Below, in pieces: positions 1-62,632 of a DNA stretch of 62,632 bases; the first letter of the stretch is position 1, and every line of letters starts with the position of its first letter. The stretch is from an uncultured Lentisphaerales bacterium. Its GTDB lineage: Bacteria > Verrucomicrobiota > Kiritimatiellia > RFP12 > UBA3636. The DNA is taken from the NCBI GenBank assembly GCA_964553035.1, contig CAZKJH010000005.1, positions 1 through 62,632 on the forward strand. The letters run 5' to 3'. The notes beneath the pieces were generated by a model. That model saw only the letters and a program-made list of their open reading frames with translations. It did not search any database and had not been told where the DNA came from. A program made the position numbers and the translations under genes.

Positions 1-100
1 TCCGTGCCTCCGCGTGAGAATTTTAACCATGAAACACATCTGCCTGTGCCGGCACGGCAGACAGGTGAAACTTCATGATTTTTAAAAAAGGGACAGCCTT

Positions 101-227
101 GAATGGCGCTAACTTAAGCCCTGTTTCCAGCTCTTACTCTTAATCCTAATCCTAATCCGTTCTGTTGAAGAGATTACGATTACGATTATGATTATGAAGG
201 AGAGATTTCCTTAAGTTAGCGCCATTC
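101..227. repeat. Composite palindromic intergenic element: 18-bp perfect inverted repeat (101-118 GAATGGCGCTAACTTAAG / 210-227) enclosing an imperfect hairpin of (TAATCC)3 and (GATTAY)4
   Basis: Read directly. The reverse complement of 101-118 equals 210-227. The inner arms 141-158 and 173-197 pair 5 of every 6 nt around the loop GTTCTGTTGAAGAG. The core recurs at 36810-36866. Confidence 0.8.
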
Positions 228-398
228 GGGACAGGCTTCTAAAAACGTGTTGCGTGTGATTTCTTCTTTGTCGTGTCTTTGTCGCGACAAAGATTCTCTT
301 GAGCGCATTAGAGGACACGGTAGAAAGAAGTGAAATCATGCATAAGTCCAATTCTGAATTCTGACTCCTGTATTCTGAATTCCAGGTGCGATTCAACT

Positions 399-3300
399 TT
401 ATTGAATCGCACCTTCCAACACCTCGCGGATTTTACGTAAGAGGTCGGCGGCCGCATAGGGTTTATTCAGCAGGTGCTGGCTCTTTCCCTTCATAAAGTC
501 GTTATGTCCATCATTCTCGCTGTAGCCACTAACAAACAGATGCCGCAGGGCGGGACGTTTATTGAGGATTTCCTCCATCGCTATTCTACCGCCCATGCGA
601 GGCATCACCACATCCGTCATCACGAGGTCGATTTCGTCAGCGTGTTCTTCGAAAACCCGCACGGCCTCTTCCCCGTCTTTCGCGGTTAAAACCTTGTAGC
701 CAGCCCGACGTAGAATCAGAGTCGCTAAGTCTAAAAGCGACTCTTCATCTTCCGCCACAAGAATCGTTTCACTACCGCCTGCGACTGGCATAGCGTTTTG
801 AGAAATCGCGTGGGTACCGCCAGCCGGGATCTGGGTGCTGACGGGCAAATAAATTTTGAACGTCGCCCCTTTGCCCGGCTCGCTATCAACCGTAATATGC
901 CCCTTGTTTTGTTTGACGATGCCATACACGGTGGCAAGACCGAGCCCAGTTCCTTTTCCCTTTTCCTTGGTGGTGAAAAACGGTTCAAAGATCTTTCCAC
1001 TGGTCTCTTTGTCCATCCCCCACCCCGTATCGGTAACACGGAGCAAAATGTAGCGCCCAAAGCGGTTCAATCCGTAAACGTCCCGTTCTTCCGGGGTGAT
1101 TGAAGCTTCCTGCGTTTCAATCGTCAGGGTTCCGCCATCAGGCATGACATCGCGTGCATTGACACAGAGGTTCATCAGCACCTGGCTGATCTGGCCCTTG
1201 TCCGTAAAAACCAGGCCCAACTCTTTTCCAGCAACGAACTTGAACTGGATGTGTTCGCCAATCAATCGCCTGAGCATTTTCTGCGAATGTTCGATCTCAT
1301 CGTTCAGATCGAGGTCGATGGGATCAATCACCTGTTGACGGCTGAAGGCCAGCAACTGCTTGACGATATTTTTGGCGCGCTGTCCCGCTTTAGAGACTTC
1401 CTCAAGACTCGCCACCGCGGCATGGTTCGGTTCCATTTTCGCACAGGCGATCTCGGTATAACCATTGATGACCTGAAGCAGGTTGTTGAAGTCGTGCGCC
1501 ACGCCGCCAACCAACTGGCCGATGGACTGCATTTTTTGCGATTGACGGATCTCCTCTTCCAGCTTGATCACGCCGGTCACATCCCGTTTGACGGCCACAT
1601 AATTGACCCTCTTTCCGGCGGCGTCTTTTACCAGCGAAATCGTTGCATCTTCGGTATAGACCGATCCGTCCTTCTTCTTGTTGACCATTCTTCCGCTCCA
1701 GATGCCTCCCGCCACGAGCGTCGCCCATAGTTCTTTGTAAAATTCGGGATCCTGCTTGCCGCTCTTGAGGATGCGCGGGTTTTGACCAATCACTTCCTCG
1801 CGCGTATATCCGGTGATTTTTTCAAAGGCCGGGTTGACGTGTTCAATTGCCCCCTCGGCATCGGTGATCATGATGATCTCCGCCGCCTGATCGATGGCAG
1901 CCATGAGTCGATCCTTTTCCGCCTCCGCCTGCTTGCGCTCAGTGATGTCGAGATAGATTCCGAGCACACCGCAGATTTCTCCATTGGCATCACGCAAGGG
2001 GATTTTACTGGTAAGTAGGGAAATCGTCTTACCGTCCGGGGTGGTTTGAGGTTCTTCGATCAAAAGCTTCGTGATTCCACTCGTGACGATCTCGCGGTCG
2101 TCGGCTTGATACCGTTCCACCCGATTGCTCCAGGGCATTTGGTAATCATCTTTCCCGATGACATCCTTTGGATCGGCAAATCCGGCATCGTGGGCAAAGA
2201 CAGCATTACAGCCCACGTAAACGAGGTTTTTATCCTTCCAGAAAACTCTCACAGGAATCGTGTTGAAAATGCCTTCAAGAAGCTGCTGCGATTCGCGTAG
2301 CGCCTTTTCGGCCTGCTTGCGTTCGGTGATATCTTGAATGGTGCCGACCAATTTCACCAGCGCATCCGTTGCATCCAATTCCAATCGACCCAATCCATGA
2401 ACCCACCGCTCGGCACGGTCGTTTTGACGGATGATGCGGTATTCCTTGTTGAAACGTTGTCTGTTTCCTATGACTTCGTCGTTAACATAGCCGCTCATCA
2501 TGGCGCGGTCGTCGGGATGAATCAGCCCCAGCCAGCCTTCTAGGCTACGTTCATAGCTTTTGTCGATCCCAAATACCGCATCCAGTGGGATCGAACTTTT
2601 CCAGCGGCCCGAAGGAATATCCAATGCATAACTCCCTAGGCAGGCGATCAATTGCGCCTCCACGAGGGATTTTTCACTCTCCTGCAAGGCAACCCGGCTT
2701 CGCGCGTCATCCTCGATAATGCTGAGCAGGGCTGTTTTCGCCTGATTACTTTCCGCTAACAGCCTGGAGACCTCTCCTTCCGTCTGTTTGCGCTCGCTGA
2801 TCTCCGTGTGGGTTCCGAACATCATCAGCGGCTGGCCGTTGCTGGTGCGGTTCAAGATCCGGCCGCGATCATGAATCCAGACCCAGTGTCCGTCCTTGTG
2901 CTTGATCCGGCATTCACAGTCATAGAAGAGCCGTTCGCCGGAAAAATGTTTTTGCAGCAGCACTTTGGCCCGCTGCAGGTCATCCGGGTGGGTTAAAGTC
3001 TCCCAGGTCTTAATCGTGACGGGAGCCAGTTCATCGAGCGTATAGCCGAGGAACTGCGCCCACCTGTCGTTGAAAACGACTTCGCCGGTCTGGACATTCC
3101 ACTCCCAGGTGCCGGCATTTGTTCCCTGAATAATGCCGGTCAGGCGATTGCGCTCGTCCCGCAGTTCACCTGTCAGTTCCTGCGCCAGCTCCTGCGCTTC
3201 TTCGCGAGTGTATAACGTCCGGATCAAGCCGAACAGCAGGAGTGAAATTAGGGTTCCGCCCGACAAAATGAACCAAACCGGTTTAGAGTGAGCGGTAAAC

Positions 3301-4226
3301 CATCCGCCATGGCGTTGAACAAAGTGCAAGGTCCAGCGATGCCCGTTGAAATCAATCGGAACCAGTGCGTCAAGATTCTCTTTCGAACCGCCGGGGCCGC
3401 TCGCGGTGGCAGAAGATTGGCAGAGCTGGTTTTGAGGCAGCGGTTGTGCGCCATCAAAAATCTGAAGGTAAAGCGAATGTTCTTTCTCCGGATTTTGGGC
3501 ACCCAATATGCCTTGCAACAGGTCTGTCATTCGATACGGGCTGTAGACCCAGCCATAGAGGGCGGCGCGGCGTTGTTCCACAGTATCGGTGGGCATGCCT
3601 TTGCGGTAAACCGGAACATACATCAACATACCGGCCTGAATGTCTTCGTCGGTTTCCTGAACCAGCACAACCTTACCGGAGAGGGTCGCCGCATCCTCGT
3701 CCCGCGCCTGTTCCATGGCGGCGCGGCGCACCGGTTCCGAGAACATATCATAGCCGAAGGCCCGCTGGTTGCGCGCATCAAAGGGTTCCAGATAGATGAT
3801 GGCGGAATAGATCTCCCGCTCCCCTGCCGGATTGATTGTGTATGCCGGGAACCCTTCGCTACGGACATCCTGGATATGCTGTGCCAGCTCTTCCGGCTGG
3901 ATCAGCCGTGAGAACCCAATTCCTTGAATGCCGGGCAGCGTCTGCTCAACTTGCTGGAGTTGGGTGTAGATACGCCATCCTTCGCGCGTGACGTTGTCGG
4001 AGGCATTACAGAACGCCACACCACTGCGTAAAATGCGAGCGTGGTCGTAAAGGCGCTCTGTGATCCTATTTTGAATTTCGTTGCAGTGGCGATCGAACTC
4101 CCGTTTTACATCCCGCTCCACGGTTGCGTGCATATACAGGGTTGCCGCGCCGACAAGTGTCAGCCCGACCACCAGCACAAGCCAAGACGAGAGGTTGCTC
4201 CAATGGGCAGAGTGATTGGTGCTCAT
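399..4226 (-). CDS. Hybrid sensor histidine kinase (TM-CHASE-TM, multiple PAS, HisKA, HATPase_c, receiver)
   Basis: 1275-aa ORF. A CHASE-like periplasmic segment lies between hydrophobic helices (LSSWLVLVVGLTLVGAATLY and VWFILSGGTLISLLLFGLI). PAS linkers of the ITERKQAE type recur. H-box is VAHDFNNLL and G-box is GTGLGLATVYGIV. The receiver reads ILVAEDEE...DLVMTDVVMPRMGG. AAGGAG lies 6 nt upstream of the ATG, and the start overlaps the upstream gene as ATGA. Confidence 0.9.
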   Translation of the reverse strand: MSTNHSAHWSNLSSWLVLVVGLTLVGAATLYMHATVERDVKREFDRHCNEIQNRITERLYDHARILRSGVAFCNASDNVTREGWRIYTQLQQVEQTLPGIQGIGFSRLIQPEELAQHIQDVRSEGFPAYTINPAGEREIYSAIIYLEPFDARNQRAFGYDMFSEPVRRAAMEQARDEDAATLSGKVVLVQETDEDIQAGMLMYVPVYRKGMPTDTVEQRRAALYGWVYSPYRMTDLLQGILGAQNPEKEHSLYLQIFDGAQPLPQNQLCQSSATASGPGGSKENLDALVPIDFNGHRWTLHFVQRHGGWFTAHSKPVWFILSGGTLISLLLFGLIRTLYTREEAQELAQELTGELRDERNRLTGIIQGTNAGTWEWNVQTGEVVFNDRWAQFLGYTLDELAPVTIKTWETLTHPDDLQRAKVLLQKHFSGERLFYDCECRIKHKDGHWVWIHDRGRILNRTSNGQPLMMFGTHTEISERKQTEGEVSRLLAESNQAKTALLSIIEDDARSRVALQESEKSLVEAQLIACLGSYALDIPSGRWKSSIPLDAVFGIDKSYERSLEGWLGLIHPDDRAMMSGYVNDEVIGNRQRFNKEYRIIRQNDRAERWVHGLGRLELDATDALVKLVGTIQDITERKQAEKALRESQQLLEGIFNTIPVRVFWKDKNLVYVGCNAVFAHDAGFADPKDVIGKDDYQMPWSNRVERYQADDREIVTSGITKLLIEEPQTTPDGKTISLLTSKIPLRDANGEICGVLGIYLDITERKQAEAEKDRLMAAIDQAAEIIMITDAEGAIEHVNPAFEKITGYTREEVIGQNPRILKSGKQDPEFYKELWATLVAGGIWSGRMVNKKKDGSVYTEDATISLVKDAAGKRVNYVAVKRDVTGVIKLEEEIRQSQKMQSIGQLVGGVAHDFNNLLQVINGYTEIACAKMEPNHAAVASLEEVSKAGQRAKNIVKQLLAFSRQQVIDPIDLDLNDEIEHSQKMLRRLIGEHIQFKFVAGKELGLVFTDKGQISQVLMNLCVNARDVMPDGGTLTIETQEASITPEERDVYGLNRFGRYILLRVTDTGWGMDKETSGKIFEPFFTTKEKGKGTGLGLATVYGIVKQNKGHITVDSEPGKGATFKIYLPVSTQIPAGGTHAISQNAMPVAGGSETILVAEDEESLLDLATLILRRAGYKVLTAKDGEEAVRVFEEHADEIDLVMTDVVMPRMGGRIAMEEILNKRPALRHLFVSGYSENDGHNDFMKGKSQHLLNKPYAAADLLRKIREVLEGAIQ

Positions 4227-6014
4227 GAGTTCTCCTTGCGTTCAGAGCTTTCGAGTGCGCCATAAAGCGGCGGTTCGCCCAGACGGGCGGCGAGCTCATT
4301 GACCTCGGTTTTTAATTCGGCGACCCGCCCTTCGCGTACAACCGTCGCCGTCTGCCAGAGCTGCAGCTCTTCCAGTTTGAATCGCAACGCCTCTTCGTTC
4401 TGTTTGCGCTCGCTGATCTCCGTGTGGGTTCCGAACATCATCAGCGGCTGGCCGTTGCTGGTGCGGTTCAAGATCCGGCCGCGATCATGAATCCAGACCC
4501 AGTGTCCGTCCTTGTGCTTGATCCGGCATTCACAGTCATAGAAGAGCCGTTCGCCGGAAAAATGTTTTTGCAGCAGCACTTTGGCCCGCTGCAGGTCATC
4601 CGGGTGGGTTAAAGTCTCCCAGGTCTTAATCGTGACGGGAGCCAGTTCATCGAGCGTATAGCCGAGGAACTGCGCCCACCTGTCGTTGAAAACGACTTCG
4701 CCGGTCTGGACATTCCACTCCCAGGTGCCGGCATTTGTTCCCTGAATAATGCCGGTCAGGCGATTGCGCTCGTCCCGCAGTTCACCTGTCAGTTCCTGCG
4801 CCAGCTCCTGCGCTTCTTCGCGAGTGTATAACGTCCGGATCAAGCCGAACAGCAGGAGTGAAATTAGGGTTCCGCCCGACAAAATGAACCAAACCGGTTT
4901 AGAGTGAGCGGTAAACCATCCGCCATGGCGTTGAACAAAGTGCAAGGTCCAGCGATGCCCGTTGAAATCAATCGGAACCAGTGCGTCAAGATTCTCTTTC
5001 GAACCGCCGGGGCCGCTCGCGGTGGCAGAAGATTGGCAGAGCTGGTTTTGAGGCAGCGGTTGTGCGCCATCAAAAATCTGAAGGTAAAGCGAATGTTCTT
5101 TCTCCGGATTTTGGGCACCCAATATGCCTTGCAACAGGTCTGTCATTCGATACGGGCTGTAGACCCAGCCATAGAGGGCGGCGCGGCGTTGTTCCACAGT
5201 ATCGGTGGGCATGCCTTTGCGGTAAACCGGAACATACATCAACATACCGGCCTGAATGTCTTCGTCGGTTTCCTGAACCAGCACAACCTTACCGGAGAGG
5301 GTCGCCGCATCCTCGTCCCGCGCCTGTTCCATGGCGGCGCGGCGCACCGGTTCCGAGAACATATCATAGCCGAAGGCCCGCTGGTTGCGCGCATCAAAGG
5401 GTTCCAGATAGATGATGGCGGAATAGATCTCCCGCTCCCCTGCCGGATTGATTGTGTATGCCGGGAACCCTTCGCTACGGACATCCTGGATATGCTGTGC
5501 CAGCTCTTCCGGCTGGATCAGCCGTGAGAACCCAATTCCTTGAATGCCGGGCAGCGTCTGCTCAACTTGCTGGAGTTGGGTGTAGATACGCCATCCTTCG
5601 CGCGTGACGTTGTCGGAGGCATTACAGAACGCCACACCACTGCGTAAAATGCGAGCGTGGTCGTAAAGGCGCTCTGTGATCCTATTTTGAATTTCGTTGC
5701 AGTGGCGATCGAACTCCCGTTTTACATCCCGCTCCACGGTTGCGTGCATATACAGGGTTGCCGCGCCGACAAGTGTCAGCCCGACCACCAGCACAAGCCA
5801 AGACGAGAGGTTGCTCCAATGGGCAGAGTGATTGGTGCTCATGAGTTCTCCTTGCGTTCAGAGCTTTCGAGTGCGCCATAAAGCGGCGGTTCGCCCAGAC
5901 GGGCGGCGAGCTCATTGACCTCGGTTTTTAATTCGGCGACCCGCCCTTCGCGTCCAAGCGTCGCCGTCTGCCAACGTTGCAACTCTTCCATCTTAACTCG
6001 CAACGCCTCTTCGG
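2783..6014. repeat. Tandem direct duplication, 2 x 1616 bp (2783-4398 and 4399-6014)
   Basis: Every six-frame ORF in copy 1 reappears with an identical translation at +1616 (for example 2808->4424, 3248->4864, 3288->4904, 4066->5682). By inspection identity starts at 2783/4399 and ends at 4337/5953. The last 61 bp of each unit differ at 11 positions. Confidence 0.9.
4223..5842 (-). CDS. Truncated CHASE-PAS sensor paralog without output domain (product of the tandem duplication)
   Basis: 539-aa ORF. About the first 480 aa are identical to the N-terminus of the 399..4226 product (TM-CHASE-TM-PAS1). After ...THTEISERKQ it switches to the tail NEEALRFKLEELQLWQTATVVREGRVAELKTEVNELAARLGEPPLYGALESSERKENS, which is shared with the REC/PAS protein. 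ATGA overlaps occur at both ends. Confidence 0.75.
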   Translation of the reverse strand: MSTNHSAHWSNLSSWLVLVVGLTLVGAATLYMHATVERDVKREFDRHCNEIQNRITERLYDHARILRSGVAFCNASDNVTREGWRIYTQLQQVEQTLPGIQGIGFSRLIQPEELAQHIQDVRSEGFPAYTINPAGEREIYSAIIYLEPFDARNQRAFGYDMFSEPVRRAAMEQARDEDAATLSGKVVLVQETDEDIQAGMLMYVPVYRKGMPTDTVEQRRAALYGWVYSPYRMTDLLQGILGAQNPEKEHSLYLQIFDGAQPLPQNQLCQSSATASGPGGSKENLDALVPIDFNGHRWTLHFVQRHGGWFTAHSKPVWFILSGGTLISLLLFGLIRTLYTREEAQELAQELTGELRDERNRLTGIIQGTNAGTWEWNVQTGEVVFNDRWAQFLGYTLDELAPVTIKTWETLTHPDDLQRAKVLLQKHFSGERLFYDCECRIKHKDGHWVWIHDRGRILNRTSNGQPLMMFGTHTEISERKQNEEALRFKLEELQLWQTATVVREGRVAELKTEVNELAARLGEPPLYGALESSERKENS

Positions 6015-7563
6015 CCTTCTTGCGCTCGGTGATGTCTGTATCCACACCCCGATAGCCCAGAAATTCTCCGTCATTGCCGAAAATCGGCGCTCCGCTGGTC
6101 CGCATACAGACTCTTCGACCCTCTTTAGTTAGGCTCCAGTTTTCCAAATCCTGGAACGCTTTCTTGCCCCTGACAATCTCACCGAAGATGGCTCCGACCC
6201 GCTTGGCTTCATCGGCGGGCATGAAATCTAAGGGGGTCTTCCCTAGAATTTCACCCTCCTGATAGCCCAGTGTGGTTTTAAATTTTCCGGCGATGTAGGT
6301 GTAGATGCCATTCGTGTCCACCTGCCATATCCAATCAGACATGCTTTCGACAATGTCCCTGAAACGCGCCTCGCTTTCATGTAGCATCTGCTCCGCCTGC
6401 TTGCGCTCGGTGATGTCGATGCCGGTGCCCACCAGGAACGGCCGACCCGCGACCATCATGCGCCGCCCCGTCATCATCATCCAGATGCTGTTCGGCCCGC
6501 CGTGTAGCAGCACCCGACCTTCCACGATCTCATCCTTGCCGTTCTGCAATACATTCACGATGCTCGATTGGATGAGGGCCCGGTCTTCCGGGTGGATGGT
6601 CTCGATCGCGTTCAGGCCCGTCATCTGCTCGTCCGTCTTGCCGGCAATGACATCACGCTGAAAGCTGTTCCAGCGTGCGTAGCGTCCGTGTTCGTCGAGT
6701 AGGTAGAAGGTGCCGGGGATACTGTCGATAACGGCGTTGCTGAGGGCTTGCTCGTTTTGGGCCGCCACCTCCGTCTGTTTGCGCACGGTGATGTCTGTGA
6801 AAGAGGTGGCAAACTTGTTTTCGCCGGTGCGAAAGGCCGTCACATCAAAATGCCGGTCAAGCGATGCGGAGTAATCCTCAAAATGCATCGACTCCCCAGT
6901 TTCAACCACGCGACCATACCGTTCGAGCCACTGTGGTTCCAATCCCGGAATAACTTCCCGGACGGTCTTGCCGACGATGTCTTCCGCCCGAAGATTCAGA
7001 AGCGTTTCGAAGGCCGGGTTCACGGCCAAAAAACGATAGTCCACGGGCTTGCCCCTGCCATCAAAAATCATTTCATGCACGGCGAAACCGGAAAGCATCT
7101 TTTCAAAAAGCAGTTGGTAGTCCTGCCGCACCTGATCGGCCGTGCGGCGCAATTGGGCCTCGGCCCGACTGATCCGCAGGGCCACCTTGACGTGCGCCAC
7201 CAGCTCATCATTATCCAACGGACGGGTCAGGAAGTCGTCGGCACCGACATCCAACCCCTTGGCCTTGAAGCTGGAGGAGGCTTCGTGCGAGGTCACCAGA
7301 ATCACGGGGATATGCCGGGTCGCTTCCGTCGATTTTATTTTTTGGCACAATTCGATGCCGTTCAGGACCGGCATCTGCACATCGAAAATGGCGGCGGAAA
7401 CATTCACCGTGCGAACATAATCCATGACCTCGGTTGGTTTCTGAAAGGTGACGATCTCAACCTGCGGCAGCGCCCTTTGGAGCACCTTTTTCATGACCAC
7501 CAGATTATCCGGGGTGTCGTCCACCAACAGCAGGGTCTCAGCATCTGTCTTTGGTTTGTTCAT
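5839..7563 (-). CDS. Response-regulator receiver fused to three PAS domains, no recognisable output domain
   Basis: I moved the start to the ATG at 7563 (MNKPKTDAETLLLVDD...), which overlaps the upstream stop as TAATG. The receiver reads LLVDDTPDN...FDVQMPVLNG. PAS segments are separated by ITVRKQTE, ITERKQAE and ITERKKAE. The C-terminal tail is ...RVAELKTEVNELAARLGEPPLYG. Confidence 0.85.
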   Translation of the reverse strand: MNKPKTDAETLLLVDDTPDNLVVMKKVLQRALPQVEIVTFQKPTEVMDYVRTVNVSAAIFDVQMPVLNGIELCQKIKSTEATRHIPVILVTSHEASSSFKAKGLDVGADDFLTRPLDNDELVAHVKVALRISRAEAQLRRTADQVRQDYQLLFEKMLSGFAVHEMIFDGRGKPVDYRFLAVNPAFETLLNLRAEDIVGKTVREVIPGLEPQWLERYGRVVETGESMHFEDYSASLDRHFDVTAFRTGENKFATSFTDITVRKQTEVAAQNEQALSNAVIDSIPGTFYLLDEHGRYARWNSFQRDVIAGKTDEQMTGLNAIETIHPEDRALIQSSIVNVLQNGKDEIVEGRVLLHGGPNSIWMMMTGRRMMVAGRPFLVGTGIDITERKQAEQMLHESEARFRDIVESMSDWIWQVDTNGIYTYIAGKFKTTLGYQEGEILGKTPLDFMPADEAKRVGAIFGEIVRGKKAFQDLENWSLTKEGRRVCMRTSGAPIFGNDGEFLGYRGVDTDITERKKAEEALRVKMEELQRWQTATLGREGRVAELKTEVNELAARLGEPPLYGALESSERKENS

Positions 7564-10500
7564 TATGCATTCTCCTCCCCACCCATCCATTTCCGGATCC
7601 TTGCGCTCAGCGCGGCAGGCTTAACCGGCTTGGACAGGTAGTCGTCGCACCCCGCCGCGAGGATTTCCTCCCGCTCACCAGCCATGGCCGATGCAGTCAG
7701 GGCAATCACCACGGTGTTCTGCAGGGTCTTATCCTGCTTGATCAGTTGCGTGGCTTCCAGCCCGCCCATCACGGGCATCTGGATGTCCATGAGGATCAGA
7801 TCCGGACGCTCGGCTTTAGCCACAGCCACGGCCTCTTTTCCATTGCGGGCTTCAAAGATTTCCAGCTTCAGGTCGCTGAGACCCGCTCTGAGAATAGAGC
7901 GGGTCGTGGTCAGATTGTCAGCATGGTCGTCGACAACCAGAATCGACAGCGCACCATCTTTGCGCGGAATCACGCGAGGAACCGGTTTCTCCACGACACG
8001 TTTCTTCGCGGCGGCAACCTCCTTCATCCCGATCAGGCGGCGAATCGCGCCGATCAGTTGCGTGCGGTCGATGCTGCCTTTCTGAATGAGCTGGTGCACG
8101 TTGTTGTAGCTTAAAGAGGCTCGCTCTGCGGCGGTTAGATCTTTTGCGGTGAGAACCAGCACGGGAAGCTGTTTCGTCGCGGGCGTAGACCGGATGGATT
8201 CCAACACCTGGAACCCGTCCACCTTGGGCATCATTAAATCAAGAATCATACCGTCGGGCACATGGTCCCGGGTTTTGGCCAATCCCTCTTCACCATTCGT
8301 CGCCACATCTACGACAAGGCCGGCAGCGGTCAGGACACTCGTGATTTGATCTCTCGCCACCTGATTATCTTCCACAAGCAGAATGCGCGGCGGAGATCCC
8401 GCCGGCCACTCTTTAACCACGCGATCAGCTCTCGCGGGCTTCTGCTCAACGTGCGCATCTTGCGCCTCACTATGCATGGGCAGGGTCAGCGTGAACGTGG
8501 AGCCCTGCCCCACCTCGCTCTCCACATCGATCCGTCCGCCCAGCAGGATCGCCAACCGCCGGGAAATAGCCAGGCCGAGGCCCGTTCCACCATACTGCCG
8601 AGTGGTTGATCCATCGGCCTGCCTAAATTCGTCGAAGATCTGCGACAAGGCCTGTTCCGGGATTCCAATTCCCGTATCCCAGACGCTGAACACGGCCGAT
8701 CTGCCATCCTGCCGGGCCTTGATGCCGATTTCGCCCTTCTGGGTAAACTTTTGCGCATTGGACAGCAGGTTCAGCAAAATCTGCTTCAGCTTATCTTGGT
8801 CGGTCTGCAACTCACCTAGGCCACTCATCTCAACCGAGATGGACAGCCCTTTTTCATTCGCCAGCGGGCGAATGGCCTCAACCACCGCATCCACCGTCTC
8901 CGCAGCGGCAAAGGACGACACATAAAGATCCATCCGGCCCGCCTCGATCTTGGAGAGATCCAGAATGTCGTTGATCAGATTCAGCAAATGCCGCCCGTTG
9001 CGCTCAATAATTTCAACGCGCTCTTTATCCTCTCCCCCCGCGGCTCCAATCCCGTTGGAGAGCATCAGTTGCGAAAGCGACAGAACGCTGTTGAGCGGCG
9101 TGCGCAGCTCATGGCTCATATTGGAAAGGAACTCCGATTTGAGCCGATTGGCCGCCTCGACCTGCTGCTGCTGGGACTGAAGCTCAACGGCCTGTTCCTG
9201 CAGCTCCTGCGTCTGCTGCTCCATCTCGACGGCCTGCGCCTGAAGCTCGGCGTTGTTTGTGCGCAACTCCTCGGCCAGGCGCTGGGTTTTCACACTCGCC
9301 AACAGGTTGGAGAACGCCGTGCCCATTCCAATCTGCGCTAAATCGAGTGTCTGGCGGAACGTGTCGGGGAAGGCGCTAAGCGTGGCCAACGAGACGACAC
9401 CCATAACCTGACGACCCACCAGCAGGGGAACTGTAAGGATTTCCCGTGGGATGGCGGTGCCGCCCGTTGTCTTGAACGTGAAAACGGTGTCGGAGGAGAT
9501 ATCCCGGACGAGGGAGATTTGTCCCGTGGCGATGGCCTTGCCGAGTTCGCCTTCGTACCCTTTGGCACTGAAGGACTGCGGTGCGTCACCGCTCAACCCC
9601 ACCGAAGCGATTTGCTCAAACACGGCTCCATTTTCGCTGCGCAGGTAAAAGGCCCCTAGGTGCGAGCCGGAGAGGTTGATGAGTTTCATCAGCAACCCCG
9701 AGGCAAAATCATCGATAGTGTCAGCGATAACCAGTATCTCGGACAACTCGGCATACCCTCGACGAATCGCCATTTGAGAAGCAAGCGTCGCGACCATTTC
9801 GTTGAATGCCGCTCCCAAGGCGGCGACTTCGTCGGTTCCCTTGATCGAGCAACGGGCATCCAGCTCGCCGTTGGCGAACCGATGAACCGCGTCGCCAACC
9901 CCGAGGATCGGCCGGGAGAGCGTCTTGGACAGGAGCGGAGACACCAACATGACGACCAGAACGGTGAAACCAAAAACGAATAGCAATTTCTGCAGCATAT
10001 CATGAATCGGCGCATAGACTTCGGCCAGATCGCGCTTCGCCACGAAGCCCCACTGGGTCCGGGGAATATGCGTAAAGGCTGCCAAAACCATCTTGCCGCG
10101 ATAGTCCAAGTCTTCGATAATACCCGTCTCGCCAGCGGCACCCCGTACGGAGGGTTGAGCGGAAATCTTCAGTTTCAGCGGCGCATTCTCATACCATCGC
10201 AGTTCGTTGAGGGCTACACCGTCCTTGTTTACAATCAACGTCTCGCCGGTTTCGCCCATGCCCATCCGGTTCTGAAGCAACGGATACAGCGACTGCGCCA
10301 GATCGACCCGGGCAACCAGCACCCCAACGAGGTGCTCGCCACCATGCACCAGGCTAAAGATGGGGGCGGAAAAAACCATGGCTGGTCGTTTCTCTATCTC
10401 GGAGTAAAAAACATCCTTGATGTAGATCTTCTTCGTGCGCAACGGCTCGGTAAAATACAGATCCGTTTGTTTGTCTTTGCCTTCCTGAGCCAGATCGGTG

Positions 10501-10892
10501 CTGATCACCACCTTGCCGCTGGTTGCAGTGACAATGAAAAGTTCGCTATAGTCTCCATAATTATCCAAAAACCGATGCAGCAGAGCCCGCACCCTCGAAA
10601 TTGCGACTTCATCCTGCTCAGTTTTAATTCCCACCGGAGTAGATTCCAGACCGCGCAGTTCGTAATCCCCTGCAGCAACTTGCAGATCGCCCATCCGTTC
10701 ATCCAGCCACAGATTCAGCATGTTAACTTTCAGGTTGCGGACAAGTTGAAGCTTTTCAAGCTCATTACCGCGAATGACGGCTGCCCTTTGAAAATAGAGC
10801 ACCGTGCCCATCGTCGCCAGCGACAGCATCGTCACGGCGAGGAACCAAAACGTCAGTCGCGCTCTCAAACTATTGAATCGCAGTTTTTTCAT
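7563..10892 (-). CDS. Hybrid sensor histidine kinase (TM, Cache-like, HAMP, GAF, coiled coil, HisKA, HATPase_c, two receivers)
   Basis: 1109-aa ORF. HAMP-like segment is RPILGVGDAVHRFANGELDAR...EVAALGAAFNEMV. H-box is MSHELRTPLNSVL and G-box is GGTGLGLAISRRLA. The receivers read ILLVEDNQVA...ILDLMMPKVDG and ILVVDDHADN...LILMDIQMPVMGG. Confidence 0.9.
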   Translation of the reverse strand: MKKLRFNSLRARLTFWFLAVTMLSLATMGTVLYFQRAAVIRGNELEKLQLVRNLKVNMLNLWLDERMGDLQVAAGDYELRGLESTPVGIKTEQDEVAISRVRALLHRFLDNYGDYSELFIVTATSGKVVISTDLAQEGKDKQTDLYFTEPLRTKKIYIKDVFYSEIEKRPAMVFSAPIFSLVHGGEHLVGVLVARVDLAQSLYPLLQNRMGMGETGETLIVNKDGVALNELRWYENAPLKLKISAQPSVRGAAGETGIIEDLDYRGKMVLAAFTHIPRTQWGFVAKRDLAEVYAPIHDMLQKLLFVFGFTVLVVMLVSPLLSKTLSRPILGVGDAVHRFANGELDARCSIKGTDEVAALGAAFNEMVATLASQMAIRRGYAELSEILVIADTIDDFASGLLMKLINLSGSHLGAFYLRSENGAVFEQIASVGLSGDAPQSFSAKGYEGELGKAIATGQISLVRDISSDTVFTFKTTGGTAIPREILTVPLLVGRQVMGVVSLATLSAFPDTFRQTLDLAQIGMGTAFSNLLASVKTQRLAEELRTNNAELQAQAVEMEQQTQELQEQAVELQSQQQQVEAANRLKSEFLSNMSHELRTPLNSVLSLSQLMLSNGIGAAGGEDKERVEIIERNGRHLLNLINDILDLSKIEAGRMDLYVSSFAAAETVDAVVEAIRPLANEKGLSISVEMSGLGELQTDQDKLKQILLNLLSNAQKFTQKGEIGIKARQDGRSAVFSVWDTGIGIPEQALSQIFDEFRQADGSTTRQYGGTGLGLAISRRLAILLGGRIDVESEVGQGSTFTLTLPMHSEAQDAHVEQKPARADRVVKEWPAGSPPRILLVEDNQVARDQITSVLTAAGLVVDVATNGEEGLAKTRDHVPDGMILDLMMPKVDGFQVLESIRSTPATKQLPVLVLTAKDLTAAERASLSYNNVHQLIQKGSIDRTQLIGAIRRLIGMKEVAAAKKRVVEKPVPRVIPRKDGALSILVVDDHADNLTTTRSILRAGLSDLKLEIFEARNGKEAVAVAKAERPDLILMDIQMPVMGGLEATQLIKQDKTLQNTVVIALTASAMAGEREEILAAGCDDYLSKPVKPAALSARIRKWMGGEENA

Positions 10893-10928
10893 CTCATTCT
10901 CCTACTATTCGTAATGTGGGCGATAAAT

Positions 10929-10948
10929 TTTTGACCGGATAACAGGAT
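10929..10948. repeat. Left arm of a 20-bp perfect inverted repeat flanking the GxxExxY gene (TTTTGACCGGATAACAGGAT)
   Basis: Its reverse complement is found exactly at 11403-11422. Confidence 0.9.
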
Positions 10949-10958
10949 AAGCCGGATA

Positions 10959-11351
10959 TCATGCATCTTGTTGATCCAGTCGCCTCAAATCCCGCACCTT
11001 CCGTTTCACTTCCACTTTTGTCTCTGAAAAATTAAGAATCAATCCTATTTCTTTATGGGTTGCTGTCAGGTAATTCACCACCTGTATCTCATGGGCGATA
11101 ACAATTTGTTTAACCGATTTCAGTTCAAGAATAACAACCGCCTCTACAAGAATATCTGCAACAAACTCTCCAACGGCCTCCCCGTCGTATTCAACATGGA
11201 TCGGCACCTGTGACTCCGCAACCAACCCCGCCTTCTTCAATTCGATCATCAGGCACTTTTCATATACAGATTCCAAAAAACCGAAACCCATTTTATTATA
11301 AACCTGATATGCGCATCCGATGATTTTTTCTGTCAGTTCTTTATGTTCCAT
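10959..11351 (-). CDS. GxxExxY protein (PD-(D/E)XK-like small protein family)
   Basis: 130-aa ORF. The N-terminus KIIGCAYQVYNKMGFGFLESVYEKCL carries the family-defining G-x-x-E-x-x-Y signature, followed by ELK and a conserved Q..NYL segment. A strong GGAGG lies upstream of the ATG. Confidence 0.8.
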   Translation of the reverse strand: MEHKELTEKIIGCAYQVYNKMGFGFLESVYEKCLMIELKKAGLVAESQVPIHVEYDGEAVGEFVADILVEAVVILELKSVKQIVIAHEIQVVNYLTATHKEIGLILNFSETKVEVKRKVRDLRRLDQQDA

Positions 11352-11400
11352 GTTGGCCTCCTTCAGGCGGTGCTGTTTCTTTTGATTTACTGGATCCTGA

Positions 11401-12255
11401 TCATCCTGTTATCCGGTCAAAATCTCCCGCCCCCTCTTTTTTATAGATTTTATTTTTCGCATCAATTGTCCTGAACCGTGATTTAAGATCGCCCACCAGG
11501 GCTTCGGACTCACCCAGCACCAGAATTCCACCCATGGCCAGCGCATTGTATAACTTCTTCAGCACCTGTTCCTGGTGCGGGGCAGAAAAATAGATCACGA
11601 CGTTCCGGCACAGGATCAGATCGAAGGATCCGTAGATACTCTCGACCGGCACCTCTGTCTGCTGCGACAGCAGATCCTCTACCGAAAAATGTACCATTTT
11701 TTTTATTTCATCGCAAAGCTTGAATTCATTCCCCAGAGAAGAAAACCAGGCGTCCACCCATCCGAGCTTAGCATCTTTCAGGCTTTCCCTTGTATACACC
11801 GCCCGTTCGGCCTTCGTCAGGATCTCCCGGTCGATATCCGTTGCAAAGATCAGGGGTTTCATGTTGGTGCCAGGGTTCCTTTTGAGTGCTTCCGCAATCA
11901 GGATGGCAATCGAATAGGCTTCCTCACCCGCCGCGCACCCGGCGCTCCAAACCCGCAGCGCACCCTGCGTCTTTTCGATCAATTGAGGAAGAATAGACTG
12001 TGCAAGGATTTCAAATACAACCGGATTGCGGAAGAAGGAGCTGACATGAACGGCAATGGTATTGACCAAGTTCGCGCACTCCGTTTCATCGTTGCGGCAA
12101 AGGGAAATATACTGATCCGCCTCCACTCCCAACCGCTCCAGCCGTTCCGATAAACGGCGAGTCAGCATGGGCGTACGGTAACCCGTCAGATCCTTGCCGG
12201 TTCTTTGCTGGACAATCTCCAATAGATCGTCAATCTGTCGCCTATTGATTGGCAT
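11401..12255 (-). CDS. cheR: CheR-type protein-glutamate O-methyltransferase
   Basis: 284-aa ORF. It has a CheR N-terminal helical segment (LTGYRTPMLTRRLSERL), the SAM-binding motif RVWSAGCAAGEEAYSIAIL, and FDLILCRNVVIYF. Confidence 0.85.
   Translation of the reverse strand: MPINRRQIDDLLEIVQQRTGKDLTGYRTPMLTRRLSERLERLGVEADQYISLCRNDETECANLVNTIAVHVSSFFRNPVVFEILAQSILPQLIEKTQGALRVWSAGCAAGEEAYSIAILIAEALKRNPGTNMKPLIFATDIDREILTKAERAVYTRESLKDAKLGWVDAWFSSLGNEFKLCDEIKKMVHFSVEDLLSQQTEVPVESIYGSFDLILCRNVVIYFSAPHQEQVLKKLYNALAMGGILVLGESEALVGDLKSRFRTIDAKNKIYKKEGAGDFDRITG
11403..11422. repeat. Right arm of the 20-bp inverted repeat (ATCCTGTTATCCGGTCAAAA), overlapping the last codons of cheR
   Basis: Exact reverse complement of 10929-10948. 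It encodes the CheR C-terminal residues ..FDRITG and abuts the stop codon. Confidence 0.9.
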
Positions 12256-12465
12256 ATTCTATTCCATCCAAAAACTATGTTGCCGTTAACCCTATCCTAA
12301 TCCTTTATACAGAGGCTCTTGCAAAACATTTTCTGCGTATCACCATACCGCGCCCAAAATGAACGACATTATAGTCGCATATTTCAGAAGGGTTGTCTAC
12401 CCCCCCTTTTTTTGAAAAGAGTTGTAGACCGGTAAAAAAGTGGTGGTGGGGTTGACCGTGTTGAC

Positions 12466-12538
12466 GAGGGCGACCGTATTGACCTTGCTGTCAATGAAGT
12501 CAACAAGGTCAATACGGTCACAAAATATCATCGCCCTC
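12466..12538 (-). terminator. Long hairpin immediately downstream of the E1 gene stop (candidate terminator or processing stem)
   Basis: 16-bp perfect stem GACCGTATTGACCTTG (12472-12487) / CAAGGTCAATACGGTC (12504-12519). It is extended by GAGGGC (12466-12471) / GCCCTC (12533-12538). A T-run follows about 25 nt further on the minus strand, so this is not a canonical intrinsic terminator. Confidence 0.4.
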
Positions 12539-12541
12539 CCC

Positions 12542-15019
12542 TTACACCCCGAGCTTATTGCGGCGAATCATTTCGACGCTGGTAAAACTCTTCTGGGCGA
12601 CATGACCGGCGATGGGCTGAATGCGCTCGTGAAAGATGTCGATGAACCAGCTTGGTTGAGGGAAGAAATGGTTTTCGAGTTCGTAAGCTGGTGTTATCCA
12701 GTTGCGCGAACCAAGCACCACGACGGGCGCATCGAGGGAGTCGAAGCAGAGATCGCCAATGTTGCGGGCGAGCTCACTCAGGAAGGATCCACGGTCACAG
12801 GCATCACCCGCGACAATGATCTTACCAGTCTTCTTAACCGACTCAATGACCTTCTCGTAGTTGAACGGAACGAGCGAGCGTGCATCGATCACTTCAACGC
12901 TGATGCCGTGCTTCTCTTCGAAAATCTTCGCAGCTTCAAGTGCGCGGTACAGCGTTGCTCCAAGACTGAGGATGGTCAGATCCTTGCCGACCTTCTTCAC
13001 ATCCGGCTCACCAAACGGAATTTCGTAGCTCTCGACAGGGACGCCGCCTTCGTGGAACTGCTCGGCAATATCATAGATACGCTGGCTTTCAAAGAAGATC
13101 ACGGGATCGGTTCCGTTGAGCGCGGAAGCCATGAGGCCCTTGGCATCGTACGGGGTCGCGGGGAACACAACCTTCAATCCTGGAACTTGCGTACAAAGCG
13201 AAGTCCAATCCTGCGAGTGCTGGGCACCATACTTGGAGCCAACAGAAACGCGCACGACAACCGGCATTTTCAGAATACCAGCAGACATCGCCTGCCACTT
13301 GGGGAGTTGGTTGAGAAGCTCGTCACCTGCGCATCCGATGAAGTCGGCATACATGAGTTCGACCAGCGCACGACCACCGCTCATGGCATAACCAACGGCA
13401 GAGCCGATGATCGCGCCTTCAGCGATCGGTGAGTTGAAAAGACGATGATAGGGCACTGCTTCCGTCAGGCCACGGTAGACGGCGAACGCGCCACCCCAGT
13501 CGCGATTCTCTTCGCCGTAGGCGACGAGGGTCGGATCTTCATAGTACTTGTCGAGAATGGCCTCGAAAAGTCCGTCACGGAGTTGAAAAACCTTGTTCTT
13601 GGAAACGGCCTTTCCGTCGGCATCAAAAGCAAAGCGTTCCTTCTTTGCAATCTGCTGTACACGAGCACTTTCCTCACGGATCTGCAGCATATCGACCGGG
13701 CGATCTTCCATCTTCACACGACGCTCGTTTGAAAACATGAGCTTTTCGATCGCGTCAGGCGTCACGTCGAGATTCATGCGTGGGGACACCACGGGATCAG
13801 CCGCAAGGCGAACCGCGTCGGTGATCGTGCGGATAACCGATTCGTCGAGGGCGTCGAAGTCCGCTTCAGTAGCCAGCTTCGCGCTAATGATCTGCTTACG
13901 GAACGCGGTAATCGAATCTTCCTTCTGCCACATTTCCTTTTCTTCGTTTGTGCGATAGGAGTCGGCATCCGAGGGCGAGTGGCCAGAATAGCGGTAGGTA
14001 ATCGTGTCCATCAAAACAGGGCCCTTCTTCTCGCGCAGGACGGCGAGCTTGCGCGTCATCGCTTCGATGACCGCCAGCGGATTGTATCCGTCAACGCGTT
14101 CCGCATGCATCTGATTCTGGTTGACACCAGCGCCGATGCGGGCGGGGAAATCGTAACCCATGGTCTCACCACGAGTCTGTCCGCCCATTGCATACTGATT
14201 GTTCATGATGTTGAAGAGCAACGGCAGACCGCCCTTCATGTCGTCATCCCAGAGCGTACGGAACTGATCCATGGACGCGAAGGACATTGCTTCCCATACG
14301 GGGCCGCGCCCCATCGCACCGTCACCGATATTGCACACCACGACGCCTGGCTTGCGGTTGACCTTTTTGAAAAGTGCAGCGCCGACGGAGATGTCGGCAG
14401 AGCCACCGACGATGGCGTTGTTCGGATAGATACCGAAGGGAAGGAAGAAGGCGTGCATCGAGCCGCCGAGCCCCTTGTGGAAGCCGGTCTCCTTCGCAAA
14501 GATTTCAGCAAGTGCGCCGTAAACGAGAAACTCGATCGCCAATTGCTTGACGCTCAAGTTGCGGCTCTTGTTCGCGTGTTCGACAATCCGGTAGGCTGCG
14601 CCACCGAGAAAACTCTCCATGATAGTCAGTAGTGATTTATCGTCAAGCTGATGGATAGAGGAAAGACCCTTTGCCAAAATCTCGCCATGGCTACGGTGTG
14701 AACCGAAGATGTAATCGTCTGGCGTCAGCAAGTAGGCTTGACCAACCGAGGATGCTTCTTGTCCCATGGAAAGATGCGCTGGGCCGGGGTTGTTGTACTC
14801 AAGACCATTGTAGGCGTTCGTGGTCTTGATCGAATACAACATGGTTTCAAATTCACGAATCATACACATGTGTGAGTAGATGCGTAGAAAATCATCCTTC
14901 GTGTAGAGTGACGACTCCTCTTTGATTGTCTTGCTGTATTGGCAGACTGGAATTTTATCGAATTTGATAAAGCTGGATTTCCGGACATCTGCTGGGTTGA
15001 TAAACAGTTGCTTGGCCAT
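12542..15019 (-). CDS. TPP-dependent dehydrogenase E1 component, fused alpha+beta subunits (pyruvate/acetoin/2-oxoacid dehydrogenase family)
   Basis: 825-aa ORF. The alpha-type part has GPAHLSMGQEA, GSHRSHG and GDGAMGRGPVWEA. The beta-type part has FNSPIAEGAIIGSAVGYAMSG and a transketolase-C-like end. Confidence 0.85.
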   Translation of the reverse strand: MAKQLFINPADVRKSSFIKFDKIPVCQYSKTIKEESSLYTKDDFLRIYSHMCMIREFETMLYSIKTTNAYNGLEYNNPGPAHLSMGQEASSVGQAYLLTPDDYIFGSHRSHGEILAKGLSSIHQLDDKSLLTIMESFLGGAAYRIVEHANKSRNLSVKQLAIEFLVYGALAEIFAKETGFHKGLGGSMHAFFLPFGIYPNNAIVGGSADISVGAALFKKVNRKPGVVVCNIGDGAMGRGPVWEAMSFASMDQFRTLWDDDMKGGLPLLFNIMNNQYAMGGQTRGETMGYDFPARIGAGVNQNQMHAERVDGYNPLAVIEAMTRKLAVLREKKGPVLMDTITYRYSGHSPSDADSYRTNEEKEMWQKEDSITAFRKQIISAKLATEADFDALDESVIRTITDAVRLAADPVVSPRMNLDVTPDAIEKLMFSNERRVKMEDRPVDMLQIREESARVQQIAKKERFAFDADGKAVSKNKVFQLRDGLFEAILDKYYEDPTLVAYGEENRDWGGAFAVYRGLTEAVPYHRLFNSPIAEGAIIGSAVGYAMSGGRALVELMYADFIGCAGDELLNQLPKWQAMSAGILKMPVVVRVSVGSKYGAQHSQDWTSLCTQVPGLKVVFPATPYDAKGLMASALNGTDPVIFFESQRIYDIAEQFHEGGVPVESYEIPFGEPDVKKVGKDLTILSLGATLYRALEAAKIFEEKHGISVEVIDARSLVPFNYEKVIESVKKTGKIIVAGDACDRGSFLSELARNIGDLCFDSLDAPVVVLGSRNWITPAYELENHFFPQPSWFIDIFHERIQPIAGHVAQKSFTSVEMIRRNKLGV

Positions 15020-15037
15020 AGTTATTTTCTCCTTAAA

Positions 15038-16399
15038 TTAGACGTGAAAAATTGCTTCGCGGATGACTTCGCCGACCGTCGGGTGTGGGAAGATGATTTC
15101 TTTGATGTCGTCAATTCGCATCTCGGTTTCAACCATGATGCCGACGGCGAGAATGATCTCTGATGCGTAGCTCCCAATGAGATGGCAGCCGAGAATGCGA
15201 TTGTGAACGGGATCGATGAGCAATTTAATCTTGCCCTCTCCCCCTTCGTTTTCGGCCAGATAGCGGCCGCTGTAGCTCATCGGCAGGGAAACCTTGCGGT
15301 AGGTTATCCCCTTTTCCTTACAGGTCTCCTCGGTTTCGCCCACGAATCCCATCTCTGGGTTCGTATAGATCACCGAAGGCATGGCATGGTAGCGCATGAT
15401 GTCCTTCTTACCGAGAATGGTATTGATCGCGACCTCGGCTTCGCGATAAGCGGCATGGGCCAGCATCCAGATGCCGTTTACATCGCCGACCGCGAAGACG
15501 CCAGGGACATTCGTGCGCCCCTGCGCATCGGTGACGATGCGTCCGCGCTCAACGAGCACACCAAGCGATTCGAGTCCGACTCCACGCGTAACCGCACGGC
15601 GACCTACGCTCATAAGCGTGTACTCCGCATCCGCCCGCTTCGTCTCGCCCTTATCGGTGAATTCTACAGAGCCGTCTTTAACACCCGTGACCTGACAATT
15701 GAGATGGAATTTAATGCCCTTCTTCTCGAAGGCTTTCTGTAGCAGCGCACACATCTCGCGATCAGCAGCACCGGCAATGTGATCGAGCATTTCAATCACG
15801 GTCACCTGGCATCCGCAGGTCTGAAAATAACCCGCCATCTCAAGTCCGATCACGCCGCCACCGACCACGACCATCGTCTTGGGGATGACTTGGAGAGCGA
15901 GGATCTCGCGATTCGTGAGTACGGTTCCAGCCTCAAGGCCTTCCTTGACGCCGGGGATGGGCGGAACCACGGCTTCGGAACCGGTGGCGATGATCAGGCG
16001 CTTGCCTTCGAATGTTTCGTCGCCGACCTTGACGCGGATCACACCATCGAGGCGCCCCACGATCTCGCCAAATCCTTCTTTCACGGTGACTTTGGCGGCC
16101 TTCAGTGCTTGACCAACACCCGCGACCAGCATCTTGACAACCTTATTCTTGCGAGCAACAACAACGGCCTGATCAATTTTCGCGTTTTCGGAGGTGACGC
16201 CATACTTCTGACCATTGCAGGCGTGGTCGTAGATCTTGGCACTGTTGAGCAAGGTCTTCGAGGGGATGCAGCCTTCGTTGAGGCAGACACCCCCGAGTTT
16301 ATTTTTCTCAATCAGCAACGTCGAGAGACCGGCAGTGCCCGCTCTTTCTGCTGCAAGATAACCTCCAGGGCCTCCGCCCAGAACAATCAGATCGTACAT
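15038..16399 (-). CDS. lpdA: Dihydrolipoyl dehydrogenase (E3)
   Basis: 453-aa ORF. It has the FAD motif VLGGGPGGYLAAERA, the redox-active disulfide GGVCLNEGCIPSK, and the NAD fold VVVGGGVIGLEMA. Confidence 0.92.
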   Translation of the reverse strand: MYDLIVLGGGPGGYLAAERAGTAGLSTLLIEKNKLGGVCLNEGCIPSKTLLNSAKIYDHACNGQKYGVTSENAKIDQAVVVARKNKVVKMLVAGVGQALKAAKVTVKEGFGEIVGRLDGVIRVKVGDETFEGKRLIIATGSEAVVPPIPGVKEGLEAGTVLTNREILALQVIPKTMVVVGGGVIGLEMAGYFQTCGCQVTVIEMLDHIAGAADREMCALLQKAFEKKGIKFHLNCQVTGVKDGSVEFTDKGETKRADAEYTLMSVGRRAVTRGVGLESLGVLVERGRIVTDAQGRTNVPGVFAVGDVNGIWMLAHAAYREAEVAINTILGKKDIMRYHAMPSVIYTNPEMGFVGETEETCKEKGITYRKVSLPMSYSGRYLAENEGGEGKIKLLIDPVHNRILGCHLIGSYASEIILAVGIMVETEMRIDDIKEIIFPHPTVGEVIREAIFHV

Positions 16400-16400
16400 C

Positions 16401-17798
16401 TTACTTTCCTCCCTGCAAGAGCAACAGTGTGAAGTTTTCTAACACAGAAACAAGCTCTTGCAGCATACGTGCTGCAGGAGCACCATCGACGGCCCGATGG
16501 TCGAGAGTGAGGGAAAGCCCCATCGCCGGATAGGTTTCGACCGTGCCGTTTTTCTCACGCATACGGGTTGTGATGTTGCACACACCGAGGATACAAGTCT
16601 GTGGCGGATTGATGACCGGCGTAAACGATTCAACACCGAAAGTACCAAGGTTCGTCACGGTAAACGTGCCGTTTTTCAGAAAATCTGGGTTGATCGTTCC
16701 TTTACGGCAATTGTCTGCCAGCGCCTTAACTTGTTTAGAAACCTCGGGCAAGCTGAGCTGATCAGCACCAAAAAGCGTCGGCACCATCAGTCCACGCGGC
16801 GTATCAATTGCGACACCAAGATTGACGTGCTTGAAATACGTCATCTTTTCATCATCGTAATGGGCATTGCAGGCGGGATGATTGGGAAGCACACGCGAAA
16901 CTGCATACAGCAAGATGTCACCCAGCGTCGGTACGGTTTGTGCTAATACAAAGCCCTTCTCTCCGAGCCCCTTTTCGTTCGCCTGCTTGAGTCGCTTCCG
17001 GAAGTCCATGACCTCTTTAGCATCGAAACTCGTGTTGAGCGTCAGTTGCGCCATCGAGGAGAGAGATTGGTGCATCGAACGGGCGATAACCTTGCGGATG
17101 CCCGAGTGCTTTTCTGTCCACGAATCGGATACTGAAGCTGTGGGGGCGGGGGCGGATGCGGCGGCGGCGACAGGCTGTGGCGCAGCAGTATCGGCAATAC
17201 CAACGCGTCCGCCAATGCCTGTTCCTTCGGTGGTTGCCGGATAGGCCCCCACCGCAGAAGTGGCCATGCGGCCTTCGTCAATAAGCTTGCGCACATCGCG
17301 CTCAATGATGCGTCCTGTGGGACCAGTTCCTTGCGCTTGGCGCAGATCAGCACCGCTGCGTTCCGCAAGGTGCTTAGCACGCGGAGAAGGCACAGCGTCC
17401 GTAGCGGGCACGGGAGTGTGCGTTTGTGTGGATGTGGACATGGGAGCTGCAGGTGGCAATCCGGGGCGAGGATGCCCCTCATCCAAAGGGGGCGTTGGCG
17501 CTACGGTGGGATCCGTTGCCGATGTTGCACCGGCGGGTATAAATGCTGACACATCCTCGCCCTTGTTGCCGATGACACAAACGTTCGTCAGACACGGTAC
17601 GTCGTCGCCTTCGGCGAAAAACACAGCGATCAAATTCCCCGCAACAACGGCGGTTTCATCAAAGGTCGCCTTGTCGGTTTCGTAAGTAAAGAGCGTGTCG
17701 CCCTCGGCGATTAAATCGCCAATTTTTTTATGCCATTTGCCGATGATACAGCTTTCGACGGATTGCCCTTGGCGAGGCATGATGATAGGTGTTGCCAT
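16401..17798 (-). CDS. Dihydrolipoamide acyltransferase (E2) with one lipoyl domain
   Basis: 465-aa ORF. It has the lipoyl motif ETDKATFD, an Ala/Pro-rich linker, an E3-binding-like segment (SPRAKHLAERSGADL) and the catalytic motif LSLTLDHRAVDGA. Confidence 0.9.
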   Translation of the reverse strand: MATPIIMPRQGQSVESCIIGKWHKKIGDLIAEGDTLFTYETDKATFDETAVVAGNLIAVFFAEGDDVPCLTNVCVIGNKGEDVSAFIPAGATSATDPTVAPTPPLDEGHPRPGLPPAAPMSTSTQTHTPVPATDAVPSPRAKHLAERSGADLRQAQGTGPTGRIIERDVRKLIDEGRMATSAVGAYPATTEGTGIGGRVGIADTAAPQPVAAAASAPAPTASVSDSWTEKHSGIRKVIARSMHQSLSSMAQLTLNTSFDAKEVMDFRKRLKQANEKGLGEKGFVLAQTVPTLGDILLYAVSRVLPNHPACNAHYDDEKMTYFKHVNLGVAIDTPRGLMVPTLFGADQLSLPEVSKQVKALADNCRKGTINPDFLKNGTFTVTNLGTFGVESFTPVINPPQTCILGVCNITTRMREKNGTVETYPAMGLSLTLDHRAVDGAPAARMLQELVSVLENFTLLLLQGGK

Positions 17799-17816
17799 AC
17801 GATAGATTTCCTTCGG

Positions 17817-18932
17817 TTATTTTAGCATGTTCTGACCGCCAGTCACAGGAATGGCTTGGCCGGTCTCGTAAAGTTGTTCGACGCAATACAGAATCGCCTT
17901 CGTCACATCGGAAGGCGAACAGCCGCGGCGCATCGGAACCTTCGCAACGTAAAAATCATACACATCCTGAACGGTTTTTGCACCCGGAACTTTGCCTGCT
18001 TTCAAATACTGCACAAAGAGCCCCTTCTCTGGATCGTTCCAAAGTGGACCTTCATAATAATTCCCAGGACAGATTGCGTTAACTTTGATGCGGTGCTCGA
18101 CAAGCTCCTTTGCAAAACTCTGCACAAGCCCGATGCCACCAAACTTGCCACCCGCGTATGCAAAATTTTTGTTCGATCCTTCTAGACCAGACTTCGAATT
18201 GATCTGCACAATATCGCTTGTATATGACTCGTCGAAACGCGCTTGAATTTTCATCGGACGCGCGGCGTACTTGGTCATCAAGAAAAATGCCGTGTAGTTG
18301 ATGCGCGTGACAAACTCGAAAGCCTGTAGCGTCATTTCCTCAAGGCCGCCCGCGCGCAAGATGCCTGCGTTGCTAACCAGAAGATCAAGCCCGCCAAAGC
18401 GCAGCACGGTCTGTTGAATCAAGTTCTGGACTGATGCCTCGTCACCCACATCCACCGCAAGCGCGTACGCCGTTCCGGCTCCGTGCTTTTCATTCAGCGA
18501 GGCTGCCACGGTCTCGGCAAGCGCGAGGTTCATATCCGCGATGACGAGGGTTGCGCCGCTAACGGCGAGTTCGCGAGCAATGCCTTCGCCAAACCCCTGT
18601 GCGCCGCCGGTGACCATGCTGATTCGTCCGGCAGACCGTGTTCCATTCTTGCTAGACGGCTCAGTAAGAGTAAACACCCCAACATCCTCAACAATAATGT
18701 GGCAGGGTCTTACACCCTGCGCCGCAGCTTGTTGAAGATTCGCGTAAACTGCATCAAGCGTGTCGCAATCCTTGATACTTAAGGTTAGATCGGCTGCATC
18801 CCCAGGCAGCCCCTTCTCGTCAAACGATACGAGAACTTGATCGTCCCGTTTAAACATCGCCCGAATTGCAGGTGCAATTGCTCCTGCAGCGTTATCAATG
18901 CCTCCGGTCGCTTCAACCCACTGTTTCATCAC
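17817..18932 (-). CDS. Short-chain dehydrogenase/reductase, sorbitol-6-phosphate-dehydrogenase-like, with ~105-aa N-terminal extension
   Basis: 371-aa ORF. It has the Rossmann motif MVTGGAQGFGEGIA, the catalytic YAGGKFGG (YxxxK), and a C-terminal segment KVPMRRGCSPSDV...TGQAIPVTGGQ resembling SrlD/SorD-type enzymes (recalled from memory). Confidence 0.75.
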   Translation of the reverse strand: MMKQWVEATGGIDNAAGAIAPAIRAMFKRDDQVLVSFDEKGLPGDAADLTLSIKDCDTLDAVYANLQQAAAQGVRPCHIIVEDVGVFTLTEPSSKNGTRSAGRISMVTGGAQGFGEGIARELAVSGATLVIADMNLALAETVAASLNEKHGAGTAYALAVDVGDEASVQNLIQQTVLRFGGLDLLVSNAGILRAGGLEEMTLQAFEFVTRINYTAFFLMTKYAARPMKIQARFDESYTSDIVQINSKSGLEGSNKNFAYAGGKFGGIGLVQSFAKELVEHRIKVNAICPGNYYEGPLWNDPEKGLFVQYLKAGKVPGAKTVQDVYDFYVAKVPMRRGCSPSDVTKAILYCVEQLYETGQAIPVTGGQNMLK

Positions 18933-18974
18933 TCAGATCCATTCTTTGTAAAATTGTAGTCTCACAGGACTAGA

Positions 18975-19013
18975 CACTAGCGACTCGCCACTAGCGACTA
19001 GCCACTAGCGACT
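18975..19013. repeat. Three tandem 14-bp units (CACTAGCGACT + 3 nt) between the MDR and SDR cistrons
   Basis: Read directly. CTAG occurs at 18970, 18977, 18991, 18998 and 19005, a spacing of 7 or 14 bp, so TAG stops fall in all three frames of the coding (minus) strand. Confidence 0.85.
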
Positions 19014-19019
19014 TCTCCC

Positions 19020-20288
19020 TCAAATCGCCTCCGCATTGGCCAGCAAGTACCGCTCGGCGGCGGCGCACCAGAGCCCGTTGTTCTTCCCCACGATATCGGC
19101 CAACGCGGCAAAGACGCGATCCGATTCTCCGAGTTTTTTGAAATCCGAGATCGCGACTAATGGCATCTTGATCTGCGTGTAGATGAGCTTCTTACCACCA
19201 GAAATCTTCGGCAGATGCAATGTGGTTTCAATCACGCTGTCGAGTCCTCCCACGTGCGTGATCATGGCGGAGGGATTCACCTTACCGGTGGACATGACCT
19301 CGAGAGCCTCAAGCAGGTCCTCTGTCGTTCCTCCGCTGTTGCCAGCGAGGTGAGTGAGGTTATAGTGGACGTTATAGAAATTGAGCTTCGCGGAGAATGT
19401 GGGATCCGTCGGCCCAGCGAAGAAGTTGAGACAGCCATCGTAGCCGAGGATTTTGTCGGCCTGCTCGATCACGGCGGGAACTGGGGCGAAGGCGTAGACA
19501 TCGTTGAAACCTTTATCGCCGGTGAGCTTGAGAAATTCGGCGACGACATCATCCATTCCGGAGGTGTTGACATAGATGAGCTCAACGCCACAGCGCTTTG
19601 CCTCTTCAACGGTATAGATGGAGGCGGCACGAGCAAGACGAGCGGCATCGATGTCGCTGACAACGAGGCGTCCAGGCTTACGAGGCCCATGAAGAGCGAA
19701 ATCGATCGCGCCGAGGCCCATGGGACCGACACCAGCAAGGAGTGCCATGTTGCCGCCTGCAACTATGCCCATCGTGTGCTCGTAGCTACCGGGGCGCTTG
19801 TAATGGTAATTGACATTGAAGCCGCCAACGATGCAAGACATGGGCTCGCCGAGGGAGCCGAAGTAGAACGCCTCGCCCGTATACGGAAGGAGACAGCCTC
19901 GATCCATGACCTTCGCGGGAATCACGATATAGGTCGCAGCACCGCCGATAAATGGAAAGGAGTAGCCCGGCGCGGCGTAGACGTTGTCAGGATGGTTTAT
20001 CGCCGGTTGGATGGCAAAGCGATCCCCCACCTTAAACTGAGAAGCCCACTTGCTCCCCACTTCCAAAATTTCACCACAGAATTCATGCCCGATAATGACC
20101 GGATTCGTCGCTGCATCTTTCGGGACGCGCTTGTGATCGGTGCCCTGCATCGCCGCTTTGTAAGAGGACATACAGATACTGTCCGAAATCACCTTCGCGA
20201 GAATTTCATCCGACTTGATAGCAGGAAGCTCAAATTCCTCTAGCCGAAGGTCTTCTTTTCCGTACAGTCTGACAGCTTTGGTTTTCAT
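19020..20288 (-). CDS. Zinc-dependent medium-chain dehydrogenase/reductase, L-sorbose-1-phosphate-reductase-like
   Basis: 422-aa ORF. The N-terminus MKTKAVRLYGKEDLRLEEFELP...GHEFCGEILEVG is typical of MDR enzymes. Its ~420-aa length and N-terminus resemble proteins annotated as SorE (recalled from memory, not searched). Confidence 0.75.
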   Translation of the reverse strand: MKTKAVRLYGKEDLRLEEFELPAIKSDEILAKVISDSICMSSYKAAMQGTDHKRVPKDAATNPVIIGHEFCGEILEVGSKWASQFKVGDRFAIQPAINHPDNVYAAPGYSFPFIGGAATYIVIPAKVMDRGCLLPYTGEAFYFGSLGEPMSCIVGGFNVNYHYKRPGSYEHTMGIVAGGNMALLAGVGPMGLGAIDFALHGPRKPGRLVVSDIDAARLARAASIYTVEEAKRCGVELIYVNTSGMDDVVAEFLKLTGDKGFNDVYAFAPVPAVIEQADKILGYDGCLNFFAGPTDPTFSAKLNFYNVHYNLTHLAGNSGGTTEDLLEALEVMSTGKVNPSAMITHVGGLDSVIETTLHLPKISGGKKLIYTQIKMPLVAISDFKKLGESDRVFAALADIVGKNNGLWCAAAERYLLANAEAI

Positions 20289-20353
20289 GTGATATACTCC
20301 TAAAACGGTGGTTTATTGAAATTTCCATCAGATTGTAGCATAGTATTTGTTAT

Positions 20354-20578
20354 TTGTTAACATAAAAATGTTACTTTTTTTCAAATATTTTAGGTTTGTA
20401 ACACGACATAACATTGGCTGAAAATAAGAACTTAGTGTAACATTGTTTTCGAGAAATATTATGTAAAGACTTCAACACGTTGATTTTGCTTCTAGCGAAT
20501 CTATCGCTTGTCATTCAGATAAGTCTGTGATAATATTGGGTTTGTTTCCATATTTAACACTGAAATTTGTGTTACAAA
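20354..20578. promoter_or_regulatory. AT-rich divergent control region with at least 6 copies of TGTAACA/TGTTACA-like words (candidate DeoR operators)
   Basis: TTGTTAACAT 20355-64, ATGTTACT 20369-76, TTGTAACACG 20396-405, GTGTAACATTG 20436-46, TTTAACACTG 20553-62, TGTGTTACAAA 20568-78. Confidence 0.3.
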
Positions 20579-20586
20579 GGAGTTTT

Positions 20587-21345
20587 ATGGGCATAGATCG
20601 TCGTGATGAAGTCAACAAATTTATTCAATCCAAGGGTGAAGTAAGCCTTCTGGAGCTTGAAGCACAACATCCCGAGGTCTCCAGCATGACGCTCCGACGG
20701 GATCTCGAACACCTTGAGCGGATGGGGCATATCATCCGCATCCGCGGCGGTGCTAAATCAATCGCTCACCTCTCCCTGCTAAAGGAAGCCGCCTACACGC
20801 AGCGTCAGGCGGAGCACGCAGAAGCCAAGATGGAAATTGCACGCAAAGCACTGACACTTCTTTCTCCAGGGAGGTCGATTTACATCGATTCAGGAACTAC
20901 CTGTATGGGCTTTGCCCAGCGGATTCCAGACGAATCCCTCTTCGTCCTCACATCTGCTCCCAACATCGCGATGGAACTCGTAAAAAACGCGAACGTCAAG
21001 ATCAACCTTACTGGAGGTCAACTCGACCGCGAAACGCTCACGCTTTCGGGCTTCAACGCTGTGGAGTACGTTAAATCGCTCAACATCGACCTTGCGTTCA
21101 TGGCGGCCAGTGCTTTCTCCCTTACAAGCGGTTTCACCTGCGGTGATTACTACGAAGCCGAGCTGAAGCGGCTCATCGTTAAAAAGGCACAACATGTTAT
21201 CATTCTGATGGACTCCAGCAAAGTGAACGGCAGCATGCCCCACACCTTTGCAAGGATCCAAAACATCCAGACTCTCATTACAGACCAGCCACTCCCAGAG
21301 GATTACCAGAAAGCCTTGCGGCAAGCCAACGTCGTGGTGCGCTGA
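20587..21345 (+). CDS. DeoR-family transcriptional regulator
   Basis: I moved the start to the ATG at 20587, which has AAAGGAG 6 nt upstream. The winged-HTH segment is SLLELEAQHPEVSSMTLRRDLEHLERMGHIIRIRGGA. The C-terminal half is a DeoR sugar-phosphate-binding fold (IYIDSGTT...AFMAASA). Confidence 0.85.
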   Translation: MGIDRRDEVNKFIQSKGEVSLLELEAQHPEVSSMTLRRDLEHLERMGHIIRIRGGAKSIAHLSLLKEAAYTQRQAEHAEAKMEIARKALTLLSPGRSIYIDSGTTCMGFAQRIPDESLFVLTSAPNIAMELVKNANVKINLTGGQLDRETLTLSGFNAVEYVKSLNIDLAFMAASAFSLTSGFTCGDYYEAELKRLIVKKAQHVIILMDSSKVNGSMPHTFARIQNIQTLITDQPLPEDYQKALRQANVVVR

Positions 21346-21543
21346 TAGCGAATTCAACAACGTTGAATTCGCTTCGGAGTCAGAAGACAGAAGCAGGAAT
21401 GCAAGAAAAGCTTTGTCGAGCTTGGGCATAACCACCTATGCATGGAAATCCTTATCGCGCATGGAAATCCTTAACAAAATCCAAGTTGACGATTGTATAT
21501 AATATGATACATTATCAAGTACAAATAAAGCAGGAGAAAAATC

Positions 21544-21603
21544 ATGCAACGAATCAGACTCGATCAAGACAGTAAACCCAAACCTTTCTCTCCGCTACCA
21601 TGA
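21544..21603 (+). CDS. Possible 19-codon upstream ORF translationally coupled (ATGA) to the helicase gene
   Basis: It encodes MQRIRLDQDSKPKPFSPLP. AGGAG lies 7 nt upstream of its ATG. Its TGA overlaps the helicase ATG at 21600, and the helicase has no Shine-Dalgarno sequence of its own. Confidence 0.25.
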   Translation: MQRIRLDQDSKPKPFSPLP

Positions 21604-23576
21604 CCGATCTTGCATCCCTTCTCAATCCCGAGCAATTCGAGGCCGCAACGGCACCCGACGGTCCCTTGCTGATTCTCGCCGCCGCTGGAACGGGCAAGAC
21701 TCGTACGCTTGTCTATCGGGTGGTGCATCTGATCGAACGCGGCTTGTCCCCTTCGCAAATCCTGCTGCTCACCTTCACCAATCGCGCTGCACGGGAAATG
21801 CTTGAGCGTGCCGAAAGCGTCACGCTCGGCATTACATCGGGTCTCTGGGGCGGCACCTTCCACCATGTTGCCAACCGCATCCTGCGCAAGTACGGGCCAC
21901 GCATCGGCTACCCGAACGATTTCAGAATTCTCGATGCCGACGATCAAAAAACGCTTATGGGGCATTGCATCAAGGACGCAGGCTTCACAGCAAAGAATTT
22001 CCCGAAACGAGAGATCGTCCTCGGTCTGCTCAGCGGGTCTGTAAACCGCGGGGTTGACTTCAGCGACTTCCTCGACGAAAAATCGGACAATATCGAAGCA
22101 AGCCCTGACAGTATCATCAAGGTCACCAATGCCTACATCCGCCGCAAGTTCGACCTCCATGCCATGGACTTCGATGACCTCCTTGTCCTCGCACTACGTG
22201 TGATGAAGGATCACGACGATATTCGCCAATACTACCAAACTCGCTTCAAGCATGTGCTTGTCGACGAATATCAAGATACGAACACCTTGCAATCGGAATT
22301 CGTTGACCTCCTCGCTGAGGGCCACCGCAACCTCTCCGTCGTCGGCGATGACTTCCAATGCATCTACTCGTGGCGTGGCTCGAATTACCGGAACATCATG
22401 GATTTTCCTGTCCGCTATCCCGAGGCCCGGATCATCAAGCTAGAACAGAACTACCGAAGCCGTCCGGAAATCCTTGCCGTCGCCAACGAATCGATCAAGC
22501 ACAATCCAGAGCAATTCCAGAAAGTTTTGCGCCCCACACGCACGTCCAAAGGACAACTGCCGACAACGTACAGTGTCTATTCCGATCAAGAGCAGTCATC
22601 GAAAATAGCCGAAATCATCAAGACGGCTCTCGATGACGGCTACCGATACAGCGATATTGCGATCCTCTACCGCTCGCACTTTCATTCCATCGAAACGCAG
22701 ATGATGTTCACGAAGACCCACACGCCCTACGCCATCACCTCGGGTGTTGGTTTCTTCGAACAAGCTCATGCCAAAGATATTATCGCGCTCGTTCGCCTCA
22801 CGGAATTCCCCTCGGACTGGCTGTCCTTCTCTCGCGTGGTCGGCATGCTCAGAGGCATGGGCCCCGCCGGAACGGAAAAGCTCTGGAACAAGCTCGGCGG
22901 CGTTTTTAAAGCAGAAGAAAAGGATCACCTCAACAACTTACTCTCTCTAATGCCGGAAAAGGCGAGAGTGCAATGGGCGCCCATCAGCGATGCGATTGCC
23001 AGCTATAAGGCGATGAAATCCTCTGTGAGAGGTCTCATCAATGATTTCATCACAGCCTTTTACGAGTTGCATCTCAAAAACGAATACGACAACTATCAAG
23101 ACCGCATCGACGATATCCGCGAACTCGGTACTGAGATCGAGCGTCGCGGAAACGTCCGCGAATTTTTGGCCGACATCGCCCTCCTCACCAACATCGATGT
23201 CGAAGGTGAAAATCGCGACATCGAGAACAAGCCGCATGTGCTTCTCAGCACGATCCACCAGGCGAAGGGGCTCGAATGGCCCATCGTCATTCTCTTGTGG
23301 GCCGTTGAAGGCATGTTCCCCTCGGGGCGATCGATCACCGAAGAAGCAGACGATTACGAAGAGCGGCGTCTGTTCTACGTCACCGTGACCCGTGCCAAAG
23401 AACGGTTACACATCATGGTTCCTCGCGTCCGGTTCATGCATGACGGCGGAATGCTCGAATGCGAACCGACACGCTTCATCAAGGAGATTCCACAAAACCT
23501 CCTCGACAAGCAAGCCCCCGCTCCCTACCGCCAGAACGTAACAAACTTCCCGCGCTACAACCGCACCTTCCGATGA
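21600..23576 (+). CDS. UvrD/Rep/PcrA-family ATP-dependent DNA helicase
   Basis: 658-aa ORF with Walker A AAAGTGKT, motif II VDEYQDTN, and TIHQAKGLEW / LFYVTVTRAKERL. Confidence 0.9.
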   Translation: MTDLASLLNPEQFEAATAPDGPLLILAAAGTGKTRTLVYRVVHLIERGLSPSQILLLTFTNRAAREMLERAESVTLGITSGLWGGTFHHVANRILRKYGPRIGYPNDFRILDADDQKTLMGHCIKDAGFTAKNFPKREIVLGLLSGSVNRGVDFSDFLDEKSDNIEASPDSIIKVTNAYIRRKFDLHAMDFDDLLVLALRVMKDHDDIRQYYQTRFKHVLVDEYQDTNTLQSEFVDLLAEGHRNLSVVGDDFQCIYSWRGSNYRNIMDFPVRYPEARIIKLEQNYRSRPEILAVANESIKHNPEQFQKVLRPTRTSKGQLPTTYSVYSDQEQSSKIAEIIKTALDDGYRYSDIAILYRSHFHSIETQMMFTKTHTPYAITSGVGFFEQAHAKDIIALVRLTEFPSDWLSFSRVVGMLRGMGPAGTEKLWNKLGGVFKAEEKDHLNNLLSLMPEKARVQWAPISDAIASYKAMKSSVRGLINDFITAFYELHLKNEYDNYQDRIDDIRELGTEIERRGNVREFLADIALLTNIDVEGENRDIENKPHVLLSTIHQAKGLEWPIVILLWAVEGMFPSGRSITEEADDYEERRLFYVTVTRAKERLHIMVPRVRFMHDGGMLECEPTRFIKEIPQNLLDKQAPAPYRQNVTNFPRYNRTFR

Positions 23577-23633
23577 ATGGGTGGGGCCTACCCTGCCCCT
23601 ACGAACGGGTTGGCATTGCCTACCCCTACCCTT

Positions 23634-26600
23634 ATGAATACACTCCTTCAATCCGCACTAGCAGATCGCATCCTGCTCCTCGACGGCGCCATGGGAACCT
23701 TGCTGCAATGCCTCGCCCTCGTGGAGTCTGATTTCCGCAACATAATTCTGAAAAATCATAGCATTCCACTCAAGGGCAACAACGACTTGCTTTGTCTGAC
23801 GCGCCCAGACATCATCGCGCAAATCCACCAGCTCTATTTGAAGGCGGGTGCCGACATCATCTCGACCAACTCGTTCAATGCCAATGCCATTTCGCAACGC
23901 GACTTCAATACAGAGTCGTGGGTCTACGAAATGAATCTCGCCGCTGCCAAACTCGCCAAAAAGGCCGCTATGGCCTACTCCACCTCAGAACGACCTCGCT
24001 TCGCTTGCGGCAGTATGGGCCCCACCGGTAAAACAGCCTCAATCTCCCCCAGTGCAGATGATCCCGCTATCCGAGCTGTCACCTTCGATGAACTTGTCAA
24101 GGCCTACACCACACAGATAAGTGGACTCCTCGATGGCGGCATTGACATCCTGATGTTCGAAACATGCTTCGATGCGCTTAACGTCAAGGCTGGCATCTAC
24201 GCCATTGCTTGCGAGTTCGAAGCACGCGGCACTACAGTGCCCGTCATGATTTCCGCCTCTGTGTCGGGCCTCGGTGCGCGCCTCCTCACCGGCCAGACCA
24301 TTGAAGCCTTTTGCACCGCTGTTTCGCACACCCCTCACCTCCTTTCAATCGGCCTCAACTGCGGTATGGGAGCAGCGCAACTCGGCCCCGTATTGAAACG
24401 ACTCAATGCTGTCGCACCTTGCCGCGTCAGCGTACATCCCAATGCCGGACTCCCCAACGCATTCGGTTTCTATTCTCAAACGCCCGAGCTGATGTGTGAA
24501 GAACTCGTTCCGCTCCTCGAGCAAGGCCTCGCCAGCATCGTCGGCGGATGCTGCGGCACAGGACCGGAACACATCAAGGCCCTTTCGGATGCACTCTTCC
24601 CATACGATGCCCCCTCCCTCCCACCTCGCGCCTCCAAACCGGCTCATGTTTTTTCTGGGCTTAACAATCTCACGCTACCACAAGACCCACGCCGATTCAT
24701 CCTCGTAGGAGAGCGCGCCAATGTGGCAGGGTCCCGACGCTTTCTCAGACTCATGAAGGAACGCAACTACTCGGAGGCTATCAGCATCGCCCGTGCGCAG
24801 GTCGTCGCCGGTGCAGACATCATCGACGTGAATATGGACGACCCAATGCTCGATGCACCTGCCGCCATCACCACGTTTCTCAACCACGCCGCCACCGAAC
24901 CACTCCTCTCCAACGTGCCCGTGATGATCGACTCTTCAGACTGGGAAACCGTTCTCGCCGGTCTCAAATGCCTACAGGGCTGCGGCATCGTGAACTCCAT
25001 CAGCCTCAAAGACGGGCCCGAAGACTTTGTTGCCCGCGCACGTGAGGTTCATCGCCTCGGTTGTGCGGTGCTCATTATGTGCTTTGATGAAAAAGGCCAG
25101 GCCGACACGTTTGCACGTCGCTGTGAAATCGCCGCACGTAGCTACCACCTTCTTGTCGAAAACGGCTTCCCTCCAGAACGCATCATTATCGACGCAAATG
25201 TTTTTGCTATCGCTACTGGTATGCCTGAACACGATGGCTTGGCTGCCGAATTCATCGAAACCGTTCGTTGGATCAAAGTGAACCTTCCACAGGCACTCAC
25301 GAGCGGCGGTATCAGCAACGTCTCTTTCTCCTTCCGAGGTAATGATACGATTCGCTCTTGGATCCATTCCGTCTTCCTGCACCATGCTGAAGAGGCCGGG
25401 CTCGACATGGGCATCGTCAATCCAGCGACGATGGAAGATTACGACAGCATCCCCGCCGCAGAACGCTCCCTCGTCGAAGATGCCGTGCTCAACCGCACAC
25501 CAGATGCTTGTGAACGCCTTTCAGAACTTGCCATCAAACTCACCGCTCAGGAACGCCCCACATCCGATGCGCCCACCCCGTGTGGCAGTGTTGAGACCCT
25601 GCCCCCAGCCCTACAGTTGCAGGCCATCGTTGTATCGGGCGATACAGACGAACTAGACAAAGTCCTGACTTTAGCCCTCGATGAATACCACAAGCAGGGG
25701 CTGAGTTATGCAGATTCGGCCTTGGCAATTCTTGAGGGGCCACTGATGAACGGTCTTGCCCAAGTGGGAGAACTTTTCGGAACGGGCAGACTTTTTCTAC
25801 CACAAGTTCTCAAAAGCGCACGGGTGATGAAGCTCGCATCGGCAGTACTTGAACCTTTTTTAAGCCATGACGACACCTCTTCGCCAGCACCGCTACCCTC
25901 ACATCTCGGGGATGCTCCCAAAATATCGAAAAAGCCGCACATGCTCATCGCAACGGTCAAAGGTGATGTCCATGACATTGGCAAAAACATCGTCGGAATT
26001 GTCATGCGATGTAGCGGATGGAACGTCACTGACCTCGGCGTAATGGTATCCAGCGAGCAGATCATTGAAGTCGCCAAAAATAACTGCGTTGATCTGATCG
26101 GTCTCTCGGGGCTCATCACGCCCTCACTCGCCGAAATGGAGCACGTGGCAGAGTCTCTTGAGAAGGAAAATCTCCGTATTCCGCTCGTCGTCGGTGGTGC
26201 AGCCGTTTCGAAAATGCATACGGCTCTCAAAATTGCCCCCAAATACTCAGGCATTGTGGCTTGCGGCGGCGATGCTTCAGAAATGCCAGCTCTCTGCGCT
26301 TCTCTCGTGCGCAGCAGCGGACAGCACGTAACAGCGGCCAGGATAGCAGAAGAGCAGGAAGAATTGCGTGGCAGCCATCGTAGCGCTCAAGAGTCCAAGA
26401 TATCCCTTGAACAGGCTCGCGAAAGAGCACGTGCAAAAGGCAAGCGCAGAATCCCAGCACCCACTCCCAGCGATCCCTCTGTGCACATCTTCCGCGATAT
26501 TCCGCTTGCAGAACTCATTCCGCTGATTACGTGGCCGATGTTTTTAAAAGCGTTTGGTTTCAGAACGTCTGCTCAGCAAAAATCTCAGGATGCCGAGAGA

Positions 26601-27197
26601 CTGCTCATCGATGCTCAAGCCTTCCTCGCTTCACTTCCGCTCGCAAACGGCGAAACTATTCATGTCCATGGCGTCTCGGGAATATTTCCTGCGTACGCCG
26701 AAGACGAGACAATACAGGTGGCATTCAAAGATTCCGTTTTCCCTGTGAACACAGCACGTCTTCTCTCAGAAAAAGGCGAAGGCGAGTGCATTGCGGATTA
26801 TATCCTGTCGAAGACATCTGGACAAACCGACTGGATCGGCATGCAAGCGGTCTGTGCTGGAAACGGACTCAATGACATCCATGTAGCCCTGCGCAAATCG
26901 CACGATGAATACCGTTCGCTGATAGCCGACATGCTGGCCACGCGGCTAGCAGAGGCTGGAGCAGAATGGCTGCACCGGAAAACGGTCGCTGATTTTTGGG
27001 GCGGTGGAGATACCGGCATGCGTCCTGCACCCGGCTACCCCTCCTGCCCTGACCACGCGCTCAAACGGATCATCTTCGATGCACTCGATGCCGAAGCGGC
27101 GATCGAAGCCCGCCTCACCGACTCACACATGATGATTCCCGAAGCCTCCACTTGCGCATTCATCATCCGAACTGATCAGAAACTGAGTGGGGGGTAG
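23634..27197 (+). CDS. metH: Cobalamin-dependent methionine synthase
   Basis: I moved the start to the ATG at 23634 (MNTLLQSALADRILLLDGAMGT). Homocysteine-binding, pterin-binding (GERANVAGSRRF), B12-binding (DVHDIGKNIV) and AdoMet-activation domains follow in the canonical order. Confidence 0.93.
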   Translation: MNTLLQSALADRILLLDGAMGTLLQCLALVESDFRNIILKNHSIPLKGNNDLLCLTRPDIIAQIHQLYLKAGADIISTNSFNANAISQRDFNTESWVYEMNLAAAKLAKKAAMAYSTSERPRFACGSMGPTGKTASISPSADDPAIRAVTFDELVKAYTTQISGLLDGGIDILMFETCFDALNVKAGIYAIACEFEARGTTVPVMISASVSGLGARLLTGQTIEAFCTAVSHTPHLLSIGLNCGMGAAQLGPVLKRLNAVAPCRVSVHPNAGLPNAFGFYSQTPELMCEELVPLLEQGLASIVGGCCGTGPEHIKALSDALFPYDAPSLPPRASKPAHVFSGLNNLTLPQDPRRFILVGERANVAGSRRFLRLMKERNYSEAISIARAQVVAGADIIDVNMDDPMLDAPAAITTFLNHAATEPLLSNVPVMIDSSDWETVLAGLKCLQGCGIVNSISLKDGPEDFVARAREVHRLGCAVLIMCFDEKGQADTFARRCEIAARSYHLLVENGFPPERIIIDANVFAIATGMPEHDGLAAEFIETVRWIKVNLPQALTSGGISNVSFSFRGNDTIRSWIHSVFLHHAEEAGLDMGIVNPATMEDYDSIPAAERSLVEDAVLNRTPDACERLSELAIKLTAQERPTSDAPTPCGSVETLPPALQLQAIVVSGDTDELDKVLTLALDEYHKQGLSYADSALAILEGPLMNGLAQVGELFGTGRLFLPQVLKSARVMKLASAVLEPFLSHDDTSSPAPLPSHLGDAPKISKKPHMLIATVKGDVHDIGKNIVGIVMRCSGWNVTDLGVMVSSEQIIEVAKNNCVDLIGLSGLITPSLAEMEHVAESLEKENLRIPLVVGGAAVSKMHTALKIAPKYSGIVACGGDASEMPALCASLVRSSGQHVTAARIAEEQEELRGSHRSAQESKISLEQARERARAKGKRRIPAPTPSDPSVHIFRDIPLAELIPLITWPMFLKAFGFRTSAQQKSQDAERLLIDAQAFLASLPLANGETIHVHGVSGIFPAYAEDETIQVAFKDSVFPVNTARLLSEKGEGECIADYILSKTSGQTDWIGMQAVCAGNGLNDIHVALRKSHDEYRSLIADMLATRLAEAGAEWLHRKTVADFWGGGDTGMRPAPGYPSCPDHALKRIIFDALDAEAAIEARLTDSHMMIPEASTCAFIIRTDQKLSGG

Positions 27198-27220
27198 CGA
27201 CCGGCGAGTAGCGAGTGGAA

Positions 27221-27256
27221 AAACTTTGTCGCAAACTTTGTCGCAAACTTTGTCGA
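27221..27256. repeat. Three tandem 12-bp units AAACTTTGTCGC downstream of metH
   Basis: Read directly: 27221-32, 27233-44, and 27245-56 (the last base differs). Confidence 0.85.
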
Positions 27257-27496
27257 ACCTCGGCGAAGCCGCATACAGGCGAACAAATCGTGAGAGCCAA
27301 CGGTGAACACCAACCTCGTTTAACCCGGCGTCCGCGCGGGGTGAAACGTAATCGTCCACGCGCTTTCAGTTGGCCTCCAGTGTTATTAAACCGGCCTTGC
27401 GAGAGAAACTGTTTTAGTGTAGAATTCAAGCCATAGTTACCGTGATGAGTTGTACGTTTCAACACATTGCAAACTCGAGTATATAAGGAGATTACT

Positions 27497-28489
27497 ATGG
27501 CACGCAAAGTCACGATATTCACAGGTCAGTGGGCGGATCTACCCCTATCAGAACTCGCCCCGAAAATGAAGGCACTCGGCTACGATGGCTTGGAACTCGC
27601 CTCGTGGGGCGATCATTTTGACATCGATAAGGCCGTCAAAAGCAAATCTTATTGCGAAGACAAGCGCGCTTTTCTCACTGCCAACGGCTTGGAATGCTTC
27701 GCCATCTCGAACCACATTGCAGGACAGTTGACCTGCGATAACCTCGACGAGCGTCATGCGCAATTCGCTCCTCCTAAATACAAGGGCGATTATAAAGCCA
27801 TGGCAAAATGGGCCGTGAAGCACCAGATGGATGCCGCCAAGGCCGCCAAAAACTTCGGCATCAACGTGGTTACAGCCTTCACCGGCTCACCAATTTGGCA
27901 TCTCCTCTACTCCTTTCCGCCCCCACTACCCGGCATGATCGATGCGGGTTACAAGAAGTTTGCGAAGATTATGACACCTATTCTCGATTGCTATGGCGAA
28001 TGCGGCATCAAATTCGCCCTCGAAGTCCATCCGACAGAAATCGCCTTCGACATCGTCTCGGCACAACGTGCGCTTGAAGCCGTGGACAATCACCCGGCCT
28101 TCGGCTTCAACTTCGATCCCTCACACTTCGGTTATCAGGGCGTGGACTACATTAAATTCTTGTACACGTTCAAGAACCGAATCTTTCACGTCCACGTCAA
28201 GGATGCCTGGTGGGGCAAGGGTGATGGCACGGTCGGTGTCTTTGGCGGTCACACAGAATTTGGAGATCCACGCCGCTACTGGGATTTCCGCTCACCGGGT
28301 CATGGTGACATCGATTTTGAGCGTATCATCGTCGCTCTGAACGATATCAACTACACCGGTCCTCTCTCCGTTGAATGGGAAGATTCACGTATGGAACGCT
28401 TCCATGGTGCCAAAGAATCGGCCGAATTTGTCCGCAAAATCGACTTCGAACGCAGCAACATCGCCTTCGACGGACAGTTCGCGAATTAA
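27497..28489 (+). CDS. Sugar phosphate isomerase/epimerase (xylose-isomerase-like TIM barrel)
   Basis: I moved the start to the ATG at 27497, with AAGGAG upstream. The sequence shows the family pattern GYDGLELASWGDH...FALEVHPTEIAFD...HVHVKD...SVEWED. Confidence 0.75.
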   Translation: MARKVTIFTGQWADLPLSELAPKMKALGYDGLELASWGDHFDIDKAVKSKSYCEDKRAFLTANGLECFAISNHIAGQLTCDNLDERHAQFAPPKYKGDYKAMAKWAVKHQMDAAKAAKNFGINVVTAFTGSPIWHLLYSFPPPLPGMIDAGYKKFAKIMTPILDCYGECGIKFALEVHPTEIAFDIVSAQRALEAVDNHPAFGFNFDPSHFGYQGVDYIKFLYTFKNRIFHVHVKDAWWGKGDGTVGVFGGHTEFGDPRRYWDFRSPGHGDIDFERIIVALNDINYTGPLSVEWEDSRMERFHGAKESAEFVRKIDFERSNIAFDGQFAN

Positions 28490-28500
28490 ATCGCTGTTTG

Positions 28501-28845
28501 TTTTTAAACAAGATTACAAAACCAACAAAGAACAAAGTCAACAAGATTTTAAAAATCGAAGAGCACGTAACCCAATCGAATTGGACTGACTGGAAATGGC
28601 AAAACAAGCATCGCATCTGTTCATTGCCGGTTCTGGAGTCACTGCTCAGGCTCAAACTCGACCCCGAAGCCCGGTCCAAGTTCATCGCTACAACAGAAAA
28701 ATTTCCCTTCTCCATCACGCCCTATTATCTTTCCTTGATCAATAGCGACGATCTTGCTCATGATCCTGTATTCATGCAGTCCGTTCCGTCCGTCCACGAG
28801 CTTGAGATGAGTGCTGCCGACATGGCCGATCCACTGTTGAGATGA
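28501..28845 (+). pseudogene. N-terminal fragment of a lysine-2,3-aminomutase (KamA/AblA family radical-SAM) gene
   Basis: The in-frame translation ...VTQSNWTDWKWQNKHRI...[45 protein letters not shown] matches the conserved KamA N-terminal region. There is no canonical start codon after the preceding stop. The frame ends before the CxxxCxxC radical-SAM core. Confidence 0.6.
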
Positions 28846-29093
28846 CTGACTTTGCTACACTTCCGGAATGGCTCGGTAATCGCTTTGCCCGACATCTCCT
28901 TGCAAAGATGGAACAGGAGATGAAGGCTAAAGGCATCAAGACCGCCTACACCATCGCGCGAGCCGCTTCGCCGGGAATCAATAACACATTTGGACGAGCG
29001 GGCTACCACTTCAGTGGGCGACTCAAAAACAACACCAATATCTCTGGGAACATCGAGAGTATGAATGTTTGGTACAAGCCACTCGCTTGTTAA
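28842..29093 (+). pseudogene. C-terminal fragment of a GNAT acetyltransferase (beta-lysine acetyltransferase AblB-like)
   Basis: 83 codons. The segment ..[54 protein letters not shown] resembles the C-terminal third of a GNAT fold. The acetyl-CoA-binding N-terminal two thirds are missing. Confidence 0.5.
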
Positions 29094-29125
29094 GCTTCTC
29101 CTGTCGCTAATATCGGCGTCGCGAC

Positions 29126-29154
29126 TTGAAGTTCCCTACGACTTATAGTATAAT
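29126..29154 (+). promoter_or_regulatory. Near-consensus sigma70-type promoter TTGAAG-17 nt-TATAAT upstream of the ferredoxin gene
   Basis: TTGAAG at 29126-31, a 17-nt spacer, and TATAAT at 29149-54, about 80 nt upstream of the ATG at 29235. Confidence 0.45.
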
Positions 29155-29234
29155 TAAATGCTGTAAATTAACGTGGAAGGTATCAGCAAGAGGCTGAAGA
29201 TCAACCACAGGATAGAAACCAAGGAAAAGTTATC

Positions 29235-29408
29235 ATGGCACACATTATTGATGAGAAAAAATGCATTGGCTGCGAAGCCTGTATACCAACATGCCCAGTA
29301 GAGGCAATCGCCAAGGTTGGCGAGGTCTGCGTTATTGACCCCGAAGCTTGCGTTGACTGCGGAAGCTGCACCGGCTCCTGCCCCACCGAAGCGATCGCAG
29401 CGGGCTAA
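29235..29408 (+). CDS. 2x[4Fe-4S] ferredoxin, 57 aa (below the ORF-track length cutoff)
   Basis: Hand translation: MAHIIDEKKCIGCEACIPTCPVEAIAKVGEVCVIDPEACVDCGSCTGSCPTEAIAAG. It has two CxxCxxCxxxCP motifs and AAGGAAAAG upstream. The minus-strand ORFs across this region are spurious. Confidence 0.85.
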   Translation: MAHIIDEKKCIGCEACIPTCPVEAIAKVGEVCVIDPEACVDCGSCTGSCPTEAIAAG

Positions 29409-29434
29409 TTGTCTAGTTCCGTAAATCATGAATC

Positions 29435-30781
29435 ATGCGGATCGTATACATAGTCCCGGGTCCTGCCGGGCCGTTCTTCGAAAAAAACAGCCTTCGGGAA
29501 CAAGCACTCGTGGCCGAACTAAGATGGTTCGGACACGATGTCCTCTTCCTACCACTACTTTTTCCGCTGGCACTTGGCAAAGATGAAGGTGCCGGAGCAG
29601 AGGAAATTCCTGTGTTCGGTGGTGCCGTCCGCATCTATTCGCATCATTGCTTCCCGTACTTAGCAGAACATGCGCCAGAATGGCTCTGGCGACAACTCGA
29701 CAAGCCAGGCTTGCGCCGCAGAATTGCCAAACATGTTCTCGGCTCACCGCGACGTTTTTCAGAATTCATTAAAGATGCCCTCGACGGACGCAACGGTCCG
29801 CTCGTAGCAGAGATGGAAAACCTCTGCCAATGGTTGTTACAGCAAAAGAAGCCCGACATCATTCTGCTTTCAACTCCGTTCCTGCTCGGGATGGCAGCCA
29901 TGCTGAAGAACAAACTCCGCGTTCCCGTGGCATGCGCCATGAACTCGGAATTTGAAGATATCGCTCACATCCGAGGTCCCGAAGGAATCATACTCCTGAC
30001 TAAATTGCGTAGCGTTGTGGGCGATGCCGATGGGTTTCTCTCCATCAGCCATTTTCACGCTGAGCGGATTCGAAACCGGCTAGGCGTGCCAGATTCGGCA
30101 ATCCGAGCAGTCCATCCAGGACTCTATATTGATAACTTCCCCGTTTTAGCTTCTCACGAAACGCCTGTCGTAGGCGTGGTCGTGCGAGGAGAACCGACTG
30201 GGAACGAAATGAATGTATCGCTCGCGGTCTCAACGCTCCGCCGAAGCGTTGGAGCGCAGGGTATGCCCATTCGCGTGGCGGTGGAGCGCGATGTGCTACA
30301 TCGGTTTGAAAACCACAAAAGCATTTTAGAGGCTGGGGGCAAAGTCGAGACTCTGCCACAGACTAGCGAGAAACTGCAACCCTTCCTTCGGGAATTCGCA
30401 CTCATTATCTTTATCCACGGTAGTCCACAACCTGCCTTTGATATTCTTGTTCTCGACGCACTGGCCTGTGGAATTCCCGTTGTGATCCCCAACACCGGTG
30501 CCAATCCAGAAATTGCTGCCTTTTCTAATGCCGCTTACCTCTACCGTGACGCAGCGGAGATGGCAGAGAAAACCACCCTTCTCCTTTCTAATACTGGAGC
30601 AAGGGCCGATGGCATCCGAAGCGAGGCGCGCCGAAGTGTTGAGCACTGCTTTTCGATGCCGCGTCTGGCGCAAGAAACCGCCGAAGCGCTGCAAACGATC
30701 ATTAACCGCAGTTCACGAAGCCAAGAAGCGTGGGCGATTCGACCCCGCTCCGCATCCCAGAGCGATTCGCCTACCCCATGA
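29435..30781 (+). CDS. Glycosyltransferase (GT-B fold, GT4-like)
   Basis: 448-aa ORF. The N-terminus MRIVYIVPGP and the C-terminal segment FDILVLDALACGIPVVIPNTGANPEI are typical of GT1/GT4 enzymes. Confidence 0.65.
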   Translation: MRIVYIVPGPAGPFFEKNSLREQALVAELRWFGHDVLFLPLLFPLALGKDEGAGAEEIPVFGGAVRIYSHHCFPYLAEHAPEWLWRQLDKPGLRRRIAKHVLGSPRRFSEFIKDALDGRNGPLVAEMENLCQWLLQQKKPDIILLSTPFLLGMAAMLKNKLRVPVACAMNSEFEDIAHIRGPEGIILLTKLRSVVGDADGFLSISHFHAERIRNRLGVPDSAIRAVHPGLYIDNFPVLASHETPVVGVVVRGEPTGNEMNVSLAVSTLRRSVGAQGMPIRVAVERDVLHRFENHKSILEAGGKVETLPQTSEKLQPFLREFALIIFIHGSPQPAFDILVLDALACGIPVVIPNTGANPEIAAFSNAAYLYRDAAEMAEKTTLLLSNTGARADGIRSEARRSVEHCFSMPRLAQETAEALQTIINRSSRSQEAWAIRPRSASQSDSPTP

Positions 30782-30797
30782 ACGACATAATCTGATC

Positions 30798-33700
30798 ATG
30801 CAAAACTTTGTCCACCTTCATCTCCACACATCATTCTCCCTCCTCGACGGCGCGTGTCAAATCGACAAGCTTGTAAAACGTGCCAAGTCACTCGACATGC
30901 CAGCATGCGCCATTAGCGATCATGGGAATTTGTTCGGTGTGAAGCTTTTTCATGCGACCTGCAAAGCCGTGGGGATTAAGCCGATCTTGGGCTGCGAGGC
31001 ATACGTCGCCTCAGAACCGCATACCGAGCGGACAGTCTTGTCTGGCCACCACCTCATCCTGCTGGCTAAGAATCTTGTTGGGTACAGAAATCTTGTCAAA
31101 CTCAGCTCTCTCGCCTACACGCAGGGGTTTTATGGCAGGCCGCGAATCGACAAACCATTACTCGAACAGTATCGTGAAGGCCTGATTGTCTCCTCTGCCT
31201 GCATCGGAGGCGAAATTCCACGCTTGCTCATCAACGGAAACCATGAAGAAGCTGAAAAATCAGCGTTGTGGTATAAAAACGTTTTTGGAGATGACTTCTA
31301 TCTGGAGATCATGCTTCACAAAGCAAAAGATCCTGGACTCGCGCCTGAATACCAGAACAAAATCAATCGCGAGGTTTATGAGCGCCAACTCGTGGCGAAT
31401 CGGGAAGTTCTCGCTCTCGGTGCTAAACTCGGCATCGAGGTCATCGCCACCAATGACGTTCACTTCTTGATGAAAGACGACGCGGAGGCGCATGATGTCT
31501 TGCTTTGCCTCAACACAGGTAAAAAAGTTGAGGATGCCGACCGACTTCGTTACACCCGTGAGGAATGGTTCAAGTCCTATGACGAAATGGCGCGCAATTT
31601 ACCAGAGAACTTGGAGCAAATTGCGAACACGCTAAAAATTGCCGACAAGGTCGAGGAGTACGAACTCGATTCAAAACCGATCATGCCCGTCTTTCCGATT
31701 CCGAAAGCTTTTTCAGACGAGGCAGACTACGCGCTCAAGTTCCCGAAAGAAGCTCTCGAAAAAGAATTCGGAAAAAGTTTCGAGACGCTCGGAGGCAACA
31801 CGAAAGGTGGCGTAGAAAGCGTTCGGCGTATCAAATTTGAGCTGGATTACTTGAAGCATCTGACGCTGATCGGCGCAGCGAAGCGCTGGCCAGAAGGAAT
31901 TCCTGCGGAAGTCAATGAACGGATTGAGTTCGAGCTGCAAACCATCCAGTCGATGGGCTTTCCGGGATATTTTCTCATTGTTCAGGACTTTATCGCAGCC
32001 GCCAGAAAAATGAAGGTCGTCGTTGGCCCCGGCCGTGGATCGGCTGCCGGATGTGTAGTAGCCTACTGCCTTGGTATCACCAACATTGATCCGATCAAAT
32101 ACCACTTGCTGTTTGAGCGTTTTTTAAATCCAGACCGTATTTCCATGCCTGATATGGATATTGACTTCGATGATGCCGGGCGACAAAGCGTTCTGGACTG
32201 GATTACTCAAAAATATGGAGCGGACCGCGTCTCGCATATCGTAACCTTTGGTAGCATGGCGCCAAAGAGCTGCATCAAAGATATCGCTCGCGTATTCAAT
32301 GTTGATATTCCTGAATCGAATCGACTTTCAGCGTTCATACCCGAAACGCCGAAAATCACGATGGAAGATGCACTAAAAGGAAGCGCAGAATTCCGAAACG
32401 AATTTAAAAACGGCACAGCACTCACGAAGAAGATTTTGAATCTCGCAATGATTCTTGAAGGCACTTCCAAAAACGTTGGTATCCACGCCTGTGGGATTAT
32501 CATCAGTCGGGATCCGCTCACGGAGACCATTCCCGTGATGCCAACCAAGGATGATTTGCTTTTAACAACGCAATATGACGGCCACTTCGTAGAATCGATT
32601 GGTCTTCTGAAGATGGACTTGCTCGGCTTAAAAACTCTCACCGTCATCAAAGACTGCCTCGCTGCGATTAAAGAAGTTCGTGGACTTGACATCGATATTG
32701 ATGCGATTCCTCTCGACGACAAGGAGACGTTTGAGCTCTTTTCGCGCGGTGATACAACCGGTACATTCCAGTTTGAATCGGATGGAATGAAAAAACATCT
32801 CCGAGCCCTCCAGCCCAATCGGCTCGAAGACCTCGTTGCCATGAACGCCCTCTACCGCCCTGGCCCCATGCTGTATATTCCGCAATACATCGAAAGAAAG
32901 CAGGGGCGCGAGAACATTAGCTACGACCATCCGATGATGGAAACGGTCCTGAAGGAAACCTACGGCATTACCGTTTATCAGGAGCAAGTCATGCTCCTTT
33001 CCAGATCGCTTGGAAACTTCACTCGAGGCCAGTCCGATACGCTCCGCAAGGCCATGGGCAAGAAAGATGTGGAAACGATGAACAAAATGAAGCCAAAGTT
33101 CATCGCTGGGTGTTTAGCGAACCCCGAATTCATGCGGCACTGCCAGAACGCTGAGGAAGCTGAAAAAAAGATCGACAAGATCTGGACCGACTGGAAGGCT
33201 TTTGCCCTCTATGCCTTCAATAAGTCGCACTCCGTCTGCTACGCCTATATTGCCTACCAGACCGGTTATCTCAAAGCCCACTTTGCACCGGAATACATGT
33301 GTGCACAGATCTCCTCAGAAATCGGAAACTTTGACAAGATGCCGATCTTCATTAATGAAGCCGTTGCGATGGGTTACGAGGTGCTCGCGCCCAATATCAA
33401 TCACTCCGCTACCATCTTCATCCCAGAGACGATGGCAGACGGTAAAACCTTCGGCGTTCGCTATGGCCTTGCGGGAATCAAGGGTGTAGGCCTAGGGGCC
33501 GCAGAGTCGATTGTGGCCGAACGAAAAAAGAACGGCCCCTACAAAGGGTTTACGAATTTCCTGGAACGAATCGATACTTCTGTCAGCAAAAAAGCGATCG
33601 ATTCACTGATCCGATGTGGTACCTTCGATTTCCTAGGATTTCATCGTGCGGCCCTGCTCCAAGAACTACCTCAAGCCATGCAACGCGCCGTCACGGCGCG

Positions 33701-34559
33701 CAAAGACAAGGAAGCCGGACAGTCATCCATGTTCGATATGTGGCAAGACGATTCTGGCCAAGAAGAGAAAGTAGAACACATCAACAGTGCCGTTCCACCG
33801 ATGCCGCGTGTCGAACTGCTTACCGCAGAGAAAGATCTACTCGGAATTTATATGTCCGGACATCCCATCACCAAATATCGCGCCATCACGTCGAAGTTTT
33901 CTTCTCTGGCGGAGGTCGAAGCAAAGTTGGCGGCGCTCGGTGAAAAACTTGCCGACGAAAAGGCTAAAAACAATCCCGATAATTCAGGTAGTGCTGACAA
34001 ATGGAAAAAACGTTCAAAGCCTGACACAGTCATGTTCTGCGCCTTTGTTGGTGATGTGACGTATCGATTCGACAAAAAAGACCAAAAAATGTGCTCAGTC
34101 AACGTTGAAGATGCCGATACAAAATTTAGTTTTATGATCTTCGGAAGAGATCTCGGCAAACTAATCGGAGATCCAGTTAACCCGCGAGAACCCCTCTCAA
34201 AAGGTTGTACGATGCACTTCACGGCTGAAATAGCACCGAGCTGGAAGAATGAACCAAGCATGACCATCGTCGATTACATGGCGATTGAAAAAGTCCCAGC
34301 ATGCCTAGCGAGTTCGGTCACTCTCATGCTCGATGCTGCCAAGTTTTCTTCCGATGGATTTGCTGACGTCAAATCCCTGCTTGAGAAGTATCCTGGACGA
34401 ATCCCGACGCAGATTATGCTTGAACTTAAGGACAAAACCTGGGTTACCATGTCAGTCTCTCAAGACCTCTACGTGCTGCCCGATGAAAACTTCATGAAGG
34501 CGGCCTCTGCCCTGCTGGGCAACGGAAAAGTTACGTATACAATGAGAGGATTACGCTAA
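30798..34559 (+). CDS. dnaE: DNA polymerase III alpha subunit
   Basis: I moved the start to the ATG at 30798 (MQNFVHLHLHTSFSLLDGA, the PHP domain). The ORF contains GFPGYFLIVQDFI, PGRGSAAG, the MPDMDIDF catalytic aspartates and an OB fold at the end. Confidence 0.95.
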   Translation: MQNFVHLHLHTSFSLLDGACQIDKLVKRAKSLDMPACAISDHGNLFGVKLFHATCKAVGIKPILGCEAYVASEPHTERTVLSGHHLILLAKNLVGYRNLVKLSSLAYTQGFYGRPRIDKPLLEQYREGLIVSSACIGGEIPRLLINGNHEEAEKSALWYKNVFGDDFYLEIMLHKAKDPGLAPEYQNKINREVYERQLVANREVLALGAKLGIEVIATNDVHFLMKDDAEAHDVLLCLNTGKKVEDADRLRYTREEWFKSYDEMARNLPENLEQIANTLKIADKVEEYELDSKPIMPVFPIPKAFSDEADYALKFPKEALEKEFGKSFETLGGNTKGGVESVRRIKFELDYLKHLTLIGAAKRWPEGIPAEVNERIEFELQTIQSMGFPGYFLIVQDFIAAARKMKVVVGPGRGSAAGCVVAYCLGITNIDPIKYHLLFERFLNPDRISMPDMDIDFDDAGRQSVLDWITQKYGADRVSHIVTFGSMAPKSCIKDIARVFNVDIPESNRLSAFIPETPKITMEDALKGSAEFRNEFKNGTALTKKILNLAMILEGTSKNVGIHACGIIISRDPLTETIPVMPTKDDLLLTTQYDGHFVESIGLLKMDLLGLKTLTVIKDCLAAIKEVRGLDIDIDAIPLDDKETFELFSRGDTTGTFQFESDGMKKHLRALQPNRLEDLVAMNALYRPGPMLYIPQYIERKQGRENISYDHPMMETVLKETYGITVYQEQVMLLSRSLGNFTRGQSDTLRKAMGKKDVETMNKMKPKFIAGCLANPEFMRHCQNAEEAEKKIDKIWTDWKAFALYAFNKSHSVCYAYIAYQTGYLKAHFAPEYMCAQISSEIGNFDKMPIFINEAVAMGYEVLAPNINHSATIFIPETMADGKTFGVRYGLAGIKGVGLGAAESIVAERKKNGPYKGFTNFLERIDTSVSKKAIDSLIRCGTFDFLGFHRAALLQELPQAMQRAVTARKDKEAGQSSMFDMWQDDSGQEEKVEHINSAVPPMPRVELLTAEKDLLGIYMSGHPITKYRAITSKFSSLAEVEAKLAALGEKLADEKAKNNPDNSGSADKWKKRSKPDTVMFCAFVGDVTYRFDKKDQKMCSVNVEDADTKFSFMIFGRDLGKLIGDPVNPREPLSKGCTMHFTAEIAPSWKNEPSMTIVDYMAIEKVPACLASSVTLMLDAAKFSSDGFADVKSLLEKYPGRIPTQIMLELKDKTWVTMSVSQDLYVLPDENFMKAASALLGNGKVTYTMRGLR

Positions 34560-35930
34560 ATGCGAGAAAAAATTCGGGCCCGTGCTGCGTCGATGCCGCC
34601 GCAACGCTCCTTGGTTGCCGCTTTTGCCGGTGCAATCTTGGTTGGCACAATTCTACTTGCACTCCCCATCTCAAACACCGATGGTCAATGGCACTTCTCG
34701 ACAAACGCTCTTTTTCTGGCAACGAGCGCAACCTGTGTAACAGGCCTCGACCCCGTTGGCATTGGCACCTCCCTCAGCGGATTCGGCCTCACCGTCATAC
34801 TTTTACTTGTGGAACTCGGCGGAATTGGGATCATGACCGTCGGCACGTTTTTCTTCATTGTTATGGGAAGACGTTTGTCGCTCTCTGATGAGCGTGTCAT
34901 CATGAATACACTCGGCGAGGAAACCGTCTCCAAAGTAGCGCGAATTATTCGCAAAACCCTGCTCTTCACATTCTCTTGGGAGATCGTCGGAGCAGCACTC
35001 ATTGCTTGGCGTCTCCAGGAGGCGTATGGTTACACCGTAGAAAAAGCAATTCCACATGCGGTTTTCATGTCGGTCATGTCATTTTGTAATGCAGGGTTCA
35101 CAATCGATTCTAATAGTATGTGCCGCTTTGCCAGCGATCCTTGGATTTTACTTCCCCTGATGGTACTCATGATCATGGGAGGCATTGGATTCGTCGTTCA
35201 TGCTAATGTTGTAAGCCTGTGGCCGTCGAAAACTTCTCAGAACAAAGACAAACGTCTGTCTCTCCACTCCCACATCGTTCTCAAAACGACAGGATTTATT
35301 CTCCTCACCGGAACTCTCACCATCCTACTGCTAGAATGGTCTGGCGCTTTTGCAAACCTTCCAACCGGGAATAAACTCATGGGAGCTTTTTTTCAAACTG
35401 TCACTTCGCGTACCACTGGGTTCGCAGCCGTTCCCACAACTTCCTTGCGAAATGCCTCTCTCATTATCACGATGATCTTGATGTTCATCGGTGCCGCTCC
35501 AGGTTCCACAGGCGGCGGCATCAAGGTGACAACGGCGGCTGTTCTGTATGCTACCGTACGGGATATTATTCTAAAAAAACAAGACACCGAAATTCAATTT
35601 CGGTCTATTCCAAAACGTGTAGTGAGGGATGCCATCGCCATCATCATTTTAAGCGTGACGATTATTACTATGACATGCCTCATCCTGTCGATTACTGAGG
35701 AGCAATCCGACAGGTCTCTGTTCGCCTTATTTTTCGAGATCGTATCTGCCTACACAACAACTGGCTTGTCGCTCGACGTAACAGCAACCCTGACCATCGT
35801 AGGAAAACTACTCATTATTGTGTGCATGTTCTTGGGTCGTCTCGGCCCTATGACCTTCGCGCTCACGATGTCGCGACATCAAACAGGACCTGCAAAACGC
35901 TATCCTGAAGAAAACGTAATTATAGGATAA
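34560..35930 (+). CDS. trkH: TrkH/KtrB-family potassium transporter membrane subunit
   Basis: 456-aa polytopic ORF with repeated selectivity-filter-like motifs (TCVTGL, CNAGFT, SRTTGF, YTTTGLS). Confidence 0.85.
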   Translation: MREKIRARAASMPPQRSLVAAFAGAILVGTILLALPISNTDGQWHFSTNALFLATSATCVTGLDPVGIGTSLSGFGLTVILLLVELGGIGIMTVGTFFFIVMGRRLSLSDERVIMNTLGEETVSKVARIIRKTLLFTFSWEIVGAALIAWRLQEAYGYTVEKAIPHAVFMSVMSFCNAGFTIDSNSMCRFASDPWILLPLMVLMIMGGIGFVVHANVVSLWPSKTSQNKDKRLSLHSHIVLKTTGFILLTGTLTILLLEWSGAFANLPTGNKLMGAFFQTVTSRTTGFAAVPTTSLRNASLIITMILMFIGAAPGSTGGGIKVTTAAVLYATVRDIILKKQDTEIQFRSIPKRVVRDAIAIIILSVTIITMTCLILSITEEQSDRSLFALFFEIVSAYTTTGLSLDVTATLTIVGKLLIIVCMFLGRLGPMTFALTMSRHQTGPAKRYPEENVIIG

Positions 35931-35934
35931 GACC

Positions 35935-36603
35935 ATGAAAAAACTGAAAGTTGGTATTATTGGTGGCGGTCGTTTCGGCATGACGCTCGCAGAGAGCTTA
36001 GCGGCAAACCGTGTTGATGTCACGTTGGTGGATTGCAACTGGGATGTCGTGCAATCCCTGTCGAACTCAACAATTCGTGCCGTGCATGGCGATGGAACTA
36101 ACCCTGAGATCTTGCGTTCATCCGGATTTGCCGAGTTGGATGTTGCCGTCGTGGGCATATCATCCTCGCTGGAATGCAGTACCCTGGCAACCATCAACTG
36201 CAAAGATCTCAAGATTGGAAAAGTTATTGCTAAGGCATCTTCCGATCTCCACGGACGTGTGTTAGAAAGAATCGGCGCGGACATCATCGTCTATCCCGAC
36301 CGTGATCGTGCCTATCGACTTGCCAAATCACTGATCGCACGGTCTCCGGTCGATCTTTTTGAGATTGCAACAGGATACAGTGTCGCAGAAATTTCCGTGC
36401 CAACTGCAGCCGTTGGCAAGACACTCATTGAAGCCGCCGTACGCCAAACCTACGGGATCACCGTTCTGGCGATCAAAAGATCTACCGAAGGCGGCAAGGG
36501 TCCACGGCAGACGATCATCACCACAGGAAAGGAAACCTTGGAAAAAAATGATCTACTCGTCGTCTTCGGTGCTGATGAAAGCCTCGACAAGCTCAACGGC
36601 TAG
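35935..36603 (+). CDS. trkA: TrkA/KtrA-family potassium uptake regulatory subunit (RCK domain)
   Basis: 222-aa ORF with the Rossmann motif VGIIGGGRFG and an RCK_C segment at the C-terminus. Confidence 0.85.
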   Translation: MKKLKVGIIGGGRFGMTLAESLAANRVDVTLVDCNWDVVQSLSNSTIRAVHGDGTNPEILRSSGFAELDVAVVGISSSLECSTLATINCKDLKIGKVIAKASSDLHGRVLERIGADIIVYPDRDRAYRLAKSLIARSPVDLFEIATGYSVAEISVPTAAVGKTLIEAAVRQTYGITVLAIKRSTEGGKGPRQTIITTGKETLEKNDLLVVFGADESLDKLNG

Positions 36604-36809
36604 TCAGGTGACTGAAATTTCCTCTGCGTAATCTTGAAGAATTTAATCTTGAAGAATAAATTTCAGATTATAATAATCTAGCGTTACCATAAATTTGATG
36701 TGGTTTAAAATTCTCGGTTGAGCAGAGCAGTTGAAAGGTGCAGAATACTGACATGATAAGGAGGGGAAACAACGAGGTTGCGGATATCGATTCCGTTGTT
36801 TTCTCGGAC

Positions 36810-36866
36810 TAATCGTAATCCGTTCTGCTGAAGAGATTACGAGTACGATTCGGATTATGAGGGAGA
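36810..36866. repeat. Second copy of the TAATCC-hairpin core seen at 147-203
   Basis: The two copies match at 51 of 57 positions in the same orientation. Stem TCGTAATC / GATTACGA is perfect here. Position 36815 is G where copy 1 has C, which restores a base pair. Confidence 0.8.
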
Positions 36867-37077
36867 TGCCAATCTCCTGATTGGCTAAGCAAGCGGGCGT
36901 GATGCCCGCATTCCCAGCAAAATTTTAGGCACATTTCAACTCGTTTTTTATCGATATTACTGCCTCAATTTGTTATTCTTTTCTACTCTGATTATGTTTC
37001 ATCTGGCAAAAGGGAGCATACGAGGCTTTTTATGTGTAAATGGTGCCGTATGAACCCATCGAAACTGAGGGGTACTT

Positions 37078-39849
37078 ATGAACAAGCAGCAACTGGCGTC
37101 GAAAATATGGGAGTCCGCAAACCGAATGCGGTCCAAAATCGAAGCAAACGAATATAAGGACTATATTCTCGGGTTTATCTTTTATAAATACTTGTCGGAT
37201 ACCCAAATCAAGGATGTTCGTGAGAATGGCGGCACAGACGAGGACATCAAGGCTTTATCGGAAAATGACACTGACACGGTCCTAAGCATCCAGAAGAACA
37301 TCGGCTACTTCATCGCCTACGAAAACCTGTTCTCGACGTGGATTGAGAAAGGCAAGGATTTTAACGTATCGAACGTCCGCGAGGCGCTCTCCGCGTTCAG
37401 CCGCCAGATCAACTCCACGCACAAGAAAGTCTTTGATCGCGTTCTGAACACCCTAGAAACAGGGCTGTCGAAACTCGGTGACAGCTCCGGTACGCAGACG
37501 AGGGCGATCAGCGACCTCATCCAACTGATCAAGGTCATTCCGATGGACGGCAGGCAGGACTACGACATTCTGGGCTTCATCTACGAATACCTCATCAGCA
37601 TGTTCGCCGCAAACGCCGGGAAGAAGGCAGGCGAGTTCTACACCCCCCACGAGGTTTCCCTGCTCATGTCCGAAATCGTCGCAGACCATGTAAAGGACAG
37701 GAAGGAAATCAAGATTTACGATCCGACAAGTGGGTCCGGGTCCCTGCTGATCAACATTGGCCGCTCCATTGCGAAGCACATCGACAACGAGGACAACATC
37801 AAGTATTTCGCGCAGGAACTTAAAGAGAACACCTACAATCTCACGCGCATGAACCTTGTTATGCGTGGGATTTTGCCGGACAACATTGTCACGCGAAACG
37901 GTGACACCCTTGAGGATGATTGGCCGTACTTCGAGGAGAGTGACCCCATTGGCACCTACAATCCTCTTCATGTGGATGCGGTGGTATCCAATCCCCCGTA
38001 TTCGCAAGCATGGGATTCGGCAAACAAAGAAACAGATCCGCGCTTTGCCGCGTTTGGACTGGCTCCGAAGACAAAGGCCGACTTCGCTTTCCTGCTCCAT
38101 GATTTTTTCCATTTGAAGCCCGATGGCATCATGACCATTGTGCTGCCGCACGGGGTTTTGTTCCGTGGCGGCGAGGAAGGCGGAATCCGGAAGAATCTCA
38201 TCGAGCAAAACCACATCGACACCATTATCGGCTTGCCCGCCAACATCTTCTTCGGAACCGGCATACCGACCATCATCATGGTGCTGAAAAAGAAGCGGAA
38301 GAACAATGACGTGCTGGTTGTCGACGCATCCAAGGGGTTCTCCAAGGTCGGTAAGAACAACGTCCTCCGCGCTTCCGACATTAGGAAGATTGCCGATGCC
38401 GTCATCTACCGGTCGAACATTGACAAGTTCTCGCGGGTGGTCGGTTTAGACGAAATCCGCCAGAACGAATACAACCTCAACATCCCCCGCTATGTCGATT
38501 CATCCGAGCGCACGGAGACGTGGGACATCTACGCCTCCATGTTTGGTGGCCTGCCTGTGGCCGAAATTGATTTGCTGATGCCGTATTGGGACGCGTTTCC
38601 TGGGTTGAAAAACGCGTTGTTCGTGGATGTGGAGCGCGGCGACTTGTCGCCGCTTTCAAAGCGGGAACAAGTTCCCGCACTCCAGACAATGCCCTACTTC
38701 AAATTAGCCGTGAACGACATCGAAAAAGCAGTCCGCGAACATCCATCGGTGCTTACTTTCAAGCGCGGTTTCGATGCGGCTTTTTCCGGATTTGCGGGTT
38801 TCCTCAATAGCGAGCTTCTCGGCAAGTGGGAAACGCTTAAAATCGGTAAAGAGGAATCGGTTATCGCCGCTTCCATCTTCGAACGACTTGAAGGGATGGC
38901 TCTGGTCGATAAGTACAGCGCCTATCAAGCACTGGATGACGAATGGACAAAGACTGCTATCGATTTGGAAATACTACAAACAGAGGGCTTCGGCGCAGCG
39001 AAGAAGGTCGATCCCCACATGGTGCTGAAAAAGAAGGACGGCAAAGACCATGAGGTTCAGGACGGATGGGTCGGCCATGTCATTCCGTTCGAGTTGGTGC
39101 AGTCCACAATGCTTAAGACCGACGCTGACGCCCTGAAGCAGAAGGTGGAGCGGCTCGCGGAGATTCAATTGGCTTACGAAGAAGTCATTGATTCGCTGTC
39201 GGAAGAAGACAAAGATAGCGAGGTTCTTAACGATGCGAAGGATGCATTCGTCGCCGCCGCCTTGGCGAAGAAAATTAAGGAGCTGTGGGGTACGCTTGCA
39301 AAGGCAACGACCGCCGTTCTCGCTTGCGAAGAGGATTCATTTGAGCGGAAGCTGGTGCAGGTACAGCAGTTGATCGACGAGGAAAAGGAGCTGAAGGTGA
39401 AGGTCCGGAAGGACGCAGCAGCCTTGCACTTGCGGACAAAAGGAACTATCGAGGGATTGTCGGACGAGCAGGTTGTCGAATTGCTTGAAGCGAAGTGGAT
39501 TGAACCGCTGATGACCGCGCTCTACAAAATGCCTGACAACATCATGTCCGACTTGGTTTCGCGTGTTCGTGGCCTAGCAGACAAATACGCCACCACATAC
39601 GCCGAAGTTGCGGAGCAAATCTCCGAAACCAAATCGTCGCTCTCGGCCTTGATTGACGGACTGACAGGCAACGAATATGACCTGAAAGGTTTGAAGGAGT
39701 TTCAGTCGCTTTTGGAGGGGGAGACTCAGGCAGATGGGACGACTAAGCCTACTAAGGCGGCTAGGGAGACTAAGGCTACTGGGACTATGCCTAGCGGCCC
39801 TATTGGCCTTAGTCGCCCTAGCACAAAACCAAAGGAGTCGAAGCCATGA
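37078..39849 (+). CDS. hsdM: Type I restriction-modification system methyltransferase subunit (long form with coiled-coil C-terminal region) ending in a repeat-encoded tail
   Basis: 923-aa ORF. It has the HsdM N-domain (IWESANRMRSKIEANEYKDYILGFIFYKYLSD), the SAM motif YDPTSGSGSL and the catalytic SNPPYS. The last ~40 aa (TKPTKAARETKATGTMPSGPIGLSRPSTKPKESKP) are encoded by junction module A. Confidence 0.9.
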   Translation: MNKQQLASKIWESANRMRSKIEANEYKDYILGFIFYKYLSDTQIKDVRENGGTDEDIKALSENDTDTVLSIQKNIGYFIAYENLFSTWIEKGKDFNVSNVREALSAFSRQINSTHKKVFDRVLNTLETGLSKLGDSSGTQTRAISDLIQLIKVIPMDGRQDYDILGFIYEYLISMFAANAGKKAGEFYTPHEVSLLMSEIVADHVKDRKEIKIYDPTSGSGSLLINIGRSIAKHIDNEDNIKYFAQELKENTYNLTRMNLVMRGILPDNIVTRNGDTLEDDWPYFEESDPIGTYNPLHVDAVVSNPPYSQAWDSANKETDPRFAAFGLAPKTKADFAFLLHDFFHLKPDGIMTIVLPHGVLFRGGEEGGIRKNLIEQNHIDTIIGLPANIFFGTGIPTIIMVLKKKRKNNDVLVVDASKGFSKVGKNNVLRASDIRKIADAVIYRSNIDKFSRVVGLDEIRQNEYNLNIPRYVDSSERTETWDIYASMFGGLPVAEIDLLMPYWDAFPGLKNALFVDVERGDLSPLSKREQVPALQTMPYFKLAVNDIEKAVREHPSVLTFKRGFDAAFSGFAGFLNSELLGKWETLKIGKEESVIAASIFERLEGMALVDKYSAYQALDDEWTKTAIDLEILQTEGFGAAKKVDPHMVLKKKDGKDHEVQDGWVGHVIPFELVQSTMLKTDADALKQKVERLAEIQLAYEEVIDSLSEEDKDSEVLNDAKDAFVAAALAKKIKELWGTLAKATTAVLACEEDSFERKLVQVQQLIDEEKELKVKVRKDAAALHLRTKGTIEGLSDEQVVELLEAKWIEPLMTALYKMPDNIMSDLVSRVRGLADKYATTYAEVAEQISETKSSLSALIDGLTGNEYDLKGLKEFQSLLEGETQADGTTKPTKAARETKATGTMPSGPIGLSRPSTKPKESKP
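39741..39823. repeat. Junction module A: CTAG-rich palindromic 9-mer array at the hsdM 3' end
   Basis: Left arm is GACTAAGCC TACTAAGGC GGCTAGGGA GACTAAGGC. Right arm is ATGCCTAGC GGCCCTATT GGCCTTAGT CGCCCTAGC. It is related to the modules at 40841-41022 and 41620-41870. Confidence 0.8.
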
Positions 39850-41051
39850 GTGAAACAATGAAAACGCCTGAAAAGCAAGGGCTGAAAAGGACAACGAGTA
39901 GACAAAAAATCTCCATTCGGTTTTTCGGCGATGCCGAAGTTCGTGCGGTATGGGATGACGCACATTCCAAGTGGTGTTTTTCGATTCTGGATATTGTTGG
40001 CGTTTTACGTGGCGAACGCGATTATGAAAAAAATCGAAATTACTGGAAATATCTGAAGGCAAAGCTGAAACGGGAAAACAATCAACTGGGTAGTGTGACT
40101 ACCCAGTTCAAGTTCACCGCCCCCGATGGCAAGAAACGCGCCGCGAATGTCCTAGATTACAACGGTATTGTTGAGCTAGCGAAAAATTTTCCAAGCAAAA
40201 TGGCGAACCGTTTTATGGAATGGCTCACCTACAGCGATGAAACCATTGACGGCAAAAGCAAATCCAAGGCGTATGCTCTGTTTGACAGCACTTTGCTGGA
40301 TACCCTGGAAGTCGGTACGGTCAGAGGGTTGCAGCAAATTCATGGCTATCTGTTTGGCGGGCTTTATGATTTCGCGGGGCAAATCCGCTCGAAGAATATT
40401 GCAAAAGGTGGCTTTCAGTTTGCCATGGCGCGCTATCTGCCCCAAACGCTGAAAGACATCGAAGGAATGCCCGAAAACACCTTTGACGAAATTGCGGACA
40501 AGTATGTGGAGATGAATATCGCCCATCCGTTCATGGAAGGCAATGGCAGAAGTACCCGTGTCTGGCTTGACCTGATCTTGAAAAAGCGCCTCAAGCGTTG
40601 TGTGGATTGGAGCAAAATCAACAAGAAGGATTATTTGAATGCCATGGAAAAAAGCGTTTCGAATCCTTCGCAAATCAAGGCATTGCTGCAAAACGCAATC
40701 ACAGACAAAATCAATGACCGCGAAGTGTTTATGAAAGGCGTGGATTACTCCTACTATTATGAACAGGAAGATGGTGTCACCAACGATGTCGAAGTCCGCG
40801 CGGGTTGGGATGATGAACATTCCTCAAAAAATGGTTTTGCTAAGCCGACTAGGCCCACTAAGGCTACTAGGCCTCCTAGGCCCACGAGCAACAGCGCTAG
40901 TTGCCCTAGTGGCCCTCGTAGCCCTAATCCTGAGCCTGCGAGAACTAGGCCTACTAAGGCTACTAAGCCCCCTACGCCCACGAGCAACAGCGCTAGTAGC
41001 CTTAGCCGCCCTAGTGGCCTTACCCCACAACCTGAGGGTCTCCAGCCATGA
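39846..41051 (+). CDS. Bro-N-like DNA-binding domain fused to a Fic (AMPylase-type) domain, with repeat-encoded C-terminal tail
   Basis: 401-aa ORF. The N-terminal segment IRFFGDAEVRAVWDDAHSKWCFSILDIVGVL...YWKYLKAKLKRE...FTAPDGKKRAANV...FMEWL resembles Bro-N/antirepressor N-domains. The Fic motif HPFMEGNGRSTR is intact. SYYYEQ near the end of the globular part resembles the class III inhibitory motif. ATGA overlaps occur on both sides, and AAGGAG lies 8 nt upstream. Confidence 0.8.
   Translation: MSETMKTPEKQGLKRTTSRQKISIRFFGDAEVRAVWDDAHSKWCFSILDIVGVLRGERDYEKNRNYWKYLKAKLKRENNQLGSVTTQFKFTAPDGKKRAANVLDYNGIVELAKNFPSKMANRFMEWLTYSDETIDGKSKSKAYALFDSTLLDTLEVGTVRGLQQIHGYLFGGLYDFAGQIRSKNIAKGGFQFAMARYLPQTLKDIEGMPENTFDEIADKYVEMNIAHPFMEGNGRSTRVWLDLILKKRLKRCVDWSKINKKDYLNAMEKSVSNPSQIKALLQNAITDKINDREVFMKGVDYSYYYEQEDGVTNDVEVRAGWDDEHSSKNGFAKPTRPTKATRPPRPTSNSASCPSGPRSPNPEPARTRPTKATKPPTPTSNSASSLSRPSGLTPQPEGLQP
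40841..40930. repeat. Junction module B1
   Basis: GACTAGGCC CACTAAGGC TACTAGGCC TCCTAGGCC CACGAGCAAC AGCGCTAGT TGCCCTAGT GGCCCTCGT AGCCCTAAT. Confidence 0.8.
40941..41022. repeat. Junction module B2 (second copy, directly upstream of the four-helix-bundle gene)
   Basis: GAACTAGGC CTACTAAGGC TACTAAGCC CCCTACGCC CACGAGCAAC AGCGCTAGT AGCCTTAGC CGCCCTAGT GGCCTTACC. Confidence 0.8.
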
Positions 41052-41617
41052 GCGCAGCTTTTCTTCCACCCAAAGGTAACTTTAGGGATCTGATCGCCTA
41101 TCAGAAGTCGGAGTGCGTCTATGATATCACCTTCCATTTTGCGCACCGCTTCCTTTCTAGGGGCGACCGCACTGTCGATCAGATGGTTCAGGCGGCGCGA
41201 TCTGGCAAGCAGAACATTGCGGAGGGTTGTGCTGCTTCAACGACTTCTTCCGAAACCGAAATTAAGCTCCTGAATGTCGCCAAGGCTAGTTTGCAGGAGC
41301 TTCTGCTGGATTATGAGGACTACCTGCGGGTGAGGAGTCTGCCGATTTGGGAAAAGAATAACCCGAAGGCAGAGCAGTTGCGGAAAGTCTGCGGCAAGCA
41401 TAACGATACGGCGTTTTATACCGCGCAATTGCCGGAGCGGTCGGACGAGGCCATCGCAAATCTAGCGATCACACTTATTCATCAAGCTGATGTCCTGCTG
41501 GCGGCCTACCTTGAACGAATCAAACACGACTTCCTTGAAAATGGCGGCATCCGCGAGCAGATGACCCGAGCCCGCCTCGACTATCGCAGACAGGAAGGAG
41601 GGCTGAATGGCCGATAG
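41048..41617 (+). CDS. Four-helix-bundle protein with suffix domain (family first described from 23S rRNA intervening sequences)
   Basis: 189-aa ORF. The segments FRDLIAYQKSECVYDITFHFAHRF...QMVQAARSGKQNIAEG...AKASLQELLLDYEDYL are typical of this family. The C-terminal ...ENGGIREQMTRARLDYRR is suffix-like. Confidence 0.75.
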   Translation: MSAAFLPPKGNFRDLIAYQKSECVYDITFHFAHRFLSRGDRTVDQMVQAARSGKQNIAEGCAASTTSSETEIKLLNVAKASLQELLLDYEDYLRVRSLPIWEKNNPKAEQLRKVCGKHNDTAFYTAQLPERSDEAIANLAITLIHQADVLLAAYLERIKHDFLENGGIREQMTRARLDYRRQEGGLNGR

Positions 41618-43154
41618 CACCAACAGCAGTGGCCTTAAAACTAAGACTAGGCCCACTAAGGCCAATAAGGCTTCTAGGCCCACTAGCAACAGCCCTAGTA
41701 GCCTTAGTAGCCTTAGCAGCCTTAGTAGCCTTAGTAGCTCTAGCAGCCCTAGCAGCCCTAGCAGCCTTAGTAGCCCTAGTGGCCTTAGTAGCCCTAGCAG
41801 CCCTAGTAGCCTTAGTAGCCTTAGCAGCCTTAGTAGCCTTAGCAGCCCTAGCAGCCCTAGTGGCCCTACCACCAAGCCTAAGTTCCCTAACCACCACACC
41901 CATACCGCCATGCCTGAAAATACGAAAACACCCGAAATCCGCTTTGCCGGATTCACTAACGCTTGGGAACAGCGCAAGCTCGGCGACGTTGCGGACATCA
42001 TTGGCGGCGGCACGCCAAGCACAGGCGTCAAAGAATACTGGGGCGGCGATGTTGATTGGTATGCTCCTGCCGAAATCGGCGAGCAAATCTATCTCACGAG
42101 TAGCCAGAAGAAAATTACAGAGCTGGGATTGCAGAACACCTCGGCAAAGATGCTGCCCGTGGGATCTGTCCTGTTTACTTCCCGCGCAGGCATTGGAAAC
42201 ACAGCTATATTGGCTAAAACTGCTGCAACCAATCAGGGTTTTCAGTCAATCGTACCCCACAAGGATGGATTGGATTCATACTTCATTTTTTCAAGAACGC
42301 ATGAGTTGAAACGCTACGGCGAAACAGTCGGAGCGGGTTCTACGTTCGTGGAAGTGTCTGGGAAACAGATGGCGCTGATGCCGATTCTAATACCTGAAAT
42401 GTCCGAGCAGAAGAATATAGGTCAGCTATTCGCCAATCTCGACCGCCTCATCACCTTGCATCAGCGTGAGTATGACAAGACGGTCAACATCAAGAAGGCC
42501 ATGCTCGAAAAAATGTTTCCGAAAGAGGGCGAGAATAAACCCGAAATCCGCTTCGCCGGATTTACTGACGCTTGGGAACAGAGGAAGCTGGGGGACGTAA
42601 CGAAATCCTATTCAGGTGGAACACCGACTGTCGGCAAAAATGAGTACTACGGTGGGCAGATTCCGTTCATCCGTTCTGCTGAAATCAATAGTTATACTAC
42701 GGAATTATTCCTAACCGAAAGCGGTCTTCAAAACTCATCGGCAAAGATGGTGCACGTCGGCGATATACTCTATGCGCTGTATGGTGCTACGAGTGGAGAG
42801 GTCGGAATAGCCAAATTAAAAGGCGCAATTAATCAGGCCATCTTCGCAATCAAACCCGATGATGGTTATGATTCTCAATTCATCATGCAATGGTTGCGCG
42901 GCCAGAAGCAGAAAATCATCGACAAATACCTGCAAGGCGGGCAAGGGAATCTGTCTGGCTCATTGGTCAAAGACCTACTATTAAAATTTCCGAGCATCGG
43001 CGAGCAAGCAAAAATCGGTTCGTTTTTTGCCTCCCTCGACCACCTCATCACCCTTCATCGGCGGGAGTTGGAAAAGCTCCAAAACATGAAGAAAGCCTTG
43101 CTTGAAAAGATGTTTGTGTCTGCCTCCCGCGTTGTGCGCGGTGCAGGCCAGTAG
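41607..43154 (+). CDS. hsdS: Type I R-M specificity subunit with two target-recognition domains; possible 101-aa repeat-encoded N-terminal extension (alternative start 41910)
   Basis: The canonical HsdS N-terminus (MPENTKTPEIRFAGFTNAWEQRKLGDV) begins at the ATG at 41910, which has no Shine-Dalgarno sequence. The ATG at 41607 has AAGGAGG 5 nt upstream and reads through module C in frame. The conserved repeats PEIRFAGFT(N/D)AWEQRKLGDV and LITLH(Q/R)RE...KKA(M/L)LEKMF each occur twice. Confidence 0.85.
   Translation: MADSTNSSGLKTKTRPTKANKASRPTSNSPSSLSSLSSLSSLSSSSSPSSPSSLSSPSGLSSPSSPSSLSSLSSLSSLSSPSSPSGPTTKPKFPNHHTHTAMPENTKTPEIRFAGFTNAWEQRKLGDVADIIGGGTPSTGVKEYWGGDVDWYAPAEIGEQIYLTSSQKKITELGLQNTSAKMLPVGSVLFTSRAGIGNTAILAKTAATNQGFQSIVPHKDGLDSYFIFSRTHELKRYGETVGAGSTFVEVSGKQMALMPILIPEMSEQKNIGQLFANLDRLITLHQREYDKTVNIKKAMLEKMFPKEGENKPEIRFAGFTDAWEQRKLGDVTKSYSGGTPTVGKNEYYGGQIPFIRSAEINSYTTELFLTESGLQNSSAKMVHVGDILYALYGATSGEVGIAKLKGAINQAIFAIKPDDGYDSQFIMQWLRGQKQKIIDKYLQGGQGNLSGSLVKDLLLKFPSIGEQAKIGSFFASLDHLITLHRRELEKLQNMKKALLEKMFVSASRVVRGAGQ
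41620..41870. repeat. Junction module C: left arm plus expanded right arm, a 9-bp microsatellite of about 20 units (41691-41870, AGCCYTAGY)
   Basis: I counted the units by hand: 19 good units and 1 degenerate unit. The left arm GACTAGGCC CACTAAGGC CAATAAGGC TTCTAGGCC CACTAGCAAC is homologous to B1 and B2. Confidence 0.9.
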
Positions 43155-43166
43155 GAGAACCGCCAA

Positions 43167-43484
43167 ATGAAACACAAGAACAGCGCAACTAAAAGCACAT
43201 CGGATCTTGCCAAAAAAGGCGCACAAGCGGTTACAAGAGGTGTGGTCGCTATCGATGAGAGCTCCTTATTCGAGCGCATTGCTGTCATCATTGAAAGCCG
43301 AAGGGCTCGTGCCGAAAGCCAGGTAAACGCCGAACTCACTTTGATGTATTGGGAAATCGGAAACTATATCAACTCTGTTATTTTAGATGGTGGACGCGGG
43401 GCTTACGGAAAGGAGATTTTGGCGACACTGTCGCCAAAATTGGTGGCATCGCAAAAGGAGAAGAGGACGAGTAATGGCCTTTAA
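43167..43484 (+). pseudogene. N-terminal fragment of a DUF1016/YhcG-family (PD-(D/E)XK nuclease-like) gene
   Basis: 105 codons. The segment ...RARAESQVNAELTLMYWEIGNYINSVILDGGRGAYGKEILATLSPKL matches the conserved N-terminal domain of ~350-aa DUF1016 proteins. The frame then runs into and overlaps the hsdR start. Confidence 0.6.
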
Positions 43485-46400
43485 CAAAGAATCCGAATTT
43501 GAGGAAGCCCTCATCAACATCCTGTTCACCAAAGGGTGGGAGGAAGTTATCAAGAACCCCACGGAGCAGGCGCTGATCAGCAACTGGGCGAGCATCCTCT
43601 TTGACAACAACCGCGACATCGACCGCCTCAATAACTGTCCGCTCACCGATGGAGAAATGCAGCAGATCATCGAGCAGATCAACGTATTGCGAACGCCGCT
43701 CAAGCTCAACGGCCTCATCAACGGAAAGACGGTCTCCATCAAGCGCGACAACCCCACCGACGCGGCTCACTTCGGGAAAGAGGTTTCCCTGAAAATCTAT
43801 GACCGCCAGGAGATCGCCGCCGGGCAGAGCCGGTATCAGATTGTGCAGCAGCCCAAGTTCCCCACGCAGGGCATACTCAATGACCGTCGGGGCGACCTCA
43901 TCCTACTCATCAACGGCATGCCCGTCATTCACATTGAGCTGAAAAAGAGCGGGGTGTCGGTCAGCCAAGCTGCGAATCAGGTTGAGAAGTATTCCAGAGG
44001 GGGGATTTTCAGCGGCATGTTTGCGCTTGTCCAAATTTTCGTGGCCATGGAGCCGAGCGAGACGCTGTACTTCGCCAATCCGGGGACGGACGGCAGGTTT
44101 AATTCCGACTTCTTTTTCCATTGGGCAAACTATGACAACGAGCCTATCAACGACTGGAAGGACATTGCCTCGACGTTGCTCTCGATCCCGATGGCGCACC
44201 AGCTCATTGGCTTCTACACGGTCCCCGATGATACGGACGGTGTTCTCAAAGTCATGCGAAGCTATCAGTATTATGCCGCGAGCGCCATCTCCGATTGCGT
44301 CTCCAAAACCAAGTGGGAGGGCAACAACCAGCTTGGTGGCTACATCTGGCATACGACGGGTTCTGGTAAGACCATGACGAGCTTTAAGTCGGCGCAACTC
44401 ATCGCCAACTCCAAAGACGCGGACAAGGTCATTTTCCTGATGGACCGGATCGAGCTTGGGACGCAATCCCTGAAAGAGTACCGGGGCTTTGCTGAGGATA
44501 ACGACGACGTTCAGGCGACTGAGAACACGCTTGTTCTGATTGCCAAGATGAAAAGCAATAACCCCGCTGACACGCTCATCGTCACGTCTATCCAGAAGAT
44601 GAGCAACATCAAAGAGGAAAGCGGGATGAACGCCGCTGACATCCAGAAGATGACCGACAAACGTATCGTGTTCATCGTGGACGAATGCCATCGTTCCACC
44701 TTTGGCGACATGCTCATCACAGTCAAGGCGACGTTCCCCGGCGCGATATTCTTCGGCTTTACAGGCACCCCGATTCATCTTGAGAACCAGATCAAGGGTA
44801 ACACGACCGCAACGGTTTTTGGTGACGAGTTGCACCGGTACAGCATCGCCGACGGAATCCGGGATAAGAACGTGCTTGGCTTTGATCCTTACAAGGTGCT
44901 GACGCATAAGGACAAAGATGTGCGAAAAGCCGTAGCCTTGCACCAGGCTAAGGCGAAGAACGAACAGGAGGCAATCGCAGACCCAGCAAAAAGTAAGGTC
45001 TATTACCACTTCATCAACGATGTCAAGATGGCCGACAGCAAGGACGCTACGGGCCAGCGCGTACGGGGCATAGAATCCTACCTTCCGAGCACTCAATACA
45101 CCCGCAGTGAACACCAGGAAAAGGTGGTGGACGATATTGTGGCAAACTGGACGACGCTCTCCCATGCAGGGAAATTTCACGCTCTGTTCGCCACGAACAG
45201 TATTCCGGAAGCCATCGAGTATTACCGGCTCATCAAGGCTACGAAGCCGGAGCTTAAAATCACGGCACTCTTTGACCCGAATATCGACAATGGAGCGGGG
45301 GCGACGGCCGCAGTCAAGGAGGCTGGACTTGTCGAAATCATCACAGACTACAATGCCCGCTACGACCAGAAATTCGAGGCCGCCACTCATGCTAAGTTCA
45401 AGAAGGACATTGCGGCGCGACTGGCGCACAAGGAGCCGTACCGATATATCGACCGCACGCCACACCAACAAATTGACCTGTTGATTGTTGTTGACCAGAT
45501 GCTCACTGGCTTTGATTCCAAGTGGATCAACACGCTTTACTTGGATAAGCTACTTGAGTATCAGAACATCATTCAGGCGTTTTCGCGCACGAACCGCCTG
45601 TTCGGGCATGAGAAGCCTTTCGGTACGATCCGCTACTATCGCAAGCCGCACACGATGGAGAAGCACATCGAAGAAGCCGTGAAGCTCTACTCCGGCGACA
45701 AGCCCCTCGGCTTGTTTGTGCAAAGGCTTGAAGACAACCTTGTCGCCATGAACGAGCAGTTTGCCAACATCGGAAAGGTCTTTGCTGCCGCAGGGGTAGC
45801 CGACTTCACGCAAAACCCAGAGGACAAATCAGCTTGCGGCCAATTCGCCAAGCTATTCAGGGAGCTGAACGGGCACCTTGAAGCCGCGAAGATCCAGGGT
45901 TTTACTTGGGATAAGCGGGAGTACGTGTTCCAGAATAGGCCGGGTGCGAAGAAGACCACCGTGAGGATGGCTTTTGATGAAAATGCCTATCTCGTTCTTG
46001 CACTGCGTTACAAAGAGTTGTTCTCCGGTCAGGACGGCGGTGGTACGGGTGGCGGGGGCGAGGTACCATACGAAATCGACGGCCATCTGACCGAGATCGA
46101 CACGGGGAAGATTAACGCGGAATATATGAATTCGCGGTTTGACAGGTATTTAAAGCTCGTGAATCTCAACCCGCAGCCATCAAAGGAACTTGTCGATCAG
46201 GCGTTAGACGATTTGCACAAGACATTCGCGACACTGACCCAGGAAGAACAGAAATACGCTGGACTCTTCCTCCGCGACATCGAACGTGGCGATGGGGTTG
46301 TTGAGGAAGGGAAAACCCTACGCGACTATATCACCGAGTATCAGGTTAGGGCGAAAGACGACCAGATTCACCGCGTGTCAGATACGTTCGGCTTGAATGA

Positions 46401-46707
46401 GGTCCTGTTGCGGGCAATAATGGGATTAAAGCTCACCGAGACAAACATCAATGAATACGGACGTTTTGACCAGTTGAAAGCGACCGTAGACAAAACGAAA
46501 GCCTGCGCATATTTTAAGGCTCAACTGGGCACAACCGTTTCAGCCTTTAAGGCGAGCATGGAGTTAGATAAGCTACTTCGGCGATTCCTACTTGAAGGAG
46601 GCTATGACGTGATACTCTACACAACGGAGTCACAAAGTATTGCATGTGGCTCAGTTGAGCTGCAAGAACTGCGAAAAGTGGCCGAGAAAACAGACGATCC
46701 TTATTGA
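43474..46707 (+). CDS. hsdR: Type I restriction enzyme endonuclease/translocase subunit
   Basis: I moved the start to the ATG at 43474 (MAFNKESEFEEALI), which has GGAG upstream. It has a nuclease region (DLILLINGMPVIHIELK), helicase motif I HTTGSGKT, DEAH-like FIVDECHRS, and motif VI QAFSRTNR. Confidence 0.92.
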   Translation: MAFNKESEFEEALINILFTKGWEEVIKNPTEQALISNWASILFDNNRDIDRLNNCPLTDGEMQQIIEQINVLRTPLKLNGLINGKTVSIKRDNPTDAAHFGKEVSLKIYDRQEIAAGQSRYQIVQQPKFPTQGILNDRRGDLILLINGMPVIHIELKKSGVSVSQAANQVEKYSRGGIFSGMFALVQIFVAMEPSETLYFANPGTDGRFNSDFFFHWANYDNEPINDWKDIASTLLSIPMAHQLIGFYTVPDDTDGVLKVMRSYQYYAASAISDCVSKTKWEGNNQLGGYIWHTTGSGKTMTSFKSAQLIANSKDADKVIFLMDRIELGTQSLKEYRGFAEDNDDVQATENTLVLIAKMKSNNPADTLIVTSIQKMSNIKEESGMNAADIQKMTDKRIVFIVDECHRSTFGDMLITVKATFPGAIFFGFTGTPIHLENQIKGNTTATVFGDELHRYSIADGIRDKNVLGFDPYKVLTHKDKDVRKAVALHQAKAKNEQEAIADPAKSKVYYHFINDVKMADSKDATGQRVRGIESYLPSTQYTRSEHQEKVVDDIVANWTTLSHAGKFHALFATNSIPEAIEYYRLIKATKPELKITALFDPNIDNGAGATAAVKEAGLVEIITDYNARYDQKFEAATHAKFKKDIAARLAHKEPYRYIDRTPHQQIDLLIVVDQMLTGFDSKWINTLYLDKLLEYQNIIQAFSRTNRLFGHEKPFGTIRYYRKPHTMEKHIEEAVKLYSGDKPLGLFVQRLEDNLVAMNEQFANIGKVFAAAGVADFTQNPEDKSACGQFAKLFRELNGHLEAAKIQGFTWDKREYVFQNRPGAKKTTVRMAFDENAYLVLALRYKELFSGQDGGGTGGGGEVPYEIDGHLTEIDTGKINAEYMNSRFDRYLKLVNLNPQPSKELVDQALDDLHKTFATLTQEEQKYAGLFLRDIERGDGVVEEGKTLRDYITEYQVRAKDDQIHRVSDTFGLNEVLLRAIMGLKLTETNINEYGRFDQLKATVDKTKACAYFKAQLGTTVSAFKASMELDKLLRRFLLEGGYDVILYTTESQSIACGSVELQELRKVAEKTDDPY

Positions 46708-46750
46708 AATCGAAGATAAAGAGCGTTATCCAGATCGTGGGGCAGGAGAT

Positions 46751-46906
46751 ATGACGCTGAACCGCACGAACTCGTTTGCCGGTGTTTCACACTACGATGC
46801 CCAAGACCGCATGACCACCGGATCCGGGATGTCCTTCGTCTACGATCTCAACGGCTCGCAGACGAACCGCATCATCAACGGACAATTTGTTTTGGGATCG
46901 CGATAG
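46751..46906 (+). pseudogene. Isolated YD/RHS-repeat fragment (about 51 codons)
   Basis: The translation ...SHYDAQDRMTTGSGMSFVYDLNGSQTNRI shows two YD-repeat-like units. It is far too short for an RHS protein and sits at the right edge of the R-M island. Confidence 0.4.
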
Positions 46907-46918
46907 GTCAGAGTAAAG

Positions 46919-48391
46919 TCAGCAACGGTTAGACTCAAACGCCGCGAAAGCAGCAAGCATCTGTGCAGAAGTTTCTTTGAGCGAGCGATCAGGATGAATT
47001 ACCTCGGTTGCCTTGCAAAAACGATCAGAAAGTGCGTCAAACGAAAGCCCCCCAACAGCATTGGCGGCTCGCATGGCCGCTCCGAGTCCTGCCGAATTCG
47101 AAATCGAAATCGTTTCGATTTCGGCTTGAAAAACATTGGCTAGGACTTGACGAAATCCCCGAGACTTGGATGCCCCACCTGTGACTCGAATACGAGTGAA
47201 GTCCTCACCCTGCCAAGCGGAATGCAGTCGCATCGACAACGCTTGTGACTCCACGAGCGCACGGATCATCGTAGCAGGCGATTCGTTTTTAAAATTGAAT
47301 CTTACTCCAGGCTTCAAAACAAGGGGCGTCGATTCTGGCAGGTAGTAGGGTAGCATCAGCTTCCCGCCATTACCAAACGCCGTCGATTCCAACGCCTCAT
47401 TATCAAAAAAGTCCCAATTGACGCCGCACGCTTGCTTCATCCGCTCTCGGGCAAGCGACCCGTTCGTAAAGCAAATGAGGCTCATAAATCCACCAGCCGG
47501 ATTTCCGAAAACATGTCCGTAGCCAGCAGGGTCAGTTTTAAAATCCTGCATCGCAGCGAAAAAGGTATCGCTCGTTCCAAGACTAATACCGGCGGAGCCG
47601 GGTGCCGAAGCGCCCGTACCGACGAGACTGTTTGGATTGTCACCCGACCAGACAACAACATGCGTTCCCGGCTTCAACCCATACTGAGCAAACTTAGGCG
47701 AAAGCCCTCCGGCAATCGTCGAGGAGGCAACAGCCGCAGGCAACTTTGCCAAGAGACCCGGTGCTGTAAATTCAGCGATTTCAGCATCCCAAGACAAGGT
47801 TCGCAAATTCAGCAGATTCATTCCTGCGCCATCGCCATAGTCGATCGGAGCCGAATGACCAATCATCTCTGAGCAAAGAAAACTGCTAACAAGATGGATG
47901 AATTTTGTTCGACGATATACCGTGGGATCTGTCTTATAAAACTTTCGAATCTGGGGACCTGTGAAACGTTCAATGGCGGGACTTCCCGTCTCGCGGCGAA
48001 GACGCTCGCCAAAACATGCATCGAGTTCCCGACATTCCGCCGAGGTTGACCGATCCATCCAGATAGGCGCAGTCGGCCGCGTGAGCTCGAAATTCTCACC
48101 CAGATAAACTGAACCGTGCTGCTGCCCCGAGCCCGAAATTCCTTCAACAGCATCTAGCTTAACCCCTGTGTCAACGAGCTTTCTCAACGCCAAATGCAAC
48201 GCCTTCACCCACATACGAGGATTCGAATGGCAAATGCGTGGATCCGGGTTTTCAAGATAGCCGTTCGGAGATGCAAACTCTGGCAAGTCATTGCCGAAAT
48301 TAACACTCACCTCTGCGAGGATCGACTCTGCATCGATTACTATGACTTTGAGACCCTGTGTGCTTGCGTCAATTCCAAGATAAAGTGCCAT
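46919..48391 (-). CDS. FGGY-family carbohydrate kinase, xylulokinase-like
   Basis: 490-aa ORF with the N-terminus LYLGIDASTQGLKV, then GISGSGQQHGSV, and a C-terminal VTGGASKS. Confidence 0.8.
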   Translation of the reverse strand: MALYLGIDASTQGLKVIVIDAESILAEVSVNFGNDLPEFASPNGYLENPDPRICHSNPRMWVKALHLALRKLVDTGVKLDAVEGISGSGQQHGSVYLGENFELTRPTAPIWMDRSTSAECRELDACFGERLRRETGSPAIERFTGPQIRKFYKTDPTVYRRTKFIHLVSSFLCSEMIGHSAPIDYGDGAGMNLLNLRTLSWDAEIAEFTAPGLLAKLPAAVASSTIAGGLSPKFAQYGLKPGTHVVVWSGDNPNSLVGTGASAPGSAGISLGTSDTFFAAMQDFKTDPAGYGHVFGNPAGGFMSLICFTNGSLARERMKQACGVNWDFFDNEALESTAFGNGGKLMLPYYLPESTPLVLKPGVRFNFKNESPATMIRALVESQALSMRLHSAWQGEDFTRIRVTGGASKSRGFRQVLANVFQAEIETISISNSAGLGAAMRAANAVGGLSFDALSDRFCKATEVIHPDRSLKETSAQMLAAFAAFESNRC

Positions 48392-48406
48392 ACTACTTTC
48401 CCAAGA

Positions 48407-49801
48407 CTAGTACCGATAGGCGTCCGCTTTGTATGGGCCATCAACCGGAATGCCAACGTACTTCGACTGCCGCTCCGTGAGCTGCGTCAGCTTCGCGCCA
48501 AGTTGACCGAGATGGAGCCGTGCAACCTCTTCATCGAGCTTCTTGTCGATCATGTACACGCCTGGCTCGCGACCTCCGCTCCACAGATCCATCTGCGCCA
48601 GCACTTGATTCGTGAACGAACACGACATCACGAAGCTGGGGTGCCCTGTAGCACATCCCAAATTTACGAGTCGTCCTTCGGCAAGTAGATAAATGCAATG
48701 TCCATTTGGGAAGGTGAATTTGTCAAGCTGAGGCTTGATGTTCGTATGCACAACGCCCGGCCATGCCTTGAGCTTGGCAACTTGGATCTCATCATCAAAA
48801 TGGCCGATATTGCAAACGATCGTCTGATCGCGCATCTTCGACATGTGCTCGGCGGTGATGATGTCGCAAACACCCGTCGTCGTAACAAAAATGTTCGCAT
48901 GCGGGAGTGCATCATCCACGGTGGTGACCTTGTATCCAGCCATGCAAGCCTGTAGCGCACAGATCGGGTCAATTTCCGAAACCCAGACTTGAGCCCGATG
49001 ATTTTTCAAAATTTCCGCACAGCCTTTACCGACATCGCCATAGCCGCAAACAAATGCGATTTTGCCGGCAACCATGACGTCTGTTGCGCGCTTAATGCCG
49101 TCCACAAGAGATTCCCGGCATCCATAAATATTGTCGAATTTTGACTTGGTAACCGCATCGTTCACGTTAATAGCAGGAACGAGAAGCTCGCCCTTTTCGG
49201 CCATCTTGTAGAGGCGATGTACACCTGTTGTTGTCTCTTCAGAAACGCCCTTCCAACACGCAACTGCTCTCTGGAAGAAGCCCGGCATCGCCTTAATTCG
49301 CTCGCGTATGACCTCACGCAAGATTCCGGCCTCTTCACTCTCAACCTCGCCATCGAGGGTCGACGGATCGTTTTCGGCGTTGTAGCCCATGTGCAAGATC
49401 AATGTGGCATCACCACCGTCATCGACAATCAGATCAGGTCCTGTTTCGCCAGCCCACGTCAACGCGTCAAGGGTGCAATCCCAGTATTCGCGAAGTGTCT
49501 CCCCCTTCCATGCGAAGACGGGCGTGCCGCCGACAGCAATGGCTGCAGCGGCGTGGTCTTGTGTCGAAAAAATGTTACATGATGCCCAACGAACCTGTGC
49601 ACCGAGTTCCTGAAGCGTCTCGATCAGCACCGCTGTCTGGATCGTCATGTGAAGGCTACCTGTGATGCGAGAACCTGCAAGCGGCTTCTGCAAGCCATAT
49701 TTCGCGCGAGTCGCCATCAGGCCTGGCATTTCATGCTCTGCCATATCGATCTCTGCCCTGCCCCACCCCGAAAGATTGATGTCTTTTACTTTATAGTCCA
49801 T
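48407..49801 (-). CDS. ahcY: Adenosylhomocysteinase
   Basis: I moved the start to the ATG at 49801 ([30 protein letters not shown]). It has the NAD motif [10 protein letters not shown] and the end ...YKADAYRY. Confidence 0.93.
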
Positions 49802-49812
49802 AGTTATTCCTC

Positions 49813-50790
49813 TTATGCTTTTTTGAAATCTGCTTGCCCTACCTTGTTCGCATTCACGGGTGCCACGATGACAGGATCGAGAACCCAGCGCTTGTTGTAC
49901 CAAAACCACTGCTCAGGCGTTGCATGGATGCCCGTATCGATTTTCGAAATCACCTCCTCGGTGATTCTCTTAATCTCTACATCCTTGTCAGCCGTCAAAT
50001 CTGGCCATAACGCTTCATGGACTTCAAGGCTAAAATGACTCCAGCCCTGACGACGGATCATGATAGGAACAACGGGCACTTTGGCGGAATAGGCGAATGA
50101 TGCCATGCCACGCGCTAAATTAGCAAGGCCACCCAGAAATGGCACCATGATATCGGGCGTAAACGAACGCGTATCGGGGAGAATCGCAAAGATTTGACCC
50201 GACCTAATCCGCGTCATGATTTGCCGAAGCGTCCCGCTACCCCGCTCGATGATATCCATTCCGTGTCCGGAGCGTTGTTTGTTGATCAAGTCGTTCATCA
50301 ACACGTTCCGTTGCTTTCCAGCCACACTAAAAATGGGGAGGCCAGAAAGATAGCATCCAGAACCCGCAAGATCCCAGTTGCCCATGTGCGGCAGGGCAAG
50401 AATTAGCCCCCGCCCTTCGGCCTTGATCATAACAGCACGTAGCTTCTCGATGGTTTGCTCCAACTCCGGCATTATTTCCTGCAGATCGGCAAGATTGAAC
50501 TTGCTGACTCGCATCATCTCGACAGCGTTGAAAACAGTGTTTCGAAAAGAAATCCAGCAGATTCGCTTCACCTCTTTTGCAGAAAGAGCCGCGCCGAAAA
50601 CGAGCCACACACGCCTCACGGCCTCATGTCGCCTTTTGGCTAAAAGTTGGTATCCGATTCTGGCAATAACAAAAGCAACCCCTAACGCCCACCGATAGGG
50701 CAATGCAGTAAGCAGAGCACCTATGGTTTTGACGAAGCGGTATTCAAGTCTATGACGAAATGTCGACCTCACGCTCATTACTTCTGCCAA
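49813..50790 (-). CDS. Lysophospholipid/lipid A biosynthesis acyltransferase (LpxL/HtrB family)
   Basis: 325-aa ORF with an N-terminal membrane anchor, the HMGNWD (HX4D) catalytic motif, and ILPDTR / PFLGG segments. Confidence 0.75.
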
Positions 50791-51059
50791 AGCGACTCAA
50801 TATCGTAGTATTCTCGAGCATCGGGAAGGAATAAATGCACAATAACATCGTACAGATCTAACACAATCCAAGCACTCTCGGAGTCGCCCGAGACGCGGAC
50901 AGAGTTATCTCCAGCCTTTTTAAGTTCCCGCTGTACATTTCCAGCCAACGCTTTGAGATGCGGAGATGAATTTCCAGATGCTACGATAATGATATCAGCC
51001 AAGGTGGATTTTCCTGTCACGTCGAAGACCTTCAGGTTTTCGGCTTTTCGGTCTTCCAA
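50778..51059 (-). CDS. rsfS: Ribosome silencing factor
   Basis: The sequence EDRKAENLKVFDVTGKSTLADIIIVASGNSSPHLKALA...WIVLDLYDVIVHLF...YDIESLW is typical of RsfS. The called start is TTG. The frame stays open upstream to 51119 (..INAQETSDKIVEI..) with no canonical start codon, so the true N-terminus is uncertain. Confidence 0.8.
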   Translation of the reverse strand: MEDRKAENLKVFDVTGKSTLADIIIVASGNSSPHLKALAGNVQRELKKAGDNSVRVSGDSESAWIVLDLYDVIVHLFLPDAREYYDIESLWQK

Positions 51060-51168
51060 TATCTCGACTATTTTATCTGATGTCTCTTGTGCGTTGATGG
51101 TACGCCGCCTTTCTCTTTTCTAGAATCTAGAATCGTTTGTTTTAAATTTTAAATCGTATTGATTTTAG

Positions 51169-52581
51169 CTAAAACCCAAAGTAATGCATAGCATTGTTAT
51201 AGCAGATGTCTGAAATCATGCCGCCAACAAGCTTGAAATCTTTAGGCACTAGCCCTTTTTCCATATCGTTTCCGAGAATATTGCAGAGGATACGTCTGAA
51301 ATATTCATGTCGTGTATAGCTGAGAAACGAACGGCTGTCCGTCAACATGCCAACGAACCGCCCTAATAGCCCCATTTGTGAAAGAGCCTCGATCTGTCGC
51401 TCCATGCCGTCTTTCTGGTCGTTTAACCACCAGCCGCTACCGAGCTGAAGTTTGCCGGGAGTCGGAGCGGATTGAAAATTGCCGATCATCGATGCTAACA
51501 GTTCATTATCACGCGGATTGAGTGAATAGAGGATGGTTCTCGGTAGGCTGTTCTCAAGTTCGAGGCTGTCTAGAAGACGCGAAAGTTCTTGCGCCACCGG
51601 CCAATCACCCATGCTATCAAAACCCGTGTCTGGTCCGAGGGTACGGAACATCTTCGTATTATTGTTGCGGAGCGCATTGTAGTGGAGCTGCCATGTCCAA
51701 TTGCTCTCCGCGTCCATCATACCGCAGCGGAACAGCATGTGCGATTTAAACTTAAGCACATCGACAGCACTCGCGTCGGTGCCGCCGCGCACCTTCGCAA
51801 AGATGCTCTTCGCCTCAGCTTCGGTGCAGGGATCGGCATAAATCGTCTCCAACCCGTAATCGGAGATCTTGCAACCATGCGAACTGAAGAAATTGTGCCG
51901 TTTTTTCAGCGCACCCATGAATTCATCGAAATTCGAAATCGACACGTCCGCCGCTTTTTCTAGCTTGTCCATCCACTCATTCCACGCGGTGCGATTACCA
52001 ATGTTAAAGCCTTTATCTGGACGCCATGCAGGCAGGACTCTCACGGGAAAAGAGGTATCGGCCGATAGCGCAGCATGATATTCCAGCGAGTCAACAGGAT
52101 CGTCGGTTGTGCAGACCACTTGCACATTGCTCGTCTTCATCAAGCCGCATGCGGAGAACTCGGGTGCCTTCAAGCACTCCGATGTGCGATCCCAAACTTC
52201 TTGCGCGGTATCACCTGACAGCACGATATCGTCGATGCCAAAGTAGCGAGCCAATTCGAGATGAGACCAGTGGTACATCGGATTACGGAGCAGGTAAGGC
52301 ATGGTTTCTGCAAACTTCTGAAACTTTTCCCGATCCGGTGCATCACCCGTAATAAAGTGCTCTTCGATGCCGTTGGAACGCATCGCTCGCCATTTGTAAT
52401 GGTCGCCACCAAGCCAAGGCTGTGCAAGGTTACTCCAATGGATATCCTCCGCTACTTCTTTCGGCGAAAGATGACAATGATAGTCGACAATCGGCATTCT
52501 TTCCGCATAGTCATGGAAAAGTATCCTCGCTGCATCAGTCTCTAATATAAAATCTTCAGTAATGAGTGGCTTGTCAATCAT
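51169..52581 (-). CDS. uxaC: Glucuronate isomerase
   Basis: I moved the start to the ATG at 52581 (MIDKPLITEDFILETDAARILFHDYAERMPIVDYHCHLSPKEVAED), which is the canonical UxaC N-terminus. Length is about 470 aa. Confidence 0.9.
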   Translation of the reverse strand: MIDKPLITEDFILETDAARILFHDYAERMPIVDYHCHLSPKEVAEDIHWSNLAQPWLGGDHYKWRAMRSNGIEEHFITGDAPDREKFQKFAETMPYLLRNPMYHWSHLELARYFGIDDIVLSGDTAQEVWDRTSECLKAPEFSACGLMKTSNVQVVCTTDDPVDSLEYHAALSADTSFPVRVLPAWRPDKGFNIGNRTAWNEWMDKLEKAADVSISNFDEFMGALKKRHNFFSSHGCKISDYGLETIYADPCTEAEAKSIFAKVRGGTDASAVDVLKFKSHMLFRCGMMDAESNWTWQLHYNALRNNNTKMFRTLGPDTGFDSMGDWPVAQELSRLLDSLELENSLPRTILYSLNPRDNELLASMIGNFQSAPTPGKLQLGSGWWLNDQKDGMERQIEALSQMGLLGRFVGMLTDSRSFLSYTRHEYFRRILCNILGNDMEKGLVPKDFKLVGGMISDICYNNAMHYFGF

Positions 52582-52694
52582 TGGGGTGGCTCCTGCCTGT
52601 CCTGCTCGTTTAAAACCCTTTTTACTATACCACACCTCGCGGCATGGGCACAAGGGAACATAAAACTGCATCCGCAATCGGTTAGCGACCGTGA

Positions 52695-52751
52695 CTTGGC
52701 AAACTAACTGCGCCTCCCGCGAAGCGGGAAAGGCGCAGTTAGTTTGCCAAG
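52695..52751. repeat. 21-bp perfect palindromic stem (CTTGGCAAACTAACTGCGCCT / AGGCGCAGTTAGTTTGCCAAG) with a nested CCCGC-GAA-GCGGG hairpin
   Basis: Read directly. Additional direct copies of the half-site occur at 52765-52775 (GTTAGTTTGTC) and 52838-52848 (TTTAGTTTGCC). Confidence 0.85.
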
Positions 52752-52951
52752 GAGCGGGAGGCGGTTAGTTTGTCGAGAAGAATACGGGAGCAGGCGGAGG
52801 AATTCTTTAGGAGGATGCCCCCGGGGGGCAGGTGCGTTTAGTTTGCCAATTTAAATTGCTGCAACTGCATCAGCAAATCTTGACATAAGCAGTACTATAT
52901 GATAAGTTGACTATTCATTTTTCGTTTTCAAAACTAACCGAAGGGATACGT

Positions 52952-53680
52952 GTGAGTGTCATAGACGATTTGTTAACATTACAAGACCACGACGAAGTCA
53001 TCAAGGAGCTGGAACGACCCGTCAAAGACATCCCAGTCAGATGCAAACAGGAGCTTAAGAAGATCGAAGCTGAACGCGAAGATCTCGATAAGGCTGAGGA
53101 CGAAGTCAAGCGGCTCAAGTTGGAAAGCATGAATGATGAGCTTGAAATTTCTGAGCTCAAAGAAACTATTCAGAAGTTCAAAATTCAGTCGGCAACACTG
53201 AAGACGAATCTAGAATGTACTGCCATGAATGCGCAGATTACGAAAGCCACGGAAAATCTGAAAGATGCCGAACTCAAGAAATTAAACATTGAGCTCAAAA
53301 CAGAGAAGGCACAAGCCTACGCTGACGAATGCAAAGCGCGATATGATGAAGTCAAACGTGGGTCGGATGAGTACATTAGCGAATTAGAAGGTCGTCTCAT
53401 CGAATTCCAAGCTAGACTCGCCGATGCAATGATGGTAAGGGGCAAAAAGGTAAAGCCTCTTGATATCCCTGCCACCAAACGTTTTCTCATGTATTATGAG
53501 CGTCTTCGAAAAAATCGCTGGCCGGTGCTGATACGCCTTTCTGAGCATGTTTGTAGCGGTTGCCACATGTCACTCCCCCCCTCCAAACAGCAAGAAGCGA
53601 TCAAGAACGCGAAGTTGGCTGAAGATCCAGCAAGGATGACGATCGTGGCTTGCGATTTTTGTGGACGAATTGTATACTAA
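52952..53680 (+). CDS. Coiled-coil protein with C-terminal C4 zinc ribbon (COG1579/DUF164-like)
   Basis: The start is probably the GTG at 52952, with AAGGGA upstream; the ORF-track start is 52907. A long heptad-rich region is followed by CSGCHMSLPP...CDFCGRIVY. Confidence 0.7.
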   Translation: MSVIDDLLTLQDHDEVIKELERPVKDIPVRCKQELKKIEAEREDLDKAEDEVKRLKLESMNDELEISELKETIQKFKIQSATLKTNLECTAMNAQITKATENLKDAELKKLNIELKTEKAQAYADECKARYDEVKRGSDEYISELEGRLIEFQARLADAMMVRGKKVKPLDIPATKRFLMYYERLRKNRWPVLIRLSEHVCSGCHMSLPPSKQQEAIKNAKLAEDPARMTIVACDFCGRIVY

Positions 53681-53692
53681 CATTGTTTTTTT

Positions 53693-54090
53693 GTGTCGGC
53701 TCGGTGAAGGACGGATCGCTGGTCGCTCGGGGAAACCCAAAACGGCTGGAGGAAAGTCCGGACTCCATAGGGCAAGGTGTCCTGGTGTAATGCTGGGAAG
53801 GGCGCGAGCAAACCGCGCTGATGGAAAGTGCCGCAGAAAACAAACCGCCGGATTTATCCGGTAAGGGTGAAATGGCGGAGTAAGAGACCACCGTGCGAAG
53901 CAGTAATGTAACGCAGCAAGGTAAACCCCACCTGGAGCAAGATCAAATAGGGAACGTTTTGTACTGCTCGTATAAACCTGATTCCGAAAGGAAAACGGAG
54001 ACGTTCCGGGTTGATTGCATAGATGAATGATCCGAATCCTTCCGAAAGGATGGAATACAGAATCCGGCTTATGAATTCACCGGTCCGACA
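53693..54090 (+). ncRNA. rnpB: RNase P RNA, bacterial type A
   Basis: The universally conserved blocks are present: GGAGGAAAGTCCGGACTCCATAGGGCA, AGCAAACCGCC, GGTAAGGGTGAAA, GTAAGAG, GGTAAACCCCACCTGGAGCAAGATCAAATAGG and ACAGAATCCGGCTTAT. P1 pairs 53695-53708 (GTCGGCTCGGTGAA) with 54076-54089 (TTCACCGGTCCGAC). The ends are approximate (+/-5 nt). Confidence 0.95.
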
Positions 54091-54100
54091 CTCTCGAAAT

Positions 54101-54976
54101 ATGATGATAACAGCGACCACAGCGGTTGTAATAACCTCCGCCGTGATCGTTCTGTTTTTAGTACTTCGCACCCTACAAACCGATTCTGGAGATCTTGGGG
54201 CTGAAAACAGCCCTTCGCCGCCGATTGTTCTGCAAAAGCCAGTGGTCGCAGGAATCGCCCAGCTCCTTGCCGCTTCTCCCAATACATCCCTTCAGGGAGC
54301 GTTGGCACGCCGTTTTAGGCTCGCAGGGACGATCCTCGGCGTTTCCAACAGCGGCGCTGAGGAACCGATGGCCGTCCTTGATGATCGTATCACCGTGTCC
54401 CAGAGTATCGTCAGGAGAAACGCCGAAGTAATGCCAGGCATTGTCCTGACCCAAGTCAGGTCAGCATCGGTCGTTCTCAGGGGGCCTGTCGGCGATGAAG
54501 AAATTTTTCTCGACAAGACAATGCCGACGATGTCACCCTCTTCGCTCGCCACGAATGCAACGGATACCGGAGATTCGCGCGCTGATCTAGCCAAACGTTT
54601 TGGCGGTCAGGAAGTGTTTCCTGGTCGATGGAATTTTAGTCGCGAAACCCTACTCAATTATTATTCGGAATTGCGTGACCAGCCCGAACGCCTTCTCTCG
54701 ATTTTCGACTCTATGGATCCAGTTTATGTAACAGATCTCGATGGAGAAAATCGCATCACCGGTTATGTGGTCGGGGTTGAAGGCGAAGCGGACTTCTTCA
54801 CGGCAGCTGGGCTTGAAAACGGCGATATTGTTCGTTCTGTGAATTCCGTAGACATGACAAACCGCCGCCGTGCCGAGGCCTTTATCAAGAATTTTGTGGA
54901 AGGCAACGCCAGCACCTTCGTGCTCGATGTCGAGCGAAATGGAAAAAAGGCCAGACAAGTCTACGTCGTGGAATAA
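54101..54976 (+). CDS. Type II secretion system protein C-like (TM anchor, HR-like region, PDZ-like C-terminus)
   Basis: I moved the start to the ATG at 54101, because the ORF-track start at 54023 lies inside rnpB. The TM segment is ITATTAVVITSAVIVLFLVL. The segment RFRLAGTILG...AVLDD...VMPGIVLTQVRSASVVL is GspC HR-like. The C-terminal AAGLENGDIVRSVNSVDM is PDZ-like. Confidence 0.5.
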   Translation: MMITATTAVVITSAVIVLFLVLRTLQTDSGDLGAENSPSPPIVLQKPVVAGIAQLLAASPNTSLQGALARRFRLAGTILGVSNSGAEEPMAVLDDRITVSQSIVRRNAEVMPGIVLTQVRSASVVLRGPVGDEEIFLDKTMPTMSPSSLATNATDTGDSRADLAKRFGGQEVFPGRWNFSRETLLNYYSELRDQPERLLSIFDSMDPVYVTDLDGENRITGYVVGVEGEADFFTAAGLENGDIVRSVNSVDMTNRRRAEAFIKNFVEGNASTFVLDVERNGKKARQVYVVE

Positions 54977-55255
54977 GCCTGAAGTCTCAGTCTCTATCCA
55001 TCAGACGTTTCAATTACTTCAAATGAACGCCAACCCGCATCTATTGGATTGAAACGGCTCCTGATTCTCATTCTCGCCATTCGCTCGTCGTGCCATTCGA
55101 CCTAATGATTTATAAGGCAATTGCCTACGTCAATGCGCACCTCGCCACTCCTTTTGAAAATATGGACCTTGACGAACAGCTTCACTACAATATCTAGCAT
55201 GTAAGTACGAGTAATCCGTACAATCCACACCACACAATTTACCGAGATAACCTTT

Positions 55256-55858
55256 ATGTCACAATTCATGAGCCTTTGGATTAAGTTGTTCTTTGTGCTA
55301 ACTCCTTTCTTTGGACTCACCATGTTTTTGGCACTCACCGAAGAATACGATGAACGACGACGACGGCGGCTTGCCGTTACGGTATCGGCTACTGTCGGGG
55401 TCATTTGCATGATTTTGCTCTTTGTCGGCAAGCAGATTTTCCTGGTTTTCGGCATCACGCTGGATGCCTTCCGCATTGGCGCTGGTGTTCTTCTACTCCT
55501 TTCCGCCATCGGCCTCGTCCAAGGGAAACCGACCATGGCAAACGCAACTTCCTCAGGCGATTTCGTCGTAGTGCCCTTAGCGATCCCCATTATTGTCGGT
55601 CCTGCAACAATGGGTACACTGCTCGTGTTAGGAGCCGAGTTCAACACACTCTCGGCGAAGATGCTCGGGTGCGCCGCTCTACTCCTTGCTGTTCTGTCTC
55701 TTGCCGTCGTGCTCCTTGCCGGATCCTTGATACAACGCATTCTGGGTGTGCGGGGCATTGCAATCCTCAGTAGACTCACTGGGCTTATTCTGTCAGCCCT
55801 GGCTGCTCAGATCATCATGATGGGTATTCAAGGATTCTTCGGCAGTCAACTGCATTAA
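55256..55858 (+). CDS. MarC-family (UPF0056) integral membrane protein
   Basis: 200-aa ORF with six hydrophobic segments. The N-terminus FFVLTPFFGLTMFL and the segment AFRIAGGVLLL-like (FRIGAGVLLLLSAIGL) are typical of the family. Confidence 0.75.
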   Translation: MSQFMSLWIKLFFVLTPFFGLTMFLALTEEYDERRRRRLAVTVSATVGVICMILLFVGKQIFLVFGITLDAFRIGAGVLLLLSAIGLVQGKPTMANATSSGDFVVVPLAIPIIVGPATMGTLLVLGAEFNTLSAKMLGCAALLLAVLSLAVVLLAGSLIQRILGVRGIAILSRLTGLILSALAAQIIMMGIQGFFGSQLH

Positions 55859-55878
55859 AAGTCTTTTGGCCGCAATCC

Positions 55879-56940
55879 CTATTTCACGAAGACAAAGCAG
55901 AGCGGCTTCGGCATCTTGATCGTCTTAGCGACTTGGTTCATTTTTCCTGTTGCAGAATCGAAGGCATAAACGGCAACTTCATCCGAGAGTTTGTGTCCGA
56001 GAACGATGAACTTTCCGTCGGGTGTAAAGGTGAAGTCGCGAGGGAAAGAACCGTTGAGCTTGTTGATACACGTCCGCTCAAGTTTTCCATTTTTCTGATC
56101 GAGCCTGAAAACGGCAATGCTGTCGTATCCGCGATTGGATGCCAGCACCCATTGGCCATCCGGCGAAATTTTGATCGCTGCTGCCTTGCTCACACCGCTA
56201 AAGTCATCTGGAAGCATGGCGTACGTACCGATGGGCTCAAAGACACCGCCACCGAGATGACGGAGCGAAACCACCGTACTATCCAACTCGGTCACAAGAA
56301 ACGCGAAATCAACGGTTGGATGGAAGATGACATGACGTGGGCCAGCACCCGGCGCTGAAGTAAAACCAGCGTCCTGAACCTCTGTCATCGTCCCCTTCCG
56401 CAAGTCAGCTTGGTAGACAAAAATTTTGTCCAGCCCGAGATCGCAGATGCAGATGCGGCTACTGTCTGGCGTTGTCACAGAACAATGGCAGTGCGCCCTC
56501 TCCTGACGGTCAGGATCTGGACCCGATCCTTCGTGCTTAATTTTTGCTAGAGGCCCCTCCAGCAGACCATCGCGCCTAACACTGAAGATCCCTGCGGTCG
56601 CATAGGTGTACTCTGCAAAAACAAGAGACTTTCCGTCGTGTGAAAGCGCAATGTGGCAGGGTACGGTCGGTGCGCAGGCGTATTCTGCCAGCTTAGCAAG
56701 CTTTGCCCCTTCGACGGAATATACGGCGACTCCACCGACATTGATGCCATCTTTCGGCATAACCTTCTCAGCGGTATACAAAAATTTTCCATCTGTTGAA
56801 CGCGCTAAGAAAACCGAATCCACAGCCTCATCAACCTGACTGAGCTGACGAATTTCGCCCGATTCCGAATCAAGATCAAAAACACGCAAACTCGCCTTGG
56901 CTTCACCAGACTTCGATCCTACGTAAAACATTGTTTTCAT
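55879..56940 (-). CDS. Lactonase-family 7-bladed beta-propeller protein (6-phosphogluconolactonase-like)
   Basis: 353-aa ORF. The overall pattern (..LRVFDLDSESGEI.., GAGPRHVIFHP, PRDFTFTPDGKFIV) is typical of COG2706 lactonases. Confidence 0.7.
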   Translation of the reverse strand: MKTMFYVGSKSGEAKASLRVFDLDSESGEIRQLSQVDEAVDSVFLARSTDGKFLYTAEKVMPKDGINVGGVAVYSVEGAKLAKLAEYACAPTVPCHIALSHDGKSLVFAEYTYATAGIFSVRRDGLLEGPLAKIKHEGSGPDPDRQERAHCHCSVTTPDSSRICICDLGLDKIFVYQADLRKGTMTEVQDAGFTSAPGAGPRHVIFHPTVDFAFLVTELDSTVVSLRHLGGGVFEPIGTYAMLPDDFSGVSKAAAIKISPDGQWVLASNRGYDSIAVFRLDQKNGKLERTCINKLNGSFPRDFTFTPDGKFIVLGHKLSDEVAVYAFDSATGKMNQVAKTIKMPKPLCFVFVK

Positions 56941-56966
56941 CGACTAAATCCTTTCAATACTATATG

Positions 56967-57054
56967 AGGTCTTAGGCCCTAGATGTTAGCCAATTCCCTA
57001 CGGCTTCCCATGCGAAGCTCTCTCCGCCGGGCTAAGGCCTAGCGCCTAACACCT
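56967..57054. repeat. Imperfect 24-bp inverted repeat built from the same CTTAGGCC/GGCCTAG words as the R-M junction modules, with a central GCTTC-CCATGC-GAAGC hairpin
   Basis: 56967-56990 AGGTCTTAGGCCCTAGATGTTAGC pairs with 57031-57054 GCTAAGGCCTAGCGCCTAACACCT at 19 of 24 positions. It lies in the map-lactonase intergenic region. Confidence 0.65.
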
Positions 57055-57061
57055 AAAACCT

Positions 57062-57817
57062 TTATCTCGGTGTTAAAATCTCCACTCCACTCGCTGAAAT
57101 TGCAATCATGTGCTCGAAATGGGCGGCTGGTTTGCTGTCTGCTGTCACGACGGTCCAGCCATCCGAAAGCGTTCGAATTCTGCGTGCACCTAGATTCAGC
57201 ATCGGTTCGATGCACAGCACCATACCTTCCTTTAGCACAGGGCCGCGACCCGAAGGACCGAAATTAGGAATCTGTGGTTCCTCATGCATATCGCGTCCGC
57301 ATCCATGTCCGACGAACTCACGCACGATAGAAAGTTTACTCTGCAGAGCCACTTTCTCAACGGCATGGGAAACATCGCCAAGTCTCGCTCCAGATTTAGC
57401 GGCCTCAACGGCGGCCATGAGTGCTCGCTCGGTATTCTTCACCAGCCCAATCACACCGGAATCCGTCACATTGACCATGACGGTCTTGGCGTTATCGCCA
57501 ACAAAACCGTTATGCCAGACACCAACGTCCACGCTCACGATATCGCCGTCCTTGATCTGTCGGGTGCTCGGGATGCCATGAATGACGGTTTCGTTGATAG
57601 AAATGCACGTCTGCGCCGGATAGCCCATGTAGCCCAAGAAAGCACTCTTCACACCCAGTGCCGCCATCGTGTCGCGCGCCAGATCATCAAGTTCCTGGGT
57701 TGTCACGCCGGGCTTAACAGCATCACAGACGACGCGTAAAACGAAAGCAGCCTTTTCGCCAGCTTCTCGCATGATAGCAATCTCGTCTGAAGTCTTAATT
57801 ACAATATCATTTCTCAT
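57062..57817 (-). CDS. map: Type I methionyl aminopeptidase
   Basis: 251-aa ORF with metal ligands in DIVSVDVGV, GHGCGRDMHE, VLCIEPM and AHFEHMI. Confidence 0.93.
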   Translation of the reverse strand: MRNDIVIKTSDEIAIMREAGEKAAFVLRVVCDAVKPGVTTQELDDLARDTMAALGVKSAFLGYMGYPAQTCISINETVIHGIPSTRQIKDGDIVSVDVGVWHNGFVGDNAKTVMVNVTDSGVIGLVKNTERALMAAVEAAKSGARLGDVSHAVEKVALQSKLSIVREFVGHGCGRDMHEEPQIPNFGPSGRGPVLKEGMVLCIEPMLNLGARRIRTLSDGWTVVTADSKPAAHFEHMIAISASGVEILTPR

Positions 57818-57985
57818 AATACATTCTCACACCGCTTTCCTCGCGGCAAACTGGAAACCATAGTACCGCATTCCGTCCGGCAAATAAAGCACATATCAAT
57901 TTATCGTTGCCTTTTGGCGATTCTGCCTCAAACAGCGATACATTTTCCGAGACTCTGCATCGGATATCGGTTATCATTATCTCTT

Positions 57986-58657
57986 ATGGAAATTAGAATC
58001 AAAACACCCTGCGCACTCAAAGCGCCGCGGCACATCGTATGGGACTGGAACGGTACGTTACAAAACGATGTCCAAGCCGCAGTCAATGGGATCAACTTGC
58101 TACTCGAAGAACGCGGACTTCCGACCGTAGACGTTGAGAAGCACCGCAAGCTCTTCACTTTTCCCGTTAGCAACTACTACACAACCCTTGGCTTTAAGCT
58201 CGAGACTGAAGACTGGGCACTCCTTGCACAAACTTTTATCACGGCGTTTCTCTCAGACAAGTCCATTACTCTTTTCCAAGGCACAGTCCCCACTCTGACA
58301 CGGCTTGCTGAACACGGTATCGATATGTCGATTCTATCGGCTGCCGAGCAAACCACGCTCGAGGAAACGCTGGTCAAACACGGAATTCGTCAATTTTTCC
58401 GGTTAGTCAGTGGGTTAGATAATCACGGCGCTGGTTCCAAACTCCAAACGGCGGAGGTACTTTTCAAGACAATCGGTGGTCCCCTCGATGAGGTATGGCT
58501 TATCGGTGATACGACTCACGACAAAGAGGTCGCCGATGCTACCGGTTGTAACTGTGTACTGGTCGCGAGTGGCTACCAATCGCACGAAAGACTTCAGCAA
58601 TGTCACTGCCCTGTCCTCGATTCCGTTGAGGATATCCCCACCTTTTTTGGACTTTAA
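57986..58657 (+). CDS. HAD-superfamily hydrolase (phosphoglycolate-phosphatase-like)
   Basis: I moved the start to the ATG at 57986. Motif I is IVWDWNGTL and motif III/IV is WLIGDTTHD. Confidence 0.75.
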   Translation: MEIRIKTPCALKAPRHIVWDWNGTLQNDVQAAVNGINLLLEERGLPTVDVEKHRKLFTFPVSNYYTTLGFKLETEDWALLAQTFITAFLSDKSITLFQGTVPTLTRLAEHGIDMSILSAAEQTTLEETLVKHGIRQFFRLVSGLDNHGAGSKLQTAEVLFKTIGGPLDEVWLIGDTTHDKEVADATGCNCVLVASGYQSHERLQQCHCPVLDSVEDIPTFFGL

Positions 58658-58749
58658 AAGTAGCGACTTACACGCCCTCGGGTGGCATGTTATCTTTTCA
58701 AATGTTCGTGCGATGCAACGTTCATCAATCCAGAAGGAGTTAAACCACC

Positions 58750-59598
58750 ATGAAAAATCTCCAAGACAGCTTTACTCTCTCAAACGGAATCGACATTCCA
58801 TGCTTAGGATTCGGTACCTGGCAAATTAAAGGCAATGACGCCACAAAGGCCGTGATATCCGCCATCGAGACGGGCTATCGCCACATCGACACCGCCACGG
58901 TTTACGAAAACGAAGCTTTTGTCGGAGACGCTGTACGCAACTGCGGCATTTCACGCGAAGCCCTCTTCATCACGAGTAAGCTCTGGAACAACAACACAAG
59001 CTTCGATCTCACCTTCGATGCCTTTGAGCAATCCATGGATCGTCTCAAGCTGGACTATCTCGATCTCTACCTCATCCACTGGCCTTGCGTTCCAAGCCTT
59101 GACGCCAACTGGGAGCGTATCAATAGTGAAAAATGGCGCGCTTTAGAAACACTCTACACAGATGGGCGAGTCCGCGCCATCGGTGTCAGCAATTATTTGC
59201 CCCACCACCTCACACCTCTAATGGATCGGGCCGACATCATGCCCATGGTCAACCAGCTCGAAATCCACCCAGGCTATCCGCAACTGACCACGCTGGCATT
59301 CTGCAAGCAACACAACATCCTTGCTGAAGCGTGGAGTCCCCTCGCCCGCGGCAATGTCTTCGACGTGCCGGAGTTGAAAACCATTGCGAAAAAGCTCTCC
59401 AGAACCCCTGCCCAAATCTGCCTGCGCTGGTGTCTGCAAAAGGGTGTTCTTCCCCTGACCAAAACCACATCCACCAGCAGAATGTGCGAGAACGCAGCAA
59501 TCTTTGACTTCTCAATTCCAGAAGCCGATATGACCCTCATCGACAGACTGCCTCCCTGCGGAGGCTCTTGCATCAACCCGGACGAACGAAAGTTCTAA
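58750..59598 (+). CDS. Aldo/keto reductase (2,5-diketo-D-gluconate-reductase-like)
   Basis: 282-aa ORF with LGFGTWQ, GYRHIDTATVYENE, LDYLDLYLIHWP and IGVSNY. Confidence 0.88.
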   Translation: MKNLQDSFTLSNGIDIPCLGFGTWQIKGNDATKAVISAIETGYRHIDTATVYENEAFVGDAVRNCGISREALFITSKLWNNNTSFDLTFDAFEQSMDRLKLDYLDLYLIHWPCVPSLDANWERINSEKWRALETLYTDGRVRAIGVSNYLPHHLTPLMDRADIMPMVNQLEIHPGYPQLTTLAFCKQHNILAEAWSPLARGNVFDVPELKTIAKKLSRTPAQICLRWCLQKGVLPLTKTTSTSRMCENAAIFDFSIPEADMTLIDRLPPCGGSCINPDERKF

Positions 59599-59666
59599 GC
59601 CTTTTTAGTTCAACCAAGCAATAAACTCCTTTTATGAGTCCATGCATGGTCTCATGCGATGGAAGT

Positions 59667-61079
59667 TCATGCGAGAAACATCGCTCTGGTCTTCTGGAAC
59701 TCAACGGGAATTTCGGCAGCGGCGATGGCCAAGAGATCGCGCCAGAGTGCTTTCGACTGGGTGGTATCCTGCTTGATCGGGTAGCTGTAGAGTGCTTCAA
59801 AGAGAATCCGCGGATCGCACGTGGCGATGGCATCGCCCAGCAGCGTCTGGTGGGTCGCTAATCCACTGACTAAGCCTTGAAACAGATCCGGCACCTCGAA
59901 CGTGTCGGCAGGACGAATCCCGTTGTGGCCAAGAATCTGAGAGTATTCCAACACCGTGCGGTCTTTGAATCCGCAGACAGCCCCTTCATTCGGACGACTC
60001 GTGGCGATGAGCAACTCTTCCATGCCGCCAACAGCCTTGGCTATTTTGACCATGATATCTTCATCAACTCGCAGCAGATAGAGTGCGTCGGTACGGGCGG
60101 TGTTCCAGCCAGCCTCATCGAGATCCGCAGTCAGCCAGGACTCGAATTGCCGGTCTGCTTCGGCCCGACCAATCCGGAACTGCTGGTCTTTTCGTTCCAG
60201 TTCGTCTTGACTCGGCGGGGGGGGTGAGCTGCGAACATTGGCTAGATAATAACCCTCAATGTCGAGATGCGCAAGACCATCGGCTTCAGAGGAGAAGACT
60301 AGATAACCATACTTGCCGTAGAAGCGGATCAAGGTGGCAAGGCCATTGGTGATACTGGCCTTGGTTACAGCGTTCCACCGGTCCGACAAGGGCTGCATCG
60401 TCCAAGCAGGCGTAATGTTTTCCGTCGCGAGTTTGTAGATGTCCTGCCCTCGCCAGGTCGAGCCGGGCAAGATAAAACTCATATGATTCACACCAGCGCA
60501 ACGGATTGTAAAGTCTGTCCATTGTTCATCCTTTCCAAACAACAGTCGCGTCAGATCCCATTGGTGGTTCGTGTACCCCTGACAGACACCAAGACACCGA
60601 ATGCGGGTATGATTGTTCACCGCCGCGCTGAGCACCGCCACTGGGTTGGCAAAATCGACCAACCAGGCATCTGGGCAAATCCGCTCCATGCGGTGCGCCA
60701 GGTCCATCAAGATCGTACCACCCTTGAGCGCAAGCATAGCCCCACTCGGCGAAAGCTGGTCGGAGCCGATAAAACCATGTTTCGGACAGGTTAACTGAAG
60801 AAGATCAAAGTTTCGACGTCCACCCGCCATCAGCACGACAAAAACGAGATCAGCGCCCTCGAGAGCTTCGTCTAGAGTTGAGCCCCAGGTGATCCTGCAG
60901 TTGGTGCGGCGGAATTCGGGCGTCTTCATCGCCAACCGACCCACCGCCTCGGCTCGCACGACCGCTAAATCGTACAGGTTGATCTCGCCATCCTCCATCA
61001 GCCCCGGCACAGCTAAAATTGAGCGGATAATTCCCAAATAGCGATGAGAACCACCGCCAAACAAGACAATTTTCTTCAT
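59667..61079 (-). CDS. Glycoside hydrolase family 4-like (NAD/Mn-dependent glycosidase)
   Basis: The start is probably the ATG at 61079 (MKKIVLFGGGS, with AAGGAA upstream); the ORF-track start is 61103. The segment CPDAWLVDFANPV and the GVCQG/CAGVNH cysteine-histidine region are consistent with GH4. Confidence 0.65.
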   Translation of the reverse strand: MKKIVLFGGGSHRYLGIIRSILAVPGLMEDGEINLYDLAVVRAEAVGRLAMKTPEFRRTNCRITWGSTLDEALEGADLVFVVLMAGGRRNFDLLQLTCPKHGFIGSDQLSPSGAMLALKGGTILMDLAHRMERICPDAWLVDFANPVAVLSAAVNNHTRIRCLGVCQGYTNHQWDLTRLLFGKDEQWTDFTIRCAGVNHMSFILPGSTWRGQDIYKLATENITPAWTMQPLSDRWNAVTKASITNGLATLIRFYGKYGYLVFSSEADGLAHLDIEGYYLANVRSSPPPPSQDELERKDQQFRIGRAEADRQFESWLTADLDEAGWNTARTDALYLLRVDEDIMVKIAKAVGGMEELLIATSRPNEGAVCGFKDRTVLEYSQILGHNGIRPADTFEVPDLFQGLVSGLATHQTLLGDAIATCDPRILFEALYSYPIKQDTTQSKALWRDLLAIAAAEIPVEFQKTRAMFLA

Positions 61080-61204
61080 GAAGAATTCCTTTTTGAACTT
61101 CATAGTGCCCCTTCATGCACCAGATGTCAAGAATCAATTCTTCTTCCCCTAAGGCCTGATACTCCTTTTATATTTTTAATAATTTATTTTGTGATATCTA
61201 TGAG

Positions 61205-61690
61205 TTATGCATTAACAACCTTCTCAAGAAACCCATCAGGAATACGAGCCGCGTAGACCTGTGCGATCCCGGTCGCTATTGAATTGAAAATCACATGCTT
61301 GTTGTCAGGTGTCATGTATGAGTGGACATGGCTGTACTGGCAAGTGCCTTGACGGGTATGGCTGCAGCATAATGGAAGATAGCGGCCTGTTTCAACGTTC
61401 CCTATGTGGATAACGCCGTCAAAATGGTCGTCTCCTGTAAAAAAACGCCCGTCGTCCGCATTGCGAGTGTAGCTCCAAACACATAGTTGTAGTTGAACAC
61501 TGCGGCGGGCGGAACGGAGTTCTCGGCAGGCATTGGATTTGGCCAGAGCTTCTGGTTCTTCTCGTCGGCTTTGTCCCAGATGCTCCGAACGAGATTGCTC
61601 ACCGTCGTTCCATAGTCGGCGCCGCCCGCCACGGCGACTCCCGCCTCCCAACTTGCAGATACGGAAAGGTCGTTGTCCTCGCCAAGCAAC
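61205..61690 (-). pseudogene. C-terminal ~160-codon remnant of an oligogalacturonide-lyase (PL22)-like beta-propeller gene, containing a frameshift near 61480
   Basis: Two overlapping frames must be joined. The first reads ..RSIWDKADEKNQKLWPNPMPAENSVPPAAVFNYNYV. The second reads WSYTRNADDGRFFTGDD...HVHSYMTPDNKHVIFNSIATGIAQVYAARIP. Together they resemble the end of Ogl-type lyases (..RKLMPMPA.., ..HPHPSFTPDDK.ILFTSD....Y.A.VP), recalled from memory. The shift lies at a T-run. Confidence 0.45.
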
Positions 61691-62369
61691 TGCGAGAGAC
61701 TCTGTTATTCTTCTCAAGGCTTACTTCGCCTGAGAAGGAGTACTTCGCTCCAATCTTTCCGCTCACGATTGCGCTTTCCCCTTTGGGACACTCTATGCGT
61801 AGATCGGCGATTGTTGGTTTTAATCCCAAGGAGAAGGGGGTGCCCTTCTTCCGCATATCTCTTCCGATCTCCTCTAACAATCTAATCAAGTCGAGTGAAC
61901 TGGCAGCTGCAATATGGCGACCGCCAGCAACAGACACTTGTATGCGAACAAAATCGTATTGTTGAGTCTCATTGTCTCGTAGCAACGGATAGACCGTAAG
62001 CTTACGCCCACCAGGCAGAAGTTCGTCACTATGGGCAACCAGCCAGAGCATTCGTCCGCTTCGGCTCAGCGCAAAATCGTAGGCTTCTGGAACAAGATCG
62101 CGGACTACCACGCGTGCGACGATGTTCGTGACATCCTCGGTAGATCCCGATTGCGTTTTGTCACTCGCGTGCATGATCTCAATAGCTGAACAATCATCCG
62201 TGATGGTTGCACGTAGCCGAAGTGTTTCGCCTTCAACGCTGAACATCTTCTCGACAGGTTCTCGGCTATTGCCTCGCCCATCGCGCTCGGTCACTGAAGT
62301 CGAGCCTATTCCAAAGAAGATCAGAACAACCGTCGAAGCCACAATAGAAATCTTTCTCATGTTTATCAC
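61599..62369 (-). CDS. Hypothetical exported protein; 3' end probably runs out of frame into the PL22-like remnant
   Basis: The signal-like N-terminus is MRKISIVASTVVLIFFGIGS. I recognise no family. The last ~30 aa are Arg-rich and look non-coding, while the adjacent frame (61402..61689) looks coding. Confidence 0.4.
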   Translation of the reverse strand: MINMRKISIVASTVVLIFFGIGSTSVTERDGRGNSREPVEKMFSVEGETLRLRATITDDCSAIEIMHASDKTQSGSTEDVTNIVARVVVRDLVPEAYDFALSRSGRMLWLVAHSDELLPGGRKLTVYPLLRDNETQQYDFVRIQVSVAGGRHIAAASSLDLIRLLEEIGRDMRKKGTPFSLGLKPTIADLRIECPKGESAIVSGKIGAKYSFSGEVSLEKNNRVSRSCLARTTTFPYLQVGRRESPWRAAPTMERR

Positions 62370-62516
62370 CTCAATTTCTTAATTTATCAGCGTCACTGGA
62401 AATACCCGTCCTTTTGCAAGGATTCGATTTCGTCTGCAACGCTAAGTTTTTTAAAGGGCAGTAATCGCGAATTGTAAGATGTAGTGCACGGAACCCAGTC
62501 CCAGCGCAGCACACAC

Positions 62517-62600
62517 CTTCACCTGAGAGTCCCCTGGGACCCAGGGAGCCCGAAAGGGCTCTCTGGGGGGGACTCGCAAGGTGCGCCCCCCGGGGGCATA
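62517..62600. repeat. GC-rich nested palindrome with a GAAA loop (AGGGAGCCC-GAAA-GGGCTCTCT inside GAGTCCCC...GGGGACTC inside CACCTT...AAGGTG), followed by GCGCCCCCCGGGGGCAT
   Basis: Read directly. The 15-mer ATGCCCCCGGGGGGC at 52815-52829 is the reverse complement of 62586-62600. Confidence 0.6.
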
Positions 62601-62632
62601 GGTGTTAAGTTAAGGGGTGGAAGTTAGCGGTT

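Follow-up and report, generated by a model that had tools for sequence, protein, structure and literature searches.

A GxxExxY nuclease gene between palindromic module arrays at a cheR–kinase junction: probable member of a large cassette family

Described palindrome-bounded elements and the GxxExxY cassette

The closest described systems to the locus analyzed here are the intervening sequences of 23S rRNA, the REPIN-RAYT elements, the MITEs with their autonomous transposons, and the Rickettsia palindromic elements. Intervening sequences, known from Coxiella, Leptospira, and Salmonella, are ~0.4–0.75 kb long and bounded by 20–30-bp terminal inverted repeats that form a stem, and their loop contains a small ORF whose function is not known; they are considered selfish elements that may be mobile. 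Tandem GACAGAT heptamers occur in the Coxiella element (PMC4990558), close to the modules GACAGGAT, CACAGAT, and CGCAGAT described below. REPIN-RAYT elements have a gene with a short palindromic repeat on both sides, in inverted orientation; the repeat is also dispersed intergenically as gene-less palindromic doublets, and the elements persist long, mostly by vertical inheritance (PMC3116915, PMC3337134). MITEs and autonomous TIR transposons (e.g., Correia elements) are characterized by terminal inverted repeats, many copies at unrelated sites, bimodal lengths in which short gene-less forms arise by internal deletion and long forms bear the gene, presence or absence at orthologous sites, and insertion into intergenic regions and gene ends. 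Rickettsia palindromic elements are palindromic repeats readable in frame within host proteins (PMC3733652).

We analyzed a 62,632-nt stretch of DNA from an uncultured Lentisphaerales bacterium (the window), in which a GxxExxY gene occupies a 494-nt unit that shares the features listed above with each of these systems. As in 23S rRNA intervening sequences, terminal inverted repeats forming a predicted stem surround an ORF, but the unit sits between protein-coding cistrons instead of an rRNA helix (9, 25, or 45), its ORF encodes a PD-(D/E)xK nuclease and not a four-helix-bundle (4HB) S23p protein, and its family has gene-less hairpin derivatives dispersed in genomes. As in REPIN-RAYT elements, inheritance seems long and mostly vertical; unlike them, the unit encodes no HUH/Y1 (IS200/IS605-type) transposase, PF13366 being the only Pfam match, its gene occurs in multiple, often decayed copies, the arms consist of arrays of modules with a 9-nt period that begin with TTTTGAC and have no GTAG tag, and one arm sequence is found in several phyla. 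The likeness to MITEs and TIR transposons extends to presence and absence at orthologous sites (cheR–kinase; L050 versus L061), whereas the GxxExxY units have no target-site duplication, no DDE, serine, or tyrosine transposase (the nuclease is the only ORF), and arms built from iterated modules. Rickettsia palindromic elements, in contrast, carry no gene and are unrelated in sequence; the in-frame repeats here are an 11-residue extension of CheR and the tails of HsdM, Fic, and HsdS made by 9-nt arrays. Our best reading is that of a mobile or formerly mobile cassette, akin to intervening sequences and to REPIN-RAYT elements.

The cassette between cheR and the kinase gene

On the minus strand, the gene order is cheR (11401–12255), GxxExxY (10959–11351), and a hybrid histidine kinase gene (7563–10892) encoding a sensor of the architecture dCache-HAMP-GAF-HisKA-HATPase-2xREC. 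A perfect 20-nt inverted repeat, formed by TTTTGACCGGATAACAGGAT at 10929–10948 and its exact reverse complement at 11403–11422, brackets the GxxExxY (PF13366) gene. A preliminary description of this DNA had reported the repeat, the position of the cassette between cheR and the kinase gene on the same strand, its own GGAGG, and the contribution of the right arm to the last CheR codons, and all four observations hold: the coordinates are as given, none of 100 dinucleotide-preserving shuffles yielded a match even with up to three mismatches, and the GGAGG ribosome-binding site lies at 11357–11361 (minus strand), 5 nt ahead of the ATG. The inverted repeat reaches 29 nt at 90% complementarity (10929–10957/11394–11422), and an imperfect outer extension (10913–10928/11423–11433) also pairs in the RNA fold. 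The unit thus measured between outer arm ends is 494 nt (10929–11422), or ~0.52 kb when the imperfect outer flanks are added.

The arm, TTTTGACCGGATAACAGGATnnnCnGGAT as a single string, is modular. The kinase-proximal arm (10929–10948) consists of TTTT followed by the modules GACCGGAT and AACAGGAT, matching the family consensus TTTTGAC(C/A)GGATAACAGGAT, and the 9-nt module period places a third module, AAGCCGGAT, at 10949–10957. On the other side, the cheR-proximal arm (11403–11422) encodes the last CheR residues, FDRITG, and its final T starts the TGA stop codon; the third module occupies 11394–11402 (ATCCTGATC; minus strand, GATCAGGAT). A degenerate inner copy of the arm, ATCTTGTTGATCCAGTC at 10965–10981, encodes the GxxExxY C-terminal tail LDQQD, a tail that recurs in related cassettes. 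Beyond the arms lie the outer flank at 10913–10928, in which ATCGCCCACATTACGAA is common only to the closest orthologous locus (L149), and the minus-strand outer flank with the former cheR stop codon at 11423–11436.

Other labels for these sequences were discarded. An Rfam scan of 10700–11700 at E ≤ 10 gave no match, and a consensus scan found no promoter or terminator consensus inside the cassette; TTGACC in the arm was rejected as a sigma-70 promoter, on inspection and by that scan, and an intrinsic terminator was rejected because the T run precedes and the A run follows the stem on both strands. The likeness of GGATAACAGG to a DnaA box and to I-SceI/23S rRNA sequences was dropped as short chance resemblance.

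Nine orthologous cheR–kinase loci, obtained via the protein database and with CheR 70–84% identical, were examined; in eight, a spacer of 2–27 nt separates the two genes, with no GxxExxY gene and no 20-mer. The orthologous CheR proteins of 273 aa end in ...NKIYQK*, and codon 11434–11436, GAG in the window, is TAG in eight of the nine loci and TGA in the ninth (L145), which has a different C-terminal tail. CheR of the window, at 284 aa, is 11 residues longer because TAG became GAG and reading runs into the cassette. The ribosome-binding site and start codon of the kinase gene are intact, 36 nt past the arm. By this comparison, the GxxExxY unit is an insertion, as the preliminary description had supposed; it entered a formerly tight cheR–kinase junction in the lineage of this bacterium, a probable Kiritimatiellota member. 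The single 20-mer that the description had proposed to look for at the empty site was not found, eight of the nine sites having no trace and L149 retaining no more than the outer 8 nt of a single arm. Searching for cheR orthologues directly in genome and metagenome contigs returned only distant CheR genes, and the exact window proteins were found at the same locus only, on two Logan contigs. In Pontiella, the cassette adjoins orthologues of the window genes at 17817–18932 and 19020–20288, and these loci were set aside as an empty-site comparison because their gene order differs. The cultured Pontiella sulfatireligans F21 carries at least one hairpin copy (L077).

A second case occurs in the same window, on the plus strand at 39729–41868, where a Fic gene (39846–41051) and a gene encoding 4HB plus a suffix (41048–41617) lie between hsdM and hsdS. 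The 4HB gene had been described as enclosed by complementary arms, and it is: blocks at 39729–39821, 40838–41022, and 41646–41868 are imperfectly complementary, and at every junction an array of 9-nt units (ACTAAGGCT-like) is followed by its reverse complement (AGCCTTAGT-like). These arrays read in frame as the tails of HsdM, Fic, and HsdS. A phmmer search found no further 4HB genes in the fetched loci.

Module arrays and gene-less hairpins across the family

Inverted module arrays, i.e., a hexamer occurring at least twice upstream and its reverse complement at least twice downstream, flank 67 of 125 sampled GxxExxY loci and 9 of 231 control (mock) positions. Each arm is an array of 8–9-nt modules (GACnGGAT, AACAGGAT, nnnCnGGAT) in inverted orientation, with a spacing peak at 9 nt; the module types are ACAGGAT, CACGGAT, CGCAGAT, and CACAAAG, with CACAGAT also found. 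A CsrA-site reading of CAGGAT was dropped because the classes CACAAAG, CGCAGAT, and CACAGAT contain no GGA. By protein clustering, module class tracks protein clade, a co-variation that is also expected of any unit inherited together. Compared with shuffled controls, inverted repeats are in excess around the gene at most relatives of 60% identity or more and at 41 of 77 diverse relatives. The expectation that other GxxExxY copies would be flanked in the same way was therefore correct for a large part of the family and failed for about half of the sampled genes, mostly distant (33–56% identical, many from Bacteroidota), whose arms are not above background. Other copies within operons lie between hsdR and hsdM, between E1 and E2, and at a molybdopterin/Fe-S protein gene next to NrfD. 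GxxExxY genes are co-oriented with 80% of upstream and 71% of downstream neighbors, by our own estimate near the usual level for neighboring bacterial genes, so that the bias is uninformative.

The exact 20-mer was found at 78 loci from many phyla, many of them in metagenome bins in which some phylum assignments may be binning errors. Most are gene-less hairpins of 50–190 nt. The partner arm is always on the inner side, and element lengths are bimodal, with loops of 16–150 nt or about 455–466 nt; all five GxxExxY genes at 20-mer loci are in long loops. The shortened elements L054, L009, and L065 hold the gene remnants KVEVKRKVR or MEIKEITEKI and are therefore derived from gene-bearing units and not the reverse. 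By this evidence, internal deletion in a gene-bearing unit gave rise to at least three of the shortened elements. L050 has a hairpin, and the orthologous site in L061 is empty. A target-site duplication was sought at 63 elements and none was found (the flanks match over 0 or 1 nt in 58, with no consistent length), so that classical DDE-type transposition does not apply. No pairs of near-identical copies at different sites were seen: copies differ by at least ~8% in protein sequence, and one exact protein sequence (P0023) is present on 22 contigs, each time at the same locus. Mobility is thus old or rare, and the window copy may be immobile now. Among viral contigs, only three matches to the arm core were found.

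In another reading, the nuclease has no part in movement: dispersed REP-like hairpins, moved by another enzyme or by replication errors, would serve as portable homology through which ordinary recombination carries a gene of use to the host, for example a repair or defense nuclease. Gene-less hairpins do outnumber gene-bearing units, one metagenome bin having at least 10 exact 20-mer loci of which only two retain gene remains; L023 and L063 hold other content between the same arms; selection on the protein is purifying, and copies persist stably at one locus; and CGTC/TGTC-tagged REP families have been reported without a dedicated transposase (PMC3733652). We nevertheless consider this explanation improbable. 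No hairpin pre-exists at the empty cheR–kinase sites, and the remnants in shortened elements point to a gene-bearing origin. Module class tracks protein clade, several copies are pseudogenes, as is expected of a selfish unit but not of a host gene, and PADLOC gave no significant match (best E 0.004).

Further readings are a gene cassette of integron type, a free-standing homing endonuclease gene, and a repeat due to chance. In their favor, the gene has no promoter consensus and lies between cistrons in their orientation, and PD-(D/E)xK homing endonucleases are known. We give these three readings hardly any credence. The arms do not fit integron attC cores (RYYYAAC ... GTTRRRY), and inverted copies of one motif array stand on both sides of the gene; a homing enzyme recognizes the empty target and not its own ends, and would leave no gene-less hairpins at many unrelated sites; chance is excluded by the shuffles and by the array counts at mock positions.

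Arm conservation, the nuclease, and a proposed mode of action

The arms of GxxExxY copies remain identical at 19–20 of 20 positions while dS ranges from 0.6 to saturated, and at variable positions arm-to-arm identity is the same within elements as between them, i.e., there is no covariation. Since the arms are kept despite saturated synonymous sites and do not covary, they look like recognition sites more than a mere stem, and this pattern indicates that they are held constant by selection on sequence. The perfect 20-bp complementarity follows from the fit of both arms to a single, strongly conserved consensus, and not from stem maintenance. The preliminary description had placed the GxxExxY and 4HB genes in one class of stem-bounded ORF cassettes: the shared design stands, as both the GxxExxY gene and the Fic/4HB genes of the window lie in inverted 9-nt arrays, while the emphasis on the stem gives way to arms conserved as a motif.

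The arms may instead be primarily an RNA device, in which RNase III cuts the duplex, excises or stabilizes the GxxExxY mRNA just as intervening sequences are cut out of 23S rRNA, and uncouples cheR from kinase expression; arm conservation would then stem from this RNA role. A long-range stem, extending to ~34 bp when G.U pairs are counted, is predicted by the MFE and by the centroid structure alike (z = −3.5), and across 23 elements G.U-compatible arm mismatches are weakly biased to the sense strand (63 versus 34 antisense). The Coxiella intervening sequence, with a 28-bp stem, a loop ORF, RNase III cleavage, and its tandem heptamers, offers a precedent (PMC4990558), and GxxExxY genes are mostly co-oriented with their neighbors within operons. 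We regard this as unlikely, if slightly less so than the portable-homology account. A purely structural constraint would permit compensatory drift, yet one sequence is kept across phyla without covariation, and 203 of 300 arm mismatches are transversions that break pairing; co-orientation, as noted, is near the level we estimate for bacteria generally; and the spread of units and hairpin derivatives would be left unexplained.

The encoded protein (130 aa) matches PF13366 PDDEXK_3 (E 1e-40; 139 bits, cut-off 22) and TIGR04256 GxxExxY (E 7e-41; 139 bits, cut-off 35). It contains the motif G24-F-L-E27-S-V-Y30 together with D66 and E76-L-K78, residues that vary little or not at all among 45 homologues. 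G22, G61, K78, Q90, Y94, L95, and N107 are invariant, and E27, D66, and E76 nearly so. An AlphaFold model (pLDDT 93) has Cas4 SSO0001 as its top structural match, with lambda exonuclease and RecE also matched; a sequence search of solved structures gave chance-level matches only, and PHROGs gave no meaningful match. With dN/dS of 0.08–0.13 among copies, the protein is, as judged from the model and the alignment, a Cas4-like PD-(D/E)xK nuclease under purifying selection whose catalytic motif is intact and in which E27, D66, E76, and K78 are conserved. PF13366 is vast, matches at E ≤ 0.001 coming from ~15,000 clusters (50% identity), and in the literature we found a single remark on GxxExxY function, "unknown, multiple transfers" (PMC3424549). 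The family of related GxxExxY genes between these palindromic arms, with its hairpin derivatives, is large, spread over many bacterial phyla, and apparently undescribed.

We therefore favor, as probable, the reading in which the 494-nt unit belongs to this large family of palindrome-bounded GxxExxY cassettes and was inserted at the cheR–kinase junction, its arrays being putative nuclease recognition sites. Most economically, they would be recognized by the encoded nuclease itself, whose binding to the arms we infer from their co-occurrence and co-variation. The nuclease would act on the ends of its own element to move or maintain it, as the RAYT transposase does on REPINs, and the gene-less hairpins would be non-autonomous derivatives of the nuclease-bearing unit. 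No PD-(D/E)xK protein is known that works as a transposase on its own. The cassette is probably expressed by read-through of the cheR–kinase operon and translated from its own strong ribosome-binding site. In the predicted fold of the transcript, pairing of the two arms closes a stem of 20 to ~34 bp around the cistron. The stem could be a target of RNase III, as in 23S rRNA intervening sequences, which would be a secondary consequence and not the main constraint on the arms. A bolder version is possible, though we lean against it: GxxExxY genes with their 9-nt arrays would form a new class of very small autonomous mobile elements of prokaryotes, ~0.5 kb long, whose sole protein, a 120–130-aa Cas4-like PD-(D/E)xK nuclease, recognizes the arrays, with the hairpins of many phyla as non-autonomous derivatives, and 4HB cassettes (23S rRNA intervening sequences with GACAGAT and the 4HB/Fic arrays of the window) would use the same arm grammar.

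For annotation, these results account for changes at gene ends, among them the 11-residue tail of CheR and the low-complexity tails of the restriction-modification operon, and for a group of intergenic hairpins that are conserved in PVC and other phyla. GxxExxY proteins have had no known function and many copies between unrelated genes, and the results give them a testable identity: much of the family travels with inverted arrays of 9-nt modules whose sequence shifts with the protein clade, leaves gene-less hairpins, and inserts between cistrons with the operon unbroken. If the nuclease acts on the arms, few self-contained mobile units known from bacteria would be as small as these cassettes, which would also be a new use of the PD-(D/E)xK fold; they could explain orphan palindromic repeats that have no transposase, as well as the origin of rRNA intervening sequences.

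The cassette and its empty orthologous sites

The 20-mer TTTTGACCGGATAACAGGAT at 10929-10948 recurs as its exact reverse complement at 11403-11422, and these two arms bound a 494-nt cassette. When the window was shuffled 100 times with dinucleotides preserved, no match arose even with up to three mismatches permitted; the inverted repeat grows to 29 nt at 90% complementarity. The sole ORF between the arms (10959-11351, minus strand, 130 amino acids) matches the profiles PF13366 (PDDEXK_3; E 1e-40) and TIGR04256 (GxxExxY; E 7e-41) and has a GGAGG 5 nt before its ATG; no other GxxExxY gene occurs in the window. On the minus strand, cheR (11401-12255) precedes the cassette, which is followed by the gene of a hybrid histidine kinase with dCache-HAMP-GAF architecture (7563-10892). 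The cheR-proximal arm encodes FDRITG and contributes the initial base of the cheR stop codon. The preliminary description had reported this locus accurately in every respect (repeat, ORF, GGAGG, gene order, FDRITG arm).

CheR orthologues 70-84% identical were taken from the protein database, and nine of their loci were fetched (L-numbers denote fetched loci and P-numbers database proteins). CheR has 273 amino acids in all examined orthologues but one (P0275, 281), versus 284 in the window. At eight of the nine loci (L145, L147, L150-L155), only 2-27 nt separate cheR from the orthologous kinase gene, with neither a GxxExxY gene nor a trace of the 20-mer. The cheR stop is TAG in seven of these eight, L145 having TGA and a different C-terminal tail; the junction reads ...ATCTATCAGAAG TAG acaggaaaatgag ATG in L147 and ...TAG atgcagcaggagaatgag ATG in L155. 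In the window, this position reads AAA AAA GAG; with the stop lost, the CheR frame gains 11 codons (EGAGDFDRITG) and closes at a TGA on the arm's inner edge. The spacer from the old stop position to the kinase ATG is 541 nt, and the kinase ribosome-binding site, aggagaatgag, is retained.

The preliminary description had expected a single 20-mer to mark the empty site; it is absent at all eight empty loci, and only its outer 8 nt occur at the ninth, L149. In this nearest relative (84% identical), the 48-nt spacer, TAGggttGGTCAAAAgtccATCGCCCACATTACGAAgtttAGGAGAATGAGATG, matches the window over the 8 outermost nt of the kinase-proximal arm plus the adjoining 17-nt flank, which is found at no other locus and is predicted to pair with the opposite side of the cassette in the folded window RNA. 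L149 is most simply read as the deletion remnant of a once-filled site; alternatively, its spacer may be a pre-existing target that resembles an arm end.

Arms across the GxxExxY family and their gene-less derivatives

Among 50%-identity cluster representatives, 15,223 proteins match the family at E <= 0.001, a number that falls to 3,978 at E <= 1e-10. We sampled 57 close-relative loci plus a more distant set of 80 (46-74% identical, from many phyla). Inverted flanks outscore every one of 30-40 shuffles in the majority of relatives with 60% identity or more and at 41 of 77 loci in the diverse set. A module statistic required two or more copies of a hexamer in the 180 nt upstream and two or more of its reverse complement in the 200 nt downstream; 67 of 125 loci showed this pattern, versus 9 of 231 mock positions placed 800 nt away. 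Flanking inverted repeats are thus a property of many other GxxExxY copies, too. We regard it as very probable that the cassette is an insertion and belongs to a family with conserved arms.

Each arm is an array of two to four short modules whose spacing peaks sharply at 9 nt (129 gaps, with 51 at 8 nt, 20 at 10 nt, and 18 at 18 nt). Module types differ by group: ACAGGAT in most, then CACGGAT, CGCAGAT, CACAGAT, CGCGGAT, and AGGGAT, with CACAAAG in Brocadiaceae. Module class tracks protein clustering, with a mean identity of 58% for same-module pairs versus 47% for different-module pairs. No arms rise above background in the most distant relatives (33-41% identical) and in many Bacteroidota copies. 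On a Fusobacteria plasmid from a cultured strain, the GxxExxY gene is bordered by direct copies of a 45-nt unit, each containing a small CACAGAT/ATCAGTG hairpin. As a general rule, then, module arrays or hairpins stand on either side of the gene, most commonly as a single large inverted repeat.

Cassettes also sit inside operons elsewhere: hsdR/hsdM (Brocadiaceae), E1/E2 of 2-oxoacid dehydrogenase, a molybdopterin/Fe-S protein and NrfD, and two amidohydrolases. In three Pontiella bins (L012, L015, L066), the orthologue of window gene 19020-20288 (MKTKAVR...) has a GxxExxY cassette 12-19 nt upstream of it, and in L015 and L066 an orthologue of window gene 17817-18932 lies on the upstream side of that cassette. 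The window has the two genes in reversed order relative to Pontiella, with no cassette. Eight proteins of 250-274 amino acids (P0121-P0125, P0218, P0255, P0270) carry two tandem GxxExxY domains.

The exact 20-mer occurs at 78 loci in a species-representative genome collection. The hosts include Kiritimatiellales, Pontiella, other Verrucomicrobiota, Phycisphaerae, other Planctomycetota, Desulfobacterales, Calditrichia, Nitrospiraceae, Gemmatimonadota, Hydrogenedentota, and one archaeal bin; most are metagenome bins, so individual phylum assignments call for caution. Wherever the sequence is long enough, the 20-mer has an inward partner arm (up to 3-5 mismatches); an outer-side partner appears in only 2 of ~80 cases. 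Loops fall into two classes (16-150 and 454-466 nt), and whole-element lengths are bimodal (44-150 and 450-520 nt; n = 132). A phmmer search of all ORFs found five GxxExxY genes in the 78 loci, all in long loops and all sharing the window layout, including an LDQQD tail derived from a degenerate inner arm copy. Three shortened elements keep recognizable gene ends, namely KKVEVKRKVRVL in L054, a ribosome-binding site followed by MEIKEITEKI in L009, and ERKVDVKRKVRDL in L065. Shortened forms therefore come from gene-bearing units by internal deletion, much as MITEs derive from transposons. Gene-less copies outnumber gene-bearing ones in single bins; for instance, CSMAG_114 has at least ten exact-20-mer loci, two with gene remains. 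A 54-nt hairpin is present in L050 and the orthologous site in L061 is empty. No target-site duplication was found at the elements examined, and conservation stops ~5-6 nt (a T run) beyond GAC.

Several loci show further arrangements. In L047 (~6544-6695), a full second arm, TTTTTGACAGGATAACAGGAT, begins 2 nt past the first 20-mer, suggesting one element nested in, or abutting, another. In L057 (7821-7946) and L018 (33 and 6328-6379), from the Deltaproteobacteria bin JBBIIA01, the 20-mer lies not in a hairpin but in tandem 106-nt direct repeats; a 13-nt unit containing GGGGGCGGGATA is also repeated four times in tandem in L018. The outer flank of the element is a ~35-nt repeat (...ctaactgctctggttcataaattcggtcacgtattt) in L017, L021, L031, L048, and L065, which represent four contigs of one Verrucomicrobiota bin and one Nitrospiraceae bin; it adjoins ruvC in L065. 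A second type of palindromic repeat, made up of CACAAAG/CACGAAG modules, is nested within ACAGGAT-type elements in L059, L061, and L063 (Phycisphaeraceae and Kiritimatiellaeota bins), and this module type also borders the Brocadiaceae GxxExxY genes in the hsdR-hsdM operon. The exact 20-mer of the bacterial type and a GxxExxY gene are also present on contigs binned as archaeal (L070, Bathyarchaeia bin; L202, uncultured archaeon), reflecting either inter-domain transfer or binning error.

Selection on the protein and on the arms

Across 45 homologues, G22, G61, K78, Q90, Y94, L95, and N107 never vary, and E27, D66, and E76 are almost as constant; the conserved residues comprise the GxxExxY motif along with a D...ExK signature canonical for nucleases. 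AlphaFold gives a confident model (pLDDT 93, pTM 0.86), and the solved structures that match it best are Cas4 SSO0001 (TM 0.62 on query), lambda exonuclease, RecE, and MGME1. A sequence search of solved structures detected nothing, and defence-system and phage protein families gave no significant match. The literature search returned nothing on the family past "function unknown, multiple transfers" and nothing on the arm repeat.

Gene-bearing copies have dS from 0.6 to saturated and dN/dS of 0.08-0.13, and the protein is therefore under purifying selection; decayed copies, with stop codons or a lost start codon, also exist (L087, L093, L101, L104, L084, L110). The arms of the same gene-bearing copies are identical to the window arms at 19-20 of 20 positions. 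These copies were located via the protein, so the comparison is unbiased, and the arms themselves must be under selection.

What is selected was examined by aligning both arms in register in 39 elements. Arm-to-arm identity at the positions that vary (the N in GACnGGAT, the three spacer nucleotides, and the third-module N) was 0.62, 0.38, 0.38, 0.49, and 0.28 within an element and 0.45, 0.35, 0.37, 0.44, and 0.36 between unrelated elements, with no compensatory change between arms. The arms are conserved as inverted sequence motifs and not for duplex formation. Because both arms match the invariant part of the consensus, they are perfectly complementary over 20 bp in the window.

A stem is nevertheless predicted in RNA. 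In the folded minus-strand transcript (11470-10880), a long-range stem is present in both the minimum-energy and centroid structures and reaches ~34 bp through G.U-containing pairing of the outer flanks (z = -3.5). Of the arm mismatches in 23 elements, 63 would be G.U pairs in sense RNA versus 34 in antisense RNA, but most mismatches (203) are transversions. By analogy with 23S rRNA intervening sequences, the predicted stem could plausibly be an RNase III site, but this is not the constraint keeping the arms constant: a structural agent of that kind would leave the sequence free to vary. No promoter or terminator consensus was found within the cassette, which lies in sense orientation in the operon; read-through and translation from its own GGAGG are therefore likely.

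As the recognizing factor, a universal host protein would leave unexplained why module classes track protein clade. The most economical candidate is the encoded nuclease, which would recognize the arms; mere co-inheritance of arm and gene also produces their co-variation. The complete scheme, in which the nuclease would act on the arms, is a tentative proposal that we place somewhat short of probable.

A second array-bounded case and relation to known systems

In the R-M operon, a Fic gene (39846-41051) and a four-helix-bundle (4HB) gene with a TIGR04258 suffix domain (41048-41617) lie between hsdM (37078-39849) on the left and hsdS (41607-43154) on the right. All three junctions carry a 9-nt unit array (ACTAAGGCT / ACTAGGCCC) followed by a reverse-complement array (AGCCTTAGT / AGCCCTAGT), the final array (41691-41868) having 20 copies. 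These arrays translate in frame into low-complexity tails (TKPTKATRP... at the HsdM and Fic ends, SSLSSLSSPS... at the HsdS start), and the true ends of HsdM, Fic, and HsdS are therefore uncertain (39729-41868). The arrays share the grammar of the GxxExxY arms, with a 9-nt period and inverted arrays around an inserted small gene. This common grammar lends support, within the window, to the earlier grouping of the GxxExxY and 4HB genes.

The window holds other inverted repeats: a perfect 21-nt repeat with a 15-nt loop at 52695-52751 (CTTGGCAAACTAACTGCGCCT / AGGCGCAGTTAGTTTGCCAAG), a third copy of it, 83% complementary, ~100 nt beyond (52827-52849), and, near the window start, a perfect 18-nt repeat with a 91-nt loop (101-118 / 210-227). 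A 19-nt hairpin at 12472-12519 (95% complementary, 10-nt loop), lies just beyond the point where the minus-strand E1 gene (12542-15019) has its 3' end and is possibly a terminator.

The cassette resembles three known systems. It shares with 23S rRNA intervening sequences a stem and an ORF in the loop, and their GACAGAT repeats resemble the arm modules, but it lies outside rRNA. Like REPIN-RAYT systems, it places a gene between inverted copies of a dispersed palindromic repeat, but it lacks an HUH transposase and a GTAG tag. Bimodal lengths, deletion derivatives, and empty sites recall MITE/transposon pairs; however, there is no target-site duplication and no known transposase. We file it as a palindrome-bounded selfish cassette that lacks a defining feature of each known system. 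The original observation is confirmed and its interpretation partly supported: the insertion and the presence of arms in a large part of the family hold, whereas the empty site marked by a single 20-mer does not. The literature search found no account of an association between GxxExxY genes and such arms, of a 9-nt grammar in their modules, or of hairpin derivatives. The regularity seen across the family opens the function of this very large, uncharacterised group to direct tests.

Follow-up and report, generated by a model that had tools for sequence, protein, structure and literature searches.

Palindromic modules of 9-bp units as probable boundary repeats of a four-helix-bundle gene cassette in a Type I restriction-modification operon

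Four related palindromic modules in a Type I restriction-modification (R-M) operon of an uncultured Lentisphaerales bacterium are probably the boundary repeats of a small gene cassette, which encodes a four-helix-bundle (4HB) protein, resides between the methylase and the specificity gene and is read through by ribosomes. The operon, with dnaE, trkH and trkA upstream and an FGGY kinase and an AdoHcy hydrolase downstream, is part of a 62.6-kb window, the whole stretch of DNA that was analysed (62,632 nucleotides). The modules would all be copies of a single element, an imperfect palindrome about 90 bp long that has a 9-bp period, and the cassette would sit at what is natively, in this R-M family, a tight stop/start overlap of hsdM and hsdS. 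One module (A) would be what remains between hsdM and a fic gene that arrived separately; hsdM and fic would run through the upstream modules to stop on an ATGA, as the 9-nt units carry stop codons in one frame only, hsdS would be translated from the ATG of a trailer through module C, and the chain hsdM -> fic -> 4HB -> hsdS would keep its translational coupling despite the insertions. We infer that the cassette moves or is exchanged via recombination or template switching at the modules and that read-through has been selected since the coupling is preserved.

The modules A, B1, B2 and C are distributed over 39742-41870, measure 81-225 bp (A, B1 and B2 each about 90 bp) and follow a 9-bp period. 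Each consists, all as 9-mers, of 4-5 left units, a centre and at least four right units, and the right units are the reverse complements of the left units, an arrangement which the earlier note on this DNA had proposed and which holds unit by unit. The short spacer described there as shared by B1 and B2 and different in C corresponds to 9-mer centres: B1 and B2 have ACGAGCAAC, C has ACTAGCAAC. A count of the exact unit AGCCYTAGY gives 21 for the window, where shuffles lead one to expect 0.95 (21 was reached in 0 of 100); all 21 are inside 39769-41861. A repeat search placed 39742-39832, 40848-40938, 40944-41034 and 41646-41736 in one family (64-82% identity to the reference copy) with many inverted-repeat pairs, and TRF reported 19.8 copies of a 9-bp array at 41691-41868; unit counts, family and array thus substantiate the four sites originally claimed. 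Outside 39742-41870, no further module copy was found in the 62.6-kb window. To call the modules CTAG-rich, as had been done, is partly apt, as about half of the units carry TTAG and CTAG occurs 76 times in the whole window, below the about 93 expected. Across 10 distinct modules from this and related contigs, left arm and centre are nearly invariant while the right arm drifts, and the polarity of the centre is constant, the G-type being always upstream and the T-type always downstream of the 4HB gene.

The methylase gene hsdM (37078-39849, + strand; Pfam HsdM_N and N6_Mtase) reaches its canonical end at about 39723 (...EFQSLLEGE), and 39724-39846 encode a 41-aa read-through tail across module A (39742-39822, +; five left and four right 9-mers, no AC[G/T]AGCAAC centre), which stands alone as a diverged copy of the upstream type. 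About 120 HsdM orthologues end at ...LLRGE plus 0-5 aa and thus before the module, those at 65-84% identity terminating at ...LLRGE, so that the tail is not conserved as a protein domain. The 3' flank of module A (39823-39845, +) is homologous to that of B2 in a flank comparison and, by direct reading, contains an SD sequence (AAAGGAG) and an ATGA stop/start overlap. In the closest relative (contigs L122 and L146, HsdM 84% identical), the homologue of module A is located after the TGA stop of hsdM in the closed frame, the window differing by a 1-nt indel and by AGA in place of TGA. The statement that the modules are always translated consequently fails for module A of these two contigs.

Module A is followed by a BroN-Fic gene (39846-41051, +; Pfam Fic and Bro-N, NCBIfam NF046029), the product of which comprises 401 aa versus about 296 aa in about 120 orthologues, which start with M(N)KISIRFF and end at ...YYYEQED plus 5-10 aa, before the modules. 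The gene encodes a 19-aa N-terminal extension resembling the beginning of hsdS and, from about 40770 on, a tail of about 100 aa which the orthologues lack and which is therefore not a conserved domain either; a word-index search with the tail peptide gave 4 candidates, 0 of them significant, and phmmer against 1.84 billion representatives gave 0 matches. Between the canonical Fic end and module B1 lies a relic of the fic 5' region (40784-40823, +), a direct repeat 83% identical to 39929-39968. The two upstream-type modules B1 (40839-40928, +; centre at 40884-40892) and B2 (40944-41024, +; centre at 40980-40988) come next; B2 is followed by a 3' flank (41025-41047) that terminates in the ATGA overlap with the start of the 4HB gene. 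The same Fic is found in other R-M loci. In relatives, fic is followed by a REP doublet, a different element, and the view of fic as a module-bounded cassette is not upheld there.

The 4HB gene (41048-41617, +; 189 aa) matches the profiles TIGR02436 (34.1 bits, cut-off 24), the '23S rRNA IVS protein' or Avd-like family, and TIGR04258 (78.9 bits, cut-off 40), and reaches 30.8 bits with PF05635, under the cut-off of 33.8. Clustering at 90% identity groups it with 18 members from other contigs; a sequence search against the PDB gave no match, and a single-sequence AlphaFold model is all-helical at low confidence (pLDDT 41.5). The trailer ORF (41607-41909, +), in frame with hsdS, starts from an ATG at 41607 with the SD sequence AAGGAGG 5 nt upstream and includes module C, composed of a left arm (41646-41681), the centre (41682-41690), about 20 right units (41691-41870) and a 3' flank to 41909. 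In all other contexts, too, the 4HB gene is followed by the same SD and ATG and by a module of the downstream type. Canonical hsdS (MPENTKTPEIRFAGF..., 41910-43154, +; Pfam Methylase_S) has no SD directly upstream of its ATG, the strong SD being located before the extended ORF; in relatives, hsdS starts at the canonical ATG, overlapping the hsdM stop. Further downstream are a truncated DUF1016_N gene fragment (43167-43484, +) and hsdR (43387-46707, +; Pfam HSDR_N, ResIII, SWI2_SNF2 and EcoR124_C), for which ORF reading makes the ATG at 43474 (MAFNKESEF) the likely true start. As the hsdS, DUF1016-fragment and hsdR junctions are without a module, the location of modules at 'every cistron junction' was overstated. 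No recombinase or transposase was found near the cassette, promoter and terminator scans gave nothing at any module, and the module stems are followed by CACAAAACC or CCACAACC, unlike an intrinsic terminator, in which a T-run comes after a GC-rich stem.

A conserved unit, consisting of one or two upstream modules with the centre ACGAGCAAC, SD and ATGA, the 4HB gene, and a trailer with SD and an ATG overlapping the 4HB stop plus one or two downstream modules with the centre ACTAGCAAC, is also present, 82-88% identical, in two further contexts, namely another Type I R-M locus and a non-R-M intergenic site beside lpxC. In the former (contigs L132-L136, 82% identity), the order is hsdM, module, 4HB, module and hsdS with no fic; in the latter (L137-L148), module(s), 4HB and module(s) are situated between an ABC-permease operon and lpxC, with 86-88% nucleotide identity to 40847-41757 of the window. 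In both, a B2-like module with its flank precedes the 4HB gene. These further copies in relatives, which the earlier note had asked to be sought, support its proposal that the modules mark cassette boundaries which host ORFs read through. None of the three outcomes named there as refuting the proposal was seen, since relatives contain further copies, the tails are no conserved domains and two of the four modules exceed shuffles in folding. Simple relatives define the empty site, which is the hsdM/hsdS stop/start overlap ATGCCTGA; in L129 the two genes overlap by this sequence and in L130 they are 1 nt apart. Numbers of units and of whole modules vary between strains, with an upstream leader at one site of 135, 228 or 237 nt, trailers fused to hsdS of 273, 303 or 333 nt, all multiples of 3, and unfused trailers at the lpxC site of 155 or 223 nt, which are not multiples of 3. 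Very few relocations, one or two perhaps, may account for all three contexts; L132-L136 represent a related hsdM locus, which leaves the lpxC site as the one clearly independent case. The lpxC copy carries a fic 5' fragment, which suggests irregular recombination rather than clean transposition. All related contigs are metagenome assemblies, at least one labelled wastewater, and the assignment of L122 with L137 and of L146 with L145 to the same organism is based solely on shared samples.

Within the 62.6-kb window, JGI metagenome contigs, viral contigs and plasmids, no modules were found away from 4HB/fic neighbourhoods, nor were additional modules present within about 8-10 kb around the other copies. 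A scan of genome contigs with the 18-mer AGCCYTAGYAGCCYTAGY, a pattern too short for the purpose with an estimated few hundred chance matches, returned 119 loci scattered across phyla, mostly chance or plain coding repeats; the arrays in L067, L083, L087 and L088 simply encode SLS/SPS repeats and lack an opposite arm. The module centre CCCACKAGCAACAGCSCTAGT had one chance match among the JGI metagenome contigs, on one of high GC, ACTAGGCCYACTAAGGC had no match in viral contigs, and plasmid blastn with 39700-41950 matched the Fic core alone.

Stop codons within the modules are restricted to one of three frames per strand, and the frame of the host ORF is identical and stop-free in all four modules (0 stops versus 7-33 in the closed frame), as had been noted before. 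The ORFs of hsdM, fic and extended hsdS all read through modules, and the two junctions reported to end alike, at 39841-39849 and 41043-41051, indeed share AGCCATGAG with an ATGA overlap. Upstream ORFs all terminate on the ATGA at the 4HB start, trailers all begin at the conserved SD and ATG, and every measured translated stretch is a multiple of 3 in length; with 9-nt units and stops in one frame only, gain or loss of units by slippage cannot break the frame. As all copies are at least about 82% identical, the common frame and SD/ATG could reflect inheritance rather than selection.

The Pro/Thr/Ser/Lys tails appear to be by-products of read-through and not domains. That they are instead functional disordered segments, linkers or an HsdS N-terminal domain, under peptide selection with incidental DNA palindromy, would fit the identical open frame, the strong SD before extended hsdS and the preserved multiples of 3, but is highly improbable given that orthologues have no tails, that module A is untranslated in the closest relative, that two very large protein libraries contain nothing resembling the Fic tail, that at the lpxC site this DNA encodes separate, unfused leader and trailer peptides, and that peptide selection does not explain reverse-complement arms. 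An action at the RNA level, compatible with the cassette reading, is less remote, yet still rather unlikely: the modules would be RNA elements forming local hairpins, or an upstream-downstream stem enclosing the 4HB ORF, with predicted cleavage by RNase III that would separate the hsdM, 4HB and hsdS messages or tune their stability. The self-folding proposed in the earlier note holds for two of the four modules, as A (z -4.8) and C (z -4.3) are far more stable than shuffled sequences, while B2 (z -1.9) is marginal and B1 (z -0.8) no more stable. The homologue of module A in L122 and L146 forms an 18-bp stem; the L122 copy (z -5.3) shows, against the window, a single compensatory exchange, C-G to U-A, and a single pair altered from G-C to G-U, G-C to G-U occurs at one pair in 4 of 10 copies, and the cargo belongs to the family found within IVS stems. 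Against this stand a weak 10-copy consensus structure (-14.5 kcal/mol, covariation term about 0, one compensatory pair), the melting of stems by translating ribosomes, and the conservation of left arm and centre in sequence with a drifting right arm, which a pure pairing constraint would not predict. Pairing between modules in a large loop, as also envisaged, is thermodynamically possible, the complementary upstream and downstream arms gaining 2-23 kcal/mol by cofolding before any loop penalty (2 to 9 for single modules, a small gain), but the minimum-energy fold of the whole cassette prefers local hairpins with no enclosing stem, and covariation over the 10 copies is minimal. At gathering and E-value thresholds, Rfam has no family for the modules or the REP-like E element, only weak miRNA-hairpin look-alikes, and no rRNA was found in the window, where Rfam finds only RNase P.

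The same junction accommodates a different palindrome in other relatives, where REP doublets accompanied by a RAYT gene lie between hsdM and hsdS and are likewise read through in-frame; the RAYT of L123 (NF047646, 80.5 bits) is flanked there by repeats of the E element, which looks REP-like in relatives. The hsdM gene of the window contains in-frame one E-type REP doublet (38627-38690, +; about 54 nt, translated VERGDLSPLSKREQVPALQ), a 27-nt stretch of which exactly matches the E element of L123. This doublet is restricted to the window and its closest relative P0002 among the orthologues, folds with z -4.8 and shows one compensatory change versus L122. The loop 11-mer CACGAGGCAAC of the REP doublet resembles the module centre CACGAGCAAC, and module A is solitary without a 4HB gene; these points, like the REP doublets at the junction and in hsdM, would suit an ordinary dispersed REP/REPIN or MITE family moved in trans by a RAYT or other transposase with the 4HB gene as a bystander. 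This is nevertheless quite improbable, since REP/REPIN palindromes are 20-40 bp long with a GTAG or CGTC tag, whereas the modules have 81-225 bp, 9-bp sub-repeats and no tag, since no RAYT was found in the window (phmmer with the L123 protein) nor another module copy in its 62.6 kb, and since every module seen outside the window flanks a 4HB gene with fixed centre polarity. REP/REPIN-RAYT systems and the cassette do share the single gene between copies of its own palindromic repeat, the hsdM/hsdS junction and solo copies; they differ in cargo, a 4HB protein here and not an HUH transposase, in the greater length and internal periodicity of the module, and in the high copy number, which is not seen in the window. 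Scarcely credible, finally, are attC-like recombination sites of an integron-type array. Imperfect palindromes of 60-140 bp 3' of each promoterless, co-oriented gene resemble such an array and module number varies between strains, but there is no integrase or attI nearby, the flanking genes are housekeeping genes, the module ends have no RYYYAAC/GTTRRRY core sites, a single gene has modules before and after it, and in relatives fic is not module-bounded.

As boundary repeats of a 4HB cassette, the modules have counterparts in known elements. Intervening sequences (IVSs) of 23S rRNA are inserted in helix 9, 25 or 45. The IVSs of Leptospira and Coxiella, too, are compact elements with a 4HB-family cargo bracketed by inverted repeats, placed where little harm is done and sporadically distributed in a way that suggests horizontal movement, that of Coxiella having a 28-bp terminal stem cut by RNase III (PMC4990558). 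The cassette likewise encodes a protein of the 4HB/S23p family (TIGR02436, TIGR04258), but it occupies an mRNA operon or the intergenic site beside lpxC and not rRNA, each of its boundaries is itself a palindrome of 9-bp units where an IVS has a single terminal stem with one arm at either end, its minimum-energy fold shows local hairpins in place of an enclosing stem, and its harmlessness appears due to translation through the modules and ATGA coupling and not to excision by RNase III. With Rickettsia palindromic elements (RPEs), the modules share the palindromic repeats of about 100 bp in reading frames that add peptide segments missing in orthologues, as in the HsdM and Fic tails and the hsdM REP doublet. 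RPEs are dispersed in many genes and have no cargo gene, unlike the modules, which are 9-bp periodic and VNTR-like, cluster at operon junctions, flank one specific gene and, within the sequences examined, occur at R-M junctions and the lpxC site only. Accessory genes of Type I R-M operons include the rlo genes of Campylobacter and prrC, comparable to the extra genes (Fic, 4HB, DUF1016 fragment) between the hsd genes here; we know of no repeated palindromic boundary modules or read-through coupling in descriptions of rlo or prrC, and no earlier description of such modules or such a cassette was found.

The locus illustrates how a restriction operon with tight coupling can take up additional genes while those downstream are not silenced, the boundary repeats supplying the means with stops in one frame, codon phasing and their own SD sequences and ATGA overlaps. 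The stronger hairpins of A and C may also affect mRNA fate. Together with the REP doublet in hsdM, the REP doublets and RAYT gene translated in-frame in an operon of relatives extend the tolerance of in-frame palindromes beyond Rickettsia. In practice, both the tails and the extended hsdS ORF can mislead annotation, and short-read assemblies break at the arrays. The '23S rRNA IVS protein' family is linked here to a distinct cassette with repeats as its boundaries that varies from site to site and from strain to strain, a tractable system for the function of IVS proteins and the movement of IVS-like elements. A speculative and rather doubtful extension is that module-4HB-module is an unrecognised small selfish cassette kin to the ORF-bearing 23S rRNA IVSs, whose Avd/S23p-like, putatively nucleic-acid-binding 4HB protein would act on the co-travelling modules, and which would settle either in rRNA helices, with removal by RNase III, or in coding operons, being stop-free, 9-nt phased and equipped with its own start/stop overlaps. 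If this were true, the long-mysterious IVS proteins would serve to maintain or move the element that encodes them.

The repeat modules reside in a Type I restriction-modification (R-M) operon on the + strand, in which hsdM (37078-39849), a BroN-Fic gene (39846-41051), a four-helix-bundle (4HB) gene (41048-41617) and an open reading frame (41607-43154) including canonical hsdS from the ATG at 41910 are followed by a truncated DUF1016_N fragment of 105 aa between hsdS and hsdR (43167-43484) and by hsdR, which ends at 46707. As listed (from 43387), the hsdR frame is probably 29 codons too long at its 5' end, the real start looking to be MAFNKESEF at 43474. The operon is flanked by housekeeping genes, dnaE, trkH and trkA upstream and an FGGY kinase, AdoHcy hydrolase and others downstream, and no integrase, transposase, second 4HB gene or REP-associated tyrosine transposase (RAYT) gene was found in the 62.6-kb window. 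Elsewhere in the window lie a class A bacterial RNase P RNA (53703-54085, 197.7 bits) and a perfect AAACTTTGTCGC repeat of 2.9 copies after the methionine synthase gene (27221-27255). A 12-mer repeat, CAGCTCCTGCGC, in two copies, is common to 3174-3197 and 4790-4813 in adjacent large minus-strand ORFs, which suggests that these are paralogous genes. Two minus-strand dehydrogenase genes are separated by a short gap that holds, at 18968-19013, a CTAG-rich tandem repeat (GACTAGC and GACTAGCCACTAGC, 3-6 copies) with no sequence relationship to the 9-mer modules.

The unit AGCCYTAGY occurs 21 times in the window against 0.95 expected, and all 21 copies lie between 39769 and 41861. By repeat search, the four segments, module A at the 3' end of hsdM, B1 and B2 at the 3' end of fic and C before canonical hsdS, form a single repeat family with many inverted-repeat pairs. 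Each is periodic in 9-mers from end to end, with a left arm of four or five units (ACTAGGCCC, ACTAAGGCY, AMTARGSCY, YCTAGGCCC), a 9-mer centre and a right arm of units which are the reverse complements of those on the left; the 18-nt core is ACTAGGCCCACTAAGGC, CCCAC[GT]AGCAACAG. On either strand, stop codons fall in a single frame, and all four modules are read by their host ORFs in the same stop-free frame, so that the earlier note's description of a 9-mer family with one-frame stops was borne out; its statement that a module lies at every cistron junction was too strong, since the junctions of hsdS, DUF1016 and hsdR have none. Among 10 distinct modules compared, the left arm and the centre are nearly invariant and the right arm is drifting, the centre being ACGAGCAAC in every module upstream of the 4HB gene (upstream-type) and ACTAGCAAC in every module downstream of it (downstream-type). 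The stretch 41691-41868 is a 9-bp array of about 20 copies. Two short-read Logan contigs of the same strain both stop inside this array of module C, which thus breaks assemblies, and its length in the window is to be taken with some caution.

Judged from alignments, the protein tails encoded by the modules are read-through products and not protein domains. The best 120 HsdM relatives (65-84% identity) have the C-terminus ...EFQSLLRGE plus 0-5 residues, in comparison with which HsdM of the window carries 41 extra residues. The best 120 Fic relatives, of about 296 aa, start with M(N)KISIRFF and end shortly after YYYEQED, whereas Fic of the window is longer by 19 aa at the N-terminus and by about 100 aa at the C-terminus, and nothing resembling this C-terminal tail was found in two very large protein libraries. 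The alternative weighed in the earlier note, that the tails are domains conserved among orthologues, is contradicted by relatives which end before them. In the closest relative (contigs L122 and L146, with an 84% identical HsdM), module A has a homologue, one unit shorter than the window copy, that follows the hsdM TGA in the closed frame between hsdM and fic, which goes against the claim that the modules are always translated; it is due to a 1-nt indel and a TGA to AGA change relative to these contigs that hsdM of the window runs on to the ATGA stop/start overlap. The 19-aa Fic extension (MSETMKTPEKQGLKRTTSRQ, 39846-39905) is absent from orthologues and starts with MSETMKTPEK, similar to the hsdS start MPENTKTPEI; the matching stretch in L146 is a 15-codon mini-ORF which ends on ATGA at the native fic start. 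Directly after the canonical Fic C-terminus, 40784-40823 repeats 40 nt from the 5' part of fic (39929-39968, codons for DAEVRAVWDDAHS) at 83% identity and looks like a relic of partial duplication or recombination.

In simple relatives, hsdM and hsdS overlap (L129, ...GGA GAC GAT GCC TGA with the hsdS ATG inside) or are 1 nt apart (L130), and therefore everything in the window from ...LLEGE to MPENTKTPEIRF is inserted material. Compared by eye, the 3' flank of each module resembles the native ribosome-binding and start region of hsdS. As a strong ribosome-binding site, AAGGAGG, lies 5 nt 5' of the ATG at 41607 and none is read in the window sequence before the ATG at 41910, HsdS is probably made with a module-encoded extension.

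The decisive evidence for a cassette is the DNA around 18 proteins on other contigs that cluster with the 4HB protein at 90% identity. In a related R-M locus (L132-L136; hsdM with 76% nucleotide identity and an internal deletion, no fic), hsdM reads ...TLLEGE and then directly one upstream-type module, ending on ATGA at the 4HB start, and a trailer ORF, whose ribosome-binding site and ATG overlap the 4HB stop, crosses a downstream-type module and enters hsdS at MPENAKTPEIRF. L137-L148 have the same cassette unit, with 86-88% nucleotide identity to window 40847-41757, at an unrelated site with an ABC-permease operon on one side and lpxC-clpX-clpP-tig on the other; there, a short leader ORF runs through the upstream modules from a remnant fic start (MKTNRQKIS...) to the ATGA, and the downstream module is read as a trailer peptide of 51-77 aa. 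L122 and L137 were obtained from one sample and L146 and L145 from another; going by these shared samples, the closest relative would have an R-M locus of the order hsdM-A-fic-(REP doublet)... and a 4HB cassette beside lpxC. The recurrence of the module-4HB-module unit at both loci supports the earlier proposal of cassette boundaries: the modules are genuine, non-random repeats that bound a 4HB cassette, and this cassette has been present at two or more kinds of site. In literature searches, such modules were not found described for R-M loci or next to 4HB genes. The second R-M locus also contains, in L132, a reverse-transcriptase gene (RVT_1; 6617-7621, minus strand) about 1.5 kb downstream of its hsdS, of note in view of the Avd-like nature of 4HB proteins; no such gene was present among the window ORFs examined, the Pfam scan having covered part of the window's ORFs.

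Strains with the cassette at the same site differ in having one or two modules upstream and one or two downstream, and further in sub-repeats of 9, 27 and 30 nt. Leaders of 135, 228 and 237 nt and hsdS-fused trailers of 273, 303 and 333 nt are all multiples of 3, and the unfused trailer at the lpxC site, of 155 or 223 nt, is not. Even so small a sample, of copies kin by descent, has the length pattern that would be expected from selection for read-through where translation matters.

Whether the modules act as RNA stems was considered in view of the 4HB family, which takes in the Avd proteins of DGRs and the ORFs of Leptospira and Coxiella intervening sequences; the 4HB protein here passes TIGR02436 and TIGR04258 and falls narrowly below the Pfam cut-off for PF05635. 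Folded as RNA, A (z -4.8) and C (z -4.3) are much better than shuffled controls, B2 (z -1.9) is so only marginally and B1 (z -0.8) is not. The L122 copy of module A forms an 18-bp stem (z -5.3), with one compensatory C-G to U-A change and one G-C to G-U change relative to the window. The 10 modules together give a weak consensus hairpin that shows hardly any covariation. Neither terminator-like sites (by scan) nor matching Rfam families were found at the modules. The Leptospira and Coxiella sequences have terminal stems cut by RNase III, whereas local hairpins are predicted here; the whole cassette folds without an enclosing stem and cross-module pairing gains little, which gives no support to the large loops previously envisaged. 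RNA processing of the A and C stems is conceivable. For cassette movement, recombination or template switching at the repeats would be favoured.

A parallel case is provided by a different palindrome of about 95 nt, GGAGTGCGGCGATTCATCGCCGCTTTC ... GAAAGCGGGAACAAGTTCCCGCACTCC, at the hsdM/hsdS junction of L123, L128 and L146, whose read-through gives ...ECGDSSPLSHEATGNGNGKESGNKFPHSKGAETHA and terminates at the native ATGCCTGA overlap. Between hsdM and hsdS of L123 (4740-5804), three tandem 148-nt units, each made up of a REP doublet and the initial 48 nt of hsdS, are followed by a gene fused in-frame to repeats on both sides, a fourth unit and the real hsdS; the bracketed gene encodes a RAYT (NCBIfam, 80.5 bits). 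A shortened REP-type palindromic doublet matching this element, GCGGCGACTTGTCGCCGC ... CGGGAACAAGTTCCCG, also lies in-frame within hsdM of the window (approximately 38627-38690), where it adds about 18 residues (VERGDLSPLSKREQVPALQ); it is common only to the window and its closest relative and shows one compensatory change, in the second stem. The module centre CACGAGCAAC (40882-40891 and 40978-40987) and CACGAGGCAAC, which directly follows the left arm of the L123 and L128 REP doublet, agree in 10 of 11 positions and are read in different frames; the match may be fortuitous or may reflect a common recognition motif. As the parallel REP/RAYT element is found there as well, the hsdM/hsdS junction is a recurrent landing place for repeat-bounded genes, which, as far as the reading frames indicate, are tolerated because they are translated through.

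Follow-up and report, generated by a model that had tools for sequence, protein, structure and literature searches.

[quoted passage not shown] We lean towards reading the 401-amino-acid (aa) open reading frame (ORF) as a horizontally mobile, self-contained, autoinhibited class III Fic protein with a Bro-N domain (PDC-S04), a toxin or defense candidate riding the operon.

Operon layout and the repeat-bordered insertion

The earlier note had reported an operon of hsdM, the 401-aa ORF, a four-helix-bundle (4HB) gene, hsdS, a DUF1016_N stub and hsdR, linked in part by ATGA overlaps, and all of these elements were recovered in this order on the + strand.

37078..39849, + strand: hsdM, long-form type I methyltransferase (Pfam N6_Mtase, 8e-102; HsdM_N)
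39846..41051, + strand: Bro-N/Fic ORF, 401 aa (PDC-S04, NF046029, Pfam Fic)
41048..41617, + strand: 4HB gene, 23S-rRNA-IVS-protein family with a "suffix" domain (PF05635, 3.5e-7; TIGR02436; TIGR04258)
41607..43154, + strand: hsdS (Methylase_S, 3.6e-44, in two stretches corresponding to two target recognition domains)
43167..43484, + strand: truncated DUF1016_N ORF, 105 aa (DUF1016_N, 6.4e-11; PADLOC PDC-S02 matches)
43387..46707, + strand: hsdR, five HsdR domains (HSDR_N, SWI2_SNF2/ResIII, T1R_D3-like, EcoR124_C)

The Bro-N/Fic gene runs in the same direction as hsdM and is translationally coupled to it; stop/start overlaps were read off the sequence at 39846-39849 (hsdM/Bro-N-Fic ORF) and 41048-41051 (ORF/4HB gene). 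HsdM scored 312 bits against TIGR00497 (cutoff, 243), and its conserved body, aa 1-877 (to nt 39708), matched positions 1-856 of the 857 in the PADLOC MTase_I profile PDLC03022. The 4HB protein scored 79 bits against TIGR04258 (cutoff, 40) and HsdR 348 bits against TIGR00348. Judged against the hsdR of locus L094, the true start of hsdR is most likely 43474, at MAFNKESEFE. The hsdS ORF opens with a conserved Shine-Dalgarno sequence, GGAAGGAGGG, and an ATG at 41607, both of which are shared with loci L169 and L173 together with the opening MA(D/A)STNSSG. The conserved body of HsdS begins at M102 (nt 41910), and PADLOC Specificity_I profiles begin at aa 104-105. The 105-aa ORF, whose DUF1016_N match spans just positions 2-59 of the 137 in the profile, is what decay has left of a YhcG-like PADLOC PDC-S02 passenger gene.

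Repeat regions were mapped between the end of hsdM and the start of hsdS.

39742..39832, + strand: block A, ~91-nt palindromic nonamer element (direct-repeat family D1; inverted repeats I8, I9 and I12)
40784..40823, + strand: 40-nt direct repeat (direct-repeat family D2)
40848..41034, + strand: blocks B1 (40848-40938) and B2 (40944-41034) (family D1; inverted repeats I7 and I11)
41646..41869, + strand: block C and an expanded nonamer array, ~20 copies of AGCCYTAGT (inverted repeats I1-I6)

Blocks A, B1 and B2 were found to be homologous by alignment. Block A has the architecture (ACTAAGGCY)n, loop, (RGCCTTAGT)n, and its RNA is predicted to fold at -46.1 kcal/mol (z = -5.1); the right end beyond it, up to nt 39850, provides a Shine-Dalgarno AAGGAG and the ATGA junction. 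Block B2 is followed by GAGGG and then by the ATGA that joins the ORF to the 4HB gene. The 40-nt repeat shares 83% identity with nt 39929-39968, close to the 5' end of Fic; the two copies encode DVEVRAGWDDEHS and DAEVRAVWDDAHS, respectively. Using Tandem Repeats Finder, the array was resolved as 19.8 copies of period 9, and a search with the nonamer pattern gave 35 matches (0.02 expected), all at the block junctions of the operon. The HsdM, Fic and HsdS ORFs are all lengthened by translated blocks: block A encodes the final 46 aa of HsdM, and block C with the array is translated as an N-terminal extension of HsdS, the first 101 aa of which are repeat encoded.

Comparison with related operons showed that the Fic gene entered what is otherwise a canonical hsdM-hsdS-hsdR operon as an insertion of ~1.1 kb. 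In loci L168 to L172 the hsdM alignment runs to window position 39850 and picks up again at 40944, and the Fic-less operon L169 keeps block B2. The ~91-nt palindromic blocks that border the insertion are also found elsewhere on either side of the 4HB gene, copies of which are at least 90% identical, with the same flanking blocks, in RM and non-RM contexts. Rickettsia palindromic elements are in-frame palindromic repeats, and 23S rRNA intervening sequences carry 4HB ORFs. The window blocks resemble the former in being tolerated inside reading frames and the latter in that a 4HB gene (23S_rRNA_IVP family) sits between inverted-repeat blocks; unlike both, they are built from nonamer units, bring their own Shine-Dalgarno sequence and ATGA junction, and lie between the protein-coding genes of an operon, with only three genomic contexts found.

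The operon thus holds at least three passengers (the Fic gene, the 4HB gene and the decayed DUF1016 gene), and the same block-flanked 4HB module elsewhere adjoins lpxC-clpX-clpP-tig. Both points suit an alternative in which the Fic gene has no defense role: having arrived together with the 4HB element in an insertion-tolerant "genomic sink," it hitchhikes on the horizontally transferred RM operon and is at most an addiction module. The sink hypothesis has been discussed previously (10.1101/2024.01.29.577857), and the spread of the Fic gene across phyla at 68 to 87% identity also fits it, as does the single negative result for a PDC-S04 gene: when deleted or expressed in Escherichia coli NILS69, it gave no detectable defense, its PDC-S04 subfamily being unstated there. 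We nevertheless consider a purely selfish passenger unlikely, as strong purifying selection acts on both domains, RM and other defense genes are enriched among the neighbors far above the random-gene level, and SoFic is a validated precedent for Fic-domain defense.

The Bro-N/Fic protein

The ORF is a chimera of five pieces, given here with the two motifs of the Fic domain.

aa 1-20: leader
39906..40229, + strand, aa 21-128: Bro-N-type DNA-binding domain (Pfam Bro-N, 3.3e-4; PF02498 on homologues; BFVD folds)
aa 133-309: class III Fic domain
40524..40559, + strand, aa 227-238: FIC catalytic motif HPFMEGNGRSTR, read from the sequence
40749..40766, + strand, aa 302-307: cis inhibitory-helix motif SYYYEQ, S302 to Q307, from alignment to NmFic
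aa ~313-326: stub duplicated from the ORF's own 5' end
aa ~330-401: tail encoded by blocks B1 and B2

Pfam searches returned both domains that the earlier note had proposed. The Fic match (3.4e-13, aa 160-245) was accompanied by a score of 273 bits (cutoff, 230) against NCBIfam NF046029, "protein adenylyltransferase NmFic," over aa 133-307. The Bro-N match (3.3e-4) fell under the gathering score; it was corroborated by precomputed PF02498 assignments on nearly all close homologues and by Foldseek matches in BFVD to BRO-N/antirepressor proteins (probability 1.0). The complete catalytic motif described in that note is intact, with H227, P228, F229, E231, G232, N233, G234, R235 and R238 invariant across 56 homologues. 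SYYYEQ, which the note had placed one residue away from the class III autoinhibitory motif, lines up with SYYYEG of NmFic; across the 56 family members it is invariant or almost so (Q307, at least 90%).

Searches of the PDB identified NmFic (Neisseria meningitidis) and EfFic (Enterococcus faecalis) with E values of 1e-66 to 1e-67. The likeness amounts to ~60% identity over aa 132-307, with the same FIC motif, a C-terminal inhibitory helix carrying S-x-x-x-E, a tyrosine, Y303, aligned with the NmFic autoAMPylation site Y183, a TM score of ~0.8 to both structures and an NCBIfam equivalog cutoff that the window protein passes. These class III proteins differ from the window protein in being single-domain, whereas the latter has a 110-aa Bro-N region ahead of Fic, and in the Tyr equivalent to NmFic Y188, which is missing here (E308). 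After the inhibitory Glu comes Q, not G/N; Fic-only relatives carry SY(F/Y)YEG. As the predicted structure of the whole protein was mediocre (pLDDT 69), interdomain contacts are not readable from the model. Overall, the similarities support the ORF as a predicted intact, autoinhibited, AMPylation-competent class III AMP-transferase of the NmFic/EfFic type with a Bro-N domain.

End to end, aa 20-309 matched positions 3-292 of the 292 in the PADLOC profile PDLC04841 of PDC-S04 (E = 1.9e-160), a match that takes in the Bro-N as well as the Fic half. The window copy is unlike PDC-S04 in its additions: homologues are ~295 aa, and it has an extra 20-aa leader and a ~90-aa tail (aa 310-401), which consists of the 40-nt duplicate of its own 5' region and two translated repeat blocks. 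Lying directly after the inhibitory helix, this tail could alter regulation. The canonical start MNKISIRFF has been replaced by the leader derived from block A, and the tail reads through the duplicated stub and two blocks. It might therefore be asked whether the ORF is a decaying chimeric pseudogene that has lost both its native start and native stop and stays open only because the repeat blocks have no stops in two of three frames; some deeper Bro-N/Fic clusters (P0437 and P0470) do have degenerate catalytic motifs. This reading is scarcely credible, as every family-invariant residue is present and a good Shine-Dalgarno sequence (AAGGAG) precedes the ATG. Moreover, relative to the 92% identical copy at L082, which has the same upstream block and chimeric leader, the overall dN/dS was 0.11 (Bro-N part, 0.10; Fic part, 0.107). 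The Bro-N/Fic gene is thus under purifying selection.

Distribution and link to restriction systems

PADLOC lists the family as phage defense candidate PDC-S04, one of 145 PDC candidates put forward by Payne, Hughes, Fineran and Jackson in 2024 through "guilt-by-embedding," with genes lying inside BREX, DISARM or type I RM systems as the source and PrrC cited as the paradigm (10.1101/2024.01.29.577857). The window copy shares this type I RM context and is unlike the catalogued family in lying between the hsdM and hsdS of an HsdM family otherwise without the gene. None of the papers found characterizes this Bro-N/Fic fusion experimentally, in agreement with the earlier note; its suggestion of novelty fails in that the family and the embedding idea have been published.

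Relatives 68 to 87% identical were identified in Firmicutes, Bacteroidota, Spirochaetes, Proteobacteria, Actinobacteria, Synergistetes and archaea. Among 77 related loci, an RM-like gene was directly adjacent in 20 and within four genes in 26. Pfam analysis of the neighbors at positions -1 and +1 gave Methylase_S (6 and 3, respectively), N6_Mtase (4 and 1) and ResIII (11), and SIR2, RhuM, other Fic proteins, resolvases and HipA were also present. The gene was seen at two kinds of position, M|Fic|S and S|Fic|R, with 4-nt overlaps on both sides at three loci (L043, L045 and L060) and on one side only at seven (L025, L033, L036, L046, L047, L049 and L068); a cultured example of an embedded gene is on pTS1 of Treponema saccharophilum.

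The earlier note had proposed an RM-guarded toxin with Bro-N as sensor or DNA tether. In this model contact with HsdMSR would keep Fic latent, and Fic would be freed once the complex is disabled by an anti-restriction protein of a phage, for example a DNA mimic. The ATGA overlaps in the operon, the recurrence of tight embedding elsewhere, and the PrrC precedent with its published rationale (10.1101/2024.01.29.577857) are in favor of the model. PrrC, in the EcoprrI type Ic locus, is indeed comparable as an effector gene nested on the same strand in an hsd operon and as a conceptual paradigm of latent backup defense; it is, however, an unrelated enzyme, an ABC-ATPase joined to an anticodon nuclease, is tied to one Hsd family, and hardly ever occurs outside type I RM systems (10.1101/2024.01.29.577857). 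The Bro-N/Fic gene is RM associated in only about a third of loci, with about two-thirds of close relatives having no RM gene within four genes. Where it is embedded, the adjacent Hsd proteins are 22 to 36% identical to the HsdM of the window and come from unrelated families, whereas the Fic proteins are nearly invariant (70 to 87%). The gene was absent from all 68 loci with the closest HsdM relatives, where the operons are compact with gaps of ~20 nt, and in a related operon, which works nonetheless, this site lacks the gene. Specific coupling to Hsd is therefore not supported, and a guard of this kind is improbable, the more so as the enzyme already owns a complete cis autoinhibition device. 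Abortive-infection effector remains a reasonable candidate label, given PDC-S04; it is the specific coupling to Hsd that lacks support.

Possible mode of action

NmFic, whose regulation involves a tetramer-monomer equilibrium, autoAMPylates Y183 and AMPylates GyrB at Y109; VbhT and Fic-1 target GyrB/ParE, and the class III relatives tested so far arrest growth once derepressed (PMC12894286). By homology to NmFic, VbhT and Fic-1, Glu306 of the protein's own C-terminal helix, possibly together with oligomerization, would hold the enzyme inactive. An infection-related cue, probably sensed through Bro-N on DNA or a phage protein, would lead to autoAMPylation of Tyr303 and opening of the active site. 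AMPylation of a tyrosine in the ATP lid of GyrB/ParE, the target suggested by homologues of ~60% identity, would then perturb DNA topology and arrest growth, with abortive infection or an addiction-type effect as the outcome. From the restriction operon the gene would gain transcription and linked horizontal transfer, not a specific leash by the Hsd complex.

SoFic, a validated single-gene Fic defense, and the FicT/VbhT-FicA/VbhA toxin-antitoxin modules also have a Fic-fold AMPylase, which acts as a growth-arresting toxin or defense effector, with GyrB/ParE a known target class. The window protein matched their models weakly (SoFic, E = 0.004; VbhT, 49.5 bits against a cutoff of 800) and, unlike FicT/VbhT-FicA/VbhA, has its inhibitory helix in cis with no antitoxin gene adjacent.

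The enzyme could be regulatory rather than toxic because its close relative EfFic (~62% identical) is bifunctional, AMPylating and deAMPylating, with a conserved Glu that catalyzes the removal and also supports a metal switch (PMC6408439). The invariance of Glu306 and the DNA localization suggested by Bro-N would accord with a nontoxic enzyme, tethered by Bro-N, that reversibly tunes a DNA-associated target (for example, gyrase/topoisomerase IV or an Hsd subunit) while restriction or DNA translocation is under way. Nothing points to an Hsd-related substrate, though, the gene lies mostly away from RM systems, and the growth arrest seen with class III relatives (PMC12894286) also argues against this role, which we regard as quite improbable. 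The same Bro-N subfamily was also found joined to a different C-terminal domain in PDC-S13.

Operon layout and the Bro-N/Fic protein

Six ORFs, all on the + strand, span positions 37078 to 46707 of the window, in the hsdM-to-hsdR order that the earlier note had read from the sequence, and the ATGA stop/start overlaps it had reported were located at 39846 and 41048. Upstream of hsdM there are promoter-like sites. Neither the gaps between the genes nor the operon as a whole shows a terminator-like site of note or a prominent intrinsic terminator, and an Rfam search returned nothing meaningful.

Table. Genes of the operon and downstream ahcY (window coordinates)
37078-39849, + strand: HsdM; N6_Mtase, 8e-102; TIGR00497 above cutoff
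39846-41051, + strand: Bro-N/Fic, 401-aa ORF; matches to Fic, Bro-N and PDC-S04 profiles
41048-41617, + strand: four-helix-bundle gene (4HB); 23S-rRNA-IVS family and TIGR04258 suffix domain
41607-43154, + strand: HsdS; two Methylase_S stretches
43167-43484, + strand: DUF1016_N stub, 105 aa; profile positions 2-59 of 137
43387-46707, + strand: HsdR; five domains
48407-49801: ahcY; best named AhcY relatives in Kiritimatiellia MAGs, ~83% identity; relative in locus L181, 92%

The chromosomal housekeeping genes dnaE (DNA polymerase III alpha), trkH and trkA lie upstream of the operon, and a 490-aa ORF on the opposite strand, followed by ahcY, lies downstream. Judged by the AhcY relatives, the host probably belongs to an uncultured Kiritimatiellia lineage. 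Gene order beside ahcY, compared to look for presence or absence of the island, is not kept in the relative at 92% identity, so that the stretch separating the ORF at 46919-48391 from the restriction-modification (RM) operon is variable. The DUF1016_N stub matches the PADLOC candidate PDC-S02 as a truncated remnant (first 59 of 137 profile positions) between hsdS and hsdR, and overlaps the probable hsdR start at 43474. With this decayed stub beside Fic and 4HB, the operon has gathered at least three passengers, one of them decayed. An 88-aa ORF with a YD-like motif and no Pfam match was also identified just after hsdR (46640-46906).

A class III Fic domain occupies aa 133 to 307 of the 401-aa ORF. 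The Pfam profile search that the earlier note had proposed returned a Fic match of 3.4e-13, with the complete catalytic motif HPFMEGNGRSTR at aa 227 to 238, which fits the canonical HxFx(D/E)GNGRxxR and whose residues are invariant across 56 homologues. The NCBIfam NmFic equivalog NF046029 scored 273.4 bits (cutoff, 230) over profile positions 3 to 177 of 177, and the closest solved structures are Enterococcus faecalis EfFic and Neisseria meningitidis NmFic (PDB 3S6A, 2G03 and 5NV5; E values of 1e-66 to 1e-67, ~60% identity). The AlphaFold model superposed on the NmFic/EfFic structures with TMt values of 0.75 to 0.83 (Foldseek); at a pLDDT of 69 and a pTM of 0.54 its domain folds are usable, and the Bro-N/Fic packing and the state of the inhibitory helix are not. 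A SoFic HMM gave only 14.6 bits (E value, 0.0038). Assignment to a FicT/FicA or VbhT/VbhA type II toxin-antitoxin system (class I Fic) was rejected, as the inhibitory motif is in cis and VbhT scored 49.5 bits against a cutoff of 800.

The SYYYEQ sequence at aa 302 to 307, noted earlier as one residue away from the class III motif, aligns with SYYYEG of NmFic. S302 and E306 fit the consensus (S/T)xxxE(G/N), and the final position is Q instead of G or N. Across 56 family members no variation is seen at S302, Y303 to Y305 or E306, and Q307 is nearly fixed (90% or more), while Fic-only relatives keep the canonical SY(F/Y)YEG; Y303 is the conserved equivalent of NmFic Y183. On this alignment, SYYYEQ is read as a true inhibitory helix with a clade-specific Q.

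Whereas typical class III Fic proteins are single-domain proteins of about 190 aa, here a probable Bro-N domain (aa 21 to 128) is fused in front, and the usual length of the Bro-N/Fic family is ~295 aa. The proposed Bro-N segment fared unevenly in the Pfam check: PF02498 matched the window protein at 21.7 bits (3.3e-4), below the gathering score of 25.6, but precomputed PF02498 matches are present on most homologues, and the N-terminal domain of the model matches BRO-N/antirepressor proteins of phages and baculoviruses (BFVD, probability 1.0, E ~1e-4; model pLDDT of 53 to 87 there). When only the Bro-N domain was used as query, the homologues retrieved were all truncated Bro-N/Fic fragments, which gave no information on other effector fusions. 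Using local phmmer, Pfam and PADLOC scans, a PDC-S13 gene (6749-7618) was found in the related locus L061, 2.4 kb upstream of its PDC-S04 gene (9980-10867). The encoded protein belongs to the same Bro-N subfamily (E value of 1e-17 to the N terminus of the window protein; 46.7 bits to PF02498) and carries a different C-terminal domain without a Pfam match, in keeping with a design in which one sensor or tether is shared and the effector varies.

The window ORF holds every family-invariant residue, is preceded by a good Shine-Dalgarno (SD) sequence and, compared with the 92%-identical Fic copy in L082, has a dN/dS of 0.11 overall (0.10 for the Bro-N part and 0.107 for the Fic part). The chimeric ORF is therefore most likely alive, and with these same features against it, a pseudogene is scarcely credible.

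Family distribution and association with restriction systems

The protein is an end-to-end match to PADLOC PDLC04841 (PDC-S04; E value, 1.9e-160; aa 20 to 309 against profile positions 3 to 292 of 292). The family is very large, with at least 8000 candidates in a word-indexed search and at least eight clusters at 50% identity showing the full fusion. Its dominant clade, 68 to 87% identical, includes Clostridia, Bacteroidota, Spirochaetes, Proteobacteria, Coriobacteriia, Synergistaceae, Margulisiibacteriota and two archaeal MAGs. Being so well conserved over bacterial phyla and archaea, the gene is a good choice for putting the PADLOC PDC candidates to the test. A full-length copy was found in only one of 72,556 plasmid records and in none of 50,697 phage records. 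Treponema saccharophilum pTS1 carries a full-length homologue in a passenger-laden type I operon, labeled "protein adenylyltransferase Fic" in RefSeq. In three deeper clusters (P0437, P0470 and P0431; 35 to 37% identity) the catalytic motif is degenerate (KPFEHGSERSLR, KPFDKCNGPAIR) and the S-x-x-x-E motif of the helix is gone, which suggests catalytically dead derivatives of the fusion.

The literature search returned no paper characterizing a Bro-N/Fic fusion. Payne et al. (10.1101/2024.01.29.577857) discuss PrrC as the paradigm and present the PDC families as candidates; David et al. 2025 found no defense for one PDC-S04 in E. coli NILS69, whose PDC-S04 subfamily is not stated in that paper. 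The family, the logic of its embedding and the PrrC analogy are thus already in the literature and PADLOC, and the present finding is confirmatory rather than a discovery.

To place the gene relative to restriction systems, 80 related loci were surveyed, of which the 77 with a callable Fic ORF were counted; neighbors were annotated with iterated HMMs and Pfam scans of all -1 and +1 genes, tblastn with the window Hsd proteins being too insensitive. An RM-like gene directly adjoins Fic in 20 of the 77 loci and lies within four genes in 26. Upstream neighbors matched Methylase_S in six loci, N6_Mtase in four and N6_N4_Mtase in four; downstream neighbors matched ResIII in 11 (six with HSDR_N) and Methylase_S in three. 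Other Fic proteins, RhuM, SIR2, resolvases and HipA also occur at these positions. A random gene is expected to be RM-adjacent in about 1% of cases; relative to this the enrichment is large, but the association is far from obligate. Embedded copies occupy M|Fic|S or S|Fic|R positions, often with 4-nt overlaps, and the Hsd proteins adjoining them are 22 to 36% identical to those of the window, whereas the Fic proteins are 70 to 87% identical.

The 68 loci with the closest HsdM relatives (core identity of 68 to 85%) are compact hsdM-hsdS-hsdR operons with gaps of ~20 nt, none of which holds a Bro-N/Fic gene. Three of them (L094:5556-6224, L103 and L138) carry a Fic-only gene between hsdS and hsdR, a canonical class III protein ending in ...SYFYEG and assigned to PDLC04842. 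Together with the Bro-N/Fic gene of the window, these indicate at least two entries of NmFic-type genes into this RM family, each at a different junction.

These counts bear on the reading of the locus as a PrrC-like guard, in which latency would come from the Hsd complex and release from anti-restriction proteins. The gene is nested on the same strand in a type I hsd operon, and the arrangement recurs in other loci. PrrC, however, is almost exclusively RM-embedded, and the window-type fusion shows neither that near-exclusive association nor co-inheritance with one Hsd family; we consider such a guard quite unlikely. The distribution fits a promiscuous cassette and not a co-evolved leash. Of the earlier interpretation, the candidate defense effector holds, while its coupling to the Hsd complex finds no comparative support in the unrelated Hsd partners, the adjacency in a minority of loci or the closest HsdM relatives.

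Possible modes of action

The AMPylation motif is intact, and next to the predicted cis inhibitory Glu stands a conserved Tyr; the protein also has a fused, probably DNA-binding domain, and its gene is mobile and coupled to the operon. We lean towards a self-contained, autoinhibited Fic passenger with a defense or addiction role; a selfish passenger without any defense role appears somewhat unlikely. Class III NmFic AMPylates GyrB and is activated by auto-AMPylation and monomerization (PMC12894286). By analogy with NmFic, VbhT and Fic-1, autoinhibition of the window protein would be relieved once the Tyr corresponding to NmFic Y183 is auto-AMPylated or the oligomeric state changes, and the released enzyme would AMPylate the ATP-lid tyrosine of GyrB/ParE, leading to growth arrest. 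EfFic is bifunctional, its conserved Glu catalyzing deAMPylation (PMC6408439), so that a regulatory role as a bifunctional enzyme is conceivable for the window protein as well; we regard it as very unlikely.

A restriction guard of a new type was also considered, in which the Bro-N domain would be DNA-occupied at rest; an Ocr/ArdA-type DNA mimic, or DNA damage after failed restriction, would displace the DNA and free the inhibitory helix, gyrase and topoisomerase IV would be AMPylated, and the infection would be aborted. As its sensor would react to a general sign of anti-restriction and not to one Hsd complex, this model agrees with the promiscuous spread of the gene over unrelated RM, BREX-like and stand-alone contexts; we rate it as distinctly improbable. 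Should the self-contained passenger work as a defense or toxin module, it would abort infection by AMPylation and need no antitoxin; after the PrrC/RloC anticodon nucleases, it would be a second mechanistic class of restriction-operon-nested genes, few of which are known.

Palindromic blocks and insertion history

The locally interesting part of the operon is its insertion history. The nonamer AGCCYTAGT and its complement occur 35 times in the window against 0.02 expected, all copies lying at the three junctions hsdM|Fic, Fic|4HB and 4HB|hsdS, where they make four homologous ~91-nt palindromic blocks (A, B1, B2 and C). A loop motif, AGGCCCACKAGCAACAG, is common to the blocks and clearest in B1, B2 and C, and the right end of blocks A and B2 gives the SD sequence and the ATGA junction.

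Table. Palindromic blocks
Window 39742-39832: block A
Window 40848-41034: blocks B1 and B2
Window 41646-41869: block C and array
L169, an operon without Fic: 2898-2990 and 3580-3860
L173, an lpxC-side 4HB copy: 1016-1200 and 1800-1930

Copies of 4HB at least 90% identical to that of the window were found in other metagenome contigs, always flanked by blocks. In L168 to L172 the gene lies in a related operon, arranged hsdM-[block]-4HB-[block]-hsdS, and in L173 to L178 it lies beside lpxC-clpX-clpP-tig, giving three genomic contexts for the block-flanked gene (two RM operons and one lpxC-clpXP-tig locus). By blastn, L169 aligns to the window until 39850 and picks up again at 40944; Fic and block B1 (~1.09 kb) are thus an insertion relative to this "empty site." In L082, the right end of block A and an identical leader sequence precede the Fic copy, but there the leader stops as a separate short ORF, and Fic is directly followed by hsdS. 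A 40-nt direct repeat (39929-39968 and 40784-40823; 83% identity) brackets the Fic body, its downstream copy encoding a Bro-N-start stub, DVEVRAGWDDEHS; the repeat may have been left by a recombination event, or by a second Bro-N gene that is otherwise lost.

The block-flanked module looks mobile and cassette-like; no recombinase was found near it, and the module occurs in very few public sequences. Among 150 loci, a set without the 4HB-copy contigs, only the window's own contig has the nonamer repeat. The loop motif is rare: no GTDB species representative contained a close variant of it, and a search with the unaltered motif hit a single JGI contig, which was already known. Short arrays found in 17 other genomes with a three-unit nonamer pattern had no Hsd, Fic or 4HB match by tblastn and were judged unrelated repeats. 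A role for 4HB as antitoxin or partner of Fic was also rejected, as 4HB occurs without Fic in L169 and L173, and Fic without 4HB in L082 and all 77 surveyed loci. A link of 4HB (Avd-like) to diversity-generating retroelements (DGR) was sought, and no reverse-transcriptase homologue is present in the window. In L168/L169 (5446-7681) the Fic-less operon has no hsdR within the contig and is followed by a 380-aa YD-repeat-like ORF; an RVT_1 gene on the opposite strand, its N terminus resembling DGR-type reverse transcriptases, lies 3 kb away.

Read in frame, the blocks are predicted to give the last 46 aa of HsdM, ~70 aa of the Fic tail and, at the N terminus of HsdS, 101 aa. This N-terminal extension (41607-41909) is rich in Ser, Pro and Leu and is encoded by ~20 tandem nonamers; it opens with a conserved SD sequence and ATG ("MADSTNSSG..."), also found in L169 and L173, and in L173 the corresponding reading frame stands alone and encodes a peptide of 51 aa. 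Its array differs in length and composition from those of L169 and L171, and changes in nonamer copy number preserve the reading frame. For annotation, this means that palindromic nonamer blocks of this kind inflate three ORFs of the operon. They also break short-read assemblies, a short-read Logan contig of the same sample (L081) ending inside array C. The block-flanked 4HB and the Fic-less empty site together offer a rare direct view of passenger entry into an operon without polar effects.

Two further repeats were observed. In L082, one 60-nt segment with a small hairpin, GGCGATTCATCGCC, is present in two places, at the 3' end of Fic (981-1040) and just within the beginning of hsdS (1129-1188), and may be another repeat element or an assembly artifact. 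In the window, a CTAG-rich 7/14-nt tandem repeat, GACTAGCCACTAGC, is present in ~3.3 copies at 18968-19013, where it separates two ORFs of the minus strand (371 and 422 aa), and its sequence is unrelated to the nonamer blocks.
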